Source of the DNA: Massalongia carnosa | Taxonomy: Eukaryota | NCBI GenBank assembly: GCA_965645245.1 | Contig: OZ287087.1 | Span: forward strand, 496,001 to 560,000 | Reading direction: 5' to 3' | DNA length: 64,000 nucleotides | Part shown: positions 1-64,000 of the stretch, one piece after another | Numbering within the stretch: the first letter of the stretch is position 1 | Layout of the letters: the number at the start of each line of letters is the position of its first letter | Notes under the pieces: model-generated | What the model was told of the DNA's origin: nothing | The model's input: only the letters and a program-made list of their open reading frames with translations | Databases searched by the model: none | Position numbers and translations under genes: made by a program

Positions 1-3000
1 CAGAGAATTGGAAGCTATTGCTCTGTTTTCTCACAGCAATGTAAGTCTACTGCTGTTATTTTTTCACAACCTACTTTTCCACACCTTACGCTAACGTCAA
101 GCTAGTATGAACGATGCTTTGTTAAGTCCTTCGGCTGGTATGATGATAGTGACAGCATATTTATTACTATGGAGTACCTTTCATATGGTGATTTGCATAA
201 GTACCTCAGTTCACCGCTACCAGAGAAGGAAGGACGGCATATCGTTTTTCAGATCCTCGAAGGCTTACAATTCATGCATGATAAAGGGTTCGCTCACAGA
301 GATTTAAAGCCAGCTGTAAGCCTAGCTACATGCATCAATATAATCAGAAACTTAGCTAATACTCTAAGTAATACAGAACATACTAGTTGTGGACAAAGGC
401 CCAGAGTGGTGGGTCAAGATCGCAGACTTTGGAGTCAGCAAGCGGGCAACAGAGGGACTTACAGCATTAAGAACCCAAAGAGGCACACCTGCTTTTATGG
501 CACCAGAAGTACTTGGCTTTATTCAATTGAACGACGAATCAAATGATTCGTATACAAACGCTGTTGATATCTGGTCTCTAAGTGTTATAACATTCTTCAT
601 ACTCACCGGCGAGATTCTTTTCAAAGACCCGCGCCGTCTAGGTCAGTATGTTGCGGGCAACTTTAAATTTCCTTTGAATGTCTTGCTTGTAAACAAAGTA
701 AGCAGACAGGGATGCGACTTCTTAAAAAGCTCAATGGCGTCAAAGTCTGAGGATCGTCCAAGGGCTAATGAATGTTTACAACATTCGTGGTTGGATTTTC
801 TTATAGAAGACGCGGCTCCTGACACTCCAAGGTATTAATTCTTATAGATGGAGACTGAAAATTATTATAATATCTTATAATAATAATGTTGTAGTGTTGC
901 TGATATCTTTGCAGAAAAATCAATGTTACAAAGCCAATGTCAACACCGCTAGACTGTTCAGATCCTGAGCCCTCTGCTAGTTGGAGCACTCAAGACTCAA
1001 TTTCGGCCTACGAGACGCATAGCTCTACGGGCGTGCTTACTAAAAAGACTTTGTCTACTTCTAAGGAAGCAGTAGCACCTTCAAAATCAGAACCAGCGAC
1101 TCAAATCTATTGGCATATGGCAAGCATCGTCAAGGGTCATTTGGGTTCTGTTCGGGCGGTGGCATTCTCGCCAGACGGGAAGCAGATCGCGTCCGCATCG
1201 GGGGACACGACGATCAGGCTCTGGGACTCGGCCACGGGGGCTTCGCGCAACATCCTCAAGGGTCATTTGGCTTCTGTTCGGGCGGTGGCATTCTCGCCAG
1301 ACGGGAAGCAGATCGCGTCCGCATCGGGGGACACGACGATCAGGCTCTGGGACTCGGCCACGGGGGCTTCGCGCAACATCCTCAAGGGTCATTCGGGTTA
1401 TGTTCGGGCGGTGGCATTCTCGCCAGACGGGAAGCAGATCGCGTCCGCATCGGGGGACACAACGATCAGGCTCTGGGACTCGGCCACGGGGGCTTCGCGC
1501 AACATCCTCAAGGGTCATTCGGGTGATGTTCGGGCGGTGGCATTCTCGCCAGACGGGAAGCAGATCGCGTCCGCATCGGGGGACACGACGATCAGGCTCT
1601 GGGACTCGGCCACGGGGGCTTCGCGCAACATCCTCAAGGGTCATTCGGATTATGTTCAGGCGGTGGCATTCTCGCCAGACGGGAAGCAGATCGCGTCCGC
1701 ATCGTGGGACAATACGATCAGGCTCTGGGACTCGGCCACGGGGGCTTCGCGCAACATCCTCAAGGGTCATTCGGGTGATGTTGAGGCGGTGGCATTCTCG
1801 CCAGACGGGAAGCAGATCGCGTCCGCATCGAAGGACACAACGATCAGGCTCTGGGACTCGGCCACGGGGGCTTCGCGCAACACCCTCAAGGGTCATTCGG
1901 GTGCAATTTTCGCGGTGGCATTCTCGCCGGACGGGAAGCAGATCGCGTCCGCATCGCGGGACACGACGATCATGCTCTGGGACTCGGCCACGGGCGTGCT
2001 TGCTGAAAAGACTTTGTATGCTTCTAAGGAAGCAGTAGCACCTTCAAAATCAGAACCAGCAACTCAAATCTATTGGCATATGGCAAGCATCCTCAAGGGT
2101 CATTCGGATGTGGTTGAGGCGGTGGCGTTCTCGCCAGACGGGAAGCAGATCGCGTCCGCATCGGGAGACACGACGATCAGGCTCTGGGACTCGGCCACGG
2201 GGGCTTCGCGCAACATCCTCGACGGTCATTCGGGTGGGGTTCGGGCGATGGCGTTCTCGCCAGACGGGAAGCAGATCGCGTCCGCATCGATGGACACGAC
2301 GATCAGGCTCTGGGACTCGGCCACGGGGGCTTCGCGCAACATCCTCAAGGGTCATTCGCATGTGGTTGAGGCAGTGGCGTTCTCGCCAGACGGGAAGCAG
2401 ATCGCGTCCGCATCGTGGGACACGACGATCAGGCTCTGGGACTCGGCCACGGGGGCTTCGCGCAACATCCTCAAGGGTCATTCGGGTGATGTTGAGGCGG
2501 TGGCGTTCTCGCCAGACGGGAAGCAGATCGCGTCCGCATCGTGGGACAATACGATCAGGCTCTGGGACTCGGCCACGGGGGCTTCGCGCAACATCCTCGA
2601 CGGTCATTCGCATGGGGTTGGGGCGGTGGCGTTCTCGCCAGACGGGAAGCAGATCGCGTCCGCATCGTGGGACATGACGATCAGGCTCTGGGACTCGGCC
2701 ACGGGGGCTTCGCGCAACATCCTCAAGGGTCATTCGCATGGGGTTGGGGCGGTGGCGTTCTCGCCAGACGGGAAGCAGATCGCGTCCGCATCGTGGGACA
2801 ATACGATCAGGCTCTGGGACTCGGCCACGGGGGCTTCGCGCAACATCCTCGAGGGTCATTCGCATGTGGTTAGGGCGGTGGCGTTCTCGCCAGACGGGAA
2901 GCAGATTGCGTCCGCATCGAAGGACAATACGATCAGGCTCTGGGACTCGGCCACGGGGGCTTCGCGCAACATCCTCGACGGTCATTCGCATGTGGTTGGG

Positions 3001-3063
3001 GCGGTGGCGTTCTCGCCAGACGGGAAGCAGATCGCGTCACATCCTCAAGGGTCATTCGGGTAG
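1..3063 (+). CDS. Ser/Thr kinase-WD40 (high-internal-conservation repeats) fusion, copy 1; 5' end lies outside the window
   Basis: Exons <1-40, 106-315, 377-831, 915-3063 with GT..AG introns and CTAAC/CTAAT/CTGAT branch sites splice in frame: HRDLKPA|NILV, DFG, APE, then a linker, 7 WD repeats, a duplicated linker, 7 more repeats and a broken repeat. A ~56-nt deletion at 3038/3039 frameshifts the last repeat (out-of-frame remnant to ~3190). Confidence 0.88.
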
Positions 3064-3147
3064 GGTTGTGGCGGTGGCGTTCTTGCCAGACGGGAAGCAG
3101 ATCGCGTCCGCATCGAAGGACAGGACGATCAGGCTCTGGGACTCGGC
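1135..3147 (+). repeat. 126-bp tandem WD40-coding repeats, two blocks separated by a duplicated linker (1990-2097)
   Basis: Unit [41 protein letters not shown](K/D/E), nearly invariant at the DNA level except a few codons. Confidence 0.97.
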
Positions 3148-4328
3148 CTGGGCTCGGCTACCGGGGCGGCGTAATAAGTTTTTCACATAGAAATTATTAC
3201 GACCTCCATCCCCACCCACCTCCATCGCCCTTTACGTCCTTATATACCATTTTAATCATTGGATTATTAATTCCTGCTTCAAAGAATGTCGCTCTGCTTT
3301 GAAATCTAAGCTACTTCGAAATTCATGTCCTGAAATGTACTTTGCTTTGAAATACACTTTGCTTTGAAATCCTATGTCACGGCGTATAACGACCTCGCGG
3401 TTAAATAAGCTTTACCATTAAGTTAACCGACCTATTAGCCTTGTAGGACGAAAAGGCACAAATCTGTAGTGAGAAACTTCAGTGCTTATTCTACTACGTG
3501 TACGATAGGGGCACATTAATCAGAAAACGACAAGAGTATAAACGAAAAGAGAAAAAAACAACCCTTCCAAAAACGCAGAACAAAGAACGTAGCTTCATGC
3601 GACATCACTACATCACAAACCAAATCCTGTTCCGCTGCCATCAAAACGAGACGAATATGCACATCTACGGCGGACGGTAAATACCAAACCGCCATAACGA
3701 AATTCTTGAGTTTCGAATCGCGACATTGCGACGAAACAACAACGTACATTTATAATTCCACGCTTTCTTCTCTTCCCATTTATTCCTCTCTATTATATAA
3801 AGTTAGTATAGTTCAATGATGGGACTTCGTACGATCTGAAACGTACTCTTCAACCTTGTCTGATATGCTTAAAGCGTCAACCTGCGCTGCCGCTAACTCT
3901 CGAGACAACTGAACATCAGGGTTGTCTTCTACAGAAGACAACGAGACGGTTGTCTCAATTGTACGACGCTCTGACGCAGACGCAGACGACGAAAGAGGGA
4001 GTGCCACATGAGAGAACTGTTGCGTTAAGGGAGGAATAGGTCTGACGATCGCGTACACTCCGTCTATGATGATGATGATGATAAATTCTTACACCGATAT
4101 GTCACCGGCCGAAGGCCGTCCCATGCGGGCGTGGTTCTATATGACTATTGTACATAGGAAAACCTTTTAAGGAATAAAAACCTAGTAACCAAAATTATCG
4201 CCTGCGGGATCCCCATGACCCCTCAGTGTACCTAATAACGTGTATCTGTGAGGTCCTTGAAAGAAAACGGAAAAGAACGAAAGAAAAGGGGAGGAAGTCA
4301 AACATTTCAAATGCTGTGTCGACGGGAA

Positions 4329-5776
4329 CTATCCGTACAGCATGGTCGCTGCAATTGAATACTGTTTTAGTATATCTGCCCGCATTAACCATGCTGTCAG
4401 CTTTTTCAATTTTGCGGAATTTTCAATTATCGTGCGATAATTGTTAGTTTTCACTTGATTAAATAATTCATTTCTTCCGTCTATCAGCTGACAGTGCATG
4501 ATGACGTGTTTGGCCGTCTGCCTTGGCCATCCACATATGCACGCCGGTGAGTTTACATTGGGTACCCTTCGGTTGAAAAGAAAGTTGGCTAGCCCGATTT
4601 TCTCCGTGCGAATTTGCGTTGCTAGTGAACTCTCCGCTTTTGCCAAATTGCTGTGAATTTTTAATCTCTTTTTGTCAAGCGAAGCTTGTTGAGCCTCGGT
4701 GGGGAGTGGAATGCGATTTTGATAAGTCGCCCATGTTGACTTCCATATTTTCATACGATGCTCCATGAGCCGCGTATAATGTGCCCGTTGGGCCGTTCGC
4801 GCTTCTCTCAGCTCCTTGAGATATTCTGGACTGGCCTCGTACCACGGGGGCGCGGAAGGCGGTAATCTGATGGCGGCCTCTCCATTTAAAATTGCCTTGG
4901 CCCATGTGTGTTTCAGTTCTCCGGGTGTTGGCGGCGGAGTTTTTCTTCGACCCGCTCTTTCCCGTAGCTTATTAGCTATTATCTTGCATGCGGAGTTAGC
5001 GAGTGCTTTTTGCCCCGTGATTCGTAGTCGATATCTGGCTTTAGCCTGTAGTTGATCCAAATACACATCTATTGGGGCTATGTGTGTTTCTGCCTCCAGC
5101 ACCGGTATCAGGGTAGCCTTGAACGCTCCGGCGACTGTGCGTAGGCATCTGTTCTGAATGACCACCAATTTGGACGTTATAGATTTATTTCTATTTACGT
5201 CTTTCGGGGTGTGCCAGACGATTGAACCATATGTCATGGCTGGCCGCACCACCGCCGTGTATACTTGCCTGGCCCTAGCGAACGAAGCTCCCCAGGTAGA
5301 CGTGGAAATTTTTGTTAAGGCCATGCTCTGCTTGACCATCTTCTCCTGCGTTTTCCGTATGTGAGCACCCCACTTAAGTTTGGTATCTATTTGAAGACCG
5401 AGTATTCTTATATCCGCTTTTGGTTTGATTAGGCTGTTTTCTATATTAATAGTAGCCGTCATATCAAATTTCTTTGGATTTCTAGATAAATGAATAAGCT
5501 CGTACTTAGTCGGAGCAAATAAGGATCCGTGCCGTAGAGCCAATCTTTCACATTCTCTGTGAATTCTTTCTAGCGTTCTGCAATTTTCTTGCGTGCTTTT
5601 CCCACATGCTAGTACATTGATGTCATCGACGAATCCGAGTCCGCTCGTTTTCGTGCCGGGCCTGTTACATATGTCTAGTAAATCCGCATTGTAGAACAAA
5701 TACAGAATGGGAGAGATGGGTGAACCTTGCGGAATTCCGGTTCTCGCATCAAACTCGTCGGTGGTTCGTCGGTTGA
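4329..5776 (-). pseudogene. Tad1-like LINE ORF2 C-terminal part (RT end + Cys/His knuckle), 5'-truncated
   Basis: GIPQGSPISPILYLFYNADL, GFVDD, and CICGWPRQTAKHVIMHC motifs. Confidence 0.9.
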
Positions 5777-6918
5777 CTAAGAATGATAAAATAGAGTTGA
5801 CATCTCCTTCGTGAAGTCTCTATCCCAGTTTTCGTTCATCTCACTGGTGCGTTTTACGGCCCAAGACTATTGATGAATTCTACGATTGGGGTGAACGACG
5901 TCCCTTTCGCCCAGGTCAAACCCAGTTTACTCCTTAAGCATATATCAAGGGCGAGTCTAGCCGTAGCCCATGCGCCGGCTAACCGACGGGGTCTCGTTAC
6001 GAGCGAGATAGACATTCCCTGCTCTATATACACCGACATGCGCATACTGTCCTCTCGGGATATGCAGACGGTCTCCGTACGGTGGCCGCCATTGCATACC
6101 ACGCCTCACGGGTTTATTACGCCCACTTCGCGTTATTCATAAAGGTCTCCCGTTTATGAACCGACCATGTCTCGCAGGGATTTCGACCACTATGCTCCTG
6201 ACCAGGCAGTATAGTATCGATTTTCCGTCCCTACTAACCAAAACGAGTCGAGGACAACTCGGAGGGGTGCTCGTTTGAAATTCGTCTACTAGCTCAGGGC
6301 CTAGACTGTTATCAATTAACGGGTTCCTCGTACATTGCCCTCTTCTTGTCCCAAGGGTGTCCTATTTGATGACTAGGTTGCCTCCACCATCCCCGGTACG
6401 ACTCCGGTTCGGGCCGTGTTGCTCACGGTAGCCATCAATCGGATGGTTTTCATAACCCAAATCCCTTGTATCGTGTAGGGTGTGACCCTACACTATGTGT
6501 CTATATGTTTTATTTCTTTCAGCCGGAGGCTCCCTGTTGTAGACGAAGGAGACCCGTGTGATAGACATAGCTGACCCGTGTCGTACGTCTTTAGCTCTCA
6601 GCCGATGACTGCATGAAAGGACTTGAACCTTTAAGAGTATGACCGAACGTTGTTAACGAGGTCTATGAAAATCTTATTAACGAGGTCTTCGAGAACAATA
6701 TTAACGAAGTTCCGCTGAACTCTTTTCATTCGTTTTATGATCCATCGAGGTCTACCTGTGTCAAATCCACACCATGCCCGTGTCAAAATACATTATTTTC
6801 AGCTGATGACTGCTAGAAAGGACTTGAACCTCTAAAAATATGTACTCCGATATTAACGGGGTGCAGATCTTTCTTAACGAGCCCCCGCAGAACCCCCTTC
6901 ACAGGGACGTGTTATTGA

Positions 6919-7075
6919 TTTGTGACTGTGTTTTTTGTGACTGTGTGTTTTGTGACTGTGTGTTTTATGACTGTGTGTTTGTGACTGTATGTTTGTGACT
7001 GTGTGCTTTGTGACTGTGTGCTTTGTGACTGTGTGCTTTGTATAACGTGTGATTGATGACTATGTGTTTTGTAAC
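6919..7075. repeat. Degenerate (tgtgactgtgtgt..)n minisatellite inside the ncRNA-like segment; also ~21870-21980 and ~59958-60115
   Basis: Direct reading of the sequence. Confidence 0.9.
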
Positions 7076-7528
7076 TCTCTGTTTTCCTCGATTTTATTTA
7101 ACAGGCCGGGCCTATTAAATGGGATATTGTTATTCTGCTCCGAGATGGAGTTTTCTTGAGGTGACAGCATTCGCCCCGGTGCCTTTACGCGTTCTGTTGA
7201 TCCCAGCTGATTACTGCATGGGGAGACTTGAACTCTCAGGAGCTAGAACGCGTGTCGACTGTGCCCGGGTGGGGGATGATGCGGCTCCTTTGGTCCACAT
7301 CTTCTTCCAGCTGATGACTGCATGAAGGGACTTGAACCCTTAGAAGCATGGTGCAGGGACGCGCGCATTCTACCCCCGGCGGTTGGCCTTCGTATCCTCT
7401 TCCGTACGTACGTCTCCGACGCGTGTGAACGCGTTAAATTAGCATTGTTTTGATGCGAAGAGATAGGAGCAAATCTATAAGTTTGACGGTCGCCCCACGG
7501 TGAGGCCTTTGGCGTCTCCGTGGTGAGG

Positions 7529-7641
7529 ACCGATGGTCCAATGGTGTAGAAGGAGGAGGACCGATGGTGTAGAAGGAGGAGGACCGATGGTGTAGAAGGA
7601 GGAGGATCGATTGTGTAGAAGGAGGAGGACCGATGGTGTAG
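7529..7641. repeat. 23-bp tandem repeat gaccgatggtgtagaaggaggag (~4 copies)
   Basis: Direct reading; retrocopy B is 5'-truncated within this repeat. Confidence 0.85.
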
Positions 7642-9299
7642 GATAGTGTCGACCGTTCTTATTGATCTGGAAAATGATTTTCTCCTTGTCTATCTAAACT
7701 GGAAATTCTAGCTAGCTATATAGACCATTTCGCCACATTCTTTCATAATCTAGATATCTTCCAGCCACTTCTATTTACTAATAGATCATTAGTGATCCGG
7801 AACCCATGCGAGGTACAATGCTTTGAAATCATTGAGTATTAGAAATCAGATATATGGCATAGAAAGAAATAGCATCTGAAAGATCGAGGCCTCGGTTATT
7901 AGTCCGAAATCACGTGCTTTTCCTTCAACAGGATTTTACTTCGGGAATTGGCTTGAACCACGGTCTATTAATATCGACAGATAGCAATGATTTATGATGT
8001 GATAATAATATAATAATGTAATAGTAAATGTGAGAGTAATTTAAATGATCGACGAGGAAGGATATTGCAATTGCAACAAATAATTAGCTGCACCGCGAAT
8101 CAATGGCAATCTTATTGATAATTCAATATCATCAAAAAATTCAATATACTCCTTCAGGGTTACACTCCGTCTATAACATAATTAAATAAAGCAATAAGAT
8201 TCTCACATATTTTAGACATTACGTACGATATCGGCATTGAGCCGAAGAATCTCCCCAAACGCAATTGGCACACGCGCCTTCTCTCAAGACATCTAAACCA
8301 TAGCATCCAATGAAGGGCCCCGATCCTCGTACGCAACGCTTGCACGGAAGATGACGAAGAGCCCCTCGAGATGCTATGATTAGAGCTTAAATATAAGAAG
8401 ACCGGGCTCGATCAATCTGATGTGCCTTGATCACTTCCGCATGCCTTAATTACACATTGCGACCCGTGGGACGTTGCAATAAGAAAACACGCAATTCTTC
8501 GTGCAAAGCATACGGAAGTAACTAAATCAAATTAGAAACATGAATAACAATATGAGACAAGAACTTACCTCAGGAGCTGCAGTCCGCACCATCATAGAAT
8601 GAGTGAGAAGGTCAGCGGCAGAAGACAAAGACGGCACTGAACATAATATATCAGTTCGTACGAGTCACTTACTGTTAGATAGATAAATGATATCATATAC
8701 CGGAAGACATAGTGATGAGGACAATGATGAAAGAAAGAAAGAAGAAAAAATAAGTGAGCTTGAAGACTGCACATGATGATATTCACGGTCACAACACGAG
8801 CTTGCGTTATTTACCCGTACGTTTCATTATTAGACTTTCATATTATATTACACTCTCGATGTCTATTTTAATCTAATTGACTTGCTTGGTTTCACTCTAC
8901 ATATAAGAGTTACTCGTCCTGAACACTGCGTAGAAGTGCAAGTCTTGTTCAGGTATCGTACATATCCCGTACGATTAAGTAGTGCTTGTGCTTGAACTTG
9001 TGCTTGTGCTGTAACTTTAAAAACATACTCACTTTAATAAAGAACAATGTCAGTTTCTCGAGTCGTTCCGTCATCATTAAAAACATGATTCCCAAATATT
9101 CATTATATTATTACAAGATTACGGCAATGTCATTTGACACCTACCGCTCGTACGGGTCATTGTTGAATGATGTATGTAGGGCTCGATGTCGTCAAACTTC
9201 AAATGCTTTCGCTTAAATTTTGAAGTTAGGTTTACTCTATCGTTTTCAATGAAGGTAATAGCTGACTCAAGCCGTACGAAACATAAAACATGTTTACTT

Positions 9300-10393
9300 A
9301 AGAAAAGCCAAAACTAACAACTCCTTTATCAGCCTAATACGAACAGAGATTCAATGGCTCTATTCTTCCGATTTTGAGTCCATCTTGGACCGCGTACGAC
9401 GAGGTGATATCGTTGTCAAGATGGATGTTGGCGGAGAGCGGACAGAAATGGTTCTTTTGCGTAGATTTTCCACAGAAGGAAAAGAAGAATCGGTCAATTC
9501 TTCCTGTAAATTGTTAACAAGAGGATGCAACAACACGTACGAGTCATACCTTGAACATGCGCATCAGAAATCTTTTCCTGTTTGAAGATTTTGTTCTTCT
9601 TGACACATCGTCCGAGTCTTTTCTTTCCAACTTGATTTTAGATTTCGAATTAAATCGAACTCTGATCTTGGGTTTTACAGGAGTCTTCACAGTGTCTTTG
9701 TCCGAGGTGTCTTGCGAGTCGTACGAGGTATCCGGTCTCACCGCAATCACCCATATGTTGTGTTCATTGATTGCAGACTTTTTAAAGTGCTGCAGATATT
9801 CAGTTACATCTCTAGCACTGAGACCCAAATCTGTGGCTCCATGTTTGTCTGACTAGTCACATGCCAAATACACTTCTATGGCAGTGGATTTCAAGTCATC
9901 GTAAGATTTCATTTCTAGTAGGATTGATTTGTTTAGGAAAATGGAAGGATTGAACTCCGTGTGCTCGTTGAGAATTATGTTTGTCATGGCTAATATATTA
10001 ATATAACAACTCCTCACGGAAGAAACGACAGTATAAACACTTACAAACTTTGATCCATTTAACAGTCTTGCTGTTATCAGACAAATCATATTCTCGAATC
10101 ACCAAATGTGCAATTAGCTTATGCACTATGCCAGAAGATACTTGAGATTGAGATCCTGCCTTCCGTACGCTCTTGGCTGGCAATCCAGCATGAGGTTTCA
10201 GAGAAACTTTGGACTTTGGAATGGTTCCCAGTCGTTGAAGATTCACATCCTTCCTATCTCCATACGTGGCAAATCGTTTTGCATGCTGAACTCTACCCCG
10301 ATCTTGAGCCGTTTGTACATTCTGAGCTCTCAGTAGGTTCGTACGAGATTCAAGAATCTCGGGCGAATCGTCTAAGACTATTGAATTTGCCAT
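9300..10393 (-). pseudogene. Uncharacterised, degenerate multi-exon second gene of the Clr5/integrase TIR element
   Basis: Consecutive minus-strand ORF pieces (MANSIVLDDSPE..., MTNIILNEH...) with a GTAAGT..TAG intron near 10043-9990. No recognisable motif; boundaries approximate. Confidence 0.3.
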
Positions 10394-10899
10394 AGACTTT
10401 CCAGAAGTGATTTCCGCTTTCGTAGCAGCAGAACGTGTCGGATTGAAAAAAAAGCAATGAGGACAATGAGGCAAGCTCCAAAAATCGTTATCCGCCACGG
10501 GCGCTTTCGTACAAATTTCTTCCCAAGTTCTGGACGATATGATGTTGAAAATGATATTGAGGACAATGACTCTTGTACAATTATTTTGCAATGGAAAAGC
10601 ACACATCATATAACAGAAACAAGATTTTCGACGCTTGTTCACCGCTAAATCTTGCAATTAGTAAAATTGTCCACGTATCAAACTACTTATTCAGTAACTG
10701 CATGTGGAACGTAAATCGTATGACTGTGGTATATATTATCATAACAAAGTAGTACGTCTGAAAAAAACTAGAACAAATTGTAACCCTGAAAAAAGCCATC
10801 GTACGATCATAACAAGTGAGCTAATCTCTTCTTATAACGCCATATTCAAATCCTTCAGAAAATCATCTTCTTGAGCGTTTTCATCTGGACCCTCCTCTG

Positions 10900-12538
10900 C
10901 TAATCCAGATCTTGCACCATTTCTCGATGCGTATAAACAGCGTCATCGTCAGGCTGCCATTGAAACGTGGCATTAAGCTTTTGACACAAGGTCAAATTCC
11001 GGCTATTGTTGACTTTGAATGTGATCTGTTGCTGCTTGTCGCAGTAGTAAATACGCCACGCAATGCGTACGATCTTGAGATTGATTGGGAAAAGCATCTG
11101 CTGCAGTGATAGTGTTGATGTCAATGTCAAGTCCTTGCATGATTTCTTGAACCCATTGCAAGGTTGTCGCAGGAAGATATTCATCTATGGCTGTAACATC
11201 ATTAGGTCTCGTACGTGAAATGTTGAAGTAATAACATGCTTACGCCATTCTGCCATGTCATCTTGCAAGATTTGTAACAATTCCGCATTTGGCTGAAGGC
11301 GATGATCTTCTGTTCCTTCAGCGGGATAATTGTACAATCTGACAGGTTGACCGGATAAAGAATTGAGTCGCTGACGTTGTTTGCGTATCCTGTGTACATT
11401 CCACAATCGTACGAATCCAAAGATCTCTCGCCGAATGATAGGAGTATAAATAGCTAGAAATGCAATGCAATCGGACAACATATGAGAATCATATAGCTTG
11501 TCTTCTTGCAACATGGAAAAATACGTCTGTAATGTGTTAACGCTTGTCATTGAAAATGTACGAAAGCGATGACTTACTCGCCATCTAAACAAAGAACTCT
11601 TTGTCAGTTGTCCCCACCATGCCTCGATTCGTTGATTCGCTGTACTAGTACCATAGTAATAACATTCCTCAAAAGAAATATCAGGCGATTGCTTCTGCAT
11701 TGACTGATAGTGAGCATTGGCCATCATTGTTGTCTCGGAACCTCTATCCGTACGAATGATCTGAGGTTGGGTGTTTTCTCTTTGCAGAATATCGAAATAT
11801 TGACGCAACACGCTGATACCGGTTCTATTTGTGATACCTACATAAGCGTAAACCTCAAGCCCGTACGCCTTGAGTTTATCGTATCCATCCATAGACCAAA
11901 GATATTCGATCCCGGAATAACGTATTCTCCTCTATGTTGAAGCAAGTCGGAATAACGCAGTTTTATCCCCACAGGATCTAACGTACGAACAGCGGCAAAC
12001 AATCTGTCACTGAAAAGTTATTAGTAACTTAAAATGACGAGTCTCAAAGATTTACACAGGCCGTGAGATAATGTTTCCTTGCGTACGAAAGTGATAGAAT
12101 AATTGTCCTCGTCCGAATCCATCAATAACTCCGGAATCTAGTTCCTGACGCACTAGTCTTTCTGCGTCAGCGTCTGCTTCCGCTTTATTGAAAACAGACA
12201 CTCGTTTGTGTATGCCCATAGATTTTCGAATTCGTTGTAAAGCTCGTGGTGCAATAGTAAAACCTTCTTGCACAAGAGCATGTAGTGTGTCTGCATCATT
12301 GAAGCAAGACTCGTACGTAAGAGCAATAATTCGTAATCTAAGATCAGCAGTATCTGAAGTTATAACATGTGTGCCAAGAATCCAGCTTTTCAAACGTTCG
12401 TTCCAGAGTTCTTCTATTGACTCGTACAGAATGTTTTTGAGATAAAAGATATCTTATTTCTAAGACTGTATGTTTTTTTTGTATCAACCCTGTAACATAC
12501 AGTTTGTATGCTTCCAAATCAATAAATTGTGGAGGCAT
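10900..12538 (-). pseudogene. Clr5-domain + integrase-core transposase, frameshifted
   Basis: N-terminal MPPQFIDLEAYK...VNRRTLER (Clr5-like), then WSMDGYDKL, IIRTDRGSET, GTSTANQRIEAWW. Frameshifts and an apparent internal deletion. Confidence 0.8.
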
Positions 12539-12999
12539 TTTTAACTTGTAAGGTGCGAGGTCGCGATTGACAGTTTCAAATTTTCTTTATGGCGGTTTGG
12601 TATTTACCGTCCGCCGTAGATGGCGGGAGCTTCTATCCCTTCGTCTGGCAATTTGGCAGCTACCCTAAATAGGCTTAGTGAGATACCGTAGGGCTGAGTC
12701 GCGAACTTCAAAATATTCTCCCCTTTTTTTGTAAATAAGAAGGTAAACATCAGTTGAAAATGATTAAAACATCTACAATTTCTATAGAATAATCATGAGA
12801 GGCATTGAGATAGAAGTTCCTGACCAATCAGACGCTTTGCCGCCCTCAATTCTGAAAGAACAGGCCAAAAAGAATAAACCCAGCGTACAAAGCATAATTG
12901 ACTCCATGCCCCCTCTGTCATCAAATTATTGTCCAATTTCGATCCCATTTCGAAAACCACAGCCAGACGAGACGTTGCGCTTGATAAATCAGACTCCTT

Positions 13000-13370
13000 T
13001 GTCATGGAGTGACTGGGCACCTGCCAGTTAGTTCATTGAACCAACCTTAGCTGCTTGAACGAAGCACTAGCCGGCTAGCCGATCCGAAAGGAACTAAGCT
13101 TAATCCGGTTTAGTCAGGGCAAGGTAAGTGTTCCGGCTGAAGGTAAGTGTTCGGACTGTCAATAGTGTCATAGCGATAGTTTCATGCCAGGGACTTGGGA
13201 AATTGGATCAACGGCTGGATTGGGACTGGTTCCGTTCGCCAGAGTCTTATACTCGCCCACGTTGGATTTTCTGTTTCTTTTCTCCTTGTCGAACGTCTTG
13301 TCTACCTAGCTAGACAATCAAGTAATACGTTTGCACCATCTGAATTTCTACCTGACCTCGCACTGTTACA
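13000..13370 (+). mobile_element. Solo LTR of the Gypsy family found complete at 24873-30736
   Basis: TG..CA termini, TSD tcctt, sequence matches the Gypsy LTR. Confidence 0.93.
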
Positions 13371-14400
13371 TCCTTTCAGTTTATTCTGCCTCTTCTTTAG
13401 CTTTGAAATTCTTGAAATCATAGCTAAAAACACCAATATTAAAGCGAAAAAGAAGTATGTCCTAAACGACATCAAGAGACGTCAATGGCATGACACCTCT
13501 TCTTCTGAAGTAGGAGCTTTTCTGGGAATTCTGTTATATATGGGGTATACACTGATGCCACGTCTTCCTGACTATTGGAACACGTCTCCTAAATTTGCCA
13601 TACATGACATGGTGATTCAAGGCATGATTCTTCGAAGATGGGAGCAACTCAAGCGAGTTTTGAAGATATCCAACTCCGACGAAAATGAGATCATTGATAC
13701 TCGAGGCCCTGATTGGTGTAAAAAGCTGGAACCATTGGCCACAGACTTTCGAAAAGCATCAAAGAAATACTGGATTCCTGGAAGTCATGTGTCAGTTGAC
13801 GAGCAATTGATTTTATTCAGGGGTAGGAGCTGCCATACTATGCAAATAGCCACCAAGGCGGCTGGTGTAGGCTTCAAAATCTATAGTTTATGTCAAGAAA
13901 ATTATCTTTTTGACTTCTTATTTACCTCCAAGGTGAGTAGAAAAGGCCTCAATTTGCATCGTACTAATTGCAAGACAGGTGTCCAAAATTAGTGAGTTAA
14001 AAACGCCAGGACAATTGAAATTTCCGACAATCAAATGGGATTTGTCTCCTTCCTCCCTAGTCGTCATTCAACTGGCTCGAAGTTTACCGTCTGATGAAGG
14101 CTTGAAATACGTCATCTTTTTGGACAACTTCTTCACAAATACGAAGCTATTCAAAGCTCTGAAAACCATTGGAATTGGTGCCTGTGGGACGGCTAAATCT
14201 GGATGCGGTTTTCCTGTTGATCTTCTACGTCTGAGGGTTGCAGCCACCAAGAATAAGGACTGGGGAAAGAAGGCATTGATGACGGTACCTGCAAATAAAA
14301 GTAAAAAATCAAACATTGATGACGGGGACATTCTGTGTATGGCATGGGTGGATTTAAACACCGTGCAATTCATGACCACGGTTCATACAATTGAGGATTT

Positions 14401-14824
14401 TGTCACGGAATCGCTTCGCACCCTCCCGATTGTCCTGATCGGGTTAGTATTTAACAGGGCCCATTGCTGTCATCCATCGTGCTCAGGCGTTCTTCTGCCG
14501 CCCTCAGCGCACTATCAATCTCCTACAATCCGCATCCAATCTCAACGTCTCCACTATCCAGGCTTATGACTGAGAGTGCTTCAGCACAGATAAAGGCGGG
14601 ATAGGTCAAAGCAATCATGTTAAGGAAATTAGTACAGGAACAGAGACGGGGCAAGTCGAGAATAGGAGAGTTGAAAGCCATGGCTATAAAGTCTATGTGG
14701 TTTCCCAGGTGTTTAGAGCTCTTCATCGGACGTCTTGTGTATTATTCTCTACTTCTAGTTTTAGCATATCTAGATATCCGTTCTGCAAGATAGAGTCTTG
14801 TATCTCTCCAGCCCTCCCCTGACA
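14401..14824. mobile_element. Solo LTR (unassigned family)
   Basis: tgtca...tgaca termini, TSD gattt. Confidence 0.88.
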
Positions 14825-15871
14825 GATTTGAAAACTTCTTTCTACAAGAATTCCCGTCGACGTCGTGGAATTCCTGCAAATTCCAGAGTCATCGTTGATG
14901 ATGAAGAAGAAAAGCTTCCATTTCCCATGCCCATCGTGGTATATAACCAGCACATGGACGGGTCAGATGGGAATGCTCAGCAAAGAGTATATTATTCACC
15001 TCAAAGATCTGATCGTCGCTACTGGTGGTCAATTTTCATCTTTCTTCTGGATGCAGCCGTTCTAAATGCCTTCAATTTGTGGAGAATTCTGTATCCGAAT
15101 TCAACACTCAGCCATTTGGACTTTCAAAAAGAAATAGTAAATGCCCTACTATCCAATCAAGCCGGTGCCCGACGGAAATGTCCGACAGATGTCATAGTTA
15201 CTACTAATCAAGACGTTAATAAAGACGTCGAGTCAACTTGCAAATGGGAGCATTTGAATAAGAAGGACTATTGTTTGGCCTGCAAAAGGCAAGTGCCAAG
15301 ACTCAAACGACTCCGACCACTTGCGGAAATTGATGAAAATTGCACCAAAAGACGACGTGCAAGTCAGACCAGATGGCAATGTAAGAGCTGTGGACCATGT
15401 TGCAAAAAGGAGGCATGTTGGGAAATTTTACATAGATCATGAGGGGTGATTGAGGTGTTGTACCCATTATCGTTGAAAAGGGAAAATCTGATTGGCCAGA
15501 TTAAAGTTATTAGTCATTACCCGGAGAAGGCGCGTGTAAAATTGAATATTACCGAAATGGCTGCCAAATTGCCAGACGAAGGGATACCTCGGACGTTTTC
15601 TATTTTTCATACCACGTAGCTCCCGCAGCACCATTAGTCAGCCCCATTTGCTTACTTACATCACCTGGCTTATATTCAATAAACTTGTCTTATGTTCAAT
15701 GAATATACACTATTCAATCCCACATAAGTATAGTAAATTTCTCGCTGCTTAGATGAGAAAACCCCCCCCCCGGTGCCAGCATATAAAATTTCCTCCGGCG
15801 CCAACATAGAAAAATTACCCCCGGTGCCAAGATAGAAAATTCCCCCCGGCGCAACTTAGAAAAACCCCCCC

Positions 15872-17839
15872 TTAGTCATCATTTTCATCTCGTCGCCGCT
15901 TCCAAAACCCCCCCGTCGCCGCCTCATCTTTCAGCTCTTGCAAGGCCTCCTCCACCTCCTGTCTTCTGATTAGGCCAGTCAATTTCTCCAGCCAGCCAAG
16001 CCATCTCTCTTTTTGAGGATTTCTTTCCTCAGCTGTCCAATCAGCGGTGTGCTCCATAACTTCGTAGAATTTGTCTTTTATAGTGTCTAAAACCTCCCTC
16101 ATCTGCAGCATATGACGATCAGGTTCCTCGATATCTTCGTGACGTTCAATATTCAGTCTAGCCGACGTTTCATACACTTCGAAGCCGCTATCTTCAAACA
16201 TCTCGGCCCAAGCCAACCAATCGGACTGCTGAAACGTCTCGAAGACGATATGATATTGCCATAGATGCCTGCATGGAAGTTGATATTGTCGATAAAATCA
16301 ACAATCTACAGGACATGTCAGCTCATCTGGCATTTCACCTGCCGGTGCTTCACCGTCTGCTATGCTTTTAGCAGCTAGCTTCTATTGATCGACTATAAGC
16401 TTTTGCACTGGAAAGGGAAATTTTCGTAGATAAGGGCATTCCTGGCATTCGGCCGTGCTAGTAGTACGAAAGCTAGCTTTTTCAGCGCGAGCTCTATTTT
16501 CCCATTGATCCCCTACGCGAATCACATGATTTGCAGCCCCCGTCAACGAAAAAGTCATGAAATCCGCTTTACCTATTATACTAATTAATGTGGCGAATGA
16601 AGCTTTAAAAATATGACGATCTTACCATCTGCATGCTTTTTAATGGATGCATGCCAAGATTCAACCGGATTAGTGGTCATGCATTGCATCAATAAGCATG
16701 AATGCTGACGGGCATAATTAGCCCATTGAGACTTAGTCAACATCCATTCTCGTTCTATATATTGACGTTTTTCTTCAGGGGCTGCTTTTAAAGCTTTTTT
16801 GATACTGTCATCGCATTCGAGCTCGGTTTTCATGAAATATAGAGCATCATATAGATGCTTTTTGGCATTTTGACATCTGGCACCACTAAGTTTTCGATTC
16901 AACGTACGCTCTGAATGGGTGCGACAAAGAAAATGTGAAACCTCTATCTCCCCTGCTTTCAGGCCTTGAAAGGCAAGGCTGACGCCTCGTTGCTCGGCTG
17001 CAGAATCATCAGTGAGGATGTAACGAAGTCTCCATGCCCTAGACCATTGTTTGATTTGACGAAGAAATTCTCCTATGATATCACCGTCTTCGTTGCTAGC
17101 TAGCATATGAGCTCCAGGAATCCAGCTTCCATATTCGTCGCGAATCATCAGGGTAAATAAATTCCATTTCAGATGATTAGTATTATGAGTGCTATCAATC
17201 AAAGTCAAATGACCACGTTTCATCAAAATTTTCAATCTAGACCTTTTTACAAATGCTATAGCGTTATGATTTTTCTCCATCAACTGCACGACTTATTTCA
17301 AGCTTTGCAGCTAAAACGTCTTCGCCCAATACTTGCAAAGCATCAAAACAATCCTTCAATTGATCAACCCAGGCCTCTTTAGCCCCCAATACTCGTGCAT
17401 CAGGATGCGCTCTTTTGAAATCAATGCTAGCATTGTGAACGGCCTTGAGGTTAAAATGCGAGCCCCCTGCGTCTTTCAAGGTTTCAGAATTTCCCCGCCA
17501 TTTAATGCCTTGCATATTTCGATTGACGACGGCCGGGATAGGATTTTTGAATCCGTTTTTTCGTCATCGCCCCTGTATGATTATGCACCCAGATGTTGTC
17601 CACAAACGGCCAGAATTGTGCATATTCATCCGCCGTCAAATCTACTCTGCATGCAGCTGAAATGCTTGCTGACGAATCAATAACAGATTGGGTGGAAGAG
17701 ACAACAAGGTGGAAAGCGGAAGCGGAGCGGAGGAAGCTGGTCCTCGGGCGACAGTCAGTTGACTGTTGACGTCTTGATTGACGGCGTCTTGACTATCAAG
17801 GTCGCTTTCGGGTTTGGTGGCATCGAAATATGAAGACAT
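15872..17839 (-). pseudogene. MULE transposase (MULE DDE + SWIM), frameshifted
   Basis: LIDSTHNTN, ILTDDSAAE, FLCRTH, TTNPVESWH motifs and a YQLPCRH SWIM remnant; broken into several ORFs. Confidence 0.85.
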
Positions 17840-18396
17840 GTTGAATAACTTCAAAGTTGGAGACAGCGAGGTATGATTATTGAAGACGGTGAGATAGGGG
17901 AGACGCGTCCCATGTTTACATCAATATTTAGTTTTAGCCCTTACGAGGTTAGGGGGCTGACTAGTTATGCAGCGGGAGCTATGTGGTATGAAATTTAAAA
18001 AAAAAAACGTCTGAGGTTTAGAAGTCCCCTAGATGGCGGGGCTGAATCCTAAGGTAGGCTAGATTTCGATGAGAACGAGCTTATACCTACCTATATCATA
18101 AAGGGGCACGCTCTGCCATTCAGAATAACCGGACCCTGTCATCTCCGTTGAATCCGGCGCCTCTGACGACGACCCCGTCGCTGATGCGGAGCAGTGCTCA
18201 GGCTCCGGGATGTAGGTCAGACATAGTTCACATACTACGCTATGGTATCTTGAATGACCGACCATCTTTTGCGGTTTGTGATTGTAAGCTGTGATCGGTG
18301 ACTGCCGGTATTTTACGATTTGCGCGTGAGTTCGAGCTGATGATCTACAGACCAAGCGCCTCCTGTCCGCACAAGAGCAGATGTCAGATCGCTACC

Positions 18397-20278
18397 ATGC
18401 CACCTATTTCAGACCTTGTGCAGCTTTCAAAGCTCGAGACTCAATTCCACTCTGATCCGGAATATACGCAACACGTCCAGTACGTTTCTGGAAGTACGGC
18501 TAGACAAAGAAAAGTTTGCATGGAGGAAAAATGGATGAGAGAAAGGATGCTAGTTTCGGAATCGTCTGGTTAGAGCGGTGTATTCAAGGGAACAGTGAAG
18601 GGAAAGTACGAGCCGTAAAGAAGGTCCGAAAACTTGAGTCAAGCGATTATTACAGAGAATTGGAAGCTATTGCTCTGTTTTCTCACAGCAATGTAAGTCT
18701 ACTGCTGTGATTTTTTCACAATACACGTTTTCACACTTTAAGCTAACGTCAAGCTAGTACGAACGATGCTTTGTCAAGTCCTTCGGCTGGTATGATGATA
18801 GCGACAGCATATTCATTACTATGGAGTACCTTTCATATGGTGATTTGCACAAGTACCTCGGTTCACCGCTACCAGAGAAGGAAGGACAGCATATCGTTTT
18901 TCAGATTCTTGAAGGCTTACAATTCATGCATGATAAAGGGTTCGCTCACAGAGATTTAAAGCCAGCTGTAAGCCTAGCTACATGCATAAATAAATCAAAA
19001 ACATTACCTAATACTCCAAGTAATACAGAACATACTAGTTGTGTGCAAAGGCCCAGATTGGTGGGTCAAGATCGCAGACTTTGGAGTCAGCAAGCGGGCA
19101 ACAGAGGGACTTACAGCATTGAGAACCCAAAGAGGCACACCTGCTTTTACGGCACCAGAAGTACTCGGCTTGATTCAATCGAACGACGAATCAAATGATT
19201 CGTATACAAACGCTGTCGATATCTGGTCTCTAAGTGTTATCACATTCTTCATACTCACCGGCGAGATTCTTTTGAAAGACCTGCGCCGTCTAGGTCAGTA
19301 TGTTGCGGGCAACTTTAAATTTCCTTTGGATGTCTTGCTTGTAAACAAAGTAAGCGGACAGGGATGCGAATTCTTAAAAAGCTCAATGGCGTCAAAATCT
19401 GAGGATCGTCCAAGGGCTAATGAATGTTTACAACATTCGTGGTTGGATTTTCTTATAGAAGAGGCGGCTCCCGACACTCCAAGGTATTACTTCTTATAGA
19501 TGGAGACAGAAAATTATTATAATATCTTATAATAATAATATTGTAGTGTTGCTGATATCTTTGCAGAAAAATCAATGTTACAAAGCCAATGTCAACACCG
19601 CTGGACTGTTCAGATCCTGAGCCCTCTGCTAATTGGAGCATTCAAGACTCAATCTCGGCCTACGAGACGTATAGCTCTACGGGCGTGCTTACTAAAAAGA
19701 CTTTATCTACTTCCAAGGAAGCAGTAGCATCTTCAAAATCAGAACCAGCGACTCAAATCTATTGGCATATGGCAAGCATCCTCAAGGGTCATTCGGATTC
19801 TGTTCAGGCGGTGGCATTCTCGCCAGACGGGAAGCAGATCGCGTCTGCATCGTGGGACACGACGATTAGGCTCTGGGACTCGGCCACGGGGGCTTCGCGC
19901 AACATCCTCAAGGGTCATTCGGGTGGGATTCGTGCGGTGGCATTCTCGCCAGACGGGAAGCAGATCGCGTCTGCATCGAGCGACACGACGATCAGGCTCT
20001 GGGACTCGGCCACGGGGGCTTCGCGCAACATCGTCAAGGGTCATTCGGATTCTGTTCAGGCGGTGGCATTCTCGCCAGACGGGAAGCAGATCGCGTCCGC
20101 ATCGTGGGACACGACGATCAGGCTCTGGGACTCGGCCACGAGGGCTTCGCGCAACATCCTCAAGGGTCATTCGGATTCTGTTCAGGCGGTGGCATTCTCG
20201 CCAGACGGGAAGCAGATCGCGTCCGCAACGTGGGACATGACGATCAGGCTCTGGGACTCGGCCACATGGGCGGCGTAA
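18397..20278 (+). pseudogene. Kinase-WD40 gene copy 2, frameshifted; 4 WD repeats
   Basis: Same exon structure as copy 3. A 10-nt deletion (gaagtggcag) at 18553/18554 removes the GSGSFG loop and shifts the frame. Confidence 0.88.
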
Positions 20279-20307
20279 TATGGTTTTCCAGTACCTAGAA
20301 AAGTTTT

Positions 20308-20551
20308 TGTCAAATGTCAGCTATACTGGCATTAACCAACATTGGTCAACGGGCCCGTCACATGCCCGTCACATGACATTGCAACCGCGGCAAAGGTAAA
20401 AATTCTTCATCCCCCACATTCTTTCTTCCTTCGGAGACATCTCTTGATCTATCCCCTGGCGGCATACCTAGCTAGAAAATCATCTATAGATCACCTCATC
20501 TGGTCAAGACGTAAATCATCTCAACTGATCATCAGGGCAAAAAGCCTCAGA
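20308..20551. mobile_element. Solo-LTR-like insertion in the 3' region of copy 2
   Basis: Absent at the homologous site after copy 3. Starts tgtca; TSD gtttt. Confidence 0.6.
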
Positions 20552-20845
20552 GTTTTTCACATAGAAAATTATTACAACCTCCTTCCACACCTACCTCCAT
20601 CGCCCTTTACGTCCTTATATGCCATTTTAATCATTGGGTTATTAATTTCTGCTTCAAAGAATATCGCTCTGCTTTGATTTCTAAGCTACTTCGAAACTCT
20701 TGTCCTGGAATGTACTTTGCTTTGAAATACAATTTGCTTTGAAATCCTAAGTCACGGCGTATAACGACCTCGCGGTTAAATAAGCTTTACCAGTAAGTTA
20801 ACCGATATTGGAATTTGCCGAGATACCTGAATATTTGCGACCGAG

Positions 20846-23800
20846 TTGCCTCAGTACCTTAGACGCGCCCGGCTAAGCCCCTTCGGCCCTTCGGGTTAGC
20901 CTTACAGAACGTTAAGCCCCTTCGGGTTAACAGGCTGACTACGCAGCACATCTGTAGCAAGTCTGAGCCCAAAACTCAAGATTACGGTCAGATATGGCTT
21001 AAGGATCATGACAAGAACGATTTCGACCTTATAGAATAACGTCACAACTTCATTGTCTTCATGTTTGTAACGTCGCCGTCGCTTGATATGATTATGATCA
21101 ATGTATTTTTGATTTTTTCGATATAAATTTCAATCTTTATTTATGTTTATAACGTGCAGAGCAATTATACATACATCTTGTTATTTTCGTTAAGTCGATT
21201 CTCGATTTCTATGCGAAGTGCAATCAGATTGCCCAACATGAACTTTACAACGAACAGGAAATTCAGGGAACTTTTTATACAAATTCTACTTGAATTCTTT
21301 CGAAGAAATAACCCGTGTCAAACGAAAAAGCAAGACGTCAATATGTCGAAAAATCGTAATAATACACGATTTATTACGAATATCTGGATCGGTCCTCCTC
21401 CTTCTACACCATCGGTCCTCACCACGGAGACGCCAAAGGCCTCACCGTGGAGCGACCGACAAACATAGATTTGCTCCTATCTTTTCGCATCAAAACAATG
21501 CTAATTTAACGCGTTCACACGCGTCGCAGACGTACGTACGGAAGAGGATACGAAGGCCAACCGCCGGGGGGTAGAATGCGCGCGTCCCTGCACCATGCTT
21601 CTTAGGGTTCAAGTCCCTTCATGCAGTCATCAGCTGGAAGAAGATGTGGACCAAAGGAGCCGCATCATCCTCCACCCGGGCACAATCGACACGCGTTCTA
21701 GCTTCTGAGAGTTCAAGTCTCCCCATGCAGTTATCAGCTGGGATCTACAGAACGCGTAAAGGCACCGGGGCGAATGCTGTCACCTCAAGAAAACTCCATC
21801 TCGGAGCAGAATAACAATATCCCATTTAATAGGCCCGGCCTGTTAAATAAAATCGAGGAAAAAACAGAGTCACAAAACACATAGTCATCAATCACACGTT
21901 GTACAAAGCACACAGTCACAAACATACAGTCACAAACACACAGTCAAAACACACACAGTCACAAAAAACACAGTTACAAATCAATAACACGTCCCTGTGA
22001 AGGGGGTTCTGCGGTGGCTCGTTAAGACAGATCTGCACCCCGTTAATATCGGCGTACATATTTTTAGAGGTTCAAGTCCTTTCTAGCAGTAATCAGCTGA
22101 AAATGATGCATTTTAACACGGGCATGGTGTGGATTTGACACAGGTAGACCTCGATGGATCACAAAACGAATGAAAAGAGTTCAGCGGAACTTCGTTAATA
22201 TTGTTCTCGAAGACCTCGTTAATAAGGTTTTCATAGACCTCGTTAACAACGTTCAGTCATACTCTTAAAGGTTCAAGTCCTTTCATGCAGTCATCGGCTG
22301 AGAGCTAAAGACGTACGACACGGGTCAGCTATGTCTGTCACACGGGTCTCCTTCGTCTACAACACGGAGCCCTCCGGCTGAAAGAAATAAAACATATAGA
22401 CACATAGTGTAGGGTCACACCCTACACGATACAAGGGATTTGGGTTATGAAAACCATCCGATTGATGGCTACCGTGAGCAACACGGCCCGAACCGGAGTC
22501 GTACCGGGGATGGTGGAGGCAACCTAGTCTTCAAATAGGACACCCTTGGGACAAGAAGAGGGCAATGTACGAGGAACCCGTTAATTGATAACAGTCTAGG
22601 CCCTGAGCTAATAGACGAATTTCAAACGAGCACCCCTCCGAGTTGTCCTCGACTCGTTTTGGTTAGTAGGGACGGAAAATCGATACTATACTGCCTGGTC
22701 AGGAGCATAGTGGTCGAAATCCCTGCGAGACATGGTCGGTTCATAAACGGAAGACCTTTATGAATAACGCGAAGTGGGCGTAATAAACCCGTGAGGCGTG
22801 GTATGCAATGGCGGCCACCGTAAGGAGACCGTCTGCATAGCCCGAGAGGACAGTATGCGCATGTCGGTGTATATAGAGCAGGGAATGTCTATCTCGCTCG
22901 TAACGAGACCCCGTCGGTTAGCCGGCGCATGGGCTACGGCTAGACTCGCCCTTGATATATGCTTAAGGAGTAAACTGGGTTTGACCTGGGCGAAAGGGAC
23001 GTCGTTCACCCCAATCGTAGAATTCATCAATAATCTTGGGCCGTAAAACGCTCCAGTTAGATGAACGAAAACTGGGATTGAGACTTCACGAAGGAGATGT
23101 CAACTCTATTTTATCATTCTTAGCCCGGCGTGGCACCGCGAAGCTACCGTTGCGGCAACGGCCCGACACAAGCAGATGCAAACAATCAAGGCACGACCAA
23201 TGAAGGTCTGGAACGACTCGTGGTGGGCATATCAAAATCGCGTCATCGAACCCTCCATAGCACAATCAGTCCCACTGAGCAAAAAACGGCTGAAAATACA
23301 CACGCAGCTAAAAAAGGCAGAAAGCGCTCTAACAACTCAAATCCGCACTGGCAAAATCGGGTTAGCTGACTTCCTCTACAAGCGACGGGTACCCTCCGTC
23401 ACCTCACCGGCCTGCTCATGTGGCTGGCACAGACAAACTCCAGAACATGTAATCATGTTCTGCAGACTTATTGACAATAGAGAACAGATGTTTCGCGCCG
23501 CCGGCACGAGCGACTATCAGCAGCTGACCAAATCATCAAAAACTCTGAAGATACTAACTGCTTGGCTAATGAAAACAGGGTTATTGAATCAATTCTCACT
23601 AGCATCAACATTATTGTAAAATCAACAATAGTTGAACCTTTCTTTCTTTCTTCTCTTTTCACAAGGCATTACAGTTCCCACACGTCTTTTGCACTGCGTC
23701 TCCCGCCCGACGTCGACCCGTAGTCACATCGGACGGGTATCAAGGGACATGGTTTTTACACCTGTGAAAGGTTTTCCATGTAACATAACTTAGATAGCTT

Positions 23801-24018
23801 TGCCCGCATGGGCCGGCCTACGGCCGGTGTCATATCGGAGTATGAATACATCATCATCATCATTATTACGAATATCTGACCGTAATATTTAGTTTTGCGC
23901 TCAGACGTGCTATCGCAGCCACGTTAGTCAGCTGGGACGCTAATCCGAAGGAGCTTAGCGAAATAGGCTAACCCGGAGGGGCTTAGACGGCCCACGCACG
24001 TCTGAGGTACTGAGGCAA
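20846..24018. mobile_element. Non-autonomous foldback/TIR element (~0.68 kb without its insert)
   Basis: ~150-bp imperfect inverted ends (ttgcctcagtacc..ttacggtcagatat and atatctgaccgtaa..ggtactgaggcaa); TSD cgaccgag. Confidence 0.75.
21387..23862 (+). mobile_element. Chimeric retrocopy B: same ncRNA-like segment (21387-23123) fused to the 3' end of a different Tad1-like LINE (23124-23862)
   Basis: 16-bp TSD ttattacgaatatctg at 21371-21386 and 23863-23878; (ATC)n tail; LINE ORF remnant 23176-23619 (TQIRTGKIGL, CSCGWHRQTPEHVIMFC). Confidence 0.88.
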
Positions 24019-25229
24019 CGACCGAGGTTCTTTTACCTCCTGCTTACTAATTTCCAGATTAGGCAATCATATGCTATATGCGAAAAGCTTCAGATATCGG
24101 CACGACTTCGGCAACTACGAGGAGGCAAAGGTATGCCGCAAAAATGCTACATTTCGGAGGCAATTCAGCTGTTCATGATCACTTAGTGTCTCGGTGTTTC
24201 CGGTCAGCATTAAGGTGTATTTTGCCCAGCTGAAAAGGTTCAAAGGAAGCAGGTTTATGCATTTGATATATGCCGAAATGGAGGCCCTCAAGCAGTATAA
24301 AGAGACGGTGATTCCTCATGTAATTTAACTATTCAGTCGTTCAGAATTCAGTTCAGCAGATAGCTAAATTTGGAGTATCTTCACTGGAAATACGGAGTAT
24401 CTGCATCACGTTTGCCAAGCACTTCTCTTTATGACAATCATGCTATTATACCTACTGTGACGAAGCGAGATAGTGAATAGATTTCTACCATTGCGCCACC
24501 TGTCCTTCCCGACCAAAAGGCACAATACTTAGTCCGCAGACCAAGCTCTATTCTACTATAACTGGGACTCCTGCTATGTTCGCTGTAGGTCCTGCCGTCC
24601 GCACCACGCTTGGTCGAACCGTTACACCTACAAAGTGAATCTATAATTTCATATATAGCACCGTTTGGTCCCTGGTGAGCAGATATTGGCCACTTCAGCG
24701 AGTTTCTAAGAATCATAGAAGTGTAGAAGTATGAGGTTATTCATTTTGTTATTTTCATGATTCTCTGACTCTCTACTTCTAAGGTCTAAAATCATCCAAG
24801 TCCAGGATGCGTGCCGCTTACCGGAATAGGTCTACTGTTATACGTGACCATAATAATGTCTAGCGCCATAGGTGTCACGGTGCGAGGTCAGGTAGGAATT
24901 CAGGTGGTGCAAACGTGTTACTTGATTGTCTAGCTAGGTGGACAAGACGTTCGACAAGGAGAAAAGAAACAGAAAATCCAACGTGGGCGAGTATAAGACT
25001 CTGGCGAACGGAACTAGTCCCAATCCAGCCGTTGATCCAATTTCCCCAAGTCCCTAGCATGAAACTATCGCCATGACACTATTGATAGTCGGAACACTTA
25101 CCTTTGAACCGGATTAAGCTTAGTTCCTTTCGGATCGGCTAACCGGCTAGTGCTTCGTTCAAGCAGCTAAGGTTGATTCAATGAACTAACTGGCAGGTGC
25201 CCAGTCACTCCATGACACCAGCTCCCCTT

Positions 25230-28200
25230 TTAGGTCCGAGCTCCGCGAGGACCACCGGGCTTGGTAGGCCTCAGTCGATGAAAGTCTTCCAATAGGTCGG
25301 AGCAGTGGGTGACGTCCTTAGCTTCGGTCCAGTCGGGTGCGTCCCAACCAGTCCACTTGATTAGGTACTGTAAACGTCTTCGGAAGAAACGAGAGTCCAA
25401 AATTTCCTCGACCTCCCACTCCGTTTCACCTTCAACTTCGACAGGAGGGGAAGGAGCGGGTATGTGGCCGACGTGGGGGTGTTGAGAGACAGGTTCTAGG
25501 AGGGAGACATGGAACACAGGATGAACGTTCATGGAGGCGGGAAGGTCTAACTCGTATGCGTACTTGCTGACAACTTTCTTTATAGTGAACCTTCCAAGCT
25601 TTTTCCAGTCCAACTTTCGCGATGGCCGTTTGGTCTTTATATGTCGAGCGTCCAACCATACCTCGTCACCGATCTGAAACATAGGAGCCGGGGTCCTACT
25701 TGCATTAGCAGATGCTTCGTAACGTGCTTGAGCTAGGCGCATTTCGTCGCCGAGGTGTTCACTGATACTTTCCATTTTGAAAGCAAATTCGTCAGCGCTA
25801 ATGACATGGGCATTAGGGGAGTCGCGATGAACAGGTTCAAAACCAAGACGGGGGTGGAAACCATAGTTGGCAAGGAATGGGCTGACGGACGTTGTCTCGG
25901 AGTCGGAGTTATTACTAGCGAATTCAGCCATGGGTAGCCAGTCGGTCCAATCATCTTGTTGATAAGACACATAGCTTCTGAGGTATTGTTCCATGACTGC
26001 ATTATAACGTTCCGTTTGACCGTCAGTTTCCGGGTGAAACGACGTAGATAACCGACTGTTGATCCTTAGTCGTTCACATAGTGCTTTCCAAAAGTCAGCT
26101 ATGAACTGGCCTCCTCGATCCGACACAATGGAGTCGGGTAGGCCATGAAGTTTCCAGACATGTTCAACGTATAGTCTAGCCAAGGCCTTAGCGTCGGTGG
26201 TTTCTCTGCAGGGAATAAAGTGCTTCATCTTGGTTAGTCGACAAACAACGCTTAGCACGGCGTTTTTATCACTACTTTCGGGTAGGCCGGTAACGAAATC
26301 CATAGATATGTCCTTCCATCGTTGTTGGGGAACGGGCAAAGGTTTTAACACTCCGTACTTGGCATGATGGGAAGCCTTACTGCGAGAGCATGTATGACAG
26401 TGTTGAACATAGCGAGCAATGAACTGATGATATCGGGGCCAGTAGTAGTCTCGCGCCATCAGACTAAATGTTTTAGATCTGCCTGGATGGCCGGCGACTG
26501 GGCTGTCGTGATATTCCTTGCATAGTCTCATTTTTAGTTCATGCCAATCAGGGACATAAAGCCTTTCCTTGTAGTATAGTCTTCCATTCCTGTCTTCGCA
26601 TTCGGCTAGGGTGATGTCCTTGCTGTGTCGAGCACCGTTTCGGAGAAGGGTCAGGATTTTGTTAGGCGTGGGGTCATGTTCATATCCTAGATCAATGAGT
26701 TCGTCTATAGATTTGTCTTCCGAGTCGAGGGCAGGGGCGAGATTCGATGGTTCAATGGCGATGTCAGGTGCGATGTCAGGTGCGATGTCAGGTTCAGAGT
26801 CGGACACGTCAGTCACACGAGGCACGTTGTTAGCATGAAGTTCAAAATTATGCGGTTTTAATACCACCTGATTCTGATGTTCTAGTCTCACGTCCCCTTC
26901 TTTAGGAAGATCTCCTGATCTTCTAGTCAAAGCGTCAGGTTTTCCGCCTAATTTGCCGGGTCGATACGTGATTTTGAAGTCGAAACGTGAGAGATATTCT
27001 GCCCAGCGGGCCTGTCGCCTGCTTAGCTGCTTGGTGGTGGTGAAATACTCCAGGTTTTTATGATCAGTGATTACCTTGACCGGGTAGGCGGCTCCCTGAA
27101 GTTCTGGTCTCCATTCCTCGAAGGCACGTATTATGGCTAACAGTTCTTTATCATAAATCTCGTAATTGCACTCTGCCGGTGACAAACGTCGCGAGAAAAA
27201 GGCTACGGGGCGAAGGACTCCATCGTCATCATACTGTGAGAGGACTCCGGCATTGACATAATCGGAAGAGTCAGTTTCAACCACGCTTTCCTTATCAGGG
27301 TCAAAATGCAGCAAAACAAGGTCACTAGTGAACATAGCCTTCAGATCTTCGAAGGCCTTGGCGCAGTCATCGGTCCATACGAATGGTATCTTCTTTTTTG
27401 ACATAGCAGTCAATGGTCCGGCTATACGAGAGAAACCCTTGACAAATCGACGATAGAAATTCGCGAATCCTATGAAGGCCTGCACGTCCTTGAGGTTCTC
27501 GGGGGTGTTCCAATTCTGAATAGTTTCAATTTTCTTAGGGTCCATTCTTATACCATCTTTGGATATTATTAACCCTAAGTAAATGGTCTCCGTGACATGG
27601 AATTCACACTTTGAGATGTCGAGTTGTAATCCGGCCTTTTGTAAGGCCATCAGCACTTTTCTCACATGATCCTTGTGTTCTTTCAGGGAATTGCTGTAAA
27701 TCAATATGTCATCGATGTACGCGGTGCAGAAGATGTCTAGATATTCACGAAGCACATCATTAATGTACTCCTGAAACGAAGATGGGGCTCCACAGAGTCC
27801 AAACGGCATGACGAGATATTCATATAATCCATAGCGTGTTCGAAAGGCAGTCTTCCATTCCTCTCCATGAGCTACACGGAGACGGTTGAAGGCCGCGACA
27901 ATATCCAACTTAGTAAAGATAACTGCTTTACTCAAGCGGTCCAAGGTTTCTCTGATCAAAGGTAGGGGGTATCTGTTCTTGATCGTTATCGCATTTAATG
28001 CTCTGTAATCAACACAAAAACGCAGGCCTCCGCCTGGTTTCCTAACGAACAACACCGGGGACGCAGCAGGGGAAGAACTGGACCGAATAAAACCCTTCTT
28101 CAGGTTTTCCGTCAGATACTTCTGTAGAACTAACAGTTCATCTCGACTCATGCCATATAACGGGCCATACGTGGGTTCCTTTCCATTCATCAACGGAATT

Positions 28201-29222
28201 TTATGATCATGGCTACGTCGCCCCGGAAGTTTATCAGCTTCTTTCTTGGAAAATACATCAAGAAATTCATGATATTCCGATGGCAACACTGTAGCGGGAT
28301 CAACTTCCGGCTTAGGGTTCAAGGAATGTTCAATGTCTCTCATGTTCACGGTAAAGAGTTCACACTCCTTCTTCTTCGCTAGACGGGTAAAGGGGGCTGC
28401 CCCTATCATACATATGCTCAATGGTGGATTCTTATGGGTCGGCGGCGGAACGAGCAGGGACGGGACGGGTGAAGTCCAAGGCAAGATAGGCGAAACGGGC
28501 AAGGTCGGAGGCAAGATGGGCGAGGGGGCGGCGATCGCGATCGATTTTGAATTAACGCGCCGATTTAACCGGCCGGGCCTGTTAAATCTAACCGCTTCGG
28601 AACTAGGGTCTTCGGTGATTGCAGCAGTCAAGTCGGGACTAGCGCTGCTTTCAACGACGAGGGGTTTTTCAGCGCGGAGTTCTGGAACGTTGGTTATGCC
28701 GATGACCGTGTTTGACTCGGAGTTGTCAAGACAGTGCTGACGGCAGTAAGGTGAGTTGAAAGTGAGAGAGTTCATTGCCCATCGTATGCTGACGTCGTGA
28801 ATTTGCAGCCATTTAATGCCGAGAACGATGGGATAGTGACCGAGGCTGGTGACGAGAAGGTTAGCGGGTTCGGAATGCGAGGCGATGTCAAGGTTCAGAC
28901 GGGCGAGGTGAGTAAGCTTTCCAGACGACACGGGACGGCCGTCTGCGAGTTCAAGAATACGAGGGTTCTTCATGAGGGCGAGGGGTATGCGATGATGGTG
29001 CGCGAACGAGGAATCAACAAAGGCAAATCCAGATGCTCCACAATCAATCAATGCATAAGTCTTGATTCTGATTGTTCCTATGGAAACAACAAGAGACACA
29101 ACCAAATGCCTTCCATCCAAATATTCTTCGGATAGAGGTTCTTTGGACAAGGAAAATGCCGAAATCGAAATAGTTTCTTTTTGTCTTCGGCCGCGACTTA
29201 GGCCGAAGACTGAACTTTTCCC
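25230..29222 (-). CDS. pol: Gypsy Pol (PR-RT-RNaseH-IN-chromodomain), reached by -1 frameshift
   Basis: ALIDCGA, YIDDILI, ETDSSD, HHCC/DDE integrase, and WEVEEILD..YLIKWTGW chromodomain. Confidence 0.95.
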   Translation of the reverse strand, partial: GKSSVFGLSRGRRQKETISISAFSLSKEPLSEEYLDGRHLVVSLVVSIGTIRIKTYALIDCGASGFAFVDSSFAHHHRIPLALMKNPRILELADGRPVSSGKLTHLARLNLDIASHSEPANLLVTSLGHYPIVLGIKWLQIHDVSIRWAMNSLTFNSPYCRQHCLDNSESNTVIGITNVPELRAEKPLVVESSASPDLTAAITEDPSSEAVRFNRPGRLNRRVNSKSIAIAAPSPILPPTLPVSPILPWTSPVPSLLVPPPTHKNPPLSICMIGAAPFTRLAKKKECELFTVNMRDIEHSLNPKPEVDPATVLPSEYHEFLDVFSKKEADKLPGRRSHDHKIPLMNGKEPTYGPLYGMSRDELLVLQKYLTENLKKGFIRSSSSPAASPVLFVRKPGGGLRFCVDYRALNAITIKNRYPLPLIRETLDRLSKAVIFTKLDIVAAFNRLRVAHGEEWKTAFRTRYGLYEYLVMPFGLCGAPSSFQEYINDVLREYLDIFCTAYIDDILIYSNSLKEHKDHVRKVLMALQKAGLQLDISKCEFHVTETIYLGLIISKDGIRMDPKKIETIQNWNTPENLKDVQAFIGFANFYRRFVKGFSRIAGPLTAMSKKKIPFVWTDDCAKAFEDLKAMFTSDLVLLHFDPDKESVVETDSSDYVNAGVLSQYDDDGVLRPVAFFSRRLSPAECNYEIYDKELLAIIRAFEEWRPELQGAAYPVKVITDHKNLEYFTTTKQLSRRQARWAEYLSRFDFKITYRPGKLGGKPDALTRRSGDLPKEGDVRLEHQNQVVLKPHNFELHANNVPRVTDVSDSEPDIAPDIAPDIAIEPSNLAPALDSEDKSIDELIDLGYEHDPTPNKILTLLRNGARHSKDITLAECEDRNGRLYYKERLYVPDWHELKMRLCKEYHDSPVAGHPGRSKTFSLMARDYYWPRYHQFIARYVQHCHTCSRSKASHHAKYGVLKPLPVPQQRWKDISMDFVTGLPESSDKNAVLSVVCRLTKMKHFIPCRETTDAKALARLYVEHVWKLHGLPDSIVSDRGGQFIADFWKALCERLRINSRLSTSFHPETDGQTERYNAVMEQYLRSYVSYQQDDWTDWLPMAEFASNNSDSETTSVSPFLANYGFHPRLGFEPVHRDSPNAHVISADEFAFKMESISEHLGDEMRLAQARYEASANASRTPAPMFQIGDEVWLDARHIKTKRPSRKLDWKKLGRFTIKKVVSKYAYELDLPASMNVHPVFHVSLLEPVSQHPHVGHIPAPSPPVEVEGETEWEVEEILDSRFFRRRLQYLIKWTGWDAPDWTEAKDVTHCSDLLEDFHRLRPTKPGGPRGART
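29183..29222 (-). promoter_or_regulatory. -1 ribosomal frameshift signal
   Basis: G GGA AAA in the gag frame, 5-nt spacer, 10-bp stem gtcttcggcc/ggccgaagac; pol is in the -1 frame. Confidence 0.85.
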
Positions 29223-30352
29223 TCCTCTTCCGAAGTCACCGTGCTCAGTTCATATGTCCTCACTCTAGGTTTTCCCTTGGAGGCTGGGCAGGAATTGGCG
29301 AAATGTCCTGATCCTCCACAGTACATGCATAGTCCTTCGTTCATGCGGCGTGATCTTTCCGCCGGGGTGATGGGACCGCGACGCCTGGAGGTCGACAGGT
29401 CCATGGCGTCCGTGTCTGCGGATGGGGTGATTGCGGGCCTAGGAGCGGGAGTGCTGAAGGTGGAGGTGGAAGAGGTCTTGGTAGTCGGGGTGGACGGGGC
29501 GGAGGAAGAGCGAGATGAACCATATGAAAATGGTTTGCGGATTGAGGCCTGGACGGAACGGAATCGATTATCAATTTTCTGGAGAACTTGTATGGTGTCG
29601 TCCAACGACGGGGGTAGGTCAACCGTGATGAGAGCAGATTTCAACTCATCACTGAGACCATCTAGGAGAATGGATCGCTTGGCTTCATCATCGAAGCCTG
29701 TGTCTGGAACGAGACGTTGATAATCTGATAGGTATAGGTAGAACTCTTTATTCTTTTGTCGAAGCTGTCGCAGTTCCCTTTGTGCTGTCGCTTTTCTATC
29801 GGGGTCACCGAAGGCCAATTGCAATTTTGTATAAAACGCTTCCATATCGACAAGAGCGATATTTCCATCTTTTTCCAGGTACGGCTGCAGTTGTTCCAAT
29901 GCTCTCTCCTTCAAGCGGCTTAGTGCATAAGCGAGCTTGCTTTGCTCGGTGGGATAGTGGTCCTTGTTGATGTTCAGCTTTATTCGGAGTTGCGTCATCC
30001 ATCCCCGAAGTTCTGCCTTATCGCCACCAAAGGAAGATGGGTCCGGATGTTTGGTAGAACGATGTGACTTAGACTGCGAGGCATCGATCAGATTGGTGCG
30101 AAGTTCGTCTATGACAGCTTGTCCAGCGGCCATGGTGATTGCATTCTCGGACAGAGTGATGTTAACCTGCTCAAGGGAAGATAGTGCAGTTGCTTTGTCG
30201 GTCTCTAAAGTGGTGATAAGTTCCTGAGCATTGGCCGAGAAGTTGGTGACGCGAAGAAGGAACTCGAGCCATGCCTGTGGCTGTTGCTGCACGGCAGTTC
30301 TCAGTTCGTCGGCGTTGGAAACGGAGATAGGGGGGTCGAGGTTGATGGACAT
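29198..30352 (-). CDS. gag: Gypsy Gag
   Basis: Retrotransposon capsid-like region and zinc knuckle CMYCGGSGHFANSC. Confidence 0.93.
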   Translation of the reverse strand: MSINLDPPISVSNADELRTAVQQQPQAWLEFLLRVTNFSANAQELITTLETDKATALSSLEQVNITLSENAITMAAGQAVIDELRTNLIDASQSKSHRSTKHPDPSSFGGDKAELRGWMTQLRIKLNINKDHYPTEQSKLAYALSRLKERALEQLQPYLEKDGNIALVDMEAFYTKLQLAFGDPDRKATAQRELRQLRQKNKEFYLYLSDYQRLVPDTGFDDEAKRSILLDGLSDELKSALITVDLPPSLDDTIQVLQKIDNRFRSVQASIRKPFSYGSSRSSSAPSTPTTKTSSTSTFSTPAPRPAITPSADTDAMDLSTSRRRGPITPAERSRRMNEGLCMYCGGSGHFANSCPASKGKPRVRTYELSTVTSEEEGKVQSSA

Positions 30353-31320
30353 GATGGTGATGCACCAGGTGAATAGGCAGGTCGAACGTAGTGTCACGGT
30401 GCGAGGTCAGGTAGGAATTCAGGTGGTGCAAACGTGTTACTTGATTGTCTAGCTAGGTGGACAAGACGTTCGACAAGGAGAAAAGAAACAGAAAATCCAA
30501 CGTGGGCGAGTATAAGACTCTGGCGAACGGAACTAGTCCCAATCCAGCCGTTGATCCAATTTCCCCAAGTCCCTAGCATGAAACTATCGCCATGACACTA
30601 TTGATAGTCGGAACACTTACCTTTGAACCGGATTAAGCTTAGTTCCTTTCGGATCGGCTAACCGGCTAGTGCTTCGTTCAAGCAGCTAAGGTTGATTCAA
30701 TGAACTAACTGGCAGGTGCCCAGTCACTCCATGACAATAGGTTGGTATCCAACAAGAAGGTTTTACTACTCAGCACCACGTAGAGGTTTCTGCTCGTCGC
30801 TGACCATAATGGTTATGAGACTCAAGCAGGAACGAGATGCTTAGGGACAGTCCCCCCCCGACCGTCCCCCCTGTGTAAATCTTTACTAGTAAACAGCTAT
30901 TTTACTACTCATCCAGGGTGCGTACAAGCTAGCAGTTACACTACGTATTAATAACGTTACTGTTACTAACTAAATGTATTCAACATCTACAAATCTACCT
31001 ATTGCGATGACTTCAATTCCAAAAACTCGTCAATCAATTGCGATACATCATCTTTTCTAGGCTTCATGATTTTAGCCACCTTTCTCATCATCGTTTCCTT
31101 TCTCGCTTGAGTCCTAATCTGTTCGACTGATTTCTCGACTCTTTCCTGAGATTCCAACTCCAACTGAGCCTTTGATTTCTTCGTCACATCTCGAGACCTT
31201 CGCGTTGTTGCGGAGGAAGTAGGAAGAATTTGACTGACGCGCACGTTTTGACTTAGACTATAAAGAGATGAAGGCGGCGCTGCCTGAAATAGTGCTTTTT
31301 GACTAGTTATGCTTGGCAAG

Positions 31321-31567
31321 TGTTAAATAAACAGTTGACGGCATAATGTTGAAATTACTACGGAGGTGACTGCCTATAGCAGTCATGGCAGCCTGCAGGG
31401 CTGAGCTAGAACTAATGGGGCTAAGCGAGTATTCCAACACCCTTCGAGCGTGGCTCCCCTTTCGCCTCCAAAATTGAAACTTTCCAGCTTTTATCACTCC
31501 CCTTGCGAAGTGATTCATCCAGCTGTGTCCGATTCGCTCCCCTTGCGGAACGAATCTAGCTCCCTCC
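31321..31567 (-). mobile_element. 3' LTR + internal piece of the TRIM-like Copia element X, inverted
   Basis: Reverse complement of ~58726-58978. Confidence 0.88.
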
Positions 31568-31663
31568 ACCTCTCCATCTGCCCCATCCTTCAATATATAT
31601 TCCCTGCTAGTATCCCCTCCATACCGGGAGACCCTTACTTGCTTCTACACCACTTTCTCTGGC

Positions 31664-34600
31664 ATGGCTAAAGGAGAGAGTCTGTACACATTCCCCAAAC
31701 TCATGGGGAGTGGTAACTATAAGAAATGGTCTAGAGACATGGCCTTCGCCCTGCAGGAAGCGGAACTCTGGAGTTATGTGACTGGTGCTCGGAAAATGCC
31801 CCGAGAGATTCCCCTTCCACCTAATAAACCTAGTGAGAAAGAGGGAGACCCTCCGGAGGAAACTTTAGAAACAGAAGAACAACTCGACAAAAGAGACCAA
31901 AGGGACCTTGAACGACTAGAGTTCTTGGAGAAACAAAGGAGGGTAGTTGGTAAGATAGGAAAGATGTGCACGGACGACGTGCAGCAAGAATTCCTGTCTA
32001 TGAGAGACCTAGCTAATGGAGCAGTCTGGGACCCAAAAGATCTTTGGGAACATCTAAAAACCCGGTACACTCTAAAGAATTGGAGTGCCAAATGGAGCAC
32101 CTTCAACCGGCTAGAGGAGATAAAATATGAAAAGTGCAAGTCCATCGAAGAATACGGAAGCCTTGTCAGGGACATCAAGGCCGAGATCACCGACATGGCC
32201 CTGACTGTCGAACAAATAGTCGTGCTTAGGCTTCTGAATGGACAAGGAAACTCGTTTAGCACCTATCTTACAATACTGAACGAGCAAGCCCGGCGTGAAT
32301 ATAAATTCCCTGCGCTGAATGCTTTGTTGAAAAACCTGGAGGACGAGGAAGCTCGCATGCGCCAGGACCCCATTGCCACAGCCAATGTGCTAAAGACAAA
32401 AGGGAAGACTAACAACAAAAAGCACCCCTCCGGAGCAAGGTCCGGAGAGGGTAAGACCAAATGCAACTGTTGCGGGAAGTTTCACCCTGGAACATGCAGG
32501 TATATCGACTCCAAATGCAAAACATGTGGTAAAGTAGGCCATTTAGAAAGCGTTTGCGAGGAAGGAGGCCATGAAGCCTCAAAGCCACAAATAGTCTGTA
32601 TGATAAGGGAATGTTCCGGGAAAAGTACCCAGGAAACACCGCTTATTTGTATGGGAAAACCGTCCCAAAGCCCCCAACGTCCCCAAAGCTTGTTACTCGA
32701 CTCCGGTGCAACCTCACATATTCTCTGCAACAAGGACTTCTTTCTAGAAGGAACCTTTCGGAGCGAGTACAACTTTCTAGAGACAGGGTCCGGAGAAGTA
32801 CTACCAACAGAGGGCACAGGCTCTCTGCTTATCCCGCTGGACAATGGCAATGGGAGTCAAACTGACCTCATTCTGACCGATGTCCTATACTCCCCACGCC
32901 TAATATTTAACCTCATCAGCACCATTAAGCTTGGTAAGAAAGGCATAGCAACATACCTGATGGCGGACGAGCAGCCCGCACAATCAGTGCACAAAGGAAA
33001 GGTGATTGGACTGGCCAAAACGATAAATAATCAATATATTTTGGAAACCACCATCAGCCCTATCGGTGCACGGGCCCTCACCACCACAAATTCTGCAAAG
33101 TCCCCTATTCAAATATGGCACGAGCGACTCGGCCACCTCAGCTATCCAAACCTCCTAAAACTAAATCACTTAGCCAATGGAGTCACCATCGAAGGACCCA
33201 TACCAGAAGAAGTATGCGGCCCATGCATGATGGGTAGACAACAGCGGAAAATAAATCGCACTCCAAGGACCCGAGCAACATAATTCCTGGGTCTAGTGCA
33301 TAGCGATTTGGGGGGACCATTCCCACTGACAAGGTTCGGTGAACGTTTTTATGCTACAATGAAAGACGATTTCTCCGGAGTAGTGTGGGTGTATTTGCTG
33401 AAAACAAAGGGTCAGACCTTTGAAATTTTCAAAGAGTTCAAAACATGGATAGAAAATCAATCAGGAAAGAAAATAAAGCACCTTCGAGCTGATGGAGGAG
33501 GAGAGTACACGGGTGGAGACTTCCAGAATTTCCTAAAAAAGGAAGGTATTCAATGGGAAGCCAGGGCACCGAATGTGCCCGAGCAAAACGGAAAAGCCGA
33601 AAGACAGAACTATACTCTCATGGTCCCTACCCGGTCCATGTTGAAAGCAAAGAAACTTCCAAAGTCTCTTTGGGGGGAAGTCCTGAAGACTGCTGGGTAC
33701 ATCAAAAATAGAAGTCCCGGGGTCGACGAGGTCACTCCATATGAACGCATGAACAATGCGAAACCCTTCCTCGGCCATATGAGAACGGTCGGGGCAAGGA
33801 GGTGGGTACATATCCCAAAGGAGAAACGAAAGAAATTGGATGATCGTTCCTGGCAAGGCATATTTGTCGGGTATGATGGAAACAATCAATATCGAATCTA
33901 CGATCCTCTCACTGGAAAAGTCCATGTTTGTCGCGATATCACCGTCGACGAAGGCAATATACATGATCTCAAGGACAAAAAGGCCTGGGACCTAGCCGAT
34001 ATTCCATGGGAGAAGAATGATGATGGTTTGTTTGATGATCCGGACGACTTTGTCGAAAATGAAGTCGAAATCCCAAATTCGTTATCTCCGATAAACCCGA
34101 ACTCCAAAATATCGAGAAGTTCGGAAGACCAACAGGTATCGGCCCCATCAACTCCACGAATAATGCTTCATCCAATGGGAGTAAATGCGTCGGGGGGAGG
34201 CCAAGCCGAGGAGAGTGAGGGGGAGGATGATCCAAGTGAAACGGAAGAAATTCCTTCACCCCTCATCGAACCTCGAAGATCTGGGCGATTAAGAGTTCCC
34301 AGTCAAAAGTCACTGGAGAACTCCCGTCCCAGCATAAATATATTCAGGTCAAACCAGGTGCCAGAATCCCATAAACATATGGTACGAGTGCTAATCACCC
34401 TGGCTAGAGGCGAGGACACAGAAGGCCTCGATGAACCTCTGACACTGAAAGAGGCAATGTCCTCACCCCACTGGGAACAATGGAAAAAGGCCATGGAGGC
34501 CGAATACCAATCCCTAGTGGAGAATGAAACATGGACACTAGAAAAAGCACCGACAGATCGAAAGGTGATCACCGGTCGCTGGGTGTTCAAACTAAAGAAA

Positions 34601-35964
34601 GACAGAAATGGGAAAGTACTAAAGTACAAAGCAAGATGGGTAGTTCACGGCTATAAACAAAAGGAAGGCCTGGACTACCTCGATACCTTTGCTACATGGT
34701 AAAACCAGTCTCCTACAAAGCATTGATGGGAATCAGTGTTAAAAAGGGGCTTTGCATTCACCACATGGATGTGGTGACTGCTTTCCTATATGGCTTCCTA
34801 GATGAAGCTATTTATGTCATACAACCCACCTTGTTCGAAAAAGGGGAGGACAAGGTCTGCTTACTACGAAAGGCCCTATATGGCCTAAAACAATCCCCTC
34901 GTGTATGGTACCAAACCTTGCAGGATTTTCTGCAAAAAATGGGGTTTAAACGGACATATTCGGACCATGGAGTTTTTGTATCGGACGATATGTTTATAGC
35001 GATTTACGTCGACGACCTCCTCATCTTCGACAAAGATACTTCAAAATTGCAGCAACTGCAACACGAATTGAAGTCTCGTTTCCGCATGACGGACTTGGGA
35101 GAAGTATCCCATTATTTGGGAATTGAGGTGAACGTCAACACCGAAAAATCGATTATAACTCTCCGACAAACAATTTATCTGAAGAAGATACTGCAGCGAT
35201 TTAATATGGTCGACTGCAGACCTATTTCCACCCCCATGGACCCCGGTGCCGGAAACACACTCATGCCGTCAGAAGACCAGGCCGACAAGAAAACAATTAC
35301 CTGGTACCAGTCGGTGGTAGGCTCGCTCATGTGGCCAGCCATGCATACACGCCCCGATATCGCTTATGCAGTGGGAGTACTGAGTCAATATTGTTCGAAC
35401 CCAGGCCCATTACACTGCAAATATCTTCAGCGCATTATGCGCTATATCTCCAGTACCCTAAATGCAGGCCTCGTGTTTAGAATAGACACCGAGGATGACA
35501 TTGTGGGGTACTCGGACTCGGACTATGCTGGAACGAAAGATGGAAGAAAATCGACAGGGGCCTATACATTTTTGTTAGCAGGCGCCCCGATTTCTCACTG
35601 TTCCAAGCTACAACCTACCGTCGCCCTATCCACCTGCGAGGCCGAATATATGGCCCTAACAGAAGCAGCTAAAGAGGCCATTTGGTGTGCACGATTTCTG
35701 ACCGAGCTGGGATACCGGAAGAAGGGCCACCCAGTCCTACTTCGAGGGGACAATCAAGGGTCAATTGCACTGGCCGAAAACCCGGAGTTTTACCGTCGCA
35801 CCAAGCACATTGAAATCAAATGGCATTGGATACGGGAGGTGGTTGAATTGGGAAAGATAAAAATCAAATTTATCTCGACCAAAGAGATGGTGGCAGATGG
35901 GCTTACGAAGCCACTGGCCGCTAAACCCTTTGAGGACTTTAAGTTAATGCTTGGCAAAAACTAA
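31664..35964 (+). pseudogene. Copia B gag-pol with an in-frame stop (33281-33283) and a frameshift (~34697)
   Basis: CCHC knuckles, LLDSGA, WHERLGH, HSDL..ADGGGE..E, YVDD, YSDSD motifs. Confidence 0.9.
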
Positions 35965-36167
35965 GCTCAAAGAGGTAATATTCGAATAGTCTCAAGATGA
36001 CTGAATGGGAGTGTCAGATGGTAGGGACTACCATCATGGGCATTTATCTAGTGCTTATCTTCGGCGACTCTACCACGGGGACCGAGGTGACCTCCGGGGA
36101 CCGAGATTCAGTGGACCGGCTGACTCCTTATGAAAAGGGTCGCCGAAAGGTCTCCAATGTGACTGCT

Positions 36168-39100
36168 TGTCAACCTTTCACATGAATTCAGGAAGGATGA
36201 AAAAGGCTGTATTCTGTATGTGGGAAATGCCCACATCTAGCTACCTATATAGAAAGGAAAAGGGGTCATGGCAGCAACGATATCAACCCCGGCAAATTGA
36301 GGGGTAAAGGTGTGGAAGAAATGGCGTAGCTTAGCGGCATCTGCCGCGACAGGGGGTCGAGGATCGGCGATGAGAATCGACCACATTCAGGTTTGACACA
36401 CCCCCCCAGGATGCGAAGCATCCTGACCAAAAGAAGAAAACATGAAGCAATTCCCATTCGAGAAAAAGGTGCAATTCTTGCAAAATCAAAATGAGATGCC
36501 AGTGAAAAGAAATTTCTGCCCGCCGAGAGGAATTCCGCCCGGTTCACTCCCGCCTGCCCCATTCCTAAATCAGACACTTGATATCAATAAGGCCTAGCAT
36601 TTCCAGAAAGGAACGATGCTTTTGCGGAGGCAAGGGCTTGGTGAGACCATCTGCCGTCATCCGGTTGGTCTGTAGATAACCCACATTGAGATGACCAAAT
36701 TGAACGCTCTGTCTCAACCACAACTGAGCGATGTCTACATGCAGAAGTTTGGTGGTAACTTTGGGCTGTTCCGACGTCAGAATGCGGATGGTCTGCATGT
36801 TATCATTGTAGATTTTGACCGAATGGTCGTAGTCGAATCCCAGCTTGCCAAAGAAATTAATCCACCAGATGCATGCCTTGCCGGCATGGAGAAGGGCAAG
36901 CAATTCTGCCTCTGTCGTCGAAGTTGAGACGGTCGCCTGCTTCCTGGCAGCCCAGTCGATCATGCCGCCATATAGCTTGAATGTGAAACCCTCGTAGCTG
37001 CGTCGCTCGGGACTATTTGCAAAGCTGGCATCGGCAGTGTTTTCGAAGACATGCTTTGCCGAGAGCTGATCATCATCCGGAGACTGCACGGTAAGCTCGC
37101 CACCTCCCGAGGGTGAGTATTTTATCGCCAGATACTTAGTCGCGTGTAGATATTGCAGGCAGTGATTTGCCGCGTCTAGATGCTCCAGACCGGGACAGGT
37201 GAGATGCTCTGCCAATTTGGAGGCAGCTTTGGCAACGTCCGGCCGAGTGATATTCGCGGGATAGCAGATCGATCCTACCTTTTTACGATATTCCTGCCTC
37301 AGGGATTGGTCGACTGACCGAGGCGAGTCCGAGTCTGGGCTAGCTGCCGAGGCAGAGGTGAATGCGATGAAGTCTGACGGTAGCGGGGATGACGGAGATT
37401 TAGACGTGTCTATCTCGTATTCAATTGCCAACTTGTCCATGTAGGAGTCTTGACAAAGATAAATGTCGCCAGCATTTCGAACAATCCGTACACCGAGAAA
37501 GAAGCTCAATTGGCCCATGTCGCGTAATTCAAATCGAGCATTCAACTTCTGAATCAGCAGATCTACGTCTGCAGCTCTACTTTCCGGAAAGATGATGACT
37601 ATGTCATCCACATAGAAAAAGAGGATGATGCCAGAGTAGTCGGTAAAAAGGCAGGGCTCGCCAGGGATCTGCTGCATGTCCAATGAGGTGAGTGCTTTGG
37701 AAAATTCTCGTAGCCATAGTAGAGGCGATTTTCGAAGCCCGTACAAAGCCCGGACCAGGAGCAAGCATTTCCCCTCGATGACGAAACCATCTGGCATGTA
37801 CACGTGGATGACCCTATCGGCTTTGGCATTTAGGAAGGCATTGATCGCGTCAAACTGCCTTGTCCTGAGTCCGAAAGCAGACGTCAGGGCCATGAGGCAC
37901 CTGAAGATCTTAATTGCCAGCGTAGAGGCGTATACATCTTCCGCCGAGACTTCTTCCAAATCCCCTCGGACTACCAGGCGTGCCTTGTATTTTACTAGAA
38001 AGCCATCCGGGTCGAACTTGTATGTAAATACCCACATTAGTGGAAGCGGCTTCTGATTGGAAGTTTTGGGAATGACGACGAAGGTGTCCATTCTGAGAAG
38101 AGTCTGATATTCAAATTCGGCTGCTTTGCGAAATCCTTCTGCATGGGGATGTCGAAGCATACCTCGCCACTGCTTCGGCGGCGGCGGCAGGCTGTCCCTA
38201 TGCAATCTGGTCGACCTAGTAGTCACTGCAAATGCCAAATAAACTTCCTTCATCCCGTCATCCAATCCCGAGTTTGTATTCCCTAGTGGTTCCGAAGCGA
38301 TGCCGAGTGGTCTGATGCCGAGAGGTGCTGCGAGATTTGCGAATTTCTGCTTCGGTTTTCTGACTCGTTTTCCTTCGACGATATTGCTGACATCCAATTT
38401 GGCAGATCCGATATTCCTACTGGGACCGGTGCCAAAAGATTCGGCAATGCCGAGAGGCGTCCGGCCGGTTTCTGGCAGATCAGTCGGTAGATCTATGCTA
38501 CTCGGAAGACTGTCTTTTACCACCCGTTTGTCGCGAGATGTTGACGAAGAAGATGTAGGTGCAGGTGCTGAAGTCGATGGAGGCGGAGTGCTCTCGGGAG
38601 TCGGAAGATGCTGCTGACTCGGTGAATGTCTCGGCATGATAGGGACGTCTTTCGCAGTCAACGACGCGGGCACATCCAGTGCGGACGAATTTTCAACCGA
38701 CGAAGAAGGATCAGCAAATGACCGATTGCGCACAGATGTCGCCAGCCATTGCTCCTCATTTTCTGCCAAATCAACAATGTAGGGAGCAGCATCGAAAACT
38801 TCCAGCTCTACAAACTCGGCCACCTTCTCTTCGGGAATCAGATCCTTTTTGACGTATGTGGAGAAGGTTTGATCCTCATCAAAGATAACATCTCTATATC
38901 CGCTGACCGACCAGGTCTCGGGATTCCAGACTCGATAAATGTTTGTAGAATCGTATCCGACCAGATAGCCAACAAATGCTCGAGGAGCTAGTTTCTCACT
39001 TTTTGGCGGGGCATCTTTACCTTTCAGAAGGGGATATGCCTTGCACCCAAAGACCTTGAGATGACCAATTTCGGAATTGTATGGCTTCTTCAGGGCTCGG

Positions 39101-41996
39101 TGCAGGGAGATGTGAGGCGATTTCCAATCTAGTCCTTTTGTCGGCGTCCTATTTAGCAAGTGTCCAGCAGCGAGATAGCACTCGGGATACAGATCTTCTG
39201 GCAAATCGGCGCCGATGCGAATGCATCTAGCCTTCTGAGTCAAAAGGCTTCCTGCCCTCTCAGCCGACCCATTCTGCTCCTTAGTATGCTTTGCGGACCA
39301 TTCAAACGCGATTCCCTGTTCCTTGACGAAGTCCTGAATGACGTCTCCAACCGACGTTTCCTGATCCATTCGAAAGGTCTGAACGAAAAGACCGAATTCG
39401 GCTCCGAGTCGATCGCACCGATTTATGACATGCTTGACAATCCTAAGTAGTGTCTCCTGCTTATGATCTTGCAGGGGGAAGACCCAATGAAACGAGGTGA
39501 AATCATCCTGAAAATGAGCGACGCAGGTGGTCCCATCGAAAGCAGTCCTTTTCAAAATAATGAGGTCAAAATGAAGACGCTGGAATGGTTTAGTGGCTTT
39601 AGTAGCCGAGACCCTTGATACTAGTGTATGCATTTTTGACAATGCGCACGTCTCACATTTCACTGTCTTTGGAGCATCTTGACCACTGTTACCTCTTGAA
39701 ATCTCAATCATCTTCTGATTCGACAACTGGTTAATGACTTCCGGTTGGCAATGTCCTAGGCGGAGATGAAATTTCCATGGCGTGCCTTTTGGGATGGCAT
39801 CTGCCGAGACTCGGGAACCGACGAAATTTGCGAAAGCACCAGCGTGGCCAACGGGACGATACTCGGCAGTGTAGAGACCGAAATGCTCTTCCAATTCGAA
39901 GATTGAAATACCCTTCTTCTCGACCGTGTCCGTATGCATGTTCCACAGAAATCCATCCTTTTTCAGCTTGCTGACCGAAATCAAAGTCACCGATGAGTCG
40001 GGAACGTATGCTGTGTGTCGAAAATGCAGAGGCTGATTCTTCCCTTTTAGTGTCCCATTCACCAACATTGTCCCAAAACCTTCAATAAGGAGATCTCCGT
40101 CGGGAGTCGAGACCCACTCGTATGCCGGGATGATTTCGTCAATAAAACGGGATTTGTCCCAGGTCAGATGATTGGAGCATCCCGAGTCGTAGGAGACGCT
40201 GAGATGAAGCAGATTGTCGCGATCCGAGATAGTATTTCCAAAAGAGACTGGAGCATTCTCGACAACAGGGAGCTCGGCGGGAGCATTGCCATTGCCTCGG
40301 CCACGACCTCCATCTCCGCGACCCCCTCGACCTCCACCTCTTCCTCTTCCTCGAGGTTTCAAAGGTTCATCAGGCTCGGAGATGCCGTTGAGAATGTCGG
40401 ATGTAGCGGCGCGTTTGACATACCAATAAAGCTTGGAATTGGACCCGATTTTTTGTCGGATGTGGTCGCGTATCTCCTTATTGAATTTCCATCCCGAGAT
40501 TCTAGACTCGACTGTCAAATAAGGGCATCTTTTCCAGGAGTGAGTTTCGCCGCAAAGGCATTCGTTATTGCTGTACTTGCTATCGTCAGAAGTGGAATTT
40601 CCCCGATCGGAAGACTGTCCTTGTAGAGAAGCGGAATTCGCCGAGAGCTGCTGACGACGACCAGTGCTGATTGCATTTTCTTCTATCTCGGTCCGATACT
40701 CATTGGCGGCCTCGAAGAATTTAAGGGGACGACCTGATACATTTCGTATCTTGATCCAGGTGTCGCAAAAGAATGGTGCCCATATCCGAGCGGCTTTCAG
40801 AAAGTGCTGAGTGTAGATATACTCACTATAGATGGGTTCAACTTTCAAAGCAACGATTTCTTCCCTCAGCGTTTCCCATTGGCAGATCCAAGATTCGATC
40901 TTCCCTTTCACCGGGTGAGAATTTCTCAACTCGTCGTATTGGCGATCGATCTGCCTTTGAACTTCGTCCGGACTCTTTTTGAATTTATGGGCCAGGGACT
41001 GAAGAATTTCTCGAACCGAGGATGATCTGACATTCCTGGCGACATAATCTTTAGCCGACTCTAGGATGACCGTATGAACCTTCTCAATTCCCATGGCTGC
41101 GGCCCTGGCATCTGCCTGAAGCCCTCGATGTGACCGTTCATCTGCATTGTACGACTCCTTCTGTGATTCCGAGAGATCGGCATACCGAGAACATGGTTCG
41201 GGAATCAGGACCGGCGGGCCATTTAAATCGCCGAGAACTGTCCCTTGAGAAGAACCTTGAGAAGCGACAATAGCAGGCGTAGGGATATTGGTAGAGTCAG
41301 TGCCAGGCGTATTAACCGGGACGACTTTGACGTAATCACTGAATTTGGGAAATTTGGGAATGGTAGGTTCCGATTCTGATCCTTCCGGATCGACGTACTC
41401 CCATACCTGAGATCGTACTGCGATACCCTTGATTTCCGACAACCAGGAATTGTAGGTCCTAGGCGTCAGAGCCGAGACGATGAGTTTCCGAGACGATCCC
41501 GACGAGTAGTCTTCCATTTGGGATAACCGACCAAAGATGGAGACAGATGGGAAAAACAGGGAAACGACCAAAAAGGCAAAGGAAAATAGAAGCACGAGGA
41601 ATAAATCAACTCTGCGATGCTCCATGAGAGATACGATAATTCCGGCGGCGATACTCAGCCTGCCTAGGATATTTCGGGGTCGATGAAGGCAGCGATAAAT
41701 CAGCTTACCAATAACTAAAGTTAAGACGGAGGCAGCGAAAAACTCAGCTAACCCGGGCTCATAACTGTCAACCTTTCACATGAATTCAGGAAGGATGAAA
41801 AAGGCTGTATTCTGTATGTGGGAAATGCCCACATCTAGCTACCTATATAGAAAGGAAAAGGGGTCATGGCAGCAACGATATCAACCCCGGCAAATTGAGG
41901 GGTAAAGGTGTGGAAGAAATGGCGTAGCTTAGCGGCATCTGCCGCGACAGGGGGTCGAGGATCGGCGATGAGAATCGACCACATTCAGGTTTGACA
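36168..41996 (-). mobile_element. Full-length Copia element C1
   Basis: 231-bp LTRs 36168-36398 and 41766-41996; TSD ctgct; PBS-like gttatgagcccgg. Confidence 0.97.
36565..41625 (-). CDS. Copia C1 gag-pol polyprotein (intact)
   Basis: YDSGC protease, FHLRLGH, integrase core, YVDD RT, ADASF RNase H. Confidence 0.93.
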   Translation of the reverse strand: MEHRRVDLFLVLLFSFAFLVVSLFFPSVSIFGRLSQMEDYSSGSSRKLIVSALTPRTYNSWLSEIKGIAVRSQVWEYVDPEGSESEPTIPKFPKFSDYVKVVPVNTPGTDSTNIPTPAIVASQGSSQGTVLGDLNGPPVLIPEPCSRYADLSESQKESYNADERSHRGLQADARAAAMGIEKVHTVILESAKDYVARNVRSSSVREILQSLAHKFKKSPDEVQRQIDRQYDELRNSHPVKGKIESWICQWETLREEIVALKVEPIYSEYIYTQHFLKAARIWAPFFCDTWIKIRNVSGRPLKFFEAANEYRTEIEENAISTGRRQQLSANSASLQGQSSDRGNSTSDDSKYSNNECLCGETHSWKRCPYLTVESRISGWKFNKEIRDHIRQKIGSNSKLYWYVKRAATSDILNGISEPDEPLKPRGRGRGGGRGGRGDGGRGRGNGNAPAELPVVENAPVSFGNTISDRDNLLHLSVSYDSGCSNHLTWDKSRFIDEIIPAYEWVSTPDGDLLIEGFGTMLVNGTLKGKNQPLHFRHTAYVPDSSVTLISVSKLKKDGFLWNMHTDTVEKKGISIFELEEHFGLYTAEYRPVGHAGAFANFVGSRVSADAIPKGTPWKFHLRLGHCQPEVINQLSNQKMIEISRGNSGQDAPKTVKCETCALSKMHTLVSRVSATKATKPFQRLHFDLIILKRTAFDGTTCVAHFQDDFTSFHWVFPLQDHKQETLLRIVKHVINRCDRLGAEFGLFVQTFRMDQETSVGDVIQDFVKEQGIAFEWSAKHTKEQNGSAERAGSLLTQKARCIRIGADLPEDLYPECYLAAGHLLNRTPTKGLDWKSPHISLHRALKKPYNSEIGHLKVFGCKAYPLLKGKDAPPKSEKLAPRAFVGYLVGYDSTNIYRVWNPETWSVSGYRDVIFDEDQTFSTYVKKDLIPEEKVAEFVELEVFDAAPYIVDLAENEEQWLATSVRNRSFADPSSSVENSSALDVPASLTAKDVPIMPRHSPSQQHLPTPESTPPPSTSAPAPTSSSSTSRDKRVVKDSLPSSIDLPTDLPETGRTPLGIAESFGTGPSRNIGSAKLDVSNIVEGKRVRKPKQKFANLAAPLGIRPLGIASEPLGNTNSGLDDGMKEVYLAFAVTTRSTRLHRDSLPPPPKQWRGMLRHPHAEGFRKAAEFEYQTLLRMDTFVVIPKTSNQKPLPLMWVFTYKFDPDGFLVKYKARLVVRGDLEEVSAEDVYASTLAIKIFRCLMALTSAFGLRTRQFDAINAFLNAKADRVIHVYMPDGFVIEGKCLLLVRALYGLRKSPLLWLREFSKALTSLDMQQIPGEPCLFTDYSGIILFFYVDDIVIIFPESRAADVDLLIQKLNARFELRDMGQLSFFLGVRIVRNAGDIYLCQDSYMDKLAIEYEIDTSKSPSSPLPSDFIAFTSASAASPDSDSPRSVDQSLRQEYRKKVGSICYPANITRPDVAKAASKLAEHLTCPGLEHLDAANHCLQYLHATKYLAIKYSPSGGGELTVQSPDDDQLSAKHVFENTADASFANSPERRSYEGFTFKLYGGMIDWAARKQATVSTSTTEAELLALLHAGKACIWWINFFGKLGFDYDHSVKIYNDNMQTIRILTSEQPKVTTKLLHVDIAQLWLRQSVQFGHLNVGYLQTNRMTADGLTKPLPPQKHRSFLEMLGLIDIKCLI

Positions 41997-42301
41997 CTGC
42001 TATATAATGAAGTAGATAGCTCACATATAATCCATACCTTCAATGACAATCATGCTATTATACTAACACGTGAATTTTACTATTCATCAGCAAGCACATC
42101 GTCAATATCTTCGAGCGAATCCGACGAGGCTTCTGATGAAAGCATAACATTATTATCGTCATCCGAAGGAAGCATAGGACTCATAGAACGACCGAGAATG
42201 GGCTGAGTGTTTATATACTGCACCTCGTCGTCGTCGGAGATGATAGGCGCGTTTTCGATTCTCTTCATGACTAAGTTTTCTCCTAAACCTATTGTACCTT
42301 G

Positions 42302-42567
42302 TGTTGAGTTAAATAGGTAGGTAATAAATAGTATGTGTGGGAAGGATTGATTATTCTATCTAGGTGGCTATCTACTATGTTTATATAGCTAGATAGATGA
42401 GAGATGAATAAGATAGAGAGCAGGCACAGCGGCAGGGCAGGTTTGCCTTGAATCTCCCTGCCGTACCACCTCATTACCTAGCCGTGGGCGGATCACCTGA
42501 AGACGTTATTCCCAAGCCGTTATGTTGCCGTCTGGCACGGCACAAAGGATGGCTGTCTCATCTAACA
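42302..42567. mobile_element. Solo LTR
   Basis: tgttg...taaca termini; TSD ccttg. Confidence 0.85.
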
Positions 42568-43367
42568 CCTTGTACCCATTATTAGCCGACCCGAGCGCAA
42601 TAGTGAGTTCTGTGATCAACGCGAAGCCTTGGATGAAGGCATAGTCTTGAAGACGAGTCTTCGCCTTCTTTCAAGACGAAACTAACTCATTCTCTTGCCG
42701 AGGGAGGAGGCGAGATGGGGCAATGGCATGTTGCTTCCGTGCATCCAAAGAAGTGGGATCGGACTCCATCGCGATGAGGAGTAATAAAGTATATAATATG
42801 AGGTATAGCATAAGTGGAAGGGGAGATTTAGGGAGGGCAAAGGTGAGGGTGAGGGCATGCTTTATCAGACCGAGTATGGTAATTATTAGTAGCAATAAAA
42901 ACGTGATACAATTTAAACCGAAAAGAGTTTAATGTGCTGTTGACAGCTGCATTACTAGCTTGTACGCACCCTGGATGAGTAGTAAAATGGCTGTTTACTA
43001 GCAAAGATTTACACAGGGGGGACGGTCGGGGGGACTGTCCCTAAGCATCTCGAAGCAGGAAAAGATCTCATTTCAATGGATTTAGTTATTGCTTGACTAC
43101 GCTCGGCTTATCTCAAAGTCACAAGGGCAGATATAACAGTTCTCCCTGTTTGATAACACCTCTTGCGCAGAGAGGACTGCAGCTTCCAGAATCTCTACAT
43201 GTGGTTTTTAATGCCAAGTCAGAATTGGCTTCGGAAGTTTGACGAGGCCGACGTTTTAAGCTGAGAGCTCAAGTGATTTTCCTCTAGCATTCGTTGCTCT
43301 GATCAGTTTCAATCAGGCAAAAGTCTTGACAGTGCAAGTCCAGTATCCTTCAAACCCCTCTTCTTCT

Positions 43368-43702
43368 TGTTGGATGTTAGATGATGAGGCCACCATCATC
43401 ATGGGCATCCATCATGAGCCTCGGGAGGTGCCTTGCAAAGTGCCCAAACAAGCAGAGATGGGAGACAAGGTCTGACCGTCAGGGGGACAAGGTCTGACCG
43501 TCAGGAGGACAAGGTCTGACCGTCAGGAGGACAAGGTCTGACCGTCAGGAGGACAAGGTCTGACCGTCAGGGGGACAAGGTCTGACCTCCTAGATGTGAC
43601 TGTTTTGTGACTGCTATATAAAGCAGACAAATAGCCCACATAGATAATCACCTTCAATGACAATCATGCTACTATACCTACAAAGTGAATTTATATTTCA
43701 TA
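43368..43702 (+). mobile_element. Solo LTR of the Copia D family with TG..TA termini and six 22-bp internal repeats
   Basis: TSD cttct; matches the LTR at 60535-60778, which has two repeat units. Confidence 0.88.
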
Positions 43703-44331
43703 CTTCTTCCTCCTCTTTCTCCTTCTCTTCTACCTCTCCCCGCACAGCAAAGCCGTTTCCCTATCATCATCATCATCCACTACCTCAGGAACTTTGTCTA
43801 CCATTTAGCATCGAGCATAATCCTCCCCATGACGAGAAAGCAAACGTTATTCAAGTCGCTTCTCACGGCGGAACCACCCAGTATCTTTGTCATATAGGTC
43901 GGAAAGCCGGCTAAAACACACCTCGGCTCCCTTCAGCCCGTTCAGTAGACCTCATTCATCCCAAAGCTCAATGAAAGACTCGAGTGATGAAATGCTCAAG
44001 TACATCAAGACCTCCGTCGGGATTACGACAAGCGAGAAGGCAACTACGTTGATGAACATACAAGGACTCCTATTCGACGAAGACTGTCATTTTACTGTCA
44101 GACTTGGTCAAGTCTTGCGGGGGCTGGTAATGCACATTTTAGGTGTAGCTTCTTAAGGATTAAACTGATGAACGATGATTAACAGTACATCGCAGATCGA
44201 ACCTTTTCATAACACTGTCATCACACCGTCGTCACGCCGACAAGGATATTACGATCACATCAGAAATAAGAGTCGAATCAGAAACGCACCAAACCCGTAA
44301 TTCAGCGATCATGTTAAGCCATTGAACAACT

Positions 44332-45986
44332 TTATACTAGAATTTCGTTCAGCTTCATAAGTATCTAAAGACATTGTTAGCACGAGCTTTCCGTAAAAGC
44401 CGTATAATTGATAAACCTTGTCAATGTATTTCACACCCACTAAGACACCATCCTGGTCTTCGAACTCGCTCTGATCGCCAAAATCTGCATTGTCTTGATC
44501 TAGGCAAGTCAGACAGTTTATCACAACTTCCTCGTATCGCTCTCCCATCCGCTTGGATAGATCGCGTTTCGCAACAGCGATCAGGCGCTCTTTAATCAGA
44601 GCTGGCTGTTTGAGTTCGGGGCTGTTCAAAGTAATGCCGAGTGCTGCGGCAGGAAGAGGGGCTGTCACACCATCCGCATATGATACGAATGACTCCCACA
44701 ACCCAACCTCCAAAAGACAGACACCTAGGCTGTAGATGTCATGTTGCATGGTATAGATTTCCTCAGGGTTCAATCCCTGACGATGTGGGTGACGGTAGAG
44801 ATTCTTCTCCCAAGTAGAGTCACCTGACCGCCTTGTTCGACCATCTACTGTGCGCATCTTCTCGAAACCGACAAGGAAGAACAAGCCAAACTCAGATTCA
44901 TTAGTTTGGAAGCCAAGAACAGTCTCGGGCCGGACGTTCTTGTGCACAAAGCCAAGTGTATGGACATAGCTGATAGACTTGGCCAGTTGTTTTGCAAGCT
45001 GGAAACGGTCTGTAAGTGTATGATCGAAATATGAGGAGAGATAACTCCGAAGACTTCTAGGCTCGTTGCTGAGCTCTCTGGGTATTCGGAATATGAAATC
45101 AAAAGAGGATGATCTCCCGCTGCTGGGTTCCATAACTCGAACTACACCGCGGCACTGAAGTATGCCGAATGTAAGAGGGTCCACAGAAGAGAGTTTTCTT
45201 GCAAGCTCCCTTACATCTCTTGTCATCAAGCCTATGTCGACTTCCGGATCGCATGGGATGCGGTCTACCACGAACCATTTGTCCGAGCCAGCTCTCTGCA
45301 TACACTTCGCAGATGCGAAAGGAATCTCGCGCATCCCCGCCGTCTCAAGTCCATCTTTTGGAAGGAAAACGGAGACTTTCTGAAGAGGCTGCTCCCTCAG
45401 AGCGTCTCTAAGGCTATGCGTGCCGGTGAACGAAGATATCGCCGACCCATTTCTGCTCAGCTCCTGATCAATCAAGGGACTTGAGACCTTCAGGATTAAA
45501 AACCAAGATGGATCGAACAACTTCTGCCATGAGGTCAAATCCTCAATAGATTCATCAAGACATTTTTTAATCAGGACATATTTCAATTTATTTACTTCTA
45601 TAACCCAGCCATTTGTTGCTTGATTATCGGATCTCCTTTCGGACAGTTTAACAAGTTTAGAGGTTATGAGGCTTAATTTGTTGATTAGTACCTGGTAAAT
45701 CTGATCCTGAATTGATTGATGTTCCTCGTCCAGGCCGTTCCATATCCGCTTGATAAAGTCTAGTTGTAAGTCTGTGCGTTTCCAGTGATTTTCTACGCAG
45801 AGTACTCGCTCATTTATCTCGGCCTCTGCGCCCTTGAAGGTTGCGCATGTCTCGACAAGAATCTTACCATATCTGGATTGTGTCAGATGGCAGTGCAACA
45901 GAGAGAGAATGGAGACGAGCAACTCACTTGATACATAGGTCGGCTGTTGCAAAAACAGCAAACGTTATCCCGACTACTTCTGCCAT
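44332..45986 (-). CDS. HeLo-like domain + pseudokinase (MLKL-like) protein, ~515 aa
   Basis: Exons 45986-45928, 45872-44417, 44364-44332 (GT..AG, in frame). Hydrophobic N-terminal helix MAEVVGITFAVFATADLCIKYGK and a helical domain, then a kinase fold with VHKNVRPET, LVGFE, LYRHP, DIYSLGVCLLE. HeLo assignment is by family recognition, not by a search. Confidence 0.85.
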
Positions 45987-46541
45987 GAGTCACGACAGTG
46001 TACTTGGATCCTGGACACAAAAAAAGCGGTAAATGATGGGGAAGAGAGACGTCGTTGTATTCCATTAGGCGGAACACTCGATAGAGGCGGTGTCTGCTCT
46101 AGCTAGATAGGGTAAAGCTTGAGCTTGGGGATGTGATGGCGGGGCTGAATCCTAAGGCAGAAGGCATAAGGCTAGATTTCGTTTTCCGTAGCCATCATGA
46201 GAACGAGCTTATACCTACCTATATCATAAAGGGGTGTTTGAGAGGTCTCCTTCACGCTCTGCCAGTCAGAATAACCGGACCCTGTCATCTCCGTTGAATC
46301 CGGCGCCTCTGACGACGACCCCGTCGCTGATGCGGAGCAGTGCTCAGGCTTCGGGATGTAGGTCAGGCATAGTTCACATACTACACTATGGTACATGAAT
46401 GACCGACCATCTTTTGCGCGTTGTGATTGTAAGCTGTGATCGGTGACTGCCGGTATCCTACGATTTGCGCGTGAGTTCGAGCTGATGATCTACAGACCAA
46501 GCGCCTCCTGTCCGCACAAGAGCAGATGTCAGATCGCTACC
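45987..46541. promoter_or_regulatory. Putative bidirectional promoter region
   Basis: 555 bp between divergent ATGs; no TE recognised in it. Confidence 0.55.
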
Positions 46542-48811
46542 ATGCCACCTATTTCAGACCTTGTGCAGGTTTCAAAGGTCGAGACTCAATTCCACTCTGA
46601 TCCGGAATATACGCAACACGTCCAGTACGTATCTAGAAGTACGGCAAGACAAAGAAAAGTTCGCATGGAGGAAAAATGGATGAGAGAAAGGATGCTAGGA
46701 AGTGGCAGTTTCGGAATCGTCTGGTTAGAGCGGTGTATTCAAGGGAACAGTGAAGGGAAAGTACGAGCTGTAAAGAAGGTCCGAAAACTTGAGTCCAGCG
46801 ATTATTACAGAGAATTGGAAGCTATTTCTCTGTTTTCTCACAGCAATGTAAGTCTACTGCTGTTATTTTTTCACAACCTACTTTTCCACACCTTACGCTA
46901 ACGTCAAGCTAGTATGAACGATGCTTTGTTAAGTCCTTCGGCTGGTATGATGATAGTGACAGCATATTTATTACTATGGAGTATCTTTCATATGGTGATT
47001 TGCATAAGTACCTCGGTTCACCGCTACCAGAGAAGGAAGGACAGCATATCGTTTTTCAGATCCTCGAAGGCTTACAATTCATGCATGATAAAGGGTTCGC
47101 TCACAGAGATTTAAAGCCAGCTGTAAGCCTAGCTACATGCATCAATATAATCAGAAAATTAGCTAATACTCTAAGTAATACAGAACATACTAGTTGTGGA
47201 CAAAGGCCCAGAGTGGTGGGTCAAGATCGCAGACTTTGGAGTCAGCAAGCGGGCAACAGAGGGACTTACAGCATTAAGAACCCAAAGAGGCACACCTGCT
47301 TTTACGGCACCAGAAGTACTTGGCTTTATTCAATTGAACGACGAATCAAATGATTCGTATACAAACGCTGTTGATATCTGGTCTCTGAGTGTTATCACAT
47401 TCTTCATACTCACCGGCGAGATTCTTTTCAAAGACCCGCGCCGTCTAGGTCAGTATGTTGCGGGCAACTTTAAATTTCCTTTGAATGTCTTGCTTGTAAA
47501 CAAAGTAAGCGGACAGGGATGCGACTTCTTAAAAAGCTCAATGGCGTCAAAGTCTGAGGATCGTCCAAGGGCTAATGAATGTTTACAACATTCGTGGTTG
47601 GATTTTCTTATAGAAGACGCGGCTCCTGACACTCCAAGGTATTAATTCTTATAGATGGAGACAGAAAATTATTATGATATCTTATAACAATAATGTTGTT
47701 GTGTTGCTGATATCTTTGCAGAAAAATCAATGTTACAAAGCCAATGTCAACACCGCTGGACTGTTCAGATCCTGAGCCCTCTGCTAGTTGGAGCACTCAA
47801 GACTCAATTTCGGCCTACGAGACGCATAGCTCTACGGGCGTGCTTACTAAAAAGACATTGTCTACTTCTAAGGAAGCAGTCGCACCTTCAAAATCAGAAC
47901 CAGCGACTCAAATCTATTGGCATATGGCAAGCATCCTCAAGGGTCATTCGGGTTCTGTTGGGGCGGTGGCGTTCTCGCCAGACGGGAAGCAGATCGCGTC
48001 CGCATCGTGGGACACGACGATCAGGCTCTGGGACTCGGCCACGGGGGCTTCGCGCAACATCCTCGAGGGTCATTCGGATTCTGTTTTCGCGGTGGCGTTC
48101 TCGCCAGACGGGAAGCAGATCGCGTCCGCATCGTCGGACACGACGATCAGGCTCTGGGACTCGGCCACGGGGGCTTCGCGCAACATCCTCGAGGGTCATT
48201 CGGATTCTGTTTTCGCGGTGGCGTTCTCGCCAGACGGGAAGCAGATCGCGTCCGCATCGTCGGACACGACGATCAGGCTCTGGGACTCGGCCCCGGAGGA
48301 TTCGCGCAACATCCTCAAGGGTCATTCGGGTGTGGTTTGGGCGGTGGCGTTCTCGCCAGACGGGAAGCAGATCGCGTCCGCATCGTGGGACACGACGATC
48401 AGGCTCTGGGACTCGGCCACGGGGGCTTCGCGCAACATCCTCAAGGGTCATTCGGGTGTGGTTTACGCGGTAGCGTTCTCGCCAGACGGGAAGCAGATCG
48501 CGTCCGCATCGTCGGACACGACGATCAGGCTCTGGGACTCGGCCACGGGGGCTTCGTGCAACATCCTCAAGGGTCATTCGGGTGTGGTTGGGGCGGTGGC
48601 GTTCTCACCAGACGGGAAGCAGATCGCGTCCGCATCGTGGGACACGACGATCAGGCTCTGGGACTCGGCCACGGGGGCTTCGCGCAACATCCTCGAGGGT
48701 CATTGGGATTCTGTTGACGCGGTGGCGTTCTCGCCAGACGGGAAGCAGATCGCGTCCGCATCGTCGGACACGACGATCAGGCTCTGGGACTCGGCTACAT
48801 GGGCGGCGTAA
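46542..48811 (+). CDS. Ser/Thr kinase-WD40 (7 high-conservation repeats) fusion, copy 3, intact, ~686 aa
   Basis: Exons 46542-46847, 46913-47122, 47184-47638, 47722-48811 splice in frame. GSGSFG, AVKK, HRDLKPAN, DFG, APE all present. Confidence 0.92.
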
Positions 48812-49723
48812 TATGGTTTTCCAGTACCTAGAAAAGTTTTTCACATAGAAAATTATTACAACCTCCTTCCCCACCCACCTCCATCGCCACCCACCTCCAT
48901 CGCCCTTTAGGTCCTTATATACCATTTTTTTAATCATTGGATTATTAATTCCTGCTTCAAAGAATGTCGCTCTACTTTGATTTCTAAGCTACTTCGAAAC
49001 TCTTGTCCTGGAATGTACTTTGCTTTGAAATCCTAAGTCACGGCGTATAACGACCTCGCGGTTAAATAAGCTTTACCATTAAGTTAACCGACCTATTAGC
49101 CTTGTAGGACGAATAGGCACGAATCTGTAGTGAGAAACTTCAGTGCGTATTCTACTACGTGTACGATAGAGGCACATTAATCAGAAAATGACAGCATAAA
49201 CGCAAACAGAAAAAAGTAACCTTTCCAAAAACGCAGAACAAAGAACGTAGCTTCAGGCGACGTCACTACATCACAAACCAAATCCTGTTCCGCTGCCATC
49301 AAAACGAGACGAATGCAAATCTGCGGCGGACGGTAAATACCAAACCGCCATAACGAAATTCTTGAGTTTCGAATCGCGACATTGCGACGAAAAAACAACG
49401 TACATTTATAATTCCACGCTTTCTTCTCTTCCCATTTCTTCCTCTCTATTATATAAAGTTAGTATAGTTCAATGATGGGACTTCGTACGATCTGAAACAT
49501 ACTCTTCAACCTTGTCTGATATGCTTAAAGTGTCAACCTGCGCTGCCGCTAACTCTCGAGACAACTGAACATCAGGGTTGTCTTCTACAGAAGACAACGA
49601 GACGGTTGTCTCAATTGTACGACGCTCTGACGCAGACGCAGACGACGAAAGAGGGAGTGCCACATGAGAGAACTGTTGCGTTAAGGGAGGAATAGGTCTG
49701 ACGATCGCGTACACTCCGTCTAT

Positions 49724-52088
49724 GATGATGATGATGATAAATTCTTACACCGATATGTCACCGGCCGAAGGCCGTCCCATGCGGGCGTGGTTCTATATGA
49801 CTATTGTACATAGGAAAACCTTTTAAGGAATAAAAACCTAGTAACCAAAATTATCGCCTGCGGGATCCCCATGACCCCTCAGTGTACCTAATAACGTGTA
49901 TCTGTGAGGTCCTTGAAAGAAAACGGAAAAGAACGAAAGAAAAGGGGAGGAAGTCAAACATTTCAAATGCTGTGTCGACGGGAACTATCCGTACAGCATG
50001 GTCGCTGCAATTGAATACTGTTTTAGTATATCTGCCCGCATTAACCATGCTGTCAGCTTTTTCAATTTTGCGGAATTTTCAATTATCGTGCGATAATTGT
50101 TAGTTTTCACTTGATTAAATAATTCATTTCTTCCGTCTATCAGCTGACAGTGCATGATGACGTGTTTGGCCGTCTGCCTTGGCCATCCACATATGCACGC
50201 CGGTGAGTTTACATTGGGTACCCTTCGGTTGAAAAGAAAGTTGGCTAGCCCGATTTTCTCCGTGCGAATTTGCGTTGCTAGTGAACTCTCCGCTTTTGCC
50301 AAATTGCTGTGAATTTTTAATCTCTTTTTGTCAAGCGAAGCTTGTTGAGCCTCGGTGGGGAGTGGAATGCGATTTTGATAAGTCGCCCATGTTGACTTCC
50401 ATATTTTCATATGATGCTCCATGAGCCGCGTATGATGTGCCCGTTGGGCCGTTCGCGCTTCTCTCAGCTCCTTGAGATATTCTGGACTGGCCTCGTACCA
50501 CGGGGGCGCGGAAGGCGGTAATCTGACGGCGGCCTCTCCATTTAAAGTTGCCTTGGCCCATGTGTGTTTCAGTTCTCCGGGTGTTGGCGGCGGAGTTTTT
50601 CTTCGACCCGCTCTTTCCCGTAGCTTATTAGCTATTATCTTGCATGCGGAGTTAGCGAGTGCTTTTTGCCCCGTGATTCGTAGTCGATATCTGGCTTTAG
50701 CCTGTAGTTGATCCAAATACACATCTATTGGGGCTATGTGTGTTTCTGCCTCCAGCACCGGTATCGGGGTAGCCTTGAACGCTCCGGCGACTGTGCGTAG
50801 GCATCTGTTCTGAATGACCGCCAATTTGGACGTTATAGATTTATTTCTATTTACGTCTTTCGGGGTGTGCCAGACGATTGAACCATATGTCATGGCCGGC
50901 CGCACCACCGCCGTGTATACTTGCCTGGCCCTAGCGAACGAAGCTCCCCAGGTAGACGTGGAAATTTTTGTTAAGGCCATGCTCTGCTTGAGCATCTTCT
51001 CCTGCGTTTTCCGTATGTGAGCACCCCACTTAAGTTTGGTATCTATTTGAAGACCGATTATTCTTATATCCGCTTTTGGTTTGATTAGGCTGTTTTCTAT
51101 ATTAATAGTAGCCGTCATATCAAATTTCTTTGGATTTCTAGATATTTTATTATTATTATTAATTCATTAAGCGTATGCATCCTAAGGATATGACGCTGTG
51201 ACTGCTATTTATGTACATAAACAACAGTCAGGAAGTGGAAACCTGGCCCCCAGGGTAAAACCACTCCCTTTTTCCATGTTGAACGCAACGAGAACGTCCT
51301 TCTACCACGCGGTGCATACACCCAGATCTTCAAGCGCTAGGAATCCTATAGACTCGATGAACTAGACAGTGTATTTCCACACGTTCGACGAACGTTCTCT
51401 CTCTTTAAGTGTTTTGATTCAATGGAGGAAAGACTGGCCGTGATCGAGGGCAGATCGTGGTGTCGTATAAATGAAGGTGTGTAAGTGTGGCCATTCTAAA
51501 TGAATGGGCTTTTTCGATGTGGTGAAAGGCTTCCGCCTGAGGGGTGTGGCCATTCCGAATGAATGGGCTTTTTCGATGAGGTGAAAGGCTTCCGCCTGAG
51601 GGGTGTGGCCATTCTGAATGAATGGGCTTTGTATGTGTGCCTTCGAGGTGACGAATGATCAGTAGAGACGTTGATCGTTCAAATGGCCACCGAGGTGGAC
51701 TTCTGCGTTGGCGCTGATCAGATATTGGCCACCTCCGAGGAGGTGTTGATAGCCTGCACCACGTAGAGGTTTCTGACCCAGCAGGCCGGATTTCTAGATA
51801 AATGAATAAGCTCGTACTTAGTCGGAGCAAATAAGGATCCGTGCCGTAGAGCCCATCTTTCACATTCTCTGTGAATTCTTTCTAGCGTTCTGCAATTTTC
51901 TTGCGTGCTTTCCCCATATGCTAGTATATTGATGTCATCGACGAATCCGAGTCCGCTCGTTTTCGTGCCGGGCCTGTTACATATGTCTAGTAAATCCGCA
52001 TTGTAGAACAAATACAGAATGGGAGAGATGGGTGAACCTTGCGGAATTCCGGTTCTCGCATCAAACTCGTCGGTGGTTCGTCGGTTGA
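49724..52088 (-). mobile_element. Duplicate of the LINE part of chimera A, interrupted by a 643-bp retroposon
   Basis: Near-identical to 4068-5776 with the same flanks. Confidence 0.9.
51145..51787 (-). mobile_element. Short non-LTR retroposon (SINE or 5'-truncated LINE)
   Basis: 13-bp TSD ggatttctagata; (TAA)n/A tail; ~59-bp internal tandem repeats. Confidence 0.8.
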
Positions 52089-52313
52089 CTAAGAATGATA
52101 AAATAGAGTTGACATCTCCTTCGTGAAGTCTCTATCCTAGTTTTCGTTCATCTCACTGGTGCGTTTTACGGCCTAAGACTATTGATGAATTCTACGATTG
52201 GGGTGAACGACGTCCCTTTCGCCCAGGTCAAACCCAGTTTACTGTTGGAATACTCGCTTAGCCCCATTAGTTCTAGCTCAGCCCTGCAGGCTGCCATGAC
52301 TGCTATGTATAAG

Positions 52314-55300
52314 TGTCAACCTTTCACATGAATTCAGGAAGGATGAAAAAGGCTGTATTCTGTATGTGGGAAATGCCCACATCTAGCTACCTATATAGAA
52401 GGGAAAAGGGGTCATGGCAGCAACGATATTAACCCCGGCAAATTGAGGGGTAAAGGTGTGGAAGAAATGGCGTAGCTTAGCGGCATCTGCCGCGACAGGG
52501 GGTCGAGGATCGGCGATGAGAATCGACCACATTCAGGTTTGACACACCCCCCCAGGATGCGAAGCATCCTGACCAAAAGAAGAAAACATGAAGCAATTCC
52601 CATTCGAGAAAAAGGTGCAATTCTTGCAAAATCAAAATGAGATGCCAGTGAAAAGAAATTTCTGCCCGCCGAGAGGAATTCCGCCCGGTTCACTCCCGCC
52701 TGCCCCATTCCTAAATCAGACACTTGATATCAATAAGGCCTAGCATTTCCAGAAAGGAACGATGCTTTTGCGGAGGCAAGGGCTTGGTGAGACCATCTGC
52801 CGTCATCCGGTTGGTCTGTAGATAACCCACATTGAGATGACCAAATTGAACGCTCTGTCTCAACCACAACTGAGCGATGTCTACATGCAGAAGTTTGGTG
52901 GTAACTTTGGGCTGTTCCGACGTCAGAATGCGGATGGTCTGCATGTTATCATTGTAGATTTTGACCGAATGGTCGTAGTCGAATCCCAGCTTGCCAAAGA
53001 AATTAATCCACCAGATGCATGCCTTGCCGGCATGGAGAAGGGCAAGCAATTCTGCCTCTGTCGTCGAAGTTGAGACGGTCGCCTGCTTCCTGGCAGCCCA
53101 GTCGATCATGCCGCCATACAGCTTGAATGTGAAACCCTCGTAGCTGCGTCGCTCGGGACTATTTGCAAAGCTGGCATCGGCAGTGTTTTCGAAGACATGC
53201 TTTGCCGAGAGCTGATCATCATCCGGTGACTGCACGGTAAGCTCGCCACCTCCCGAGGGTGAGTATTTTATCGCCAGATACTTAGTCGTGTGTAGATATT
53301 GCAGGCAGTGATTTGCCGCGTCTATATGCTCCGGACCGGGACAAGTGAGATGCTCTGCCAATTTGGAGGCAGCTTTGGCAACGTCCGGCCGAGTGATATT
53401 CGCGGGATAGCAGATCGATCCTACCTTTTTACGATACTCCTGCCTCAGGGATTGGTCGACTGACCGAGGCGAGTCCGAGTCTGGGCTAGCTGCCGAGGCA
53501 GAGGTGAATGCGATGAAGTCTGACGGTAGCGGGGATGATGGAGATTTAGACGTGTCTATCTCGTATTCAATTGCCAACTTGTCCATGTAGGAGTCTTGAC
53601 AAAGATAAATGTCGCCAGCATTTCGAACAATCCGTACACCGAGAAAGAAGCTCAATTGGCCCATGTCGCGTAATTCAAATCGAGCATTCAACTTCTGAAT
53701 CAGCAGATCTACGTCTGCAGCTCTACTTTCCGGAAAGATGATGACTATGTCATCCACATAGAAAAAGAGGATGATGCCAGAGTAGTCGGTAAAAAGGCAG
53801 GGCTCGCCAGGGATCTGCTGCATGTCCAATGAGGTGAGTGCTTTGGAAAATTCTCGTAGCCATAGTAGAGGCGATTTTCGAAGCCCGTACAAAGCCCGGA
53901 CCAGGAGCAAGCATTTCCCCTCGATGACGAAACCATCTGGCATATACACGTGGATGACCCTATCGGCTTTGGCATTTAGGAAGGCATTGATCGCGTCAAA
54001 CTGCCTTGTCCTGAGTCCGAAAGCAGACGTCAGGGCCATGAGGCACCTGAAGATCTTAATTGCCAGCGTAGAGGCGTATACATCTTCTGCCGAGACTTCT
54101 TCCAAATCCCCTCGGACTACCAGGCGTGCCTTGTATTTTACTAGAAAGCCATCCGGGTCGAACTTGTATGTAAATACCCACATTAGTGGAAGCGGCTTCT
54201 GATTGGAAGTTTTGGGAATGACGACGAAGGTGTCCATTCTGAGAAGAGTCTGATATTCAAATTCGGCTGCTTTGCGAAATCCTTCTGCATGGGGATGTCG
54301 AAGCATACCTCGCCACTGCTTCGGCGGCGGCGGCAGGCTGTCCCTATGCAATCTGGTCGACCTAGTGGTCACTGCAAATGCCAAATAAACTTCCTTCATC
54401 CCGTCATCCAATCCCGAGTTTGTATTCCCTAGTGGTTCCGAAGCGATGCCGAGTGGTCTGATGCCGAGAGGTGCTGCGAGATTTGCGAATTTCTGCTTCG
54501 GTTTTCTGACTCGTTTTCCTTCGACGATATTGCTGACATCCAATTTGGCAGATCCGATATTCCTACTGGGACCGGTGCCAAAAGATTCGGCAATGCCGAG
54601 AGGCGTCCGGCCGGTTTCTGGCAGATCAGTCGGTAGATCTATGCTACTCGGAAGACTGTCTTTTACCACCCGTTTGTCGCGAGATGTTGACGAAGAAGAT
54701 GTAGGTGCAGGTGCTGAAGTCGATGGAGGCGGAGTGCTCTCGGGAGTCGGAAGATGCTGCTGACTCGGTGAATGTCTCGGCATGATAGGGACGTCTTTCG
54801 CAGTCAACGACGCGGGCACATCCAGTGCGGACGAATTTTCAACCGACGAAGAAGGATCAGCAAATGACCGATTGCGCACAGATGTCGCCAGCCATTGCTC
54901 CTCATTTTCTGCCAAATCAACAATGTAGGGAGCAGCATCGAAAACTTCCAGCTCTACAAACTCGGCCACCTTCTCTTCGGGAATCAGATCCTTTTTGACG
55001 TATGTGGAGAAGGTTTGATCCTCATCAAAGATAACATCTCTATATCCGCTGACCGACCAGGTCTCGGGATTCCAGACTCGATAAATGTTTGTAGAATCGT
55101 ATCCGACCAGATAGCCAACAAATGCTCGAGGAGCTAGTTTCTCACTTTTTGGCGGGGCATCTTTACCTTTCAGAAGGGGATATGCCTTGCACCCAAAGAC
55201 CTTGAGATGACCAATTTCGGAATTGTATGGCTTCTTCAGGGCTCGGTGCAGGGAGATGTGAGGCGATTTCCAATCTAGTCCTTTTGTCGGCGTCCTATTT

Positions 55301-58145
55301 AGCAAGTGTCCAGCAGCGAGATAGCACTCGGGATACAGATCTTCTGGCAAATCGGCGCCGATGCGAATGCATCTAGCCTTCTGAGTCAAAAGGCTTCCTG
55401 CCCTCTCAGCCGACCCATTCTGCTCCTTAGTATGCTTTGCGGACCATTCAAACGCGATTCCCTGTTCCTTGACGAAGTCTTGAATGACGTCTCCAACCGA
55501 CGTTTCCTGATCCATTCGAAAGGTCTGAACGAAAAGACCGAATTCGGCTCCGAGTCGATCGCACCGATTTATGACATGCTTGACAATCCGAAGTAGTGTC
55601 TCCTGCTTATGATCTTGCAGGGGGAAGACCCAATGAAACGAGGTGAAATCATCCTGAAAATGAGCGACGCAGGTGGTCCCATCGAAAGCAGTCCTTTTCA
55701 AAATAATGAGGTCAAAATGAAGACGCTGGAATGGTTTAGTGGCTTTAGTAGCCGAGACCCTTGATACTAGTGTATGCATTTTTGACAATGCGCACGTCTC
55801 ACATTTCACTGTCTTTGGAGCATCTTGACCACTGTTACCTCTTGAAATCTCAATCATCTTCTGATTCGACAACTGGTTAATGACTTCCGGTTGGCAATGT
55901 CCTAGGCGGAGATGAAATTTCCATGGCGTGCCTTTTGGGATTGCATCTGCCGAGACTCGGGAACCGACGAAATTTGCGAAAGCACCAGCGTGGCCAACGG
56001 GACGATACTCGGCAGTGTAGAGACCGAAATGCTCTTCCAATTCGAAGATTGAAATACCCTTCTTCTCGACCGTGTCCGTATGCATGTTCCACAGAAATCC
56101 ATCCTTTTTCAGCTTGCTGACCGAAATCAAAGTCACCGATGAGTCGGGAACGTATGCTGTGTGTCGAAAATGCAGAGGCTGATTCTTCCCTTTTAGTGTC
56201 CCATTCACCAACATTGTCCCAAAACCTTCAATAAAGAGATCTCCGTCGGGAGTCGAGACCCATTCGTATGCCGGGATGATTTCGTCAATAAACCGGGATT
56301 TGTCCCAGGTCAGATGATTGGAGCATCCCGAGTCGTAGGAGACGCTGAGATGAAGCAGATTGTCGCGATCCGAGATAGTATTTCCAAAAGAGACTGGAGC
56401 ATTCTCGACAACAGGGAGCTCGGCGGGAGCATTGCCATTGCCTCGGCCACGACCTCCATCTCCGCGACCCCCTCGACCTCCACCTCTTCCTCGATATCGA
56501 GGTTTCAAAGGTTCATCAGGCTCGGAGATGCCGTTGAGAATGTCGGATGTAGCGGCGCGTTTGACATACCAATAAAGCTTGGAATTGGACCCGATTTTTT
56601 GTCGGATGTGGTCGCGTATCTCCTTATTGAATTTCCATCCCGAGATTCTAGACTCGACTGTCAAATAAGGGCATCTTTTCCAGGAGTGAGTTTCGCCGCA
56701 AAGGCATTCGCTATTGCCGTACTTGCTATCGTCAGAAGTGGAATTTCCCTGATCGGAAGAAGACTGTCCTTGCAGAGAAGCGGAATTCGCCGAGAGCTGC
56801 TGACGACGACCAGTGCTGATTGCATTTTCTTCTATCTCGGTCCGATACTCATTGGCGGCCTCGAAGAATTTAAGGGGACGACCTGATACATTTCGTATCT
56901 TGATCCAGGTGTCGCAAAAGAATGGTGCCCATATCCGAGCGGCTTTCAGAAAGTGCTGAGTGTAGATATACTCACTATAGATGGGTTCAACTTTCAAAGC
57001 AACGATTTCTTCCCTCAGCGTTTCCCATTGGCAGATCCAAGATTCGATCTTCCCTTTCACCGGGTGAGAATTTCTCAACTCGTCGTATTGGCGATCGATC
57101 TGCCTTTGAACTTCGTCCGGACTCTTTTTGAACTTATGGGCCAGGGACTGAAGAATTTCTCGAACCGAGGATGATCTGACATTCCTGGCGACATAATCTT
57201 TAGCCGACTCTAGGATGACCGTATGAACCTTCTCAATTCCCATGGCTGCGGCCCTGGCATCTGCCTGAAGCCCTCGATGTGACCGTTCATCTGCATTGTA
57301 CGACTCCTTCTGTGATTCCGAGAGATCGGCATACCGAGAACATGGTTCGGGAATCAGGACCGGCGGACCATTTAAATCGCCGAGAACTGTCCCTTGAGAA
57401 GAACCTTGAGAAGCGACAATAGCAGGCGTAGGGGTATTGGTAGAGTCAGTGCCAGGCGTATTTGCCGAGACGACTTTGACGTAATCACTGTATTTGGGAA
57501 ATTTGGGAATGGTAGGTTCCGACTCTGATCCTTCCGGATCGACGTACTCCCATACCTGAGATCGTACCGCGATACCCTTGATTTCCGACAACCAGGAATT
57601 GTAGGTCCTAGGCGTCAGAGCCGAGACGATGAGTTTCCGAGACGATCCCGACGAGTAGTCTTCCATTTGGGATAACCGACCAAAGATGGAGACAGATGGG
57701 AAAAACAGGGAAACGACCAAAAAGGCAAAGGAAAATAGAAGCACGAGGAATAAATCAACTCTGCGATGCTCCATGAGAGATACGATAATTCCGGCGGCGA
57801 TACTCAGCCTGCCTAGGATATTTCGGGGTCGATGAAGGCAGCGATAAATCAGCTTACCAATAACTAAAGTTAAGACGGAGGCAGCGAAAAATTCAGCTAA
57901 CCCGGGCTCATAACTGTCAACCTTTCACATGAATTCAGGAAGGATGAAAAAGGCTGTATTCTGTATGTGGGAAATGCCCACATCTAGCTACCTATATAGA
58001 AGGGAAAAGGGGTCATGGCAGCAACGATATTAACCCCGGCAAATTGAGGGGTAAAGGTGTGGAAGAAATGGCGTAGCTTAGCGGCATCTGCCGCGACAGG
58101 GGGTCGAGGAGCGGCGATGAGAATCGACCACATTCAGGTTTGACA
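52314..58145 (-). mobile_element. Full-length Copia element C2
   Basis: 231-bp LTRs 52314-52544 and 57915-58145; TSD ataag. Confidence 0.97.
52711..57774 (-). CDS. Copia C2 gag-pol polyprotein (intact)
   Basis: Near-identical to the C1 ORF. Confidence 0.93.
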   Translation of the reverse strand: MEHRRVDLFLVLLFSFAFLVVSLFFPSVSIFGRLSQMEDYSSGSSRKLIVSALTPRTYNSWLSEIKGIAVRSQVWEYVDPEGSESEPTIPKFPKYSDYVKVVSANTPGTDSTNTPTPAIVASQGSSQGTVLGDLNGPPVLIPEPCSRYADLSESQKESYNADERSHRGLQADARAAAMGIEKVHTVILESAKDYVARNVRSSSVREILQSLAHKFKKSPDEVQRQIDRQYDELRNSHPVKGKIESWICQWETLREEIVALKVEPIYSEYIYTQHFLKAARIWAPFFCDTWIKIRNVSGRPLKFFEAANEYRTEIEENAISTGRRQQLSANSASLQGQSSSDQGNSTSDDSKYGNSECLCGETHSWKRCPYLTVESRISGWKFNKEIRDHIRQKIGSNSKLYWYVKRAATSDILNGISEPDEPLKPRYRGRGGGRGGRGDGGRGRGNGNAPAELPVVENAPVSFGNTISDRDNLLHLSVSYDSGCSNHLTWDKSRFIDEIIPAYEWVSTPDGDLFIEGFGTMLVNGTLKGKNQPLHFRHTAYVPDSSVTLISVSKLKKDGFLWNMHTDTVEKKGISIFELEEHFGLYTAEYRPVGHAGAFANFVGSRVSADAIPKGTPWKFHLRLGHCQPEVINQLSNQKMIEISRGNSGQDAPKTVKCETCALSKMHTLVSRVSATKATKPFQRLHFDLIILKRTAFDGTTCVAHFQDDFTSFHWVFPLQDHKQETLLRIVKHVINRCDRLGAEFGLFVQTFRMDQETSVGDVIQDFVKEQGIAFEWSAKHTKEQNGSAERAGSLLTQKARCIRIGADLPEDLYPECYLAAGHLLNRTPTKGLDWKSPHISLHRALKKPYNSEIGHLKVFGCKAYPLLKGKDAPPKSEKLAPRAFVGYLVGYDSTNIYRVWNPETWSVSGYRDVIFDEDQTFSTYVKKDLIPEEKVAEFVELEVFDAAPYIVDLAENEEQWLATSVRNRSFADPSSSVENSSALDVPASLTAKDVPIMPRHSPSQQHLPTPESTPPPSTSAPAPTSSSSTSRDKRVVKDSLPSSIDLPTDLPETGRTPLGIAESFGTGPSRNIGSAKLDVSNIVEGKRVRKPKQKFANLAAPLGIRPLGIASEPLGNTNSGLDDGMKEVYLAFAVTTRSTRLHRDSLPPPPKQWRGMLRHPHAEGFRKAAEFEYQTLLRMDTFVVIPKTSNQKPLPLMWVFTYKFDPDGFLVKYKARLVVRGDLEEVSAEDVYASTLAIKIFRCLMALTSAFGLRTRQFDAINAFLNAKADRVIHVYMPDGFVIEGKCLLLVRALYGLRKSPLLWLREFSKALTSLDMQQIPGEPCLFTDYSGIILFFYVDDIVIIFPESRAADVDLLIQKLNARFELRDMGQLSFFLGVRIVRNAGDIYLCQDSYMDKLAIEYEIDTSKSPSSPLPSDFIAFTSASAASPDSDSPRSVDQSLRQEYRKKVGSICYPANITRPDVAKAASKLAEHLTCPGPEHIDAANHCLQYLHTTKYLAIKYSPSGGGELTVQSPDDDQLSAKHVFENTADASFANSPERRSYEGFTFKLYGGMIDWAARKQATVSTSTTEAELLALLHAGKACIWWINFFGKLGFDYDHSVKIYNDNMQTIRILTSEQPKVTTKLLHVDIAQLWLRQSVQFGHLNVGYLQTNRMTADGLTKPLPPQKHRSFLEMLGLIDIKCLI

Positions 58146-60534
58146 ATAAGCAGTCACCTCCGTAGTAATTTCAACATTATGCCGTCAACTGTTTATTTAA
58201 CAGGTTATGAGACCCGGGTTTGTGCTTTGCGCCCCTCCGACGGCATCCTTCATGCATAGACTACGTACTATCATGTCGTATCAAGAAGATGATGAGGTGA
58301 AAGTTCAGACGTGGAAAGCGCGAAAACGAAGCGGAAACGACATCGAAAGGGATGAGAAACGAAGCGGAAACTAAGCGGAAACGTCATCGAAAGTGGTGTA
58401 CGTACGAAACGTGCTGAGGAGGACATCTACAACGGGCGGTGCCTCGAAGACTTCACATCTTGCATTACTGGTCAGATCAGCAAGGGGAGATAAAAGCCCT
58501 GCGATCAGGCCACCAACGTCAATGGTCTGCGGGAAAATGTCTCACAGAGACATCGAGAAAAGCCCTGCTCAGGCCATCAATAAAACACGTCCATAGTACT
58601 CTTCCCATCCACCCATACACTCACAAAAGCTACGTTTCGAGAGATGGTTATGGGTTTAATGAGGCTACAAAGCAGGACAACAAAAGACATAAGAAAGAAC
58701 TACGTGCTTAGGGAAAATGGAGTCAGAGGGAGCTAGATTCGTTCCGCAAGGGGAGCGAATCGGACACAGCTGGATGAATCACTTCGCAAGGGGAGTGATA
58801 AAAGCTGGATAGTCTCAATTTTGGAGGCGAAAGGGGAGCCACGCTCGAAGGGGAGTGTTGGAATACTCGCTTAGCCCCATTAGTTCTAGCTCAGCCCTGT
58901 AGGCTGCCATGACTGCTATGTATAAGCAGTCACCTCCGTAGTAATTTCAACATTATGCCGTCAACTGTTTATTTAACAATATCAAGGGCGAGTCTAGCCG
59001 TAGCCCATGCGCCGGCGAACCGACGGGGTCTCGTTACGAGCGAGATAGACATTCCCTGCTCTATATACACCGACATGCGCATACTGTCCTCTCGGGCTAT
59101 GCAGACGGTCTCCGTACGGTGGCCGCCATTGCATACCACGCCTCACGGGTTTTTTACGCCCACTTCCCGTTATTCATAAAGGTCTCCCGTTTATGAACCG
59201 ACCATGTCTCGCAGGGATTTCGACCACTATGCTCCTGACCAGGCAGTATAGTATCGATTTTCCGTCCCTACTAACCAAAACGAGTCGAGGACAACTCGGA
59301 GGGGTGCTCGTTTGAAATTCGTCTATTAGCTCAGGGCCTAGACTGTTATCAATTAACGGGTTCCTCGTACATTGCCCTCTTCTTGTCCCAAGGGTGTCCT
59401 ATTTGATGACTAGGTTGCCTCCACCATCCCCGGTACGACTCCGGTTCGGGCCGTGTTGCTCACGGTAGCCATCAATCGGATGGTTTTCATAACCCAAATC
59501 CCTTGTATCGTGTAGGGTGTGACCCTACACTATGTGTCTATATGTTTTATTTCTTTCAGCCGGAGGGCTCCGTGTTGTAGACGAAGGAGACCTGTGTGAT
59601 AGACATAGCTGACCCGTGTCGTACGTCTTTAGCTCTCAGCCGATGACTGCATGAAAGGACTTGAACCTTTAAGAGTATGACCGAACGTTGTTAACGAGGT
59701 CTATGAAAATCTTATTAACGAGGTCTTCGAGAACAATATTAACGAAGTTCCGCTGAACTCTTTTCATTCGTTTTGTGATCCATCGAGGTCTACCCGTGTC
59801 AAATCCACACCATGCCCGTGTCAAAATACATTATTTTCAGCTGATGACTGCTAGAAAGGACTTGAACCTCTAAAAATATGTACTCCGATATTATCGGGGT
59901 GCAGATCTGTCTTAACGAGCCCCCGCAGAACCCCCTTCACAGGGACGTGTTATTGATTTGTGACTGTGTTTTTTGTGACTGTGTGTTTTGTGACTGTGTG
60001 TTTTGTGACTGTGTGTTTGTGACTGTATGTTTGTGACTGTGTGCTTTGTGACTGTGTGCTTTGTGACTGTGTGCTTTGTACAACGTGTGATTGATGACTA
60101 TGTGTTTTGTGACTCTCTGTTTTCCTCGATTTTATTTAACAGGCCGGGCCTATTAAATGGGATATTGTTATTCTGCTCCGAGATGGAGTTTTCTTGAGGT
60201 GACAGCATTCGTCCCGGTGCCTTTACGCGTTCTGTTGATCCCAGCTGATGACTGCATGGGGAGACTTGAACTCTCAGGAGCTAGAACGCGTGTCGACTGT
60301 GCCCGGGTGGGGGATGATGCGGCTCCTTTGGTCCACATCTTCTTCCAGCTGATGACTGCATGAAGGGACTTGAACCCTTAGAAGCATGGTGCAGGGACGC
60401 GCGCATTCTACCCCCGGCGGTTGGCCTTCGTATCCTCTTCCGTACGTACGTCTGCGACGCGTGTGAACGCGTTAAATTAGCATTGTTTTGATGCGAAGAG
60501 ATAGGAGCCAATCTATATGTTTGACGGTCGCCCC

Positions 60535-63500
60535 TATGAAATATAAATTCACTTTGTAGGTATAGTAGCATGATTGTCATTGAAGGTAATTATCTATGTG
60601 GGCTATTTGTCTGCTTTATATACCAGTTACAAAACAGTCACATCTAGGAGGTCAGACCTTGTCCCCCTGACGGTCAGACCTTGTCTCCCATCTCTGCTTG
60701 TTTAGGCACTTTGCAAGGCACCTCCCGAGGCTCATGGATGCCCATGATGATGGTGGCCTCATCATCTAACATCCAACACTCCCATTCAGCCATCTTGAGG
60801 CTCTCCGGATATTTTTGCCTCTTTGGGTTTAGCCCATGCCAAGCATTGACTTAAAGTCCTCAAAGGGTTTAGCGGCCAGTGGCTTTGTAAGTCCATCTGC
60901 CACCATCTCTTTGGTTCTTTATTTTGAACACCCAGCAACCGGTGATCACCTTTCGATCAGTCGGTGCCCTTTCTAGTGTCCAAGTTTCATTCTCCACTAG
61001 CGATTTGATACTCGGTCTCCATGGCCTTTCTCCATTGATCCCAGTGGTGTGAGGACATAGCCTCTTTCAGTGTCAAAGGATCAGCGAGGCCCTTCATTGT
61101 CCTCGCCTCCTGCCAGGGTTGCTAGCACCCGCACCATGTGCTCATGGGATTTCGGGACCTGGTTTGAACTGAATACGGTGTTGATGCTGGGACGAATGTT
61201 CTCCAGTGCTCTTTGACTGGGGACCCTTATTCGTCCAGATCTTCGAGGTTCGATGGGTTGGCGAGGAATGTCCTCCACTTCATCGGAGTCACTCTCCCCC
61301 CCATTCTCCTCGTCGTTGTTGATGCTGGAACGGATGTTCTCCAGTGTTCTTTGACTGGGGACCCTTATTCGTCCAGATCTTCGAGGTTCGATGGGCTGGC
61401 GAGGAATGTCCTCCACTTCATCGGAGTCACTCTCCCCCCCATTCTCCTCGTCGGTGTTGATGCTGGGACGGATGTTCTCCAGTGTTCTTTGACTGGGGAC
61501 CCTTATTCGTCCAGATCTTCGAGGTTCGATGGGCTGGCGAGGAATGTCCTCTACTTCATCGGAGTCACTCCCCCCCCCATTCTCCTCTTCTCGGCCTCCC
61601 CCCGAAGCATTTACTCCCATTGGATGTAGCACTATCCGTGGTGCTGGTGGGGCCGTTTCATTTTGAAATTCCGAACTTCTCGATATTTCAGAGCTCGGAG
61701 TTTTCGGAGACAACGAAGATGGCGGATTATGACTTTTGTTTTCATCAACAAAATCATCTGGGTCATCAAACAAAGCATCATCGTCTCCCTCCCATGGAAT
61801 GTCGGCTAGGTCCCAGGCCTTTTTGTCCTTGGAATCATATATACTGCCTTCGTCGACGGTGATATCGCGACAAACATGGACTTTTCCAGTGAGAGGATCG
61901 TAAATTCGATACTGATTGTTTCCTTCATACCCAACAAATATCCCCTGCCAGGACCTGTCGTCCAGCTTCCTGCGCTTCTCTTTTGGGATATGTACCCACG
62001 TCCTTGCCCCGACCGTTCTCATGTGGCCGAGGAAGGGTTTCGCATTATTCATGCGTTCATATGGAGTGACCTCGTCAACCCCGGGACTTCTATTCTTGAT
62101 GTACCCGGCCGTCTTCAGGACCTCCCCCCAAAGGGACTTTGGGAGCTTTTTAGCCTTCATCATGGACCGAGTGGGGACCATGAGGGTATAATTTGCCTTT
62201 CGGCCTTCCCATTCTGTTCTGGCACATTTGGTGCCCGGGCCTCCCACTGGATACCTTCACTCTTTAGGAATTCCTGGAAGTCACCACTAGTGTACTCCTC
62301 TCCTCCATCAGCTCGGAGTCTCTTTATTTTCTTTCCCGATTGATTTTCTATCCATGTCTTGAACTGCTTAAAACATTCGAAGGTTTGACCCTTTGTTTTC
62401 AGCAGGTAGATCCACACTACCCCGGAGAAGTCGTCTTTCATCGTAGCATAAAAACGTTCACCGAACCTTGTCAGTGGAAATGGTCCCCCTAAGTCGCTAT
62501 GCACTATTCCGAGAAATTCTGTTGCTCGGGTTCGTGGAGTGCGATTTATTTTCCGCTGTTTTCTTCCCATCATGCATGAGCCGCATACTTCTTCCGGTAT
62601 GCGTCCTTCGATGGTGACTCCATTGGCTAAATGATTTAATTTTAGGAGGTTTGGGTAGCTGAGATGGCAGACTCGTTCGTGCCATGTTTGGATAGGGGCC
62701 TTTGTACCGTTTGTGGTGGTGAGGGCCCGTGCTTTGGTAGGGCTAATAGTGGTTGTCTGCAAAACATACTGATGATTTATTGTTTTGGCCAGTCCAACCA
62801 CCTTTCCTTTATGCACCAGTTGAGCGGGCTTGTCATCCGCCATCAGGTACGTTGATATGCCATTTTTGCCGAGTTTTATTGTGCTGATGAGGTTGAATTT
62901 TAGGTCGGGGGCGAAAAGGATGTTGGTCAAAATGAGGTCCGTTACACCTCCATTTCCATTGTCCAGTGATACGAGTAGAGAGCCTTTCCCCTCTGTCGAA
63001 AACACCTCTCCAGAACCTGTTTCTAAACAGCTATTTTCGCTCCGAAAGGTCCCTTCTTGAAAGAGATCTTTATTGCATATAATGTGCGCGGTGGCACCGG
63101 AGTCGATCAATAGATCGTGGGCATTCTTGGGGCCTCGGTACAGATTTGCCATACAAATAAGCGGTGTTTCCTGGGTTCTTTTCTCGGAACATTCCCTTAT
63201 TGTACAAACTATTTGGGGTTTCGAGGTTTCATTACCTCCTTTGTCTTCGCAAACGCGTTCCAGGTGGCCGGTCTTACCACATTTCCTACATGTGGCGTTG
63301 CTATGCCTGCATTTCCCGGAGTGATTATAACCACAATATTTACATTTGCTCCTACCCTCTTTAGTGGGGTTCTTATTCTTCTTTGCCTTCAGCATGTTAG
63401 CTTATGGCAACAGGGTCCTGGCGCATGCGAGCTTCTTGGTCCTCCAGGTTTTCAGTAGTCCATCCAGCACAGGGAATTTATCCTCCCGCCGAGCCTGTTC

Positions 63501-64000
63501 GTTCAGGATGGTCAGGTAGGTGCTGAATGAACTACCGAGTCCGATGAGAAGCTTGAGCTCCACTATTTGCTCGACAGAGAGGGAAATTTCGGTGATCTCA
63601 GCCTTGATATCTCTGACCAGGCTACCGTACTCCTCAATGGTCTTGCACTTTTCATAACTAATCTCCTCTAGCCGGTTGAAGGTGCTCCATTTAGCACTCC
63701 AGTTCTTCAATGTATAACGGGTCTTCAAATGCTCCCAGAGGTTCTTGGGATTCCAGATCTCACCGTTGGCTAGGTCCCTCATCGACAACAATTCTTGCTG
63801 CACGCCGTCCGTGCACATCTTGCCTATCTTTCCTACTACTCTTCTTTGCTTTTCCTCGAACTCCAGTCGTTCGGGGTCCCGTTGATCCCGCTTATCGAGC
63901 TGATCCGGTGTCTCTTCCAGAGACTTCGTCATCATCAGAACTCTTTGATGGAAAGGGAATCTCTCGAGGTATTTTCCGGGCCTGCAGGGCGAAGGCCATG
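60535..64000 (-). mobile_element. Degenerate Copia element D (relative of B), continues beyond the window
   Basis: 3' LTR 60535-60778, PPT tgaatgggag, frameshifted gag/PR/IN, most of RT deleted near 60915. Confidence 0.9.
61177..61590 (-). repeat. Three 138-bp (46-aa) in-frame tandem repeats in the Copia D integrase-RT linker
   Basis: DSDEVEDIPRQPIEPRRSGRIRVPSQRTLENIRPSIN repeated three times. Confidence 0.92.

Follow-up and report, generated by a model that had tools for sequence, protein, structure and literature searches.

A kinase-coupled WD40 sensor with hypervariable repeats in Massalongia carnosa: a candidate recognition receptor without a NOD

The window, that is, the whole stretch of 64,000 nucleotides that was analyzed (Massalongia carnosa OZ287087.1, 496,001–560,000), carries three paralogues of one kinase-WD40 gene, and Table 1 lists the coordinates of their features. 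The intact gene is copy 3, whose spliced model is a single open frame with GT..AG at the intron borders. All of the expected kinase motifs are found in this model (GSGSFG, AVKK, HRDLKPAN, DFG, and APE), and by this motif set the encoded enzyme is an active-looking Ser/Thr kinase. Pfam detects Pkinase in three exon ORFs, with E-values down to 1e-19 per exon, as well as seven WD40 matches, and among solved kinases the nearest are STK17A/B, Chk2, and CaMK1. The product of copy 3 is a cytosolic CAMK-like Ser/Thr kinase followed by a linker of ~80 residues and a seven-blade WD40 propeller, and the gene is lineage-restricted. The linker motif at the kinase-propeller junction is recovered by a regular expression in 14 of 24 relatives. 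Between the paralogues, the kinase part shows an omega of 0.21–0.30 at a dS of 0.03–0.10, and is thus under purifying selection.

Copies 1 and 2 are both damaged as assembled, by deletions of 56 and 10 nt, respectively. Copy 1 is 95.9% identical to copy 3 over positions 1–1988 (dS 0.03, omega 0.27). Its deletion, located after position 3038, shifts the frame into a stop at 3061–3063, and the period given by Tandem Repeats Finder for 2962–3108 is 70 (126 minus 56). In copy 2, which its sequence marks as a probable pseudogene, the deletion lies in exon 1 after position 18551, with the glycine-rich loop partly gone and the frame shifted. The segment 3032–5488 matches 48680–51144 at 95.5%, and the LINE-like element lying downstream of copy 1 is found again downstream of copy 3 (49985–51163), so this element belongs to the duplicated segment. 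Outside the kinase-WD40 genes the window is reported as all transposon, so some of the features described here may reflect decay. RIP can be discarded as the origin of the variation described below: the substitutions are of all kinds, no C>T/G>A excess is seen between the paralogues, and C>T plus G>A account for only 14 of the 48 changes in copy 2.

Table 1. Features of the three kinase-WD40 paralogues and of their surroundings in the window
Feature	Position	Strand	Remarks
Copy 1, 5' end cut by the window	2..3063	+	kinase exons 2-40, 106-315, 377-831
Copy 1, last exon	915-3063	+	contains two WD40 arrays
Array 1a	1135..1995	+	7 units
Second leader copy	1996..2097	+	between arrays 1a and 1b
Array 1b	2098..3038	+	7 complete units + 59 nt of an eighth
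Final unit of copy 1	3050..3147	+	not in the frame of the remainder, as assembled
LINE-like reverse transcriptase remnant, directly downstream of copy 1	4329..5819	-	Pfam RVT_1
Copy 2, probable pseudogene	18397..20278	+	from alignment, ORFs, and unit map
Copy 2 array	19787-20266	+	4 units only
Divergent neighbour of copy 3, main exon	44309..45961	-	pseudokinase by its motifs, after ~165 residues of long helices
Copy 3, intact gene	46542..48811	+	686 aa: kinase, linker, 7 WD40 units
Copy 3, exons	46542-46847, 46913-47122, 47184-47638, 47722-48811	+	introns of 65, 61, and 83 nt
Linker motif (10 residues), kinase-propeller junction	47774..47803	+	also at 967-996; slightly altered at 19619-19648
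Copy 3 array	47942..48799	+	7 units of 126 bp, one closed seven-blade propeller

The anchor motif of the WD40 units occurs 27 times on the forward strand and never on the reverse strand. The corresponding 27 units, each of 126 bp or 42 residues, are distributed among four arrays, with 16 units in 1135–3147 (seven in array 1a and nine in array 1b), four in copy 2, and seven in copy 3; 22 of them are complete, and the other five are truncated, either at an array end or by a deletion. An earlier reading made from the letters of the window, hereafter the sequence-only reading, had put the number of repeats in the three copies of this 126-bp unit at about 27, which is exactly the number counted. 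It had also presented 1135–3147 as WD40 repeats. The units are indeed there, but they form two arrays split by a second copy of the leader (the segment preceding an array), and the frame-shifting 56-nt deletion comes in addition. This second leader copy is the footprint of either an internal duplication or a joint left by recombination, and 1027–1994 matches 1990–2957 at 91.5%.

When codons are counted from the G of GH in the 42-codon unit, variation is concentrated in seven hypervariable (HV) codons, namely codons 3 (S/L/W), 4 (G/D/H/A), 5 (S/V/G/D/Y/A/R), 7 (R/G/Q/E/F/V/W/Y/D), 23 (W/G/S/K/R/M), 25 (T/N/M/R), and 42 (K/E/D). The residue sets at the first six are exactly those listed by the sequence-only reading, whereas codon 42, which precedes the next GH, was absent from it. 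The multi-nucleotide nonsynonymous changes that it described are also recovered: codon 7 takes 11 codon states and codon 5 takes 7, and two- or three-base changes are common among the HV codon states. In the 35 other codons, the near-invariance claimed even for synonymous sites corresponds to a pS of 0.054 and a pN of 0.014; silent variation consists mainly of GCA/GCG at codon 10, and codon 6 is I in 2 of the 27 units. By contrast, pN amounts to 0.40 in the seven HV codons, and the per-nucleotide difference between units is 23–44% at HV sites versus 1.3–4.0% elsewhere. A hand count of minimum state changes gives 29 nonsynonymous and 5 synonymous changes in the seven HV codons, as against 12 and 12 in the 35 others (Fisher p 0.007), with 8.7 nonsynonymous HV changes expected from the silent rate instead of the 29 observed (Poisson p 4e-8). 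The dN/dS ratio is 2.6 within the HV codons and 0.25 outside, values that recombination among repeats may inflate. As the seven-codon set was chosen after inspection, a-priori sets of four and of seven codons were used to avoid that bias. The four a-priori codons (5, 7, 23, and 25), fixed beforehand from Paoletti 2007, show a dN of 11.1 times the array-wide dS (bootstrap over units 7.6–15.2), and only 3 of 111,930 four-codon sets vary as much. Drawn from paralogous repeats within one assembly, these figures support the diversifying-selection signature that the sequence-only reading had proposed for the HV pattern.

The second, seven-codon comparison concerns the HNWD repeats, for which the available portions of two papers give the codon set 7, 9, 25, and 27 (PMC1805685) and the position set 10, 11, 12, 14, 30, 32, and 39 (PMC12222747). 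The register was established from the loop assignments and spacing in PMC1805685 together with DSSP of the model described below; the former set then corresponds to codons 5, 7, 23, and 25 of the present unit, and the latter to codons 3, 4, 5, 7, 23, 25, and 32. Six of the seven most variable codons are published HNWD hypervariable positions (hypergeometric p 9e-6), and the match suspected from the letters is borne out at this level. HNWD position 39 (codon 32 here) is invariant among the units.

The AlphaFold2 model of the copy 3 propeller has seven blades and 28 strands (pLDDT 95.4, pTM 0.91). The structures that score highest against it in the PDB are themselves seven-blade propellers (TM up to 0.98), led by the WD40 domain of PkwA (5yzv, TM 0.93–0.98, 50% identity). 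DSSP places the HV sites of the model where strand D ends (its final residue), in the D-A loop, at residue 2 of strand A, and in the B-C turn; none of the seven falls in the A-B or C-D loops. The latter (SPDGK and SATGA, respectively) are equally exposed yet unvarying. In the predicted structure, all seven HV positions map to a single face of the propeller, the one that the D-A loops and B-C turns make up, which is the outcome anticipated by the sequence-only reading when it called for mapping the variable sites onto one face. By analogy with HET-E/HET-D and other fungal NLR WD sensors, this variable face may be regarded as a putative ligand-binding surface.

The 126-bp units are kept near-identical both within and between paralogues, a pattern that fits unequal crossing-over or gene conversion (concerted evolution). 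Codon 10 offers the sole informative silent marker for unit exchange: array 1a and copy 2 use GCA throughout (11 units), and array 1b and copy 3 use GCG throughout (16 units), a split that is discordant with the kinase tree, where copies 1 and 3 are closest. Unit number varies between arrays (4, 7, and 7+9). When array 1a and copy 3 are compared unit by unit in order, 4–9 of 21 HV nucleotides differ, with a dS of 0.03 in the flanks. The arrays are homogenized species by species: over the 35 non-HV residues, identity amounts to 0.98 inside this genome versus 0.62–0.87 in comparisons with other species, and seven of nine arrays resemble themselves more than they resemble any other array. Where internal identity reaches 70% or more (seven arrays), variability again peaks at positions 4, 5, 7, 23, and 25. 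The gene is also present in Logan contigs of four runs from three studies (90% likeness; contigs of 100–430 nt, too short to span an array or even a unit), with the backbone and the silent GCA/GCG variant both unchanged. At least five differing letters from other runs fall within the array, and many contigs fit two places (537 of 987 in run X5). In one loose end, this backbone carries Asn at codon 42 together with Lys-Glu at codons 4–5, residues that are absent from the window. Close metagenome loci (L002–L005) end after 0–3 WD units or are decayed, L005 having stops inside its units. Near-identical 126-bp arrays are known to misassemble from short reads (PMC12222747, available part).

The sequence-only reading had further placed this sensor on a kinase devoid of NACHT/NB-ARC, and the domain searches agree. 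Pfam detects neither a NACHT nor a HET domain in the copy 3 exon ORFs or in the long ORF of copy 1, but only Pkinase/PK_Tyr_Ser-Thr and WD40-type families, the N-terminal part being a protein kinase. A Walker A motif occurs in 0 of 24 relatives, and a NOD family in 0 of the 30 nearest long kinases, among which nine carry WD40 and four TPR_10/12. Copy 3 starts ~580 bp from the divergent gene, and this distance together with the filled 686-aa model leaves no room for an extra domain. The kinase + WD40 architecture is found in 16 of the 24 kinase relatives, 12 of which bear an organism name, all 12 being lichen-forming fungi; annotations of full-length relatives exist for at least 12 named fungi. 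As the WD domain is 61–70% identical to that of fungal NACHT-WD40 proteins that sources name HET-E-1, the arrays are related, not shared. The family is a kinase-coupled, NOD-less variant of an already known receptor design. In the portion available of Dyrka et al. 2014, 30–40% of the highly conserved repeats in Dikarya are attributed, without further description, to proteins outside NLRs, of which the kinase-WD40 family is a concrete case. A literature search covering the main text of non-subscription journals retrieved nothing on fungal kinases bearing hypervariable WD40 arrays or on the lichen family, and none on DUF7580 or a kinase clustered with a fungal HeLo-pseudokinase.

Near-identical blades with variation confined to putative ligand-contact residues are the hallmark of a fast-evolving recognition receptor. 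We favor this reading, with a probability of roughly 0.6: the kinase-WD40 protein would be a recognition receptor whose top face is under diversifying selection. It would recognize a variable non-self or a polymorphic self ligand. Docking of the ligand on the propeller would release the kinase from autoinhibition or deliver it to its substrate, and the output would be phosphorylation rather than NOD-driven oligomerization. Damaged copies (copy 2, perhaps copy 1) could still store repeat variants. WD40 domains also recruit substrates or partners, and a kinase joined to a propeller need not be a receptor.

A narrower and rather unlikely reading is that of an allorecognition determinant, similar to those of vegetative incompatibility, in which the variable face would have as ligands the allelic forms of a protein from the same species, with a mismatch triggering the kinase signal. 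HET-E and HET-D bind HET-C, and the same positions vary here as in het-e/het-d, in a family that is multi-copy and fast-turning and whose WD domain has the above-mentioned identity of 61–70% to HET-E-1-named proteins. However, no polymorphic partner gene was identified, the HET domain is absent according to Pfam, the literature search gave nothing on incompatibility in these fungi, and the present data fit recognition of a foreign ligand as well.

We consider it quite improbable that the gene encodes an ordinary signaling kinase with a young tandem propeller, whose variable codons would be the least constrained surface, drifting neutrally and without any receptor role. Highly repetitive WD40 proteins, diverse at hotspots, are read as products of recent repeat duplication in the part available of PMC5587647. 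The non-HV pS of 0.054 is of the same order as the dS between paralogues (0.03–0.10), so the units are young or recently homogenized. Neutral drift, however, gives a dN no higher than dS, whereas dN at the HV codons is 7–11 times dS. Two- and three-base changes are moreover common, the other exposed loops (A-B and C-D) are without any variation, and the same positions vary in separately homogenized arrays of other species. Finally, a collapsed or chimeric repeat assembly combined with decaying duplicates in a transposon island, with no functional protein carrying the array, would account for the frameshift of copy 2, the 56-nt deletion and duplicated leader of copy 1, the transposons making up everything else in the window, and the stops in the WD units of the metagenome relative L005, and short-read assemblies of such arrays are described as unreliable (PMC12222747, available part), but it has very little credit given that copy 3 is intact over 686 codons and three introns, that omega is 0.21–0.30 in the kinase part, that no RIP-like bias is seen (14/48 in copy 2), that full-length relatives exist in at least 12 named fungi, and that the backbone and the silent GCA/GCG variant recur in four other runs.

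A further lead concerns the divergent neighbour of copy 3. Its motifs show it to be a pseudokinase at the sequence level, with HKN in place of HRD and GFE in place of DFG; HK[N/G], GFE, and the Thr after GFE are invariant in eight neighbour sequences. MLKL likewise has GFE where other kinases have DFG. In Foldseek, the neighbour's highest-ranking match is full-length MLKL (4btf), but with a TM of only 0.37–0.42, and the VIA-align score of MLKL (Z 17.0) is tied with those of many other kinases (Z 16.5–17.9), MLKL being inseparable from TK/TKL kinases. No first exon was recognized among the short ORFs in 45962–46250. Pfam found no family in the N-terminal 304 residues even at E 5, and in eight neighbour homologues it found no HeLo but only DUF7580 and kinase families that overlap the pseudokinase. 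The helical N-terminal part is modeled with low confidence (pLDDT 70 overall), and the ESM atlas places it with clusters in which 11–35% of members carry HeLo.

The neighbour and copy 3 are arranged head-to-head, and this pairing is kept at six of six testable loci of the kinase clade. Neighbour homologues adjoin kinase homologues in 15 of 80 metagenome loci. Mapped on a quick tree, the pairing is not clustered over all 68 rows (10 changes, 241 of 500 shuffles being as low), because rows with too little flank were scored as unpaired. For the 35 rows with at least 2.5 kb of upstream flank, five changes are needed versus a shuffled mean of 9.6, and 1 of 500 shuffles is as low; since kin share labels, the tree result shows inheritance, not co-evolution, of the pairing. 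In related fungi, the same kinase-pseudokinase core is found with other C-terminal modules replacing WD40. We tentatively raise the possibility, on the doubtful side, that copy 3 and its neighbour constitute a two-gene necroptosis-like module without a NOD, as a counterpart of RIPK3-to-MLKL signaling. A ligand on the hypervariable face would switch the kinase on, and the kinase would phosphorylate the pseudokinase in the segment after GFE, where the Thr is invariant. The helical N-terminal domain of the neighbour would then be freed and would damage membranes.

Fungal sensors with concerted evolution and a hypervariable top face have been studied as parts of NLRs, in which the NOD turns binding into oligomerization. 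Here, the same sensor design is wired straight to a protein kinase, in a family widespread in lichen-forming fungi, a group whose self/non-self or partner recognition has, to our knowledge, barely been characterized. The diversifying sensor would thus appear as a portable module, and the family offers a simple system for asking how a ligand on a propeller switches an enzyme. If the pairing with the MLKL-like pseudokinase is functional, it would supply the missing kinase step of fungal necroptosis-like death and make the evolutionary link to RIPK3-MLKL testable with two genes. Fungal HeLo/HELL executioners are activated through an amyloid-templating route, and the necroptosis-like module, if true, would place beside it a germline-diversified sensor and a phosphorylation route.

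A number of known systems share some of these features. The animal RIPK3-MLKL pair consists of an active Ser/Thr kinase and a pseudokinase with a helical N-terminal domain, and here an active-looking kinase is encoded beside a pseudokinase whose N-terminal part is predicted to be helical; no RHIM is seen in the present kinase, which is CAMK-like and not RIPK-like. Wheat Lr39/Lr41 (tandem kinase-MSP-WD40) is a non-NLR immune receptor that combines, as the present protein does, kinase and WD40 parts, but its kinase and pseudokinase are in tandem within one chain, unlike the two genes described here, its effector binds the second kinase, its WD40 part contacts helper NLRs, and hypervariable repeats are not reported in the part available of the preprint (bioRxiv 10.64898/2026.02.17.706082). 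The fungal gasdermin-activating proteases fused to WD40/TPR/ANK, as described in the available portions of PMC12881547 and PMC10197012, are also NOD-less effector-repeat fusions encoded beside a putative executioner gene. By contrast, the enzyme is here a kinase, and the neighbour is not a gasdermin but, by its motifs, a pseudokinase with a helical N-terminal part.

PkwA from Thermomonospora curvata and other prokaryotic kinase-WD40 proteins have the same order of domains, with a kinase followed by a highly repetitive seven-blade propeller, and the part available of PMC5587647 describes diversity at hotspot sites in highly repetitive WD40 proteins. Neither paralogue exchange nor a dN/dS pattern is described for PkwA in the literature consulted. 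However, PkwA is a bacterial Hanks-type kinase, whereas the present gene encodes a eukaryotic CAMK-type kinase and has three spliceosomal introns, and only its WD40 part resembles PkwA. The CAMK-type kinase and the introns point to a parallel fusion and rule out the transfer of a whole PkwA-type gene from bacteria.

Finally, the HNWD/NWD proteins of Podospora anserina (HET-E, HET-D, as well as HET-R) also have units of 126 bp or 42 residues with very high internal identity. As here, the positions that are hypervariable and under positive selection belong to the D-A loop and the B-C turn of the top face. In Podospora, repeats are exchanged between paralogues, pseudogenes included (PMC1805685, PMC12222747, available parts). 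Podospora alleles are thought to form double propellers (PMC12222747, available part), and copy 1 has two arrays. The differences are that codon 42 varies here whereas the equivalent of HNWD position 39 does not, and that the host is a lichen-type ascomycete. Above all, HNWD proteins have a NACHT domain, and a subset of them a HET domain; the present family has neither, and carries an N-terminal protein kinase instead.

One gene is present three times in the window, as found by self-comparison, and its copies 1, 2 and 3 share 94-96% identity outside the repeats. Copy 3 is intact, with three GT..AG introns and a product of 686 residues, in which Pfam places a protein kinase domain across exons 1-3 and seven WD40 repeats in exon 4. 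The catalytic motifs of its kinase are complete (GSGSFG, AVKK, HRDLKPAN, DFG, and APE), and since the closest solved structures are STK17A/B, Chk2, CaMK1, and Rad53, the kinase is of the eukaryotic CAMK type. Copy 1, whose 5' end lies beyond the window edge, carries a second copy of the leader, the stretch preceding a WD40 array, which separates its arrays 1a and 1b. It also has a frameshifting 56-nt deletion after 3038, with a stop at 3061-3063 and the final unit out of frame. Copy 2 has lost 10 nt from its glycine-rich loop codons, which shifts the frame (18397-18705), and its array comprises four units, so that it is probably a pseudogene of recent origin; it may nonetheless serve as a reservoir of repeats. 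In comparisons of the paralogues, dS of the kinase-linker part ranges from 0.03 (copies 1 vs 3) to 0.10 and omega from 0.21 to 0.30, and no RIP-like bias was seen among them. All remaining open reading frames of at least 140 codons in the window are transposons, except the divergently transcribed gene next to copy 3. Two retrotransposons of copia type, whose open frames are about 1,736 codons long, share 99.3% identity, which points to recent transposition in the region, and duplicated DNA here bears no mark of RIP. In the linker that joins kinase and propeller lies a Ser/Thr-rich motif of 10 residues that could be a phosphorylation or docking site; it is kept in 14 of the 24 relatives, some of which (P0001, P0019) have two or three copies of it.

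Features of the kinase-WD40 gene copies and their surroundings in the window
Feature	Positions	Strand	Remark
Copy 1	1 to ~3190		5' end missing
Linker motif, copy 1	967-996	+	between kinase and propeller
WD40 array 1a	1120-1994	+	period 126 (Tandem Repeats Finder)
Second leader, copy 1	1996-2097	+	between arrays 1a and 1b
WD40 array 1b	2083-3038	+	period 126 (Tandem Repeats Finder)
Copy 2	18107-20308
Linker motif, copy 2	19619-19648	+	between kinase and propeller
WD40 array, copy 2	19772-20265	+	period 126 (Tandem Repeats Finder)
Copia-type retrotransposon	36168-41996
Neighbour ORF	44309-45961	-	~580 bp from copy 3 start codon, pointing away
Copy 3	46253-48841
Copy 3 exons	46542-46847, 46913-47122, 47184-47638, 47722-48811	+	spliced gene model
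Linker motif, copy 3	47774-47803	+	between kinase and propeller
WD40 array, copy 3	47927-48795	+	period 126 (Tandem Repeats Finder)
Copia-type retrotransposon	52314-58145
Transposon ORFs			>=140 codons: LINE-like RT; piggyBac-like element; MULE; one gypsy; three copia

The sequence-only reading had described about 27 near-invariant 126-bp WD40 repeats in these copies, varying at a few surface codons with a signature of diversifying selection, and every part of this description was borne out. A conserved 14-nt anchor has 27 matches, all of them on the + strand, and in-register cutting yields 27 units with a common reading from GH onwards, 22 complete and 5 truncated by an array end or a deletion. 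Counted from the G of GH, codons 3, 4, 5, 7, 23, 25, and 42 of the 42-codon unit are hypervariable, with 3, 4, 7, 9, 6, 4, and 3 amino acids in 3, 4, 7, 11, 8, 5, and 3 codon states, respectively, over the 27 units. Units differ at 23-44% of nucleotides at these sites vs 1.3-4.0% elsewhere; pN and pS are 0.40 and 0.19 at the seven codons, against 0.014 and 0.054 at the other 35. A hand count of minimum state changes gives 29 nonsynonymous and 5 synonymous changes at the hypervariable codons, and 12 and 12 at the others (Fisher p 0.007); 8.7 nonsynonymous changes would be expected from the silent rate where 29 are observed (p 4e-8).

So that sites were not picked after the fact, position sets published for the HNWD proteins, the Podospora NACHT-WD40 family including HET-E and HET-D, were used for an a-priori test; a match to these positions had also been claimed. 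Codons 7, 9, 25, and 27 are reported as two pairs, each flanking a conserved residue, in the d->a strand loop and the b-c turn at the propeller top (Paoletti et al. 2007, PMC1805685), and a 2025 long-read study uses positions 10, 11, 12, 14, 30, 32, and 39 (PMC12222747). From loop assignment and spacing, we infer that these correspond to codons 5, 7, 23, and 25, and to codons 3, 4, 5, 7, 23, 25, and 32, of the window units; this register agrees across both papers, which are mutually offset by 5. In this inferred register, six of the seven most variable codons coincide with the published seven-position set (p 9e-6). The variability of the a-priori four, at which dN is 11.1 times the array-wide dS (7.6-15.2 by bootstrap over units), is reached by only 3 of 111,930 four-codon sets.

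The copy 3 array was modelled with AlphaFold2 from an alignment of 14 sequences (pLDDT 95.4, pTM 0.91, 28 strands). In the model, strands A, B, C, and D take unit positions 6-11, 17-22, 26-31, and 37-42, and the D-A loop, A-B loop, B-C turn, and C-D loop positions 1-5, 12-16, 23-25, and 32-36. All seven hypervariable codons fall at the end of D, in the D-A loop, at the start of A or in the B-C turn and, from the up-and-down topology of the blades, are predicted to share one face, the 'top' face of PMC1805685, as the sequence-only reading had anticipated. A mere lack of constraint at these sites is argued against by the opposite-face loops SPDGK and SATGA, which are likewise exposed yet invariant across units. 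In structure, the model is best matched by the WD40 domain of PkwA, a bacterial kinase (5yzv, 50% identity), by designed propellers with seven blades, and by the highly repetitive Nostoc propeller 2ymu.

The units also bear marks of turnover. The sole common silent variant, GCA or GCG at codon 10, is fixed within arrays: GCA in array 1a (7 units) and copy 2 (4 units), GCG in array 1b (9 units) and copy 3 (7 units). Unlike this grouping, the kinase parts group copies 1 and 3, so that copy 1 looks like a joint of a copy 2-kind and a copy 3-kind array with a second leader. Compared rank by rank, the units of array 1a and copy 3 show 4-9 differences in 21 hypervariable nucleotides despite a flank dS of 0.03, and the hypervariable sets have thus been replaced since duplication. 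Within arrays, the same set is found repeatedly (three times in copy 2, twice in copy 3, and twice in array 1b), which suggests recent unit duplications. Over the 35 other positions, units of this genome share an identity of 0.98, compared with 0.62-0.87 to other species, and in seven of nine arrays similarity within the array exceeds that to every other array (exceptions P0006 and P0011). Such within-array homogenisation is, as judged from these alignments, the pattern of concerted evolution.

Relatives were sought with the third kinase exon as query of a word-indexed search (E up to 1e-5), and 24 of 259 candidates are kinase relatives, 16 of them with kinase and WD40 families. All 12 kinase-WD40 relatives with an organism name are from lichen-forming fungi, including Lobaria, Sticta, Lasallia, Letrouitia, Endocarpon, Psora, Varicellaria, and others; kinase-only matches include Rutstroemia and Xylaria. 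On this evidence the window belongs to an ascomycete of lichen type. Among 13 relatives with at least four recognisable units, seven arrays have at least 70% internal identity and the other six are degenerate. In the seven, positions 23, 4, 5, 7, and 25 vary most (mean pairwise difference 0.84, 0.78, 0.78, 0.75, and 0.55), followed by position 37 (0.45) and all remaining ones (<=0.33). The absence of a NACHT or NB-ARC domain, also part of the original claim, holds: Pfam finds none in copy 3, whose gene model leaves no space for one, the Walker A motif occurs in 0/24 relatives, and none of the 30 nearest long kinases, scanned with Pfam from 7,520 relatives in an exhaustive profile search, has a nucleotide-binding oligomerisation domain (NOD). 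Nine of these 30 carry WD40, four TPR_10/TPR_12, three are tandem kinases, and 14 are without a further Pfam-named domain. The TPR repeats are of a kind common in fungal NLRs; the four TPR-fused and three multi-kinase proteins, the latter with two to five kinase domains, are P0069, P0074, P0141, P0159, P0038, P0134, and P0140.

Fungal NACHT-WD40 proteins named HET-E-1 at source share 61-70% identity with the WD domain, which also resembles bacterial STAND-WD40 and kinase-WD40 proteins; among the matches listed, from the best 8,000 candidates by shared words, none reaches 90%. About half of the sampled kinase-part words are present in five sequencing runs from three studies (P1, P2, P3), and the short contigs of four runs (X1, X2, X4, X5) align across the gene with a likeness of 90-100%. 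Among the differences listed for these contigs, those in the array are the silent variant at codon 10 (twice), one difference each at codons 42 and 3, and one silent change at codon 31. A loose contig end from a lichen metagenome keeps the same backbone but has Asn at codon 42 and, at codons 4-5, Lys-Glu, states absent from the window. Another metagenome relative (L005:1560-1830) has in-frame stops at the expected conserved Trp of its WD units and appears to be a decayed gene copy in another fungus.

The C-terminal half of the neighbour next to copy 3 has a kinase fold, by weak Pfam matches and VIA-align Z scores of 16.5-17.9 to many kinases. The catalytic Asp residues are absent (HRD -> HK[N/G], DFG -> GFE), and both this and a Thr in the segment after GFE are invariant in 8 aligned sequences. 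The first 165 modelled residues form long helices (pLDDT 70 overall, low in parts). The ESM atlas groups the neighbour, at a score of 0.99, with fungal clusters whose members carry HeLo in 11-35% of cases and DUF7580 in 10-29%; one cluster is named 'Het-s domain-containing', and vertebrate MLKL scores 0.84. The protein is a conserved pseudokinase, described as MLKL-like in build and as a candidate rather than an established member of the MLKL kind, because the top Foldseek match, full-length mouse MLKL (4btf), has a TM of only 0.37-0.42 with many kinases close behind, Pfam finds no HeLo, and the first exon was looked for and not found. Fusion to a kinase or pseudokinase domain is described for some HELL domains of fungi (PMC12881547).

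Adjacency to this pseudokinase is conserved. Neighbour homologues adjoin kinase homologues in 15/80 metagenome loci (L001, L004, L006-L012, L029, L033, L034, L061, L062, and L064), 11 of them upstream in head-to-head orientation, 3 upstream but same-strand, and 1 downstream. A quick tree places the window kinase in a 6-row clade (SH-aLRT 98), nearest to a 5-row clade (99); the node joining both with the long-branch row L025 has a support of 82 and is drawn open. Of these 12 rows, the neighbour is present in all six whose upstream flank exceeds 1.3 kb; the remaining six have 263-1,239 bp, too short to show it. A 20-row kinase clade with ample flank has it in none, and over the 35 rows whose flank is 2.5 kb or longer the pairing label changes 5 times vs 9.6 in shuffles (1/500 as low). 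In the window, the duplicated segment of copy 2 excludes the neighbour, since its start at 18107 is equivalent to 46253, and the equivalent region of copy 1 falls beyond the window. In sister clades, translations inspected by eye have other C-terminal parts in place of WD40 on the paired kinase, which suggests that the kinase-pseudokinase core stays constant while its C-terminal modules can be exchanged. Downstream of the matching kinase, L006, L029, L033, L011, and L008-L010 show a long low-complexity linker and a hydrolase-like part, or SH3-like parts; further kinds of C-terminal part also occur in these clades.

A mechanism can be proposed in which the variable propeller face would bind a variable ligand, this binding would control the kinase, and the neighbour would be both its substrate and the executioner. 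In fungal NLRs, repeats that are highly conserved except for surface positions under positive selection are well documented (PMC1805685, PMC4986451, PMC12222747). According to Dyrka et al., NLRs make up only 60-70% of highly conserved repeats in Dikarya. Hu et al. report hotspot diversity in highly repetitive WD40s and a mainly prokaryotic kinase-WD40 association, and NOD-less protease-repeat proteins adjoining gasdermins are already known (PMC12881547, PMC10197012). As far as the literature search shows, what is new beside these systems is a family of hypervariable WD40 proteins coupled to a kinase, its restriction so far to lichen-forming fungi, and its pairing with an MLKL-like pseudokinase.

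Follow-up and report, generated by a model that had tools for sequence, protein, structure and literature searches.

Template-switch chimeras of the U6-L1 type stand, beside MINE, as a close system for the elements described here; further parallels are the MALAT1 mascRNA and the tRNA-derived heads of SINEs, which are tRNA-like parts of longer RNAs, and the 5′ UTR of mouse L1, which contains tandem promoter monomers. In MINE, from Magnaporthe grisea, a full-length non-coding RNA of 1.1 kb named WEIRD is followed by a 5′-truncated copy of the LINE MGL, the MGL parts measuring 230-5461 nt (PMC2104539). The same paper gives flanking duplications of 10-20 bp, states that a solo WEIRD copy was not found and that WEIRD had no relatives in other genomes, and explains MINE by template switching of the LINE enzyme, the function of WEIRD being left unexplained (PMC2104539). 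The element megB1 is described as a ‘dimeric Alu-like’ element of Agaricomycetes (PMC10627285, PMC10033251), and the Helenus TRIMs are described as retroelements with tRNA-like LTRs (PMC10886601).

The DNA analysed here, referred to as the window, is a stretch of 64,000 nt from Massalongia carnosa (GCA_965645245.1 OZ287087.1:496001-560000). It harbors three copies (A, B and C) of a long element, X, within which an earlier note, made from the sequence alone, had described four T-arm-like modules lying inside a captured RNA; the features of the three copies are compiled in Table 1. Homology among the copies covers 5777-7565 in copy A and 21388-23123 in copy B, with extra 23-mer repeats beyond the 5′ end of X in copy A, up to 7640, and the last 155 nt of copy C lie at 52089-52243, split off by a nested insertion of 6.7 kb. 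Contigs of three other sequencing runs diverge from the window exactly at 5777, and those of two runs at 7588. These breakpoints, together with the ends shared among copies, define X as a discrete unit of approximately 1812 nt. Its 3′ end, ...CATTCTTAG, is common to copies A/C and B, beyond which different LINE sequences follow, and homologous 3′ ends in five metagenome loci (L003, L004, L009, L011 and L015, from the scan described below), which agree within 0-3 nt, read ...CTTGGC plus 0-4 nt. The ends of X carry no A-run, and X of copy B begins with ATCGG, directly after the target-site duplication.

Table 1. Location in the window of the X copies, their LINE parts and the three-way-junction modules; bit scores are those of covariance model R1.
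Feature	Position	Strand	Remarks
5′-truncated LINE of copy A	4066..5776	-	ORF2 from ~residue 631, 3′ UTR, (ATC)n tail; in-sense fusion to X
X copy A	5777..7588	-	1812 nt; sense 5′ end ~7588; limit of A/B homology at 5777
Conserved structured 3′ domain of X	5777..6520	-	68-76% identical blocks in metagenome loci
M1 copy A	6583..6649	-	P1, P2, P3; 62.4 bits
M2 copy A	6784..6850	-	65.1 bits
M3 copy A	7188..7254	-	9-bp closing stem, A-C mismatch in P2; 56.7 bits
M4 copy A	7292..7359	-	64.4 bits
Target-site duplication ATTACGAATATCTG, 5′ copy	21373..21386	.	14 bp; 16 bp with TT counted
X copy B	21387..23123	+	inverted relative to A
M4, M3, M2, M1 copy B	21585-21652, 21690-21756, 22049-22115, 22250-22316	+	9-mer, R1
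LINE part of copy B	23124..23864	+	diverged LINE, from ~ORF2 residue 969; (ATC)n tail
Target-site duplication ATTACGAATATCTG, 3′ copy	23865..23878	.	perfect direct repeat flanking copy B
X copy C, main part	58973..60534	-	homology to A and B
M1, M2, M3, M4 copy C	59621-59687, 59822-59888, 60226-60292, 60330-60397	-	9-mer, R1

With regard to its content, no coding potential was found in X, where stops are present in all frames and neither codon periodicity nor an ORF kept across loci was observed; a coding reading of the 3′ domain was rejected on the latter two grounds, and a coding reading of the modules because the KGSSPFMQSSA frame, inspected by eye, has a stop in two of the four. The 3′ 650-750 nt are conserved at 68-76% identity in the metagenome loci, and a fold of this 3′ domain from seven sequences comprises 192 predicted pairs, 75 of them with compensatory change. 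By these measures, X is predicted to be a non-coding, highly structured RNA. A telomerase RNA was also considered and discarded, since no CCCTAA-type template was seen by eye on the sense strand. Rfam models gave no match at gathering level in the window or in 14 metagenome loci, nor in E-value mode in six loci (E ≤ 5), and E-value-mode matches to a Streptococcus sRNA (at 6218-6261), a piece of HOXA11-AS, miRNAs and snR43 were rejected as spurious.

Downstream of X in copy A lies the distal part of a LINE encoding a non-LTR reverse transcriptase from the GIPQGSP/FVDD region to the C-terminal CCHC motif. Full-length relatives of this ORF2 have 1120 aa with endonuclease and reverse-transcriptase domains, and the protein cluster nearest to the LINE ORF is eukaryotic, with Ascomycota the commonest group. 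(In a separate comparison, one lichen metagenome run contained 57% of the sampled words of the window.) The partner in copy B consists of the last ~150 residues of a LINE different from that of copy A. Entry points into ORF2 (of 1120 aa) are at ~631 in copy A, 683-685 in L009, 712 in L015, 715-717 in L004 and 969 in copy B, and all X-LINE fusions are in sense. Among the seven X copies with a readable 3′ junction, five are joined to ORF2, the one in L011 runs into an ORF with a CX2CX4HX4C motif, and the partner in L003 was left unassigned. Pfam found no family in the LINE-side ORF fragments of L003, L004, L009, L011, L012 and L015, and the zinc-knuckle reading of L011 is therefore taken from the motif by itself. 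In copy B, the duplication flanks the whole chimera, which indicates that it was inserted as one unit by target-primed reverse transcription; around copy A, where the (ATC)n tail is present, no clear target-site duplication was found.

This anatomy matches the MINE/WEIRD type of template-switch chimera: a full-length RNA with constant ends forms the 5′ part, a 5′-truncated LINE of variable extent follows in sense, and a duplication and a tail are present in copy B. X, like WEIRD, is a long non-coding 5′ part with a constant 3′ end that is directly fused to its partner, and the 3′ part is likewise a 5′-truncated LINE of variable length in the same orientation. The duplication of copy B (14-16 bp) compares with the 10-20 bp given for MINE, and no solo X was seen among the copies analysed. 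The location of the modules inside an RNA that looks LINE-captured, as put forward in the earlier note, is supported by the shared X end and the variable LINE junctions, and we consider it quite likely that the X-LINE chimeras arose by template switch. Several differences from MINE were also apparent. X measures 1.8 kb and WEIRD 1.1 kb; relatives of X were found in 14 metagenome loci, in contrast to none reported for WEIRD; and the T-loop module and conserved structure found in X are unmentioned for WEIRD in the sections of PMC2104539 consulted. Two published 20-nt WEIRD primers, the only part of WEIRD compared, showed no match at ≤5 mismatches, and two megB1 flanking primers, again the only part compared, did not match the window.

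Regarding the modules themselves, all four were confirmed in copy A, at plus-strand positions 6595-7352 where they had been placed, with the sense reading on the minus strand, and their recurrence in copies B and C was complete (12 of 12 modules in the window). Read on the minus strand, each consists of a closing stem, a U, a 5-bp stem with a UUCAAGU loop, CAUG/CUAG, CAG-UCAUCAG-CUG and the other side of the closing stem; on the plus strand, the order is closing stem, CAGCTGATGACTG, CATG/CTAG, 5-bp stem, ACTTGAA, the stem complement and closing stem. Copies A, B and C each contain the 9-mer GACTTGAAC four times, giving 12 occurrences in the window where 0.78 would be expected. The motif is a three-way junction formed by a closing stem of ~9-10 bp with free sequence (P1), a T-arm-like hairpin of 5 bp with an invariant closing G-C pair and the loop UUCAAGU (P2), and a CAG/CUG mini-hairpin with the loop UCAUCAG (P3), and in most relatives the whole is enclosed by an outer 5-bp helix (P0; CUCGU/ACGGG). 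The 5-bp stems read as the earlier note had quoted them, i.e., AAAGG/CCUUU, AGAGG/CCUUU (one G-U), AAGGG/CCCUU and GAGAG/CUCCC (one A-C mismatch), and so does the closing stem of module 3, ACGCGUUCU/AGAACGCGU. The closing stems of the four window modules are mutually unrelated in sequence. Modules are arranged in tandem, with 2-4 per element in units of ~110-200 bp, within the 5′ half of X, at least 820 nt from its 3′ end and ~230 nt from its 5′ end.

On their own, the window copies provide weak support for a selected structure. The three element copies are 94-98% alike and therefore offer four independent paralogues only. In comparison with shuffled sequences, folding was better for M3 (z ~-3.2), and z ranged from -1.3 to +0.7 for the other three; the 18 pairs in the four window modules include 2 G-U and 4 A-C cells. 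Signs of decay were also observed, namely the A-C mismatch of M3, the loss of one pair in M4 of copy B and a P3 loop of M3 that is not the same in copies A, B and C. What the window contains are retrocopies in decay, which may lack a function at their present sites.

Further evidence for structure comes from relatives. Metagenome contigs were scanned with the pattern GATNACTGCWWGNNNNGACTTGAAC, in which the loops were fixed and the four variable P2 pairs and all of P1 were left free. Fifteen loci were obtained, with the same architecture in 14 of them, usually as 2-4 tandem modules; the remaining one, L014, was a chance match to the pattern and was not scored by covariance model R1. Modules in relatives are bordered by conserved flanks (GGGACUCGUUAAUACUGG upstream and UUCAACACGGGCAAAC downstream, in sense), and the module cores are 78-97% identical over 30-68 nt in loci whose X blocks are only 68-76% identical. 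At a homologous P0 hairpin in the X 3′ domain, the short loop of L004, L011 and L008 corresponds to a full module in L013, which identifies the junction as a modular apical domain. No match to the motif pattern was found in viral contigs or in 185,579 prokaryote genomes.

Alignment A2 comprises 31 distinct modules, all read in the minus-strand sense of the window, with 18 pairs in P1, P2 and P3; it was compared with shuffled controls, which overstate significance because the modules are mutually related. In A2, 83.2% of the 558 cells were paired, compared with 71.1% in the shuffled controls (reached by 0 of 500 shuffles) and with 38.8-54.8% when the partners were slid, and both sides change in 15 of the 18 pairs (reached by 2 of 500 shuffles). 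P2 was 96.8% paired, with four of its five pairs covarying, and the innermost P1 pair, 17-53, is UA in 14 modules, CG in 13 and UG in four, without any unpaired case. RNAalifold, unaided, predicted the same junction. When P0 was added for the 16 modules with conserved flanks (alignment A3), 90.1% of cells were paired versus 81.5% after shuffling, and both sides change in 16 of 23 pairs (0 of 500 shuffles); P0 itself was 95% paired with one covarying pair. Support was uneven among the helices. P3 barely varies (2 G-C swaps versus 3 C-A mismatches in the 31 modules) and is therefore the least-supported one, and outer P1, whose register varies between modules and which aligns poorly, was ~60% paired with more A-C cells (24) than G-U cells (19).

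Inner P1 and P2 together contain 32 G-U and 4 A-C cells on the window minus strand. This excess indicates that pairing is kept on one strand and hence that selection acts on an RNA of minus-strand sense, in line with the transcript strand given in the earlier note. That note had also named beforehand, as the place where its motif could fail, a larger alignment without covariation; such alignments have now been made, and the motif passed in both A2 and A3. Its description of an RNA motif under selection, namely a three-way junction that has a T-arm-like hairpin and lacks a cloverleaf, is accordingly upheld by the covariation in 31 modules. The four modules of the window are paralogous copies of one conserved RNA motif, and, to judge from these sequence comparisons, the modules are very probably a real motif at the RNA level.

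With respect to tRNA, the consensus of a T-loop is U-U-C-R-A-N-N, and the loop UUCAAGU fits it in 30 of the 31 modules, L002b being without the last U. A G before UUCAAG and the closing C are invariant in 31/31 modules, the loop being partly fixed by the search pattern. The 5-bp stem, the invariant closing G-C pair and the 7-nt UUCAAGU loop make the module resemble the T-arm of tRNA, but it has no cloverleaf, D-arm or anticodon arm, its T-arm comes after the closing stem's 5′ strand (a mirror topology), and its partner hairpin loop, UCAUCAG, lacks GG. ARAGORN found no tRNA genes in the window or in the 14 loci, and the Rfam tRNA model RF00005 gave no match over 5900-7600 (E ≤ 10) nor in six loci (E ≤ 5). 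A search by eye for pairs linking the T-loop or the P3 loop to the J strand, or to other parts of X, showed nothing conserved. Rfam ribozyme models had no match on either strand, and a hammerhead was rejected, since the only CUGAUGA is that of the antisense P3 loop, where both the GAAA element and the order of helices are lacking. The module is thus not a tRNA, a hammerhead or a member of an Rfam family. Literature searches on tRNA-like and T-arm elements of fungal non-LTR retrotransposons did not bring up the motif in the titles and abstracts listed, and a 14-mer of the P3 region had no match in the literature collection searched. The T-arm 11-mer is present in 93 papers, and none of the 15 listed concerns X, as judged by their titles.

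Like mascRNA, the SINE heads and the Helenus elements, the module resembles tRNA and forms part of a longer RNA, whether non-coding or from a retroelement. Those elements amount to almost complete cloverleaves and act as RNase P/Z substrates or Pol III promoters, whereas in the module the likeness is limited to the T-arm, there are 2-4 repeats of it and it stays within the copied RNA. The arrangement in tandem units of ~100-200 nt, at the 5′ end of a transcript mobilised by a LINE, also recalls the monomers of mouse L1, and the module, which has two hairpins on a closing helix and was co-opted by a LINE parasite, recalls the SRP Alu domain; in contrast to both, the module has no sequence relation to them and no Rfam SRP match, and it shows RNA-level covariation beyond sequence conservation.

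Other explanations of these observations have to be weighed. If the core acted at the DNA level, as promoter monomers of a retroelement leader or as B-box/TFIIIC sites with incidental stems, the fit of GGTTCAAGTCC to the B-box consensus would be accounted for, as would the tandem arrangement (2-4 units of ~110-200 bp near the 5′ end of a LINE-borne transcript) and the conservation of the flanks in primary sequence (GGGACTCGTTAATACTGG upstream and TTCAACACGGGCAAAC downstream, in sense). From a DNA site, however, one would expect neither compensation between the two sides of P1 and P2, nor a closing stem with conserved pairing but unconstrained sequence, nor G-U cells outnumbering A-C cells by 32:4 on one strand, and we regard this explanation as unlikely. 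DNA-level and RNA roles are compatible and do not exclude each other. Concerning Pol III, the resemblance to a B-box raised in the earlier note does not, by itself, explain the compensatory P1/P2 changes and the strand asymmetry. With regard to a type-2 promoter or a SINE, X, which is 1812 nt long, contains a B-box-like 11-mer, and no sequence resembling an A box was noticed by eye; moreover, a full-length transcript is at odds with the five runs of at least four T on the X sense strand (at nt 751, 801, 918, 1346 and 1798), the first of which already occurs at nt 751. A neutral internal duplication, or a tRNA/SINE relic without selected structure, would be in keeping with window module copies that decay like their surroundings and with the unremarkable folding energies of three of the four window modules, but it is extremely improbable in the light of the compensatory stem changes and of cores that remain 78-97% identical where X blocks are only 68-76% identical.

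X could also be the LINE's own long 5′ UTR, in which case the variable junctions would result from splicing or internal deletion and the modules would be a leader element. In line with this, every X copy with a readable and assignable 3′ junction is joined to a LINE, and an 8.2-kb contig of one run shows X, then 3270 nt, and then a 35-nt match to the LINE part (5704-5738); by our arithmetic, this gap of ~3.3 kb approximates ORF1 plus the N-terminal half of ORF2 and would fit a nearly full-length LINE. We nevertheless judge a leader to be quite unlikely, as one and the same X end precedes LINEs of two lineages, whose shared C-terminal regions are only about half identical in protein (by eye) and have no DNA match, and as the X ends vary by 0-3 nt (CTTGGC plus AGG, G, TAGG or C), unlike exact exon ends. 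Many contigs with full-length 1120-aa ORF2 relatives are, in addition, only 5.2-5.7 kb, leaving little room for a 1.8-kb leader, which is weak evidence. Finally, the module might be a processing signal, i.e., an RNase P/Z-type substrate through which X is released from a longer precursor, or a self-cleaving ribozyme of a new kind. A T-arm-like hairpin stacked on a helix, loops as invariant as those of catalytic or enzyme-recognised cores, discrete X ends that need some end-forming mechanism and the CUGAUGA of the antisense P3 loop all point in this direction. Yet 2-4 uncut modules follow each other within the retrocopies, so that the copied RNA had not been cleaved at them, and they are far from the X ends (at least 820 nt from the 3′ and ~230 nt from the 5′ end). 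Furthermore, no Rfam ribozyme or tRNA model matches on either strand at E ≤ 10, the GAAA element and helix order of a hammerhead are absent by inspection, and the topology is the mirror image of the minihelix substrate of RNase P. We therefore hold processing or self-cleavage to be very unlikely.

The explanation that we prefer combines a conserved junction in X, X-LINE retrocopies made by template switch and docking of a T-arm-reading factor, and as a whole it stands, in our estimation, at about an even chance. The LINE reverse transcriptase would leave the LINE RNA and continue at the 3′ end of X, giving rise to a chimeric retrocopy that would be inserted by target-primed reverse transcription. 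In the X RNA, the module may fold as a mimic of the top half, or elbow, of tRNA, in which P1 and P2 are stacked and the P3 loop stands in for the D-loop and docks on the T-loop. Invariant loops on stems that are free in sequence are the signature of a recognition surface, and for this reason an elbow mimic is favoured. The module would then be a docking site for a factor that reads T-arms, candidates being Pus4/Trm2-type modifiers, RNase P/Z, an exportin or the ribosome, and docking might aid the stability of X RNA, its export or its meeting with the LINE machinery. Because the T-arm adjoins the 5′ strand of P1, as a mirror of tRNA, enzymes that need acceptor/T-arm geometry may refuse the module. 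The docking function, which we infer throughout, is put forward tentatively and with less than even confidence.

LINE chimeras with a mysterious long non-coding 5′ partner had been described before in one fungus (WEIRD/MINE); to this, the present analysis adds that an X-type RNA has relatives in many environmental genomes and that such a LINE-partner RNA has a conserved, covarying architecture, with a repeated T-loop junction whose invariant loops offer a concrete experimental handle. A bolder and, in our view, unlikely extension would make X a member of a widespread, unrecognised class of large structured fungal RNAs, which would be the true nature of WEIRD, with elbow mimics hijacking the tRNA machinery and a 3′ end offered to LINE reverse transcriptases. 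If this were true, the machinery that handles tRNA (export, modification, RNase P or the ribosomes translating LINE mRNA) would lead X to the LINE ribonucleoprotein, and a new strategy of retroelement parasitism would emerge, analogous to the use of SRP9/14 by Alu. The module could be used as bait for its binding partner, and mutants could test stability, export and LINE capture. A covariance model would, in turn, allow annotation in fungal genomes, where such elements probably now figure as unclassified repeats.

The 3′ two-fifths of X, the ~1.8-kb structured non-coding RNA whose sense strand is the minus strand of the window, form a conserved structured RNA domain that is shared with metagenome loci carrying X relatives (L004, L008, L009, L011, L013 and L015). 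Across seven sequences, 192 pairs were predicted, with compensatory changes in 75 of them; the unvarying stretches included AUGCUUAAGGAGUAAAC, GACAUGGUCGG and AACGCGAAG. No family matching this domain was found in Rfam.

Along X, the sense motifs CUYGUUAA and ACACRGGC occurred many times, both at window positions 6640-6720 and in the metagenome loci. Base pairing between the two gives P0, a helix of 5 bp whose second pair is a conserved U-G, and the motifs recur both with and without an intervening T-arm-like module.

The sense 5′ end of X is formed by 23-nt tandem repeats (TACACCATCGGTCCTCCTCCTTC), with approximately 4.5 units in copy A versus 1.7 in copy B; contigs from other sequencing runs diverge from the window sequence at position 7588. 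Separately, a microsatellite-like array, (TGTGACTGTGTGYTT)n, with a unit of 12-15 nt, was observed between modules M2 and M3 (window 6900-7040); two deletions have removed 45 nt of it in copy B.

Features of X and of the window
Feature	Position	Strand	Remarks
Conserved RNA domain of X	5777-6520	-	
23-nt tandem repeats	7528-7640 (A), 21388-21425 (B)		
WD40-repeat gene, three copies	937-3063, 19589-20278, 47730-48811		
Copia-type LTR retrotransposons, two	52309-58145, 36168-41997		5.8 kb each
Gypsy/Ty3-type LTR retrotransposon	24872-30736		~1 kb downstream of chimera B (copy B with its LINE part)
MULE transposase fragment; weak protein-kinase-like ORF	16585-17280; 44309-45334	both -	

The WD40-repeat gene, presumably of the fungal NWD/HET-E kind, contains numerous near-identical 126-bp repeats (14 WD40 stretches in Pfam). 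Copies A and C of this gene belong to a segmental duplication that also takes in the fusion of X to a truncated LINE. Copy C of X is interrupted between A-coordinates 5931 and 5934 by a 6.7-kb nested insertion containing one of the two Copia-type elements, which share 99.3% identity, LTRs of 232-237 bp and an intact 1686-aa ORF. In the Gypsy/Ty3-type element, the 346-bp LTRs are 100% identical and the gag and pol ORFs intact, which suggests a recent insertion. The MULE fragment and the weak kinase-like ORF add to the indications that this region is rich in repeats.

What the first reader, a model, noticed from the sequence alone, without database searches (positions are those of the whole stretch)
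44332..48811. Candidate fungal necroptosis-like two-gene module: hypervariable WD40 sensor-kinase head-to-head with an MLKL-like HeLo-pseudokinase
Seen: two intact spliced genes diverge from a 555-bp spacer and are the only intact host gene pair recognised in the window. One has all catalytic kinase motifs (GSGSFG, AVKK, HRDLKPAN, DFG, APE) fused to 7 near-identical WD40 repeats. The other has a hydrophobic N-terminal helix and helical domain plus a kinase fold lacking both catalytic Asp residues (HKN for HRD, GFE for DFG). Known: HeLo/HELL domains (HET-S, HELLP) are membrane-disrupting death domains related to the MLKL four-helix bundle; MLKL is a GFE pseudokinase activated by RIPK3 phosphorylation; high-conservation WD repeats are the ligand sensors of HNWD NLRs (het-d/e/r); fungal sensor-effector death genes are often adjacent (nwd2/het-S). 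Inference: ligand binding by the variable propeller activates the kinase, which phosphorylates the pseudokinase and releases the HeLo domain. That would be a RIPK3-MLKL analogue with receptor and kinase fused, needing neither NACHT nor an amyloid relay. I do not know of a characterised example.
Basis: partly seen in the sequence, partly recalled or inferred. Interest (0 to 1): 0.93.

Follow-up and report, generated by a model that had tools for sequence, protein, structure and literature searches.

The report
Fungal sensor-kinase plus MLKL-like pseudokinase pair
An ascomycete fungus, probably lichen-forming, carries a conserved back-to-back gene pair, an active kinase fused to a fast-changing WD40 sensor and a dead kinase with a helical, membrane-type head, that looks like a fungal counterpart of the animal RIPK3-MLKL cell-death switch but has never been tested.

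Summary
Both spliced gene models, the 555-bp spacer, the catalytic motifs and the seven near-identical WD40 units are at the stated coordinates.

The key prediction, conserved pairing, is met:
- A kinase+WD40 gene lies head-to-head with a gene-A homologue in 3 of 3 assessable close metagenome loci (39-45% identity, no flank synteny).
- Four of 5 named fungal genomes with both genes listed have consecutive locus tags.
- More distant relatives sit beside kinase+ANK or kinase+TPR genes. One of them carries a bona fide Pfam HeLo domain plus DUF7580.

Gene A's family is a true pseudokinase. The DFG-Asp position is Gly in 51/51 sequences, and one activation-segment position is always Thr or Ser (51/51).

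Its N-domain models as a four-helix bundle with a hydrophobic first helix. No Pfam HeLo model hits it, and the structural matches to MLKL/CC-R bundles are within the range of generic bundles.

The partner kinase is CAMK-like, not RIPK-like. Phosphorylation and cell death are inferred only.

I found no paper describing the pair.

Verdict: a real, conserved, uncharacterised two-gene module. The necroptosis-like mechanism is plausible but unproven.

The parts
44332..45986 (-). Gene A: 515-aa protein with a helical N-domain and a pseudokinase. Exons 45986-45928, 45872-44417 and 44364-44332; introns 45927-45873 and 44416-44365.
   Evidence: Reading of the sequence, script splice and translation, and agreement with the homologue gene models P0004, P0014 and P0065. 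1090 homologues found.
45377..45986 (-). Gene A N-domain (aa 1-185). It has a hydrophobic first helix (aa 1-19), then a four-long-helix bundle and three short helices.
   Evidence: Kyte-Doolittle maximum of the protein at aa 1-19. AlphaFold2 model of the homologue P0004 aa 1-185: pLDDT 76, helices 2-32, 39-68, 71-100 and 108-139 plus 143-179. ESM Atlas nearest named clusters are PF14479 HeLo (0.94, 181 of 256 features). No Pfam HeLo hit.
44417..45376 (-). Gene A pseudokinase domain (aa 186-505), with a TK/TKL-like kinase fold.
   Evidence: VIA-align Z 20.3, rmsd 3.5, 260 residues aligned to MerTK; Z 19.6 to BRAF. Profile against PDB: BRAF at E 9e-7. Weak Pkinase match, E 6.5e-4, below cutoff.
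44936..44944 (-). HKN in place of HRD (catalytic-loop Asp lost).
   Evidence: Family column: N 36, S 6, D 3, G 3, A 2, T 1 of 51.
44861..44869 (-). GFE in place of DFG.
   Evidence: Family column at the DFG-Asp position: G in 51 of 51.
44834..44836 (-). Thr366 in the activation segment, a candidate phospho-acceptor.
   Evidence: Column is T 43 / S 8 of 51, so always a hydroxyl residue, while its neighbours vary. It lies between the DFG and APE equivalents in the BRAF alignment. Model pLDDT is below 50 at 363-371 of P0004.
45987..46541 (.). 555-bp divergent spacer, presumed to be a shared promoter region.
   Evidence: Head-to-head spacers of roughly 0.4-0.7 kb occur in L001, L002 and L004.
46542..48811 (+). 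Gene B (copy B1): 686-aa active Ser/Thr kinase, linker and 7 WD40 units. Exons 46542-46847, 46913-47122, 47184-47638 and 47722-48811.
   Evidence: Intron positions after ..SH(S/P)N and ..HRDLKPA are shared with L001. Closest solved kinases are DRAK1/2 and CHK2.
47768..47803 (+). Conserved linker motif [12 protein letters not shown] between the kinase and the propeller.
   Evidence: Present in orthologues P0130, P0127, P0122, P0125, P0121 and P0132. Duplicated in P0140, P0133 and P0121.
47933..48808 (+). Seven 42-aa WD40 units of high internal conservation.
   Evidence: TRF period 126, 94% matches. Per-position analysis: hypervariable positions 7, 8, 10 and 26 of the unit.
1..3150 (+). Copy B2 of gene B. 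Its exon 1 is cut by the window start. It has 14 complete WD units in two blocks separated by a duplicated piece of linker, and the frame changes near 3038.
   Evidence: 96% nucleotide identity to 46808-48805; translations; Pfam WD40 with 14 stretches.
18397..20278 (+). Copy B3 of gene B, a pseudogene. A 10-bp deletion in the glycine-loop codons of exon 1 shifts the frame; only 4 WD units remain. The similarity reaches about 400 bp into the spacer, but there is no gene A copy.
   Evidence: 92.7% identity over 46135-48426 against 18032-20271; alignment; translation.

Best explanation
The locus is a conserved two-gene signalling module of filamentous ascomycetes.

Gene B is a sensor-kinase. It has a catalytically complete CAMK-like Ser/Thr kinase whose C-terminal WD40 propeller carries a few hypervariable surface positions. 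Related modules carry ANK or TPR arrays instead.

Most likely mechanism:
1. A ligand, or a modified self protein, binds the propeller and relieves autoinhibition of the kinase.
2. The kinase phosphorylates the always-Ser/Thr residue of gene A's activation segment (Thr366 here).
3. The pseudokinase switches conformation and releases the helical bundle.
4. The bundle oligomerises and attacks a membrane, giving regulated cell death or an immune-type response.

What is shown: the gene structures, the motifs, the folds at domain level, the family-wide pseudokinase status, the repeat hypervariability and the conserved pairing.

What is inferred: ligand sensing, kinase-substrate relation, membrane attack and cell death.
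For: PAIRING.
- Of the 80 loci from one metagenome scan, 11 (L001-L011) match gene A better than an ordinary kinase. The other 69 match the active-kinase query better at the same place.
- All 3 assessable close relatives (L001, L002, L004; 39-45% identity) have a kinase+WD40 gene directly upstream on the opposite strand.
- Translated comparison finds no flank similarity between the window and these loci, or between L001 and L004.
- Locus tags are consecutive on the same contig in Endocarpon pusillum (GJ744_006316/006315), Psora testacea (Q9217_000674/675), Brigantiaea leucoxantha (Q9190_001109/1108) and Ciborinia camelliae (NHQ30_002476/2475). That is 4 of the 5 species named in both result lists.
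- Distant relatives: L005 has kinase+ANK head-to-head. L006 has kinase+ANK downstream. L009 and L010 (one lineage, 98% identical) have kinase+TPR head-to-head.
- The L006 protein is PF14479 HeLo (E 2e-25) plus PF24476 DUF7580 (E 3e-10). L005, L007 and L008 have sub-threshold HeLo hits (E 4-7e-4).

PSEUDOKINASE. The DFG-Asp position is Gly in 51/51. The HRD-Asp is absent in 48/51. The activation-segment residue is T43/S8. The kinase fold scores Z about 20.

ARCHITECTURE. The best Foldseek E-value of the full-length model is mouse MLKL 4BTF, aligned over 530 columns. The N-domain is a four-helix bundle with the protein's most hydrophobic segment at residues 1-19. The ESM Atlas nearest named clusters are HeLo.

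SENSOR. Across 23 complete WD units of three paralogues, 56 of 84 nonsynonymous but only 2 of 23 synonymous differences fall at 4 of 42 positions. Near-identical repeats also occur in L004, P0130, P0125 and P0121.
Against: - No Pfam HeLo-type model hits gene A or its family: 0 of 29 at E<=1 and 0 of 73 at E<=0.01.
- hhalign of the N-domain profile against the L006 HeLo domain found nothing. Against four HeLo-type N-domains it gave only 17% probability over 34 columns.
- Foldseek finds no solved match for the N-domain at E<0.1.
- In the wide structural search the best rows are designed bundles (Z 12). MLKL NTD (Z 8.0, rank 30), NRG1.1 CC-R (Z 8.9), MLA13 (Z 7.8) and AtMLKL3 (Z 7.6) lie in the range the tool calls common for helical bundles.
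- By Z-score the pseudokinase domain resembles MerTK, BRAF, JAK and RIPK2/4. MLKL is not among the 50 best, nor among the 60 best sequence-profile hits.
- The partner kinase is CAMK-like, so it is not a RIPK3 homologue.
- In Pseudocyphellaria aurata the listed kinase relative (no WD40 in its Pfam list) is on another contig than the gene A homologue.
- L007 shows no kinase within its 5.1-kb contig.
- Gene A is strongly conserved (55% mean column identity). That fits an executioner, but equally a housekeeping regulator.
- There are no expression data, and no data on binding, phosphorylation or toxicity.
Confidence: 0.5

Rival explanations
1. The pair is a kinase with its allosteric pseudokinase partner. 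Gene A binds and tunes, scaffolds or localises the gene B kinase, as pseudokinase partners do for some active kinases. The helical N-domain serves only for localisation or oligomerisation. The output is phosphorylation of other substrates, not membrane attack.
For: Conserved pairing and a probable shared promoter fit any obligate partnership. Gene A is highly conserved. The N-domain is not recognisably HeLo, and its fold matches are generic bundles.
Against: The hydrophobic N-terminal helix is the most hydrophobic segment of the protein and is conserved. Distant relatives of the same pseudokinase type carry a bona fide HeLo death domain at the same position. The always-Ser/Thr activation-segment residue suggests that gene A is itself a substrate.
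Confidence: 0.2
2. The module is a guard/decoy or allorecognition (het-type) system. The pseudokinase is a bait that mimics kinases targeted by pathogen effectors, or is a polymorphic partner. The WD40 propeller of gene B monitors gene A itself rather than an outside ligand.
For: Near-identical WD repeats with hypervariable positions are the hallmark of the HNWD/NWD allorecognition receptors (recalled knowledge). The same pattern is seen here. Paralogous sensor copies with different repeat sets lie in the same transposon-rich 48 kb. An NLR of SesB-like/NACHT type lies next to the pair in L004.
Against: Gene A is conserved rather than polymorphic across species (75-85% within lichen fungi). Orthologous pairs with divergent, not near-identical, WD repeats exist in L001, L002 and Ciborinia. 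No population data were examined.
Confidence: 0.15
3. The adjacency is inherited synteny without functional coupling. Two unrelated genes happen to have stayed neighbours.
For: All close examples may descend from one ancestral arrangement, and related genomes share gene order.
Against: The pair is kept at 39-45% protein identity while the flanks share nothing. Independent lineages pair the same pseudokinase type with kinases carrying three different repeat classes (WD40, ANK, TPR) and in two orientations.
Confidence: 0.05

Closest known systems
Animal RIPK3-MLKL necroptosis axis
   Same: The executioner has the same architecture: four-helix bundle, connector helices and a pseudokinase with GFE in place of DFG. 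It has a conserved Ser/Thr in the activation segment, and an active kinase is the proposed upstream activator (MLKL mechanism as described in passages of PMC12881547).
   Different: The upstream kinase is CAMK-like, not a RIPK, and I did not look for a RHIM. The receptor (WD40) is fused to the kinase, and the two genes are adjacent. No sequence-level homology to MLKL was detected. The pseudokinase domain is not closer to MLKL than to other TK/TKL kinases.
Plant MLKLs (AtMLKL1-3, Pm13)
   Same: HeLo-type bundle plus pseudokinase in one polypeptide, with an immune role (abstract and passages of bioRxiv 10.1101/681015; abstract of PMC10951266 in the listing). AtMLKL3 6KA4 matches the N-domain model at Z 7.6 with 135 residues aligned.
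   Different: The passages I read describe no dedicated adjacent sensor-kinase for the plant proteins. The structural match is within the generic-bundle range.
Fungal HeLo/HELL executioners controlled by NLRs through amyloid motifs (HET-S/NWD2, HELLP/PNT1)
   Same: Two-gene clusters in which a sensor carrying repeat arrays sits next to a membrane-targeting helical-bundle executioner with a hydrophobic N-terminal helix (passages of PMC12881547 and PMC10197012).
   Different: Pfam scans show no NACHT or NB-ARC in either gene. I did not search for an amyloid motif. The proposed signal is phosphorylation of a pseudokinase domain. Gene A's N-domain is not hit by Pfam HeLo.
Fungal gasdermin (HET-Q1) clustered with HET-Q2-like protease-repeat genes
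   Same: The logic is the same. An enzyme fused directly to TPR, ANK or WD40 arrays is encoded next to the pore-forming executioner that it activates. This often occurs without an NLR nucleotide-binding domain (PMC8851545, passages of section 10).
   Different: The enzyme here is a kinase rather than an S8 or CHAT protease. The executioner is a bundle-pseudokinase rather than a gasdermin. Activation would be reversible phosphorylation rather than cleavage.
HNWD/NWD-type WD40 repeats of high internal conservation (HET-E/D/R)
   Same: 42-residue units at about 92% nucleotide identity, with variation concentrated at a few positions. The correspondence of these positions to the published positively selected sites is recalled, not checked.
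   Different: The repeats are attached to a protein kinase, not to a NACHT NTPase with a HET domain.
Pfam PF24476 (DUF7580), and the 2025 review remark that some HELL domains sit on kinase/pseudokinase proteins
   Same: Distant relatives L005-L008 pass the DUF7580 cutoff. 5 of 29 close members give weak hits. The review PMC12881547 (legend in section 20) notes the HELL + kinase/pseudokinase architecture as reminiscent of MLKL.
   Different: The window's own protein does not reach DUF7580 at E<=0.01. The passages I read do not describe a partner sensor-kinase or a conserved gene pair. No paper in the library mentions DUF7580 or PF24476.

Membership tests
MLKL family (animal/plant) | [quoted passage not shown] | tested here: inconclusive
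   The model has four long helices. VIA-align gives Z 8.0, rmsd 3.2 and 114 aligned residues to human MLKL NTD 6UX8, and Z 7.6 with 135 aligned to AtMLKL3. Designed bundles score up to Z 12. Foldseek finds nothing at E<0.1.
MLKL family (animal/plant) | C-terminal pseudokinase lacking catalytic residues | tested here: met
   HKN and GFE are present and there is no GxGxxG. The DFG-Asp position is Gly in 51/51 and HRD-Asp is absent in 48/51. Kinase fold Z 20.
MLKL family (animal/plant) | Detectable sequence homology to MLKL | tested here: inconclusive
   The profile against all PDB sequences lists BRAF, DCLK1, LIMK1 and CK1 among the best 60 of 216 hits. The N-domain profile gives no MLKL or HET-S hit at E<=10.
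MLKL family (animal/plant) | Activated by phosphorylation of the activation loop by a RIPK3-type kinase | not testable with these tools
   A conserved Ser/Thr is present (51/51). The neighbouring kinase is CAMK-like. No phosphorylation data exist, and the complex predictor was unavailable.
Pfam HeLo (PF14479) and HeLo-like families (PF17111, PF17107) | Match to the family HMM | tested here: not met
   No hit for the window protein, nor in 0 of 29 members at E<=1, 0 of 73 representatives at E<=0.01, or the N-domains of L001, L002 and L004 at E<=1.
Pfam HeLo (PF14479) and HeLo-like families (PF17111, PF17107) | Remote homology by profile-profile or language-model comparison | tested here: inconclusive
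   hhalign gives probability 17%, E 0.0015 over 34 columns at the equivalent last long helix, and nothing against L006 alone. The ESM Atlas nearest named clusters are HeLo (0.94, 181/256 features; 7 of the 10 best share the family or clan).
Pfam DUF7580 (PF24476) | Match above the gathering score (27 bits) | tested here: not met
   The window protein has no hit at E<=0.01. Close family members reach at most 26.5 bits. Distant relatives L005-L008 pass at 31.9-40.8 bits. They match gene A's pseudokinase part at 28-33% identity, so the families are related.
Fungal NLR (STAND) receptors | Central NACHT or NB-ARC nucleotide-binding domain | tested here: not met
   Pfam on all four exons of gene B gives only Pkinase and WD40-type families. 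Gene A gives only weak kinase hits.
WD40 repeats of high internal conservation with hypervariable sites (HNWD type) | Near-identical tandem units with variation confined to a few positions | tested here: met
   Period 126 and 94% matches. Positions 7, 8, 10 and 26 have 1.6-2.6 bits of entropy, and 34 of 42 positions have 0.5 bits or less. 56 of 84 nonsynonymous differences fall at those four positions.
RIPK family (partner kinase) | TKL-group RIP kinase domain | tested here: not met
   The best solved relatives of the C-lobe exon are STK17A/B (E 4e-14 and 4e-12) and CHK2 (E 2e-11). No RIPK is among the 9 hits at E<=1e-10. A RHIM motif was not looked for.

The most novel reading that the evidence does not exclude
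Filamentous ascomycetes possess a widespread, NLR-independent, phosphorylation-driven necroptosis-type pathway. Its sensors are modular kinases (kinase + WD40, ANK or TPR). Each sensor is encoded beside a bundle-pseudokinase executioner (HeLo or a divergent four-helix head + DUF7580-type pseudokinase). The 'kinase switches on an MLKL-like killer' logic then either predates the animal-fungal split or arose twice. In this lichen-type genome one executioner may serve several rapidly diversifying sensor paralogues.
Probability: 0.4. Interest if true: 0.9.

Novelty: new variant of a known kind. Interest (0 to 1): 0.8.

Why it matters
The known fungal counterparts of necroptosis use NLRs and amyloid templating to fire HeLo-type executioners. 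The kinase step that defines animal necroptosis (RIPK3 phosphorylating MLKL) has no described fungal equivalent.

A 2025 review (PMC12881547, sections 18 and 20) notes only that some HELL domains sit on kinase/pseudokinase proteins. It asks for broader exploration of HeLo/4HB proteins in fungi.

A conserved gene pair that joins such a protein to a receptor-kinase gives that question a concrete, testable system. It supplies a named candidate phosphosite, a catalytic lysine to kill, a sensor to delete and an N-domain to express alone.

It would also extend to kinases the rule seen for fungal gasdermins, where an enzyme fused to repeat arrays is encoded next to its pore-forming substrate. And it would give Pfam DUF7580 a function.

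Tried and rejected
- Whole-genome search of the window's own assembly: no genome is held.
- Complex prediction for the cognate Endocarpon pair (kinase domain of P0130 with pseudokinase domain of P0014): the queue was full, then the tool was declared unavailable. No verdict.
- RNA evidence: no RNA holder is listed. The four runs that hold the stretch are contigs that cross the introns unspliced, so they look like DNA. They show no joints at the predicted introns and say nothing on expression.
- 'Shorter' homologue search with the N-domain, aimed at finding HeLo-only relatives: only 13 fragments of the same family, none with a HeLo annotation.
- Profile search of the N-domain against 1.84 billion representatives: 644 hits at E<=0.001. 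The 150 listed are the same ~500-aa family or its fragments, so no other architecture was seen among those listed.
- N-domain profile against PDB sequences: only chance-level rows.
- HET-S HeLo did not appear among the 50 rows of the wide structural search. The tool's notes say a family that is not listed is not excluded.
- MLKL 4BTF, first by Foldseek E-value, is not among the 50 best by VIA Z. I therefore do not claim a specific structural affinity of the pseudokinase domain for MLKL.
- Loci L012-L080 of the metagenome scan were set aside as ordinary kinases, because the active-kinase query scores higher than gene A at the same place in all 69. L003, L008 and L011 are relatives on contigs too short to judge neighbours.
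- A paper reading with a slash in a term was rejected for syntax. The same passage had already been seen.
- Literature: seven searches found no paper describing the pair. Subscription papers and bioRxiv supplements are not covered.

Full report
1. WHAT IS THERE

Gene A (minus strand) starts at ATG 45986 and has two short GT..AG introns (45927-45873 and 44416-44365). It stops at 44334-44332 and encodes 515 residues. Database homologues with eukaryotic gene models (P0004, P0014, P0065) have the same N-terminal exon product and the same C-terminal ten residues. This confirms both introns.

Gene B (plus strand) starts at 46542 and has three GT..AG introns of 65, 61 and 83 nt. It ends at 48811 and encodes 686 residues. 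The spacer is 555 bp.

Gene B carries GSGSFG, AVKK, HRDLKPAN, DFG and APE. Pfam gives Pkinase on exons 2 and 3 and seven WD40 stretches on exon 4. Gene A has HKN and GFE at the catalytic-loop and DFG positions and has no glycine loop. Pfam finds only a sub-threshold kinase match and nothing in its first 190 residues.

The WD40 array is a 126-bp tandem repeat of 6.9 copies at 94% matches.

The window is mostly transposon sequence: gypsy-type and copia-type retroelements, DDE and MULE transposases, and a reverse transcriptase. Two copia-type ORFs of 1736 and 1737 aa, with identical Pfam scores for two of three domains, lie on either side of the pair (36568-41775 and 52714-57924).

The pair is not alone. 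Gene B occurs three times in the window.
- Copy B2 (1 to about 3150) is 96% identical in DNA to B1. It has intact exons 2 and 3. It has 14 complete WD units in two blocks separated by a duplicated piece of linker. Its exon 1 is cut by the window start, and its frame changes near 3038.
- Copy B3 (18397 to about 20278) is 92.7% identical, including about 400 bp of the spacer. It has only four WD units. A 10-bp deletion in its glycine-loop codons shifts the frame, so it is a pseudogene.
- Gene A occurs once.

Over the 23 complete WD units of the three copies, four of 42 positions (7, 8, 10 and 26) hold 56 of the 84 nonsynonymous differences but only 2 of the 23 synonymous ones. In contrast, 34 positions are nearly invariant. 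That pattern is expected for a ligand-binding surface under diversification on a scaffold homogenised by repeat exchange.

3. IS THE PAIRING CONSERVED?

Gene A has 1090 homologues at E<=0.001 among the candidates scored. The best are in lichen-forming fungi (Psora, Toensbergia, Xylographa, Endocarpon, Pseudocyphellaria). Others are in Leotiomycetes and Dothideomycetes.

One scan of metagenome contigs returned 80 loci.
- In 69 of them an ordinary active kinase query fits better than gene A, so I set them aside.
- Of the 11 true relatives, L003, L008 and L011 lie on contigs too short to judge.
- All three assessable close relatives (L001, L002, L004; 39-45% identity to gene A) have a kinase+WD40 gene immediately upstream on the opposite strand. 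L001 shares the same intron positions in the kinase.
- Translated comparison finds no similarity in the flanks, either between the window and these loci or between L001 and L004. Only the pair is kept.

Independently, a search with the kinase C-lobe exon found 34 proteins.
- Five species are named in both lists.
- In four of them the two genes have consecutive locus tags on the same contig: Endocarpon pusillum, Psora testacea, Brigantiaea leucoxantha and Ciborinia camelliae.
- The fifth, Pseudocyphellaria aurata, has its listed kinase relative (without WD40) on another contig.
- For the other 11 named gene A homologues, no partner from the same species was listed. That word-based search with a 151-residue query is weak, so this says little.

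4. A WIDER FAMILY

The more distant relatives are the most informative.
- L006 encodes a protein with a bona fide Pfam HeLo domain (E 2e-25), followed by PF24476 DUF7580 (E 3e-10) and a weak kinase match. A kinase with ankyrin repeats lies downstream of it.
- L005 has a DUF7580 protein with a sub-threshold HeLo hit, head-to-head with a kinase+ankyrin gene.
- L009 and L010 (one lineage, 98% identical) have a DUF7580-type protein head-to-head with a kinase+TPR gene.
- L007 (DUF7580 with a sub-threshold HeLo hit) shows no kinase in its 5.1-kb contig.

Kinase relatives with ANK (P0141, P0149, P0152) or TPR (P0153) also appear.

So the same pseudokinase type is paired with kinases carrying WD40, ANK and TPR arrays. 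These are the three repeat classes used by fungal NLRs and by the protease-repeat partners of fungal gasdermins (PMC8851545). In all, 7 of 8 assessable loci (6 of 7 lineages) have such a neighbour.

5. WHAT GENE A IS

In a 51-sequence alignment spanning the family, column counts show:
- The DFG-Asp position is Gly in 51/51.
- The HRD-Asp position is Asn, Ser, Gly, Ala or Thr in 48/51.
- The catalytic-loop Asn position is mostly Thr or Ser.
- One residue of the activation segment is Thr in 43 and Ser in 8, while its neighbours vary freely. In the window protein this is Thr366 (44834-44836).

The profile alignment to BRAF places this residue between the DFG and APE equivalents. The model is disordered there.

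The AlphaFold2 model of the 81%-identical homologue P0004 (pLDDT 66) shows four long helices, short connecting helices and a kinase fold. The kinase fold is confirmed at Z about 20 against MerTK, BRAF, JAK2 and RIPK2/4, that is the TK/TKL type.

By Foldseek E-value the best chain is full-length mouse MLKL, aligned over 530 columns. MLKL is not among the 50 best by Z. The resemblance is therefore one of architecture, not of a specially close kinase domain.

6. THE N-DOMAIN

Modelled alone (pLDDT 76), the N-domain is a bundle of four helices of about 30 residues, followed by three short helices. Residues 1-19 are the most hydrophobic window of the whole protein. They are conserved as a small-residue-rich helix.

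Evidence for a HeLo/4HB relationship is suggestive only:
- The ESM Atlas's nearest named clusters are PF14479 HeLo (0.94, 181 of 256 features), then PF17111 and SesA.
- NRG1.1 CC-R, human MLKL NTD, MLA13 CC and AtMLKL3 all appear among the best 37 of 48,161 representative chains, at Z 7.6-8.9.
- hhalign aligns the last long helix with that of HeLo-type N-domains (E 0.0015, probability 17%).
- Relatives by the C-domain carry a real HeLo domain at the same place.

Evidence against:
- No Pfam HeLo-type hit in any of 29 + 73 family members.
- No Foldseek match.
- Designed bundles outrank all natural matches.
- No PDB sequence hit.

I therefore file the N-domain as a four-helix bundle compatible with HeLo/4HB, with membership not established.

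7. WHAT GENE B IS

Gene B is an intact kinase whose closest solved relatives are DRAK1/2 and CHK2, which are CAMK-like. It is not a RIPK.

The orthologues keep a linker motif ([12 protein letters not shown], 47768-47803) between the kinase and the propeller. The motif is duplicated in some species. Its role is unknown.

Near-identical WD repeats recur in L004, Endocarpon, Letrouitia and Lobaria. L001, L002 and Ciborinia have ordinary divergent repeats.

8. MECHANISM AND RIVALS

The best-supported reading is a sensor-kinase that activates an MLKL-architecture executioner by phosphorylating its activation segment. I put this at about 0.5.

The functional coupling of the two genes is much more certain than that, at about 0.85. 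The cell-death output rests on analogy, and on the HeLo-bearing relatives.

Rivals:
- An allosteric kinase-pseudokinase partnership without membrane attack (0.2).
- A guard/decoy or allorecognition system in which the propeller watches gene A itself (0.15).
- Plain synteny (0.05).

Binding could not be tested because the complex predictor was unavailable. Expression could not be tested either.

9. NOVELTY

Seven full-text searches found no description of this pair or of DUF7580.

The nearest statements in print are:
- The remark in PMC12881547 that some HELL domains sit on kinase/pseudokinase proteins.
- The gasdermin/protease-repeat clusters of PMC8851545.

Of the papers cited I read passages or single sections, not whole texts. 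Subscription journals and preprint supplements were not searchable.

I rate the locus as a new variant of a known kind. It follows necroptosis-type kinase-to-pseudokinase logic, built with a fungal sensor architecture.

Noticed in passing
window 1-3150 (+) and 18397-20278 (+): Two further copies of the kinase-WD40 gene. B2 is 96% identical in DNA, has 14 complete WD units with a duplicated piece of linker, is cut by the window start, and changes frame near 3038. B3 is a pseudogene with a 10-bp deletion in the glycine-loop codons and only four WD units. It carries about 400 bp of the spacer but no gene A.
   Followed up: yes
window 47768-47803; proteins P0121-P0140: A conserved linker motif DPEPSASW(S/T)TQD(Q) lies between the kinase and the propeller. 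It is kept from lichen fungi to Ciborinia and Meristemomyces, and is present two or three times in Psora testacea, Ciborinia and Lobaria. It contains a TQ site, and the kinase is CHK2-like. No function is known.
   Followed up: partly
window 36568-41775 (-) and 52714-57924 (-): Two copia-type retroelement ORFs of 1736 and 1737 aa, with identical Pfam scores for two of three domains, flank the gene pair. They look like recent copies of one element, and the pair sits between them.
   Followed up: no
L004 5575-7893 (-): An NLR-type gene (DUF676 serine-esterase-like N-domain plus NPHP3_N/NACHT) lies about 1.5 kb downstream of the gene A homologue. This gives the pair an immune-type gene neighbourhood in another fungus.
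   Followed up: no
L001 12529-12963 (+): An ORF starting MAEPFSIAAAASSLAALG.., with a hydrophobic small-residue N-terminus like that of HeLo-type proteins, lies 1 kb downstream of the pair. It has no Pfam hit at E<=0.001.
   Followed up: partly
protein P0132 (Meristemomyces frigidus LTR08_001378): This gene B orthologue's gene model begins with HET-domain-like sequence (PF06985 in its precomputed Pfam list) and lacks the kinase N-lobe. It is probably a mis-fusion with a neighbouring HET gene, which would put a HET gene next to the pair.
   Followed up: no
window 44200-48900, runs X1-X4: Contigs of four public runs (two studies) cover the pair with many single-base differences, and with some pieces 8% divergent. 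These are allelic or paralogous variants. Depth over the WD units is many times higher than elsewhere, so many similar repeats exist in these samples.
   Followed up: partly
L006 2204 (+), window 45928-45986 (-): In L006 the Pfam HeLo match starts at profile position 18 at the very start of the open frame. This parallels gene A, where the first 20 residues are on a separate small exon. The two may share an intron position after the N-terminal helix.
   Followed up: no

Follow-up and report, generated by a model that had tools for sequence, protein, structure and literature searches.

A head-to-head gene pair of Massalongia carnosa encoding an MLKL-like bundle-pseudokinase and a kinase-WD40 protein, a possible two-gene cell-death switch

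Organization of the gene pair

The assembly of Massalongia carnosa (GCA_965645245.1) comprises 25 contigs with a total of 52 Mb. The window analysed is a stretch of 64,000 nt of contig OZ287087.1 (positions 496,001 to 560,000), and coordinates refer to it unless a contig or another locus is named. It contains two divergent genes, a pseudokinase gene on the minus strand and a Ser/Thr kinase-WD40 gene on the plus strand. The 555 nt between their start codons (45987..46541) presumably act as a shared promoter.

The pseudokinase gene consists of three exons (45986-45928, 45872-44417 and 44364-44332, minus strand), which join into 1548 nt coding for 515 amino acid residues and a stop codon, with no internal stops. 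Exon 1 (45928..45986, 59 nt) encodes a hydrophobic first helix (residues 1-20), exon 2 (44417..45872) what remains of the helical bundle together with brace-like helices and pseudokinase domain, and exon 3 (44332..44364) the final residues and the stop. The two predicted introns on the minus strand, of 55 nt (45873..45927) and 52 nt (44365..44416), are delimited by GT and AG and contain the branch-like sites CTGAC and CTAAC, respectively. The short C-terminal tail behind intron 2 recurs at the end of homologues. The nearest named protein relatives are from lichen-forming and other ascomycetes.

The initial annotation had placed the true N-terminus in a spliced 59-nt first exon, and this start is upheld: the reading frame joins across intron 1 and a short hydrophobic exon is kept in homologues. 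An equivalent upstream peptide, short, hydrophobic and ending in D-[LIV]-x-x-[KR], was present in 33/44 metagenome loci, a tally made by eye on the best-scoring upstream ATG 100-165 nt 5' of the main exon. Named fungal homologues (e.g. P0014, P0037) open with the same kind of hydrophobic N-terminus, and a hydrophobic segment before [YF]G opens 28 of 150 distant representatives, the others having different annotated starts or not fitting the [YF]G pattern. Residues 1-19 are the 19-residue window of highest hydrophobicity in the protein (mean KD 1.78). At the level of sequence, exon 1 is supported by homology.

The partner gene (46542..48811, plus strand) encodes a protein of 686 amino acid residues that affiliates with the Pfam families Pkinase and WD40. 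Its four predicted exons (46542-46847, 46913-47122, 47184-47638 and 47722-48811) represent the sole consistent splice solution within the ranges tried.

Degenerate catalytic motifs and the activation loop

The catalytic loop of the pseudokinase reads VHKNVRPET (44947-44921, minus strand, residues 329-337), with HKN in place of HRD, and GFE replaces DFG (44869-44861, minus strand, residues 355-357). The position equivalent to the VAIK lysine of strand beta-3, as judged from strand order, is occupied by aspartate (D223, 45263..45265, minus strand). Among 150 non-redundant near homologues, out of 196 aligned, this position holds D (132), E (11), N (6) or T (1) and never lysine. In the same set H330 and K331 are invariant, N332 is found in 133 sequences with no Asp at that position, and the GFE motif is kept as G355 in 150, F in 148 and E in 126. 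In a distant set, made up of the 150 best representatives sharing 36-63% identity with the homologue P0004, Asp returns at the third position of HKN in 4/150 sequences.

The segment following GFE (KMRTVDGRTRRSGDST, residues 358-373) had been described in the initial annotation as rich in Ser and Thr, offering acceptors where RIPK3 phosphorylates MLKL. Five of its 16 residues are Ser or Thr against a background of 12.8%, a marginal enrichment (binomial p = 0.045). One position stands out in the homologue alignments: T366 (44834..44836, minus strand) is Ser or Thr in 150/150 near homologues (148 Thr, 2 Ser) and in 149/150 distant ones (125 Thr, 24 Ser). The remaining Ser and Thr of the loop vary already among near homologues (T361 54/150, S369 82/149, S372 99/149, T373 42/149). 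Since T366 is near-invariant while S369 and S372 decay with distance (16/149 and 40/149 in the distant set), the loop is, according to these alignments, one with a single conserved acceptor. The idea of a poly-Ser/Thr loop was dropped in favour of this single site; a conserved acceptor is thus retained from the earlier description, a conserved cluster is not. The refuting condition named in the initial annotation, loss of the loop Ser/Thr among homologues, does not hold for T366.

In RD kinases, the phosphate of the activation loop is held by the arginine of HRD together with a basic residue located a little behind DFG. K331 and R360 (44852..44854, minus strand) match these phosphate-ligand positions and are kept throughout, K331 in 148/150 distant representatives and R360 in all 150 sequences of both sets. 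This suggests that a phospho-switch has been retained in a dead enzyme, with R360 and K331 as candidate ligands of a phosphate on T366, although the conserved Thr may instead be structural. The activation loop has a pLDDT below 50 in the exon 2 model, in which the K331/R360/T366 pocket is not resolved.

Helical bundle and fold of the pseudokinase

A model of residues 1-181 of P0004, which is 81% identical to the pseudokinase, has a pLDDT of 77 and shows helices at residues 3-32, 38-68, 71-103 and 108-139. By this model, the N-terminal part of the M. carnosa protein (45515..45986, minus strand, about residues 1-139) is a four-helix bundle that may resemble those of HeLo proteins and MLKL. Short helices follow at about residues 143-180 (45392..45505, minus strand) according to DSSP in two models, with a pLDDT of 53-79; they are brace-like by position and may have that role. 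The model of exon 2, calculated with 57 sequences (pLDDT 76.5), likewise begins with long helices, and short helices connect these to a kinase fold. The modelled succession of four long helices, brace-like helices and pseudokinase gives an MLKL-like architecture, in support of the initial interpretation.

In a Foldseek search with the exon 2 model, mouse MLKL (PDB: 4btf) ranked second (E 1e-6, TM ~0.4, rmsd 16.7) and was the sole match listed that spanned both parts, over about 500 columns. By fold, the kinase domain alone shows no special closeness to MLKL: BRAF (Z 17.8) and SOBIR1 (Z 17.7) scored above rat MLKL (Z 16.5, rmsd 4.5, 241 aligned residues), and a sequence search with the kinase domain placed BRAF first and no MLKL among the best 60 of 702 matches. 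The bundle alone aligned with MLKL 4btf at Z 9.1 (rmsd 2.7, 98 aligned, rank 11) and with the CC-R domain of NRG1.1 at Z 8.4; unrelated bundles reached Z 10-12, and the similarity score to MLKL lies within the range of common helical bundles. Foldseek with the bundle alone returned no match at E <= 0.001. When the PDB was searched by sequence with the N-terminal alignment, matches to the kinase part of full-length rows prevailed, and the outcome does not bear on the bundle.

According to a passage of PMC12463104, mouse MLKL carries HRN and GFE in place of HRD and DFG and keeps the lysine of VTIK/VAIK. The parallel drawn in the initial annotation therefore holds for the loss of both aspartates but not for the beta-3 lysine, which is missing here. 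As the fold is no closer to MLKL and MLKL is not among the 60 sequence matches listed, the resemblance of HKN and GFE to the MLKL motifs may have arisen by convergence.

The hydrophobic first helix, which had been likened to the membrane-inserting helix of HeLo proteins, is conserved, but the Pfam HeLo family (PF14479) did not match the pseudokinase itself. Matches were absent for exon 2 at E <= 0.1 and for the full-length homologues P0004, P0037 and P0083 at E <= 0.001, and HeLo was not among the best 25 of 58 families listed for the alignment. HET-S HeLo structures were also absent among the best 50 structural matches listed for the bundle and among the rows of its Foldseek search, which leaves a likeness possible. 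In the ESM Atlas, a PF14479 cluster (93% HeLo) was the first match (0.94, 179/256 features), a score that is uncalibrated for parts of proteins. L037, a distant paralogue encoded by the same genome, clears the Pfam HeLo cut-off (31.8 versus 23.2 bits) and also matches DUF7580 and Pkinase. Because of this first ESM Atlas match and the score of L037, the bundle of the pseudokinase is likely of the HeLo type.

The partner kinase and its WD40 repeats

The catalytic motifs of the partner kinase are intact (GSGSFG, AVK, YRELE, HRDLKPAN, DFG and APE). This neighbouring candidate activator is not named in the initial annotation. Neither a NACHT nor an NB-ARC domain was found in it, and the succession of kinase, linker of about 80 amino acid residues and WD40 repeats leaves no room for one. 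The RHIM core [IV]Q[IVL]G, searched as a simple pattern, is absent from both kinase and pseudokinase, and no pattern match to a PP-like motif was obtained at the pair.

Seven WD40 repeats of 126 nt each (47942..48799, plus strand) are near-identical except for a few positions. The 75 units from 11 arrays of the same genome have a mean nucleotide identity of 0.905, with variation concentrated at positions 4, 5, 7, 23 and 25. Their spacing equals that of positions 11, 12, 14, 30 and 32 in the HNWD receptors of Podospora, which are five of the seven positions used there according to a passage of PMC12222747. No claim of positive selection is made for these sites: the estimate of pN 0.51 over pS 0.33 is circular, because the positions were chosen for their variability.

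At the junction of kinase and repeats lies a short conserved linker motif, PSASWST (47774..47797, plus strand). The pattern S[AGQ]xW[ST] occurs in 19/66 kinase homologues scanned. It was seen in the otherwise divergent linker behind the kinase at six loci (L061, L069, L098, L102, L107 and L113), including partners devoid of WD40 repeats. It may serve for docking or autoregulation; some of the pattern matches elsewhere are due to chance.

Conservation of the pairing

At the threshold of E <= 1e-30, the pseudokinase family comprises 1145 clusters at 50% identity. In bacterial and archaeal genome contigs, 11 pattern matches were obtained and none was confirmed, by a search that detects close relatives only.

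A related kinase adjoins the pseudokinase in 52/80 metagenome loci, arranged head-to-head in 43, in tandem upstream in 3 and in tandem downstream in 6; the other 28 have none. When loci were required to have at least 1500 nt upstream and a complete 5' end, 28 were dropped, and the kinase was present in 43 and absent in 9 of the 52 kept. After clustering at 90% identity, a kinase neighbour was found in 28/35 clusters, head-to-head in 25, and the other 7 were orphan pseudokinases. The median gap between the profile matches of the 43 head-to-head loci is 642 nt. In flanking sequence beyond 4.5 kb, 208,140 nt in all, no kinase was detected with the same profile, which was built from relatives of the partner kinase and is less sensitive to other kinase families. 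A comparison of locus tags, for which the kinase search scored 428 candidates, paired kinase and pseudokinase under adjacent tags in at least 5/14 tagged cases (Psora, Endocarpon, Brigantiaea and two Polycauliona), spanning Lecanoromycetes and Eurotiomycetes.

The partner kinases keep HRDLKP in 40/46 loci and the catalytic Asp in 45/46, and their tails are swapped. A scan of 28 loci, with 32 ORFs picked from 115, assigned WD40 repeats to 7 tails, ankyrin repeats to 2, KA1 domains to 2, TPR to 1 and a weak SH3 to 1; in 15 no domain was recognised. The partner kinases of L059 and L073 end in the KA1 domain and have no repeats. At L061, a second kinase gene (4041-4820) is located immediately behind the partner kinase.

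In 37 pairs, the distances among pseudokinases and those among kinases are correlated (Mantel rho 0.45, 0/2000 permutations), as linkage alone would predict. The nearest neighbours match between both genes in 12/37 pairs.

Copies and surroundings in the M. carnosa genome

Both genes belong to a duplicated unit (43703..48795), of which the genome contains four more full copies of 94-98% identity. Each of the five close pseudokinase copies lies opposite a kinase; a further six kinase copies lack a neighbouring pseudokinase match, giving 11 kinase versus 5 pseudokinase copies. Of the five pseudokinase copies, three are frameshifted, and the two intact ones are separated by a single base. Up to the first repeat, neither stops nor frameshifts interrupt the kinase part in 8/11 copies, a count in which assembly errors are possible. 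Repeat-induced point mutation (RIP) was considered as the cause of the decayed copies and rejected, CpA-type changes amounting to 6-11/44 substitutions per broken pseudokinase copy with no clear signature.

The second full pair with an intact pseudokinase (L031) lies 46.8 kb upstream, in positions 1-3063 of the window and G000:C21:493610-495064. Its pseudokinase is one base and its kinase 24 substitutions apart from the pair studied. Its WD40 array is distinct, with 14 counted units in two blocks and part of the linker duplicated in between. A kinase-WD40 copy without pseudokinase, with four repeats and an early frameshift in the kinase, occupies positions 18107-20308.

The surroundings of the pair are rich in retroelements and repeats. 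Copia-type LTR retrotransposons of 99.3% identity with full ORFs flank it at 36168-41996 and 52314-58145. Gypsy-type, second copia-type, LINE-like and transposase-like ORFs, labelled from reading their translations, are located at 25230-30406, 31514-35964, 49985-52131, 4329-5819 and 11185-17292. A short tandem repeat of about 24 nt (43500-43600) lies just outside the left boundary at 43703 that is common to the full pair copies.

Among seven distant paralogue loci, of about 20 listed for the genome, five lie opposite a divergent gene that has a match to a Pfam kinase family and two are near-copies of those; ankyrin repeats follow the kinase in 4 of the 5 distant pairs. L035, L036, L037, L038 and L040 (G000 C20, C21, C14 and C12) encode pseudokinases of the HeLo/DUF7580 type facing a kinase of a different-looking type with ankyrin or Sel1 repeats. 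In L035, L036, L038 and L040 these kinases carry HGDLKP or HGDVKP. Judged by sequence, DUF7580 may be a pseudokinase family, since its matches fall on the pseudokinase region; no mention of DUF7580 was found in the literature searched.

Proposed mechanism and alternatives

The MLKL-like build of the pseudokinase, the adjoining intact kinase with variable repeats and the kept pairing together make a kinase-triggered switch of two genes probable. We lean slightly towards reading the locus as a fungal cell-death switch in immunity or allorecognition, RIPK3-MLKL-like and operating without an amyloid relay. The plus-strand gene would be the sensor, its variable WD40 repeats binding a non-self or damage ligand, and binding at the repeats would activate the Ser/Thr kinase joined to them. 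The kinase would then phosphorylate T366 in the activation loop of the minus-strand pseudokinase directly, with activating sign; K331 and R360 would hold the phosphate and the pseudokinase would change shape. Through the brace-like helices this change could be transmitted and the four-helix bundle freed, whereupon the hydrophobic first helix would enter the plasma membrane and the compartment would be killed.

The sign of the signal may be the opposite. The kinase would restrain the executioner by constant phosphorylation or binding, and death would follow when the kinase is blocked by a pathogen factor or a foreign allele, a logic of guard or of toxin and antidote. Both intact pseudokinase copies adjoin a kinase part with neither stop nor frameshift, the kinase is present in more copies than the pseudokinase, and an invariant T366 is compatible with any phospho-switch. 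Against this stand the orphans: the 7 clusters without a nearby kinase, in whose genomes a kinase elsewhere is possible, fit a protein that does no harm when its kinase is missing, and the kinase is absent at L046 but present at L061, a relative of 90% identity. We regard a restraining kinase as unlikely.

In a second alternative, the pseudokinase regulates or scaffolds the sensor kinase, as in the allosteric modules for which JAK, STRAD and tandem kinases are models; the bundle would serve for oligomerisation or as a membrane anchor, and the output would be phosphorylation of other targets rather than a pore. The pseudokinase is not specifically MLKL-like and the matches of the bundle are generic, which agrees with such a module. 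It is disfavoured by the family-wide conservation of the hydrophobic first helix, by the first ESM Atlas match and the Pfam score of L037, and by the membrane targeting known for HeLo first helices (described in a passage of PMC12881547), so that this arrangement appears rather unlikely. Distinctly unlikely is a mere co-inheritance of the two genes through a shared divergent promoter in a defence island, another kinase or ligand triggering the pseudokinase. In its favour, the trees are partially discordant (e.g. the pseudokinases of L093 and L096 are 81% identical, their kinases distant) and orphans of either gene occur; against it, the pair survives changes of orientation (9 tandem loci) and is also kept with the second, different-looking kinase type.

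If the preferred reading of a kinase-triggered switch is extended beyond this locus, filamentous ascomycetes would possess a large undescribed class of NLR-free modules, in which repeat-sensor kinases phosphorylate one Thr of a clustered HeLo-pseudokinase. In the M. carnosa genome, up to 8 sensor kinases with distinct WD40 surfaces could then converge on 2 near-identical executioners. We hold this generalization to be evenly balanced between true and false. Such modules were probably built independently of animal RIPK3-MLKL.

Significance and comparison with known systems

The combination of a kinase with a HeLo-pseudokinase is undescribed in the open-access literature searched, and it is absent from the passages of PMC9815663 and PMC4986451. 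The architecture is already mentioned in a review; the two-gene pair was found in none of the papers searched. A figure legend of PMC12881547 refers to some HELL domains fused to kinase or pseudokinase domains, and a passage of PMC11476962 mentions fungal MLKL homologues. In the parts of reviews consulted, fungal necroptosis-like pathways consist of an amyloid relay to HeLo proteins and no counterpart of the kinase step is described; a passage of PMC12881547 urges work on the extent of conservation between fungal and animal necroptosis. If the proposed mechanism is true, the pair would represent the missing kinase arm of fungal necroptosis. It would then join NLR-amyloid and protease-gasdermin as a third class of clustered fungal sensor-executioner systems, one with interchangeable sensor tails, and would inform the question of a single or a repeated origin of MLKL-type switches. 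Since the locus offers candidates for the kinase, for its substrate and for one target residue, the question narrows to a two-gene reconstitution.

With MLKL and RIPK3 the pair shares the order of bundle, brace-like helices and pseudokinase, a candidate phospho-acceptor in the activation loop and an active kinase as candidate trigger. The fungal pseudokinase has Asn for the Asp of HRD and GFE for DFG as in MLKL, and the motifs of the partner kinase are all intact, as expected of an activator of the RIPK3 type. Unlike MLKL, the fungal protein has no Lys at the presumed beta-3 position and one invariant Thr instead of a cluster; unlike RIPK3, the fungal kinase is RHIM-less, fused to sensor repeats and encoded beside its pseudokinase. 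As the beta-3 Lys and the RHIM are missing, the sequences give no grounds for assigning the pair to either the MLKL or the RIPK3 family.

Among fungal systems, passages of PMC12881547 and PMC10197012 describe HET-S/NWD2 and HELLP/PNT1, which likewise have a bundle with a hydrophobic first helix and adjacent genes for sensor and executioner. These systems use an NLR and amyloid templating, whereas here the regulatory domain would be a pseudokinase. In the fungal gasdermin and protease clusters, an enzyme fused to WD40, TPR or ANK repeats is also clustered with a pore-forming executioner (passage of PMC12881547), a design of like logic; here a kinase takes the place of the protease and a bundle-pseudokinase that of gasdermin. 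The het-V locus of Podospora combines a proposed writer enzyme, the methyltransferase HET-Va, with an MLKL/HeLo reader-executioner, HET-Vb. It differs in employing a methyl mark and TUDOR rather than a phosphate and a pseudokinase, and sensor repeats are not mentioned in the passages of PMC9262711. Identity with HET-Vb was ruled out, as those passages describe it with TUDOR and no pseudokinase. Finally, the HNWD-type NLRs het-d, het-e as well as het-r differ from the partner kinase, which has neither HET nor NACHT and whose repeats are joined to a kinase; with it they share WD40 repeats of 126 nt and high identity, with hypervariable positions at matching spacing (passage of PMC12222747).
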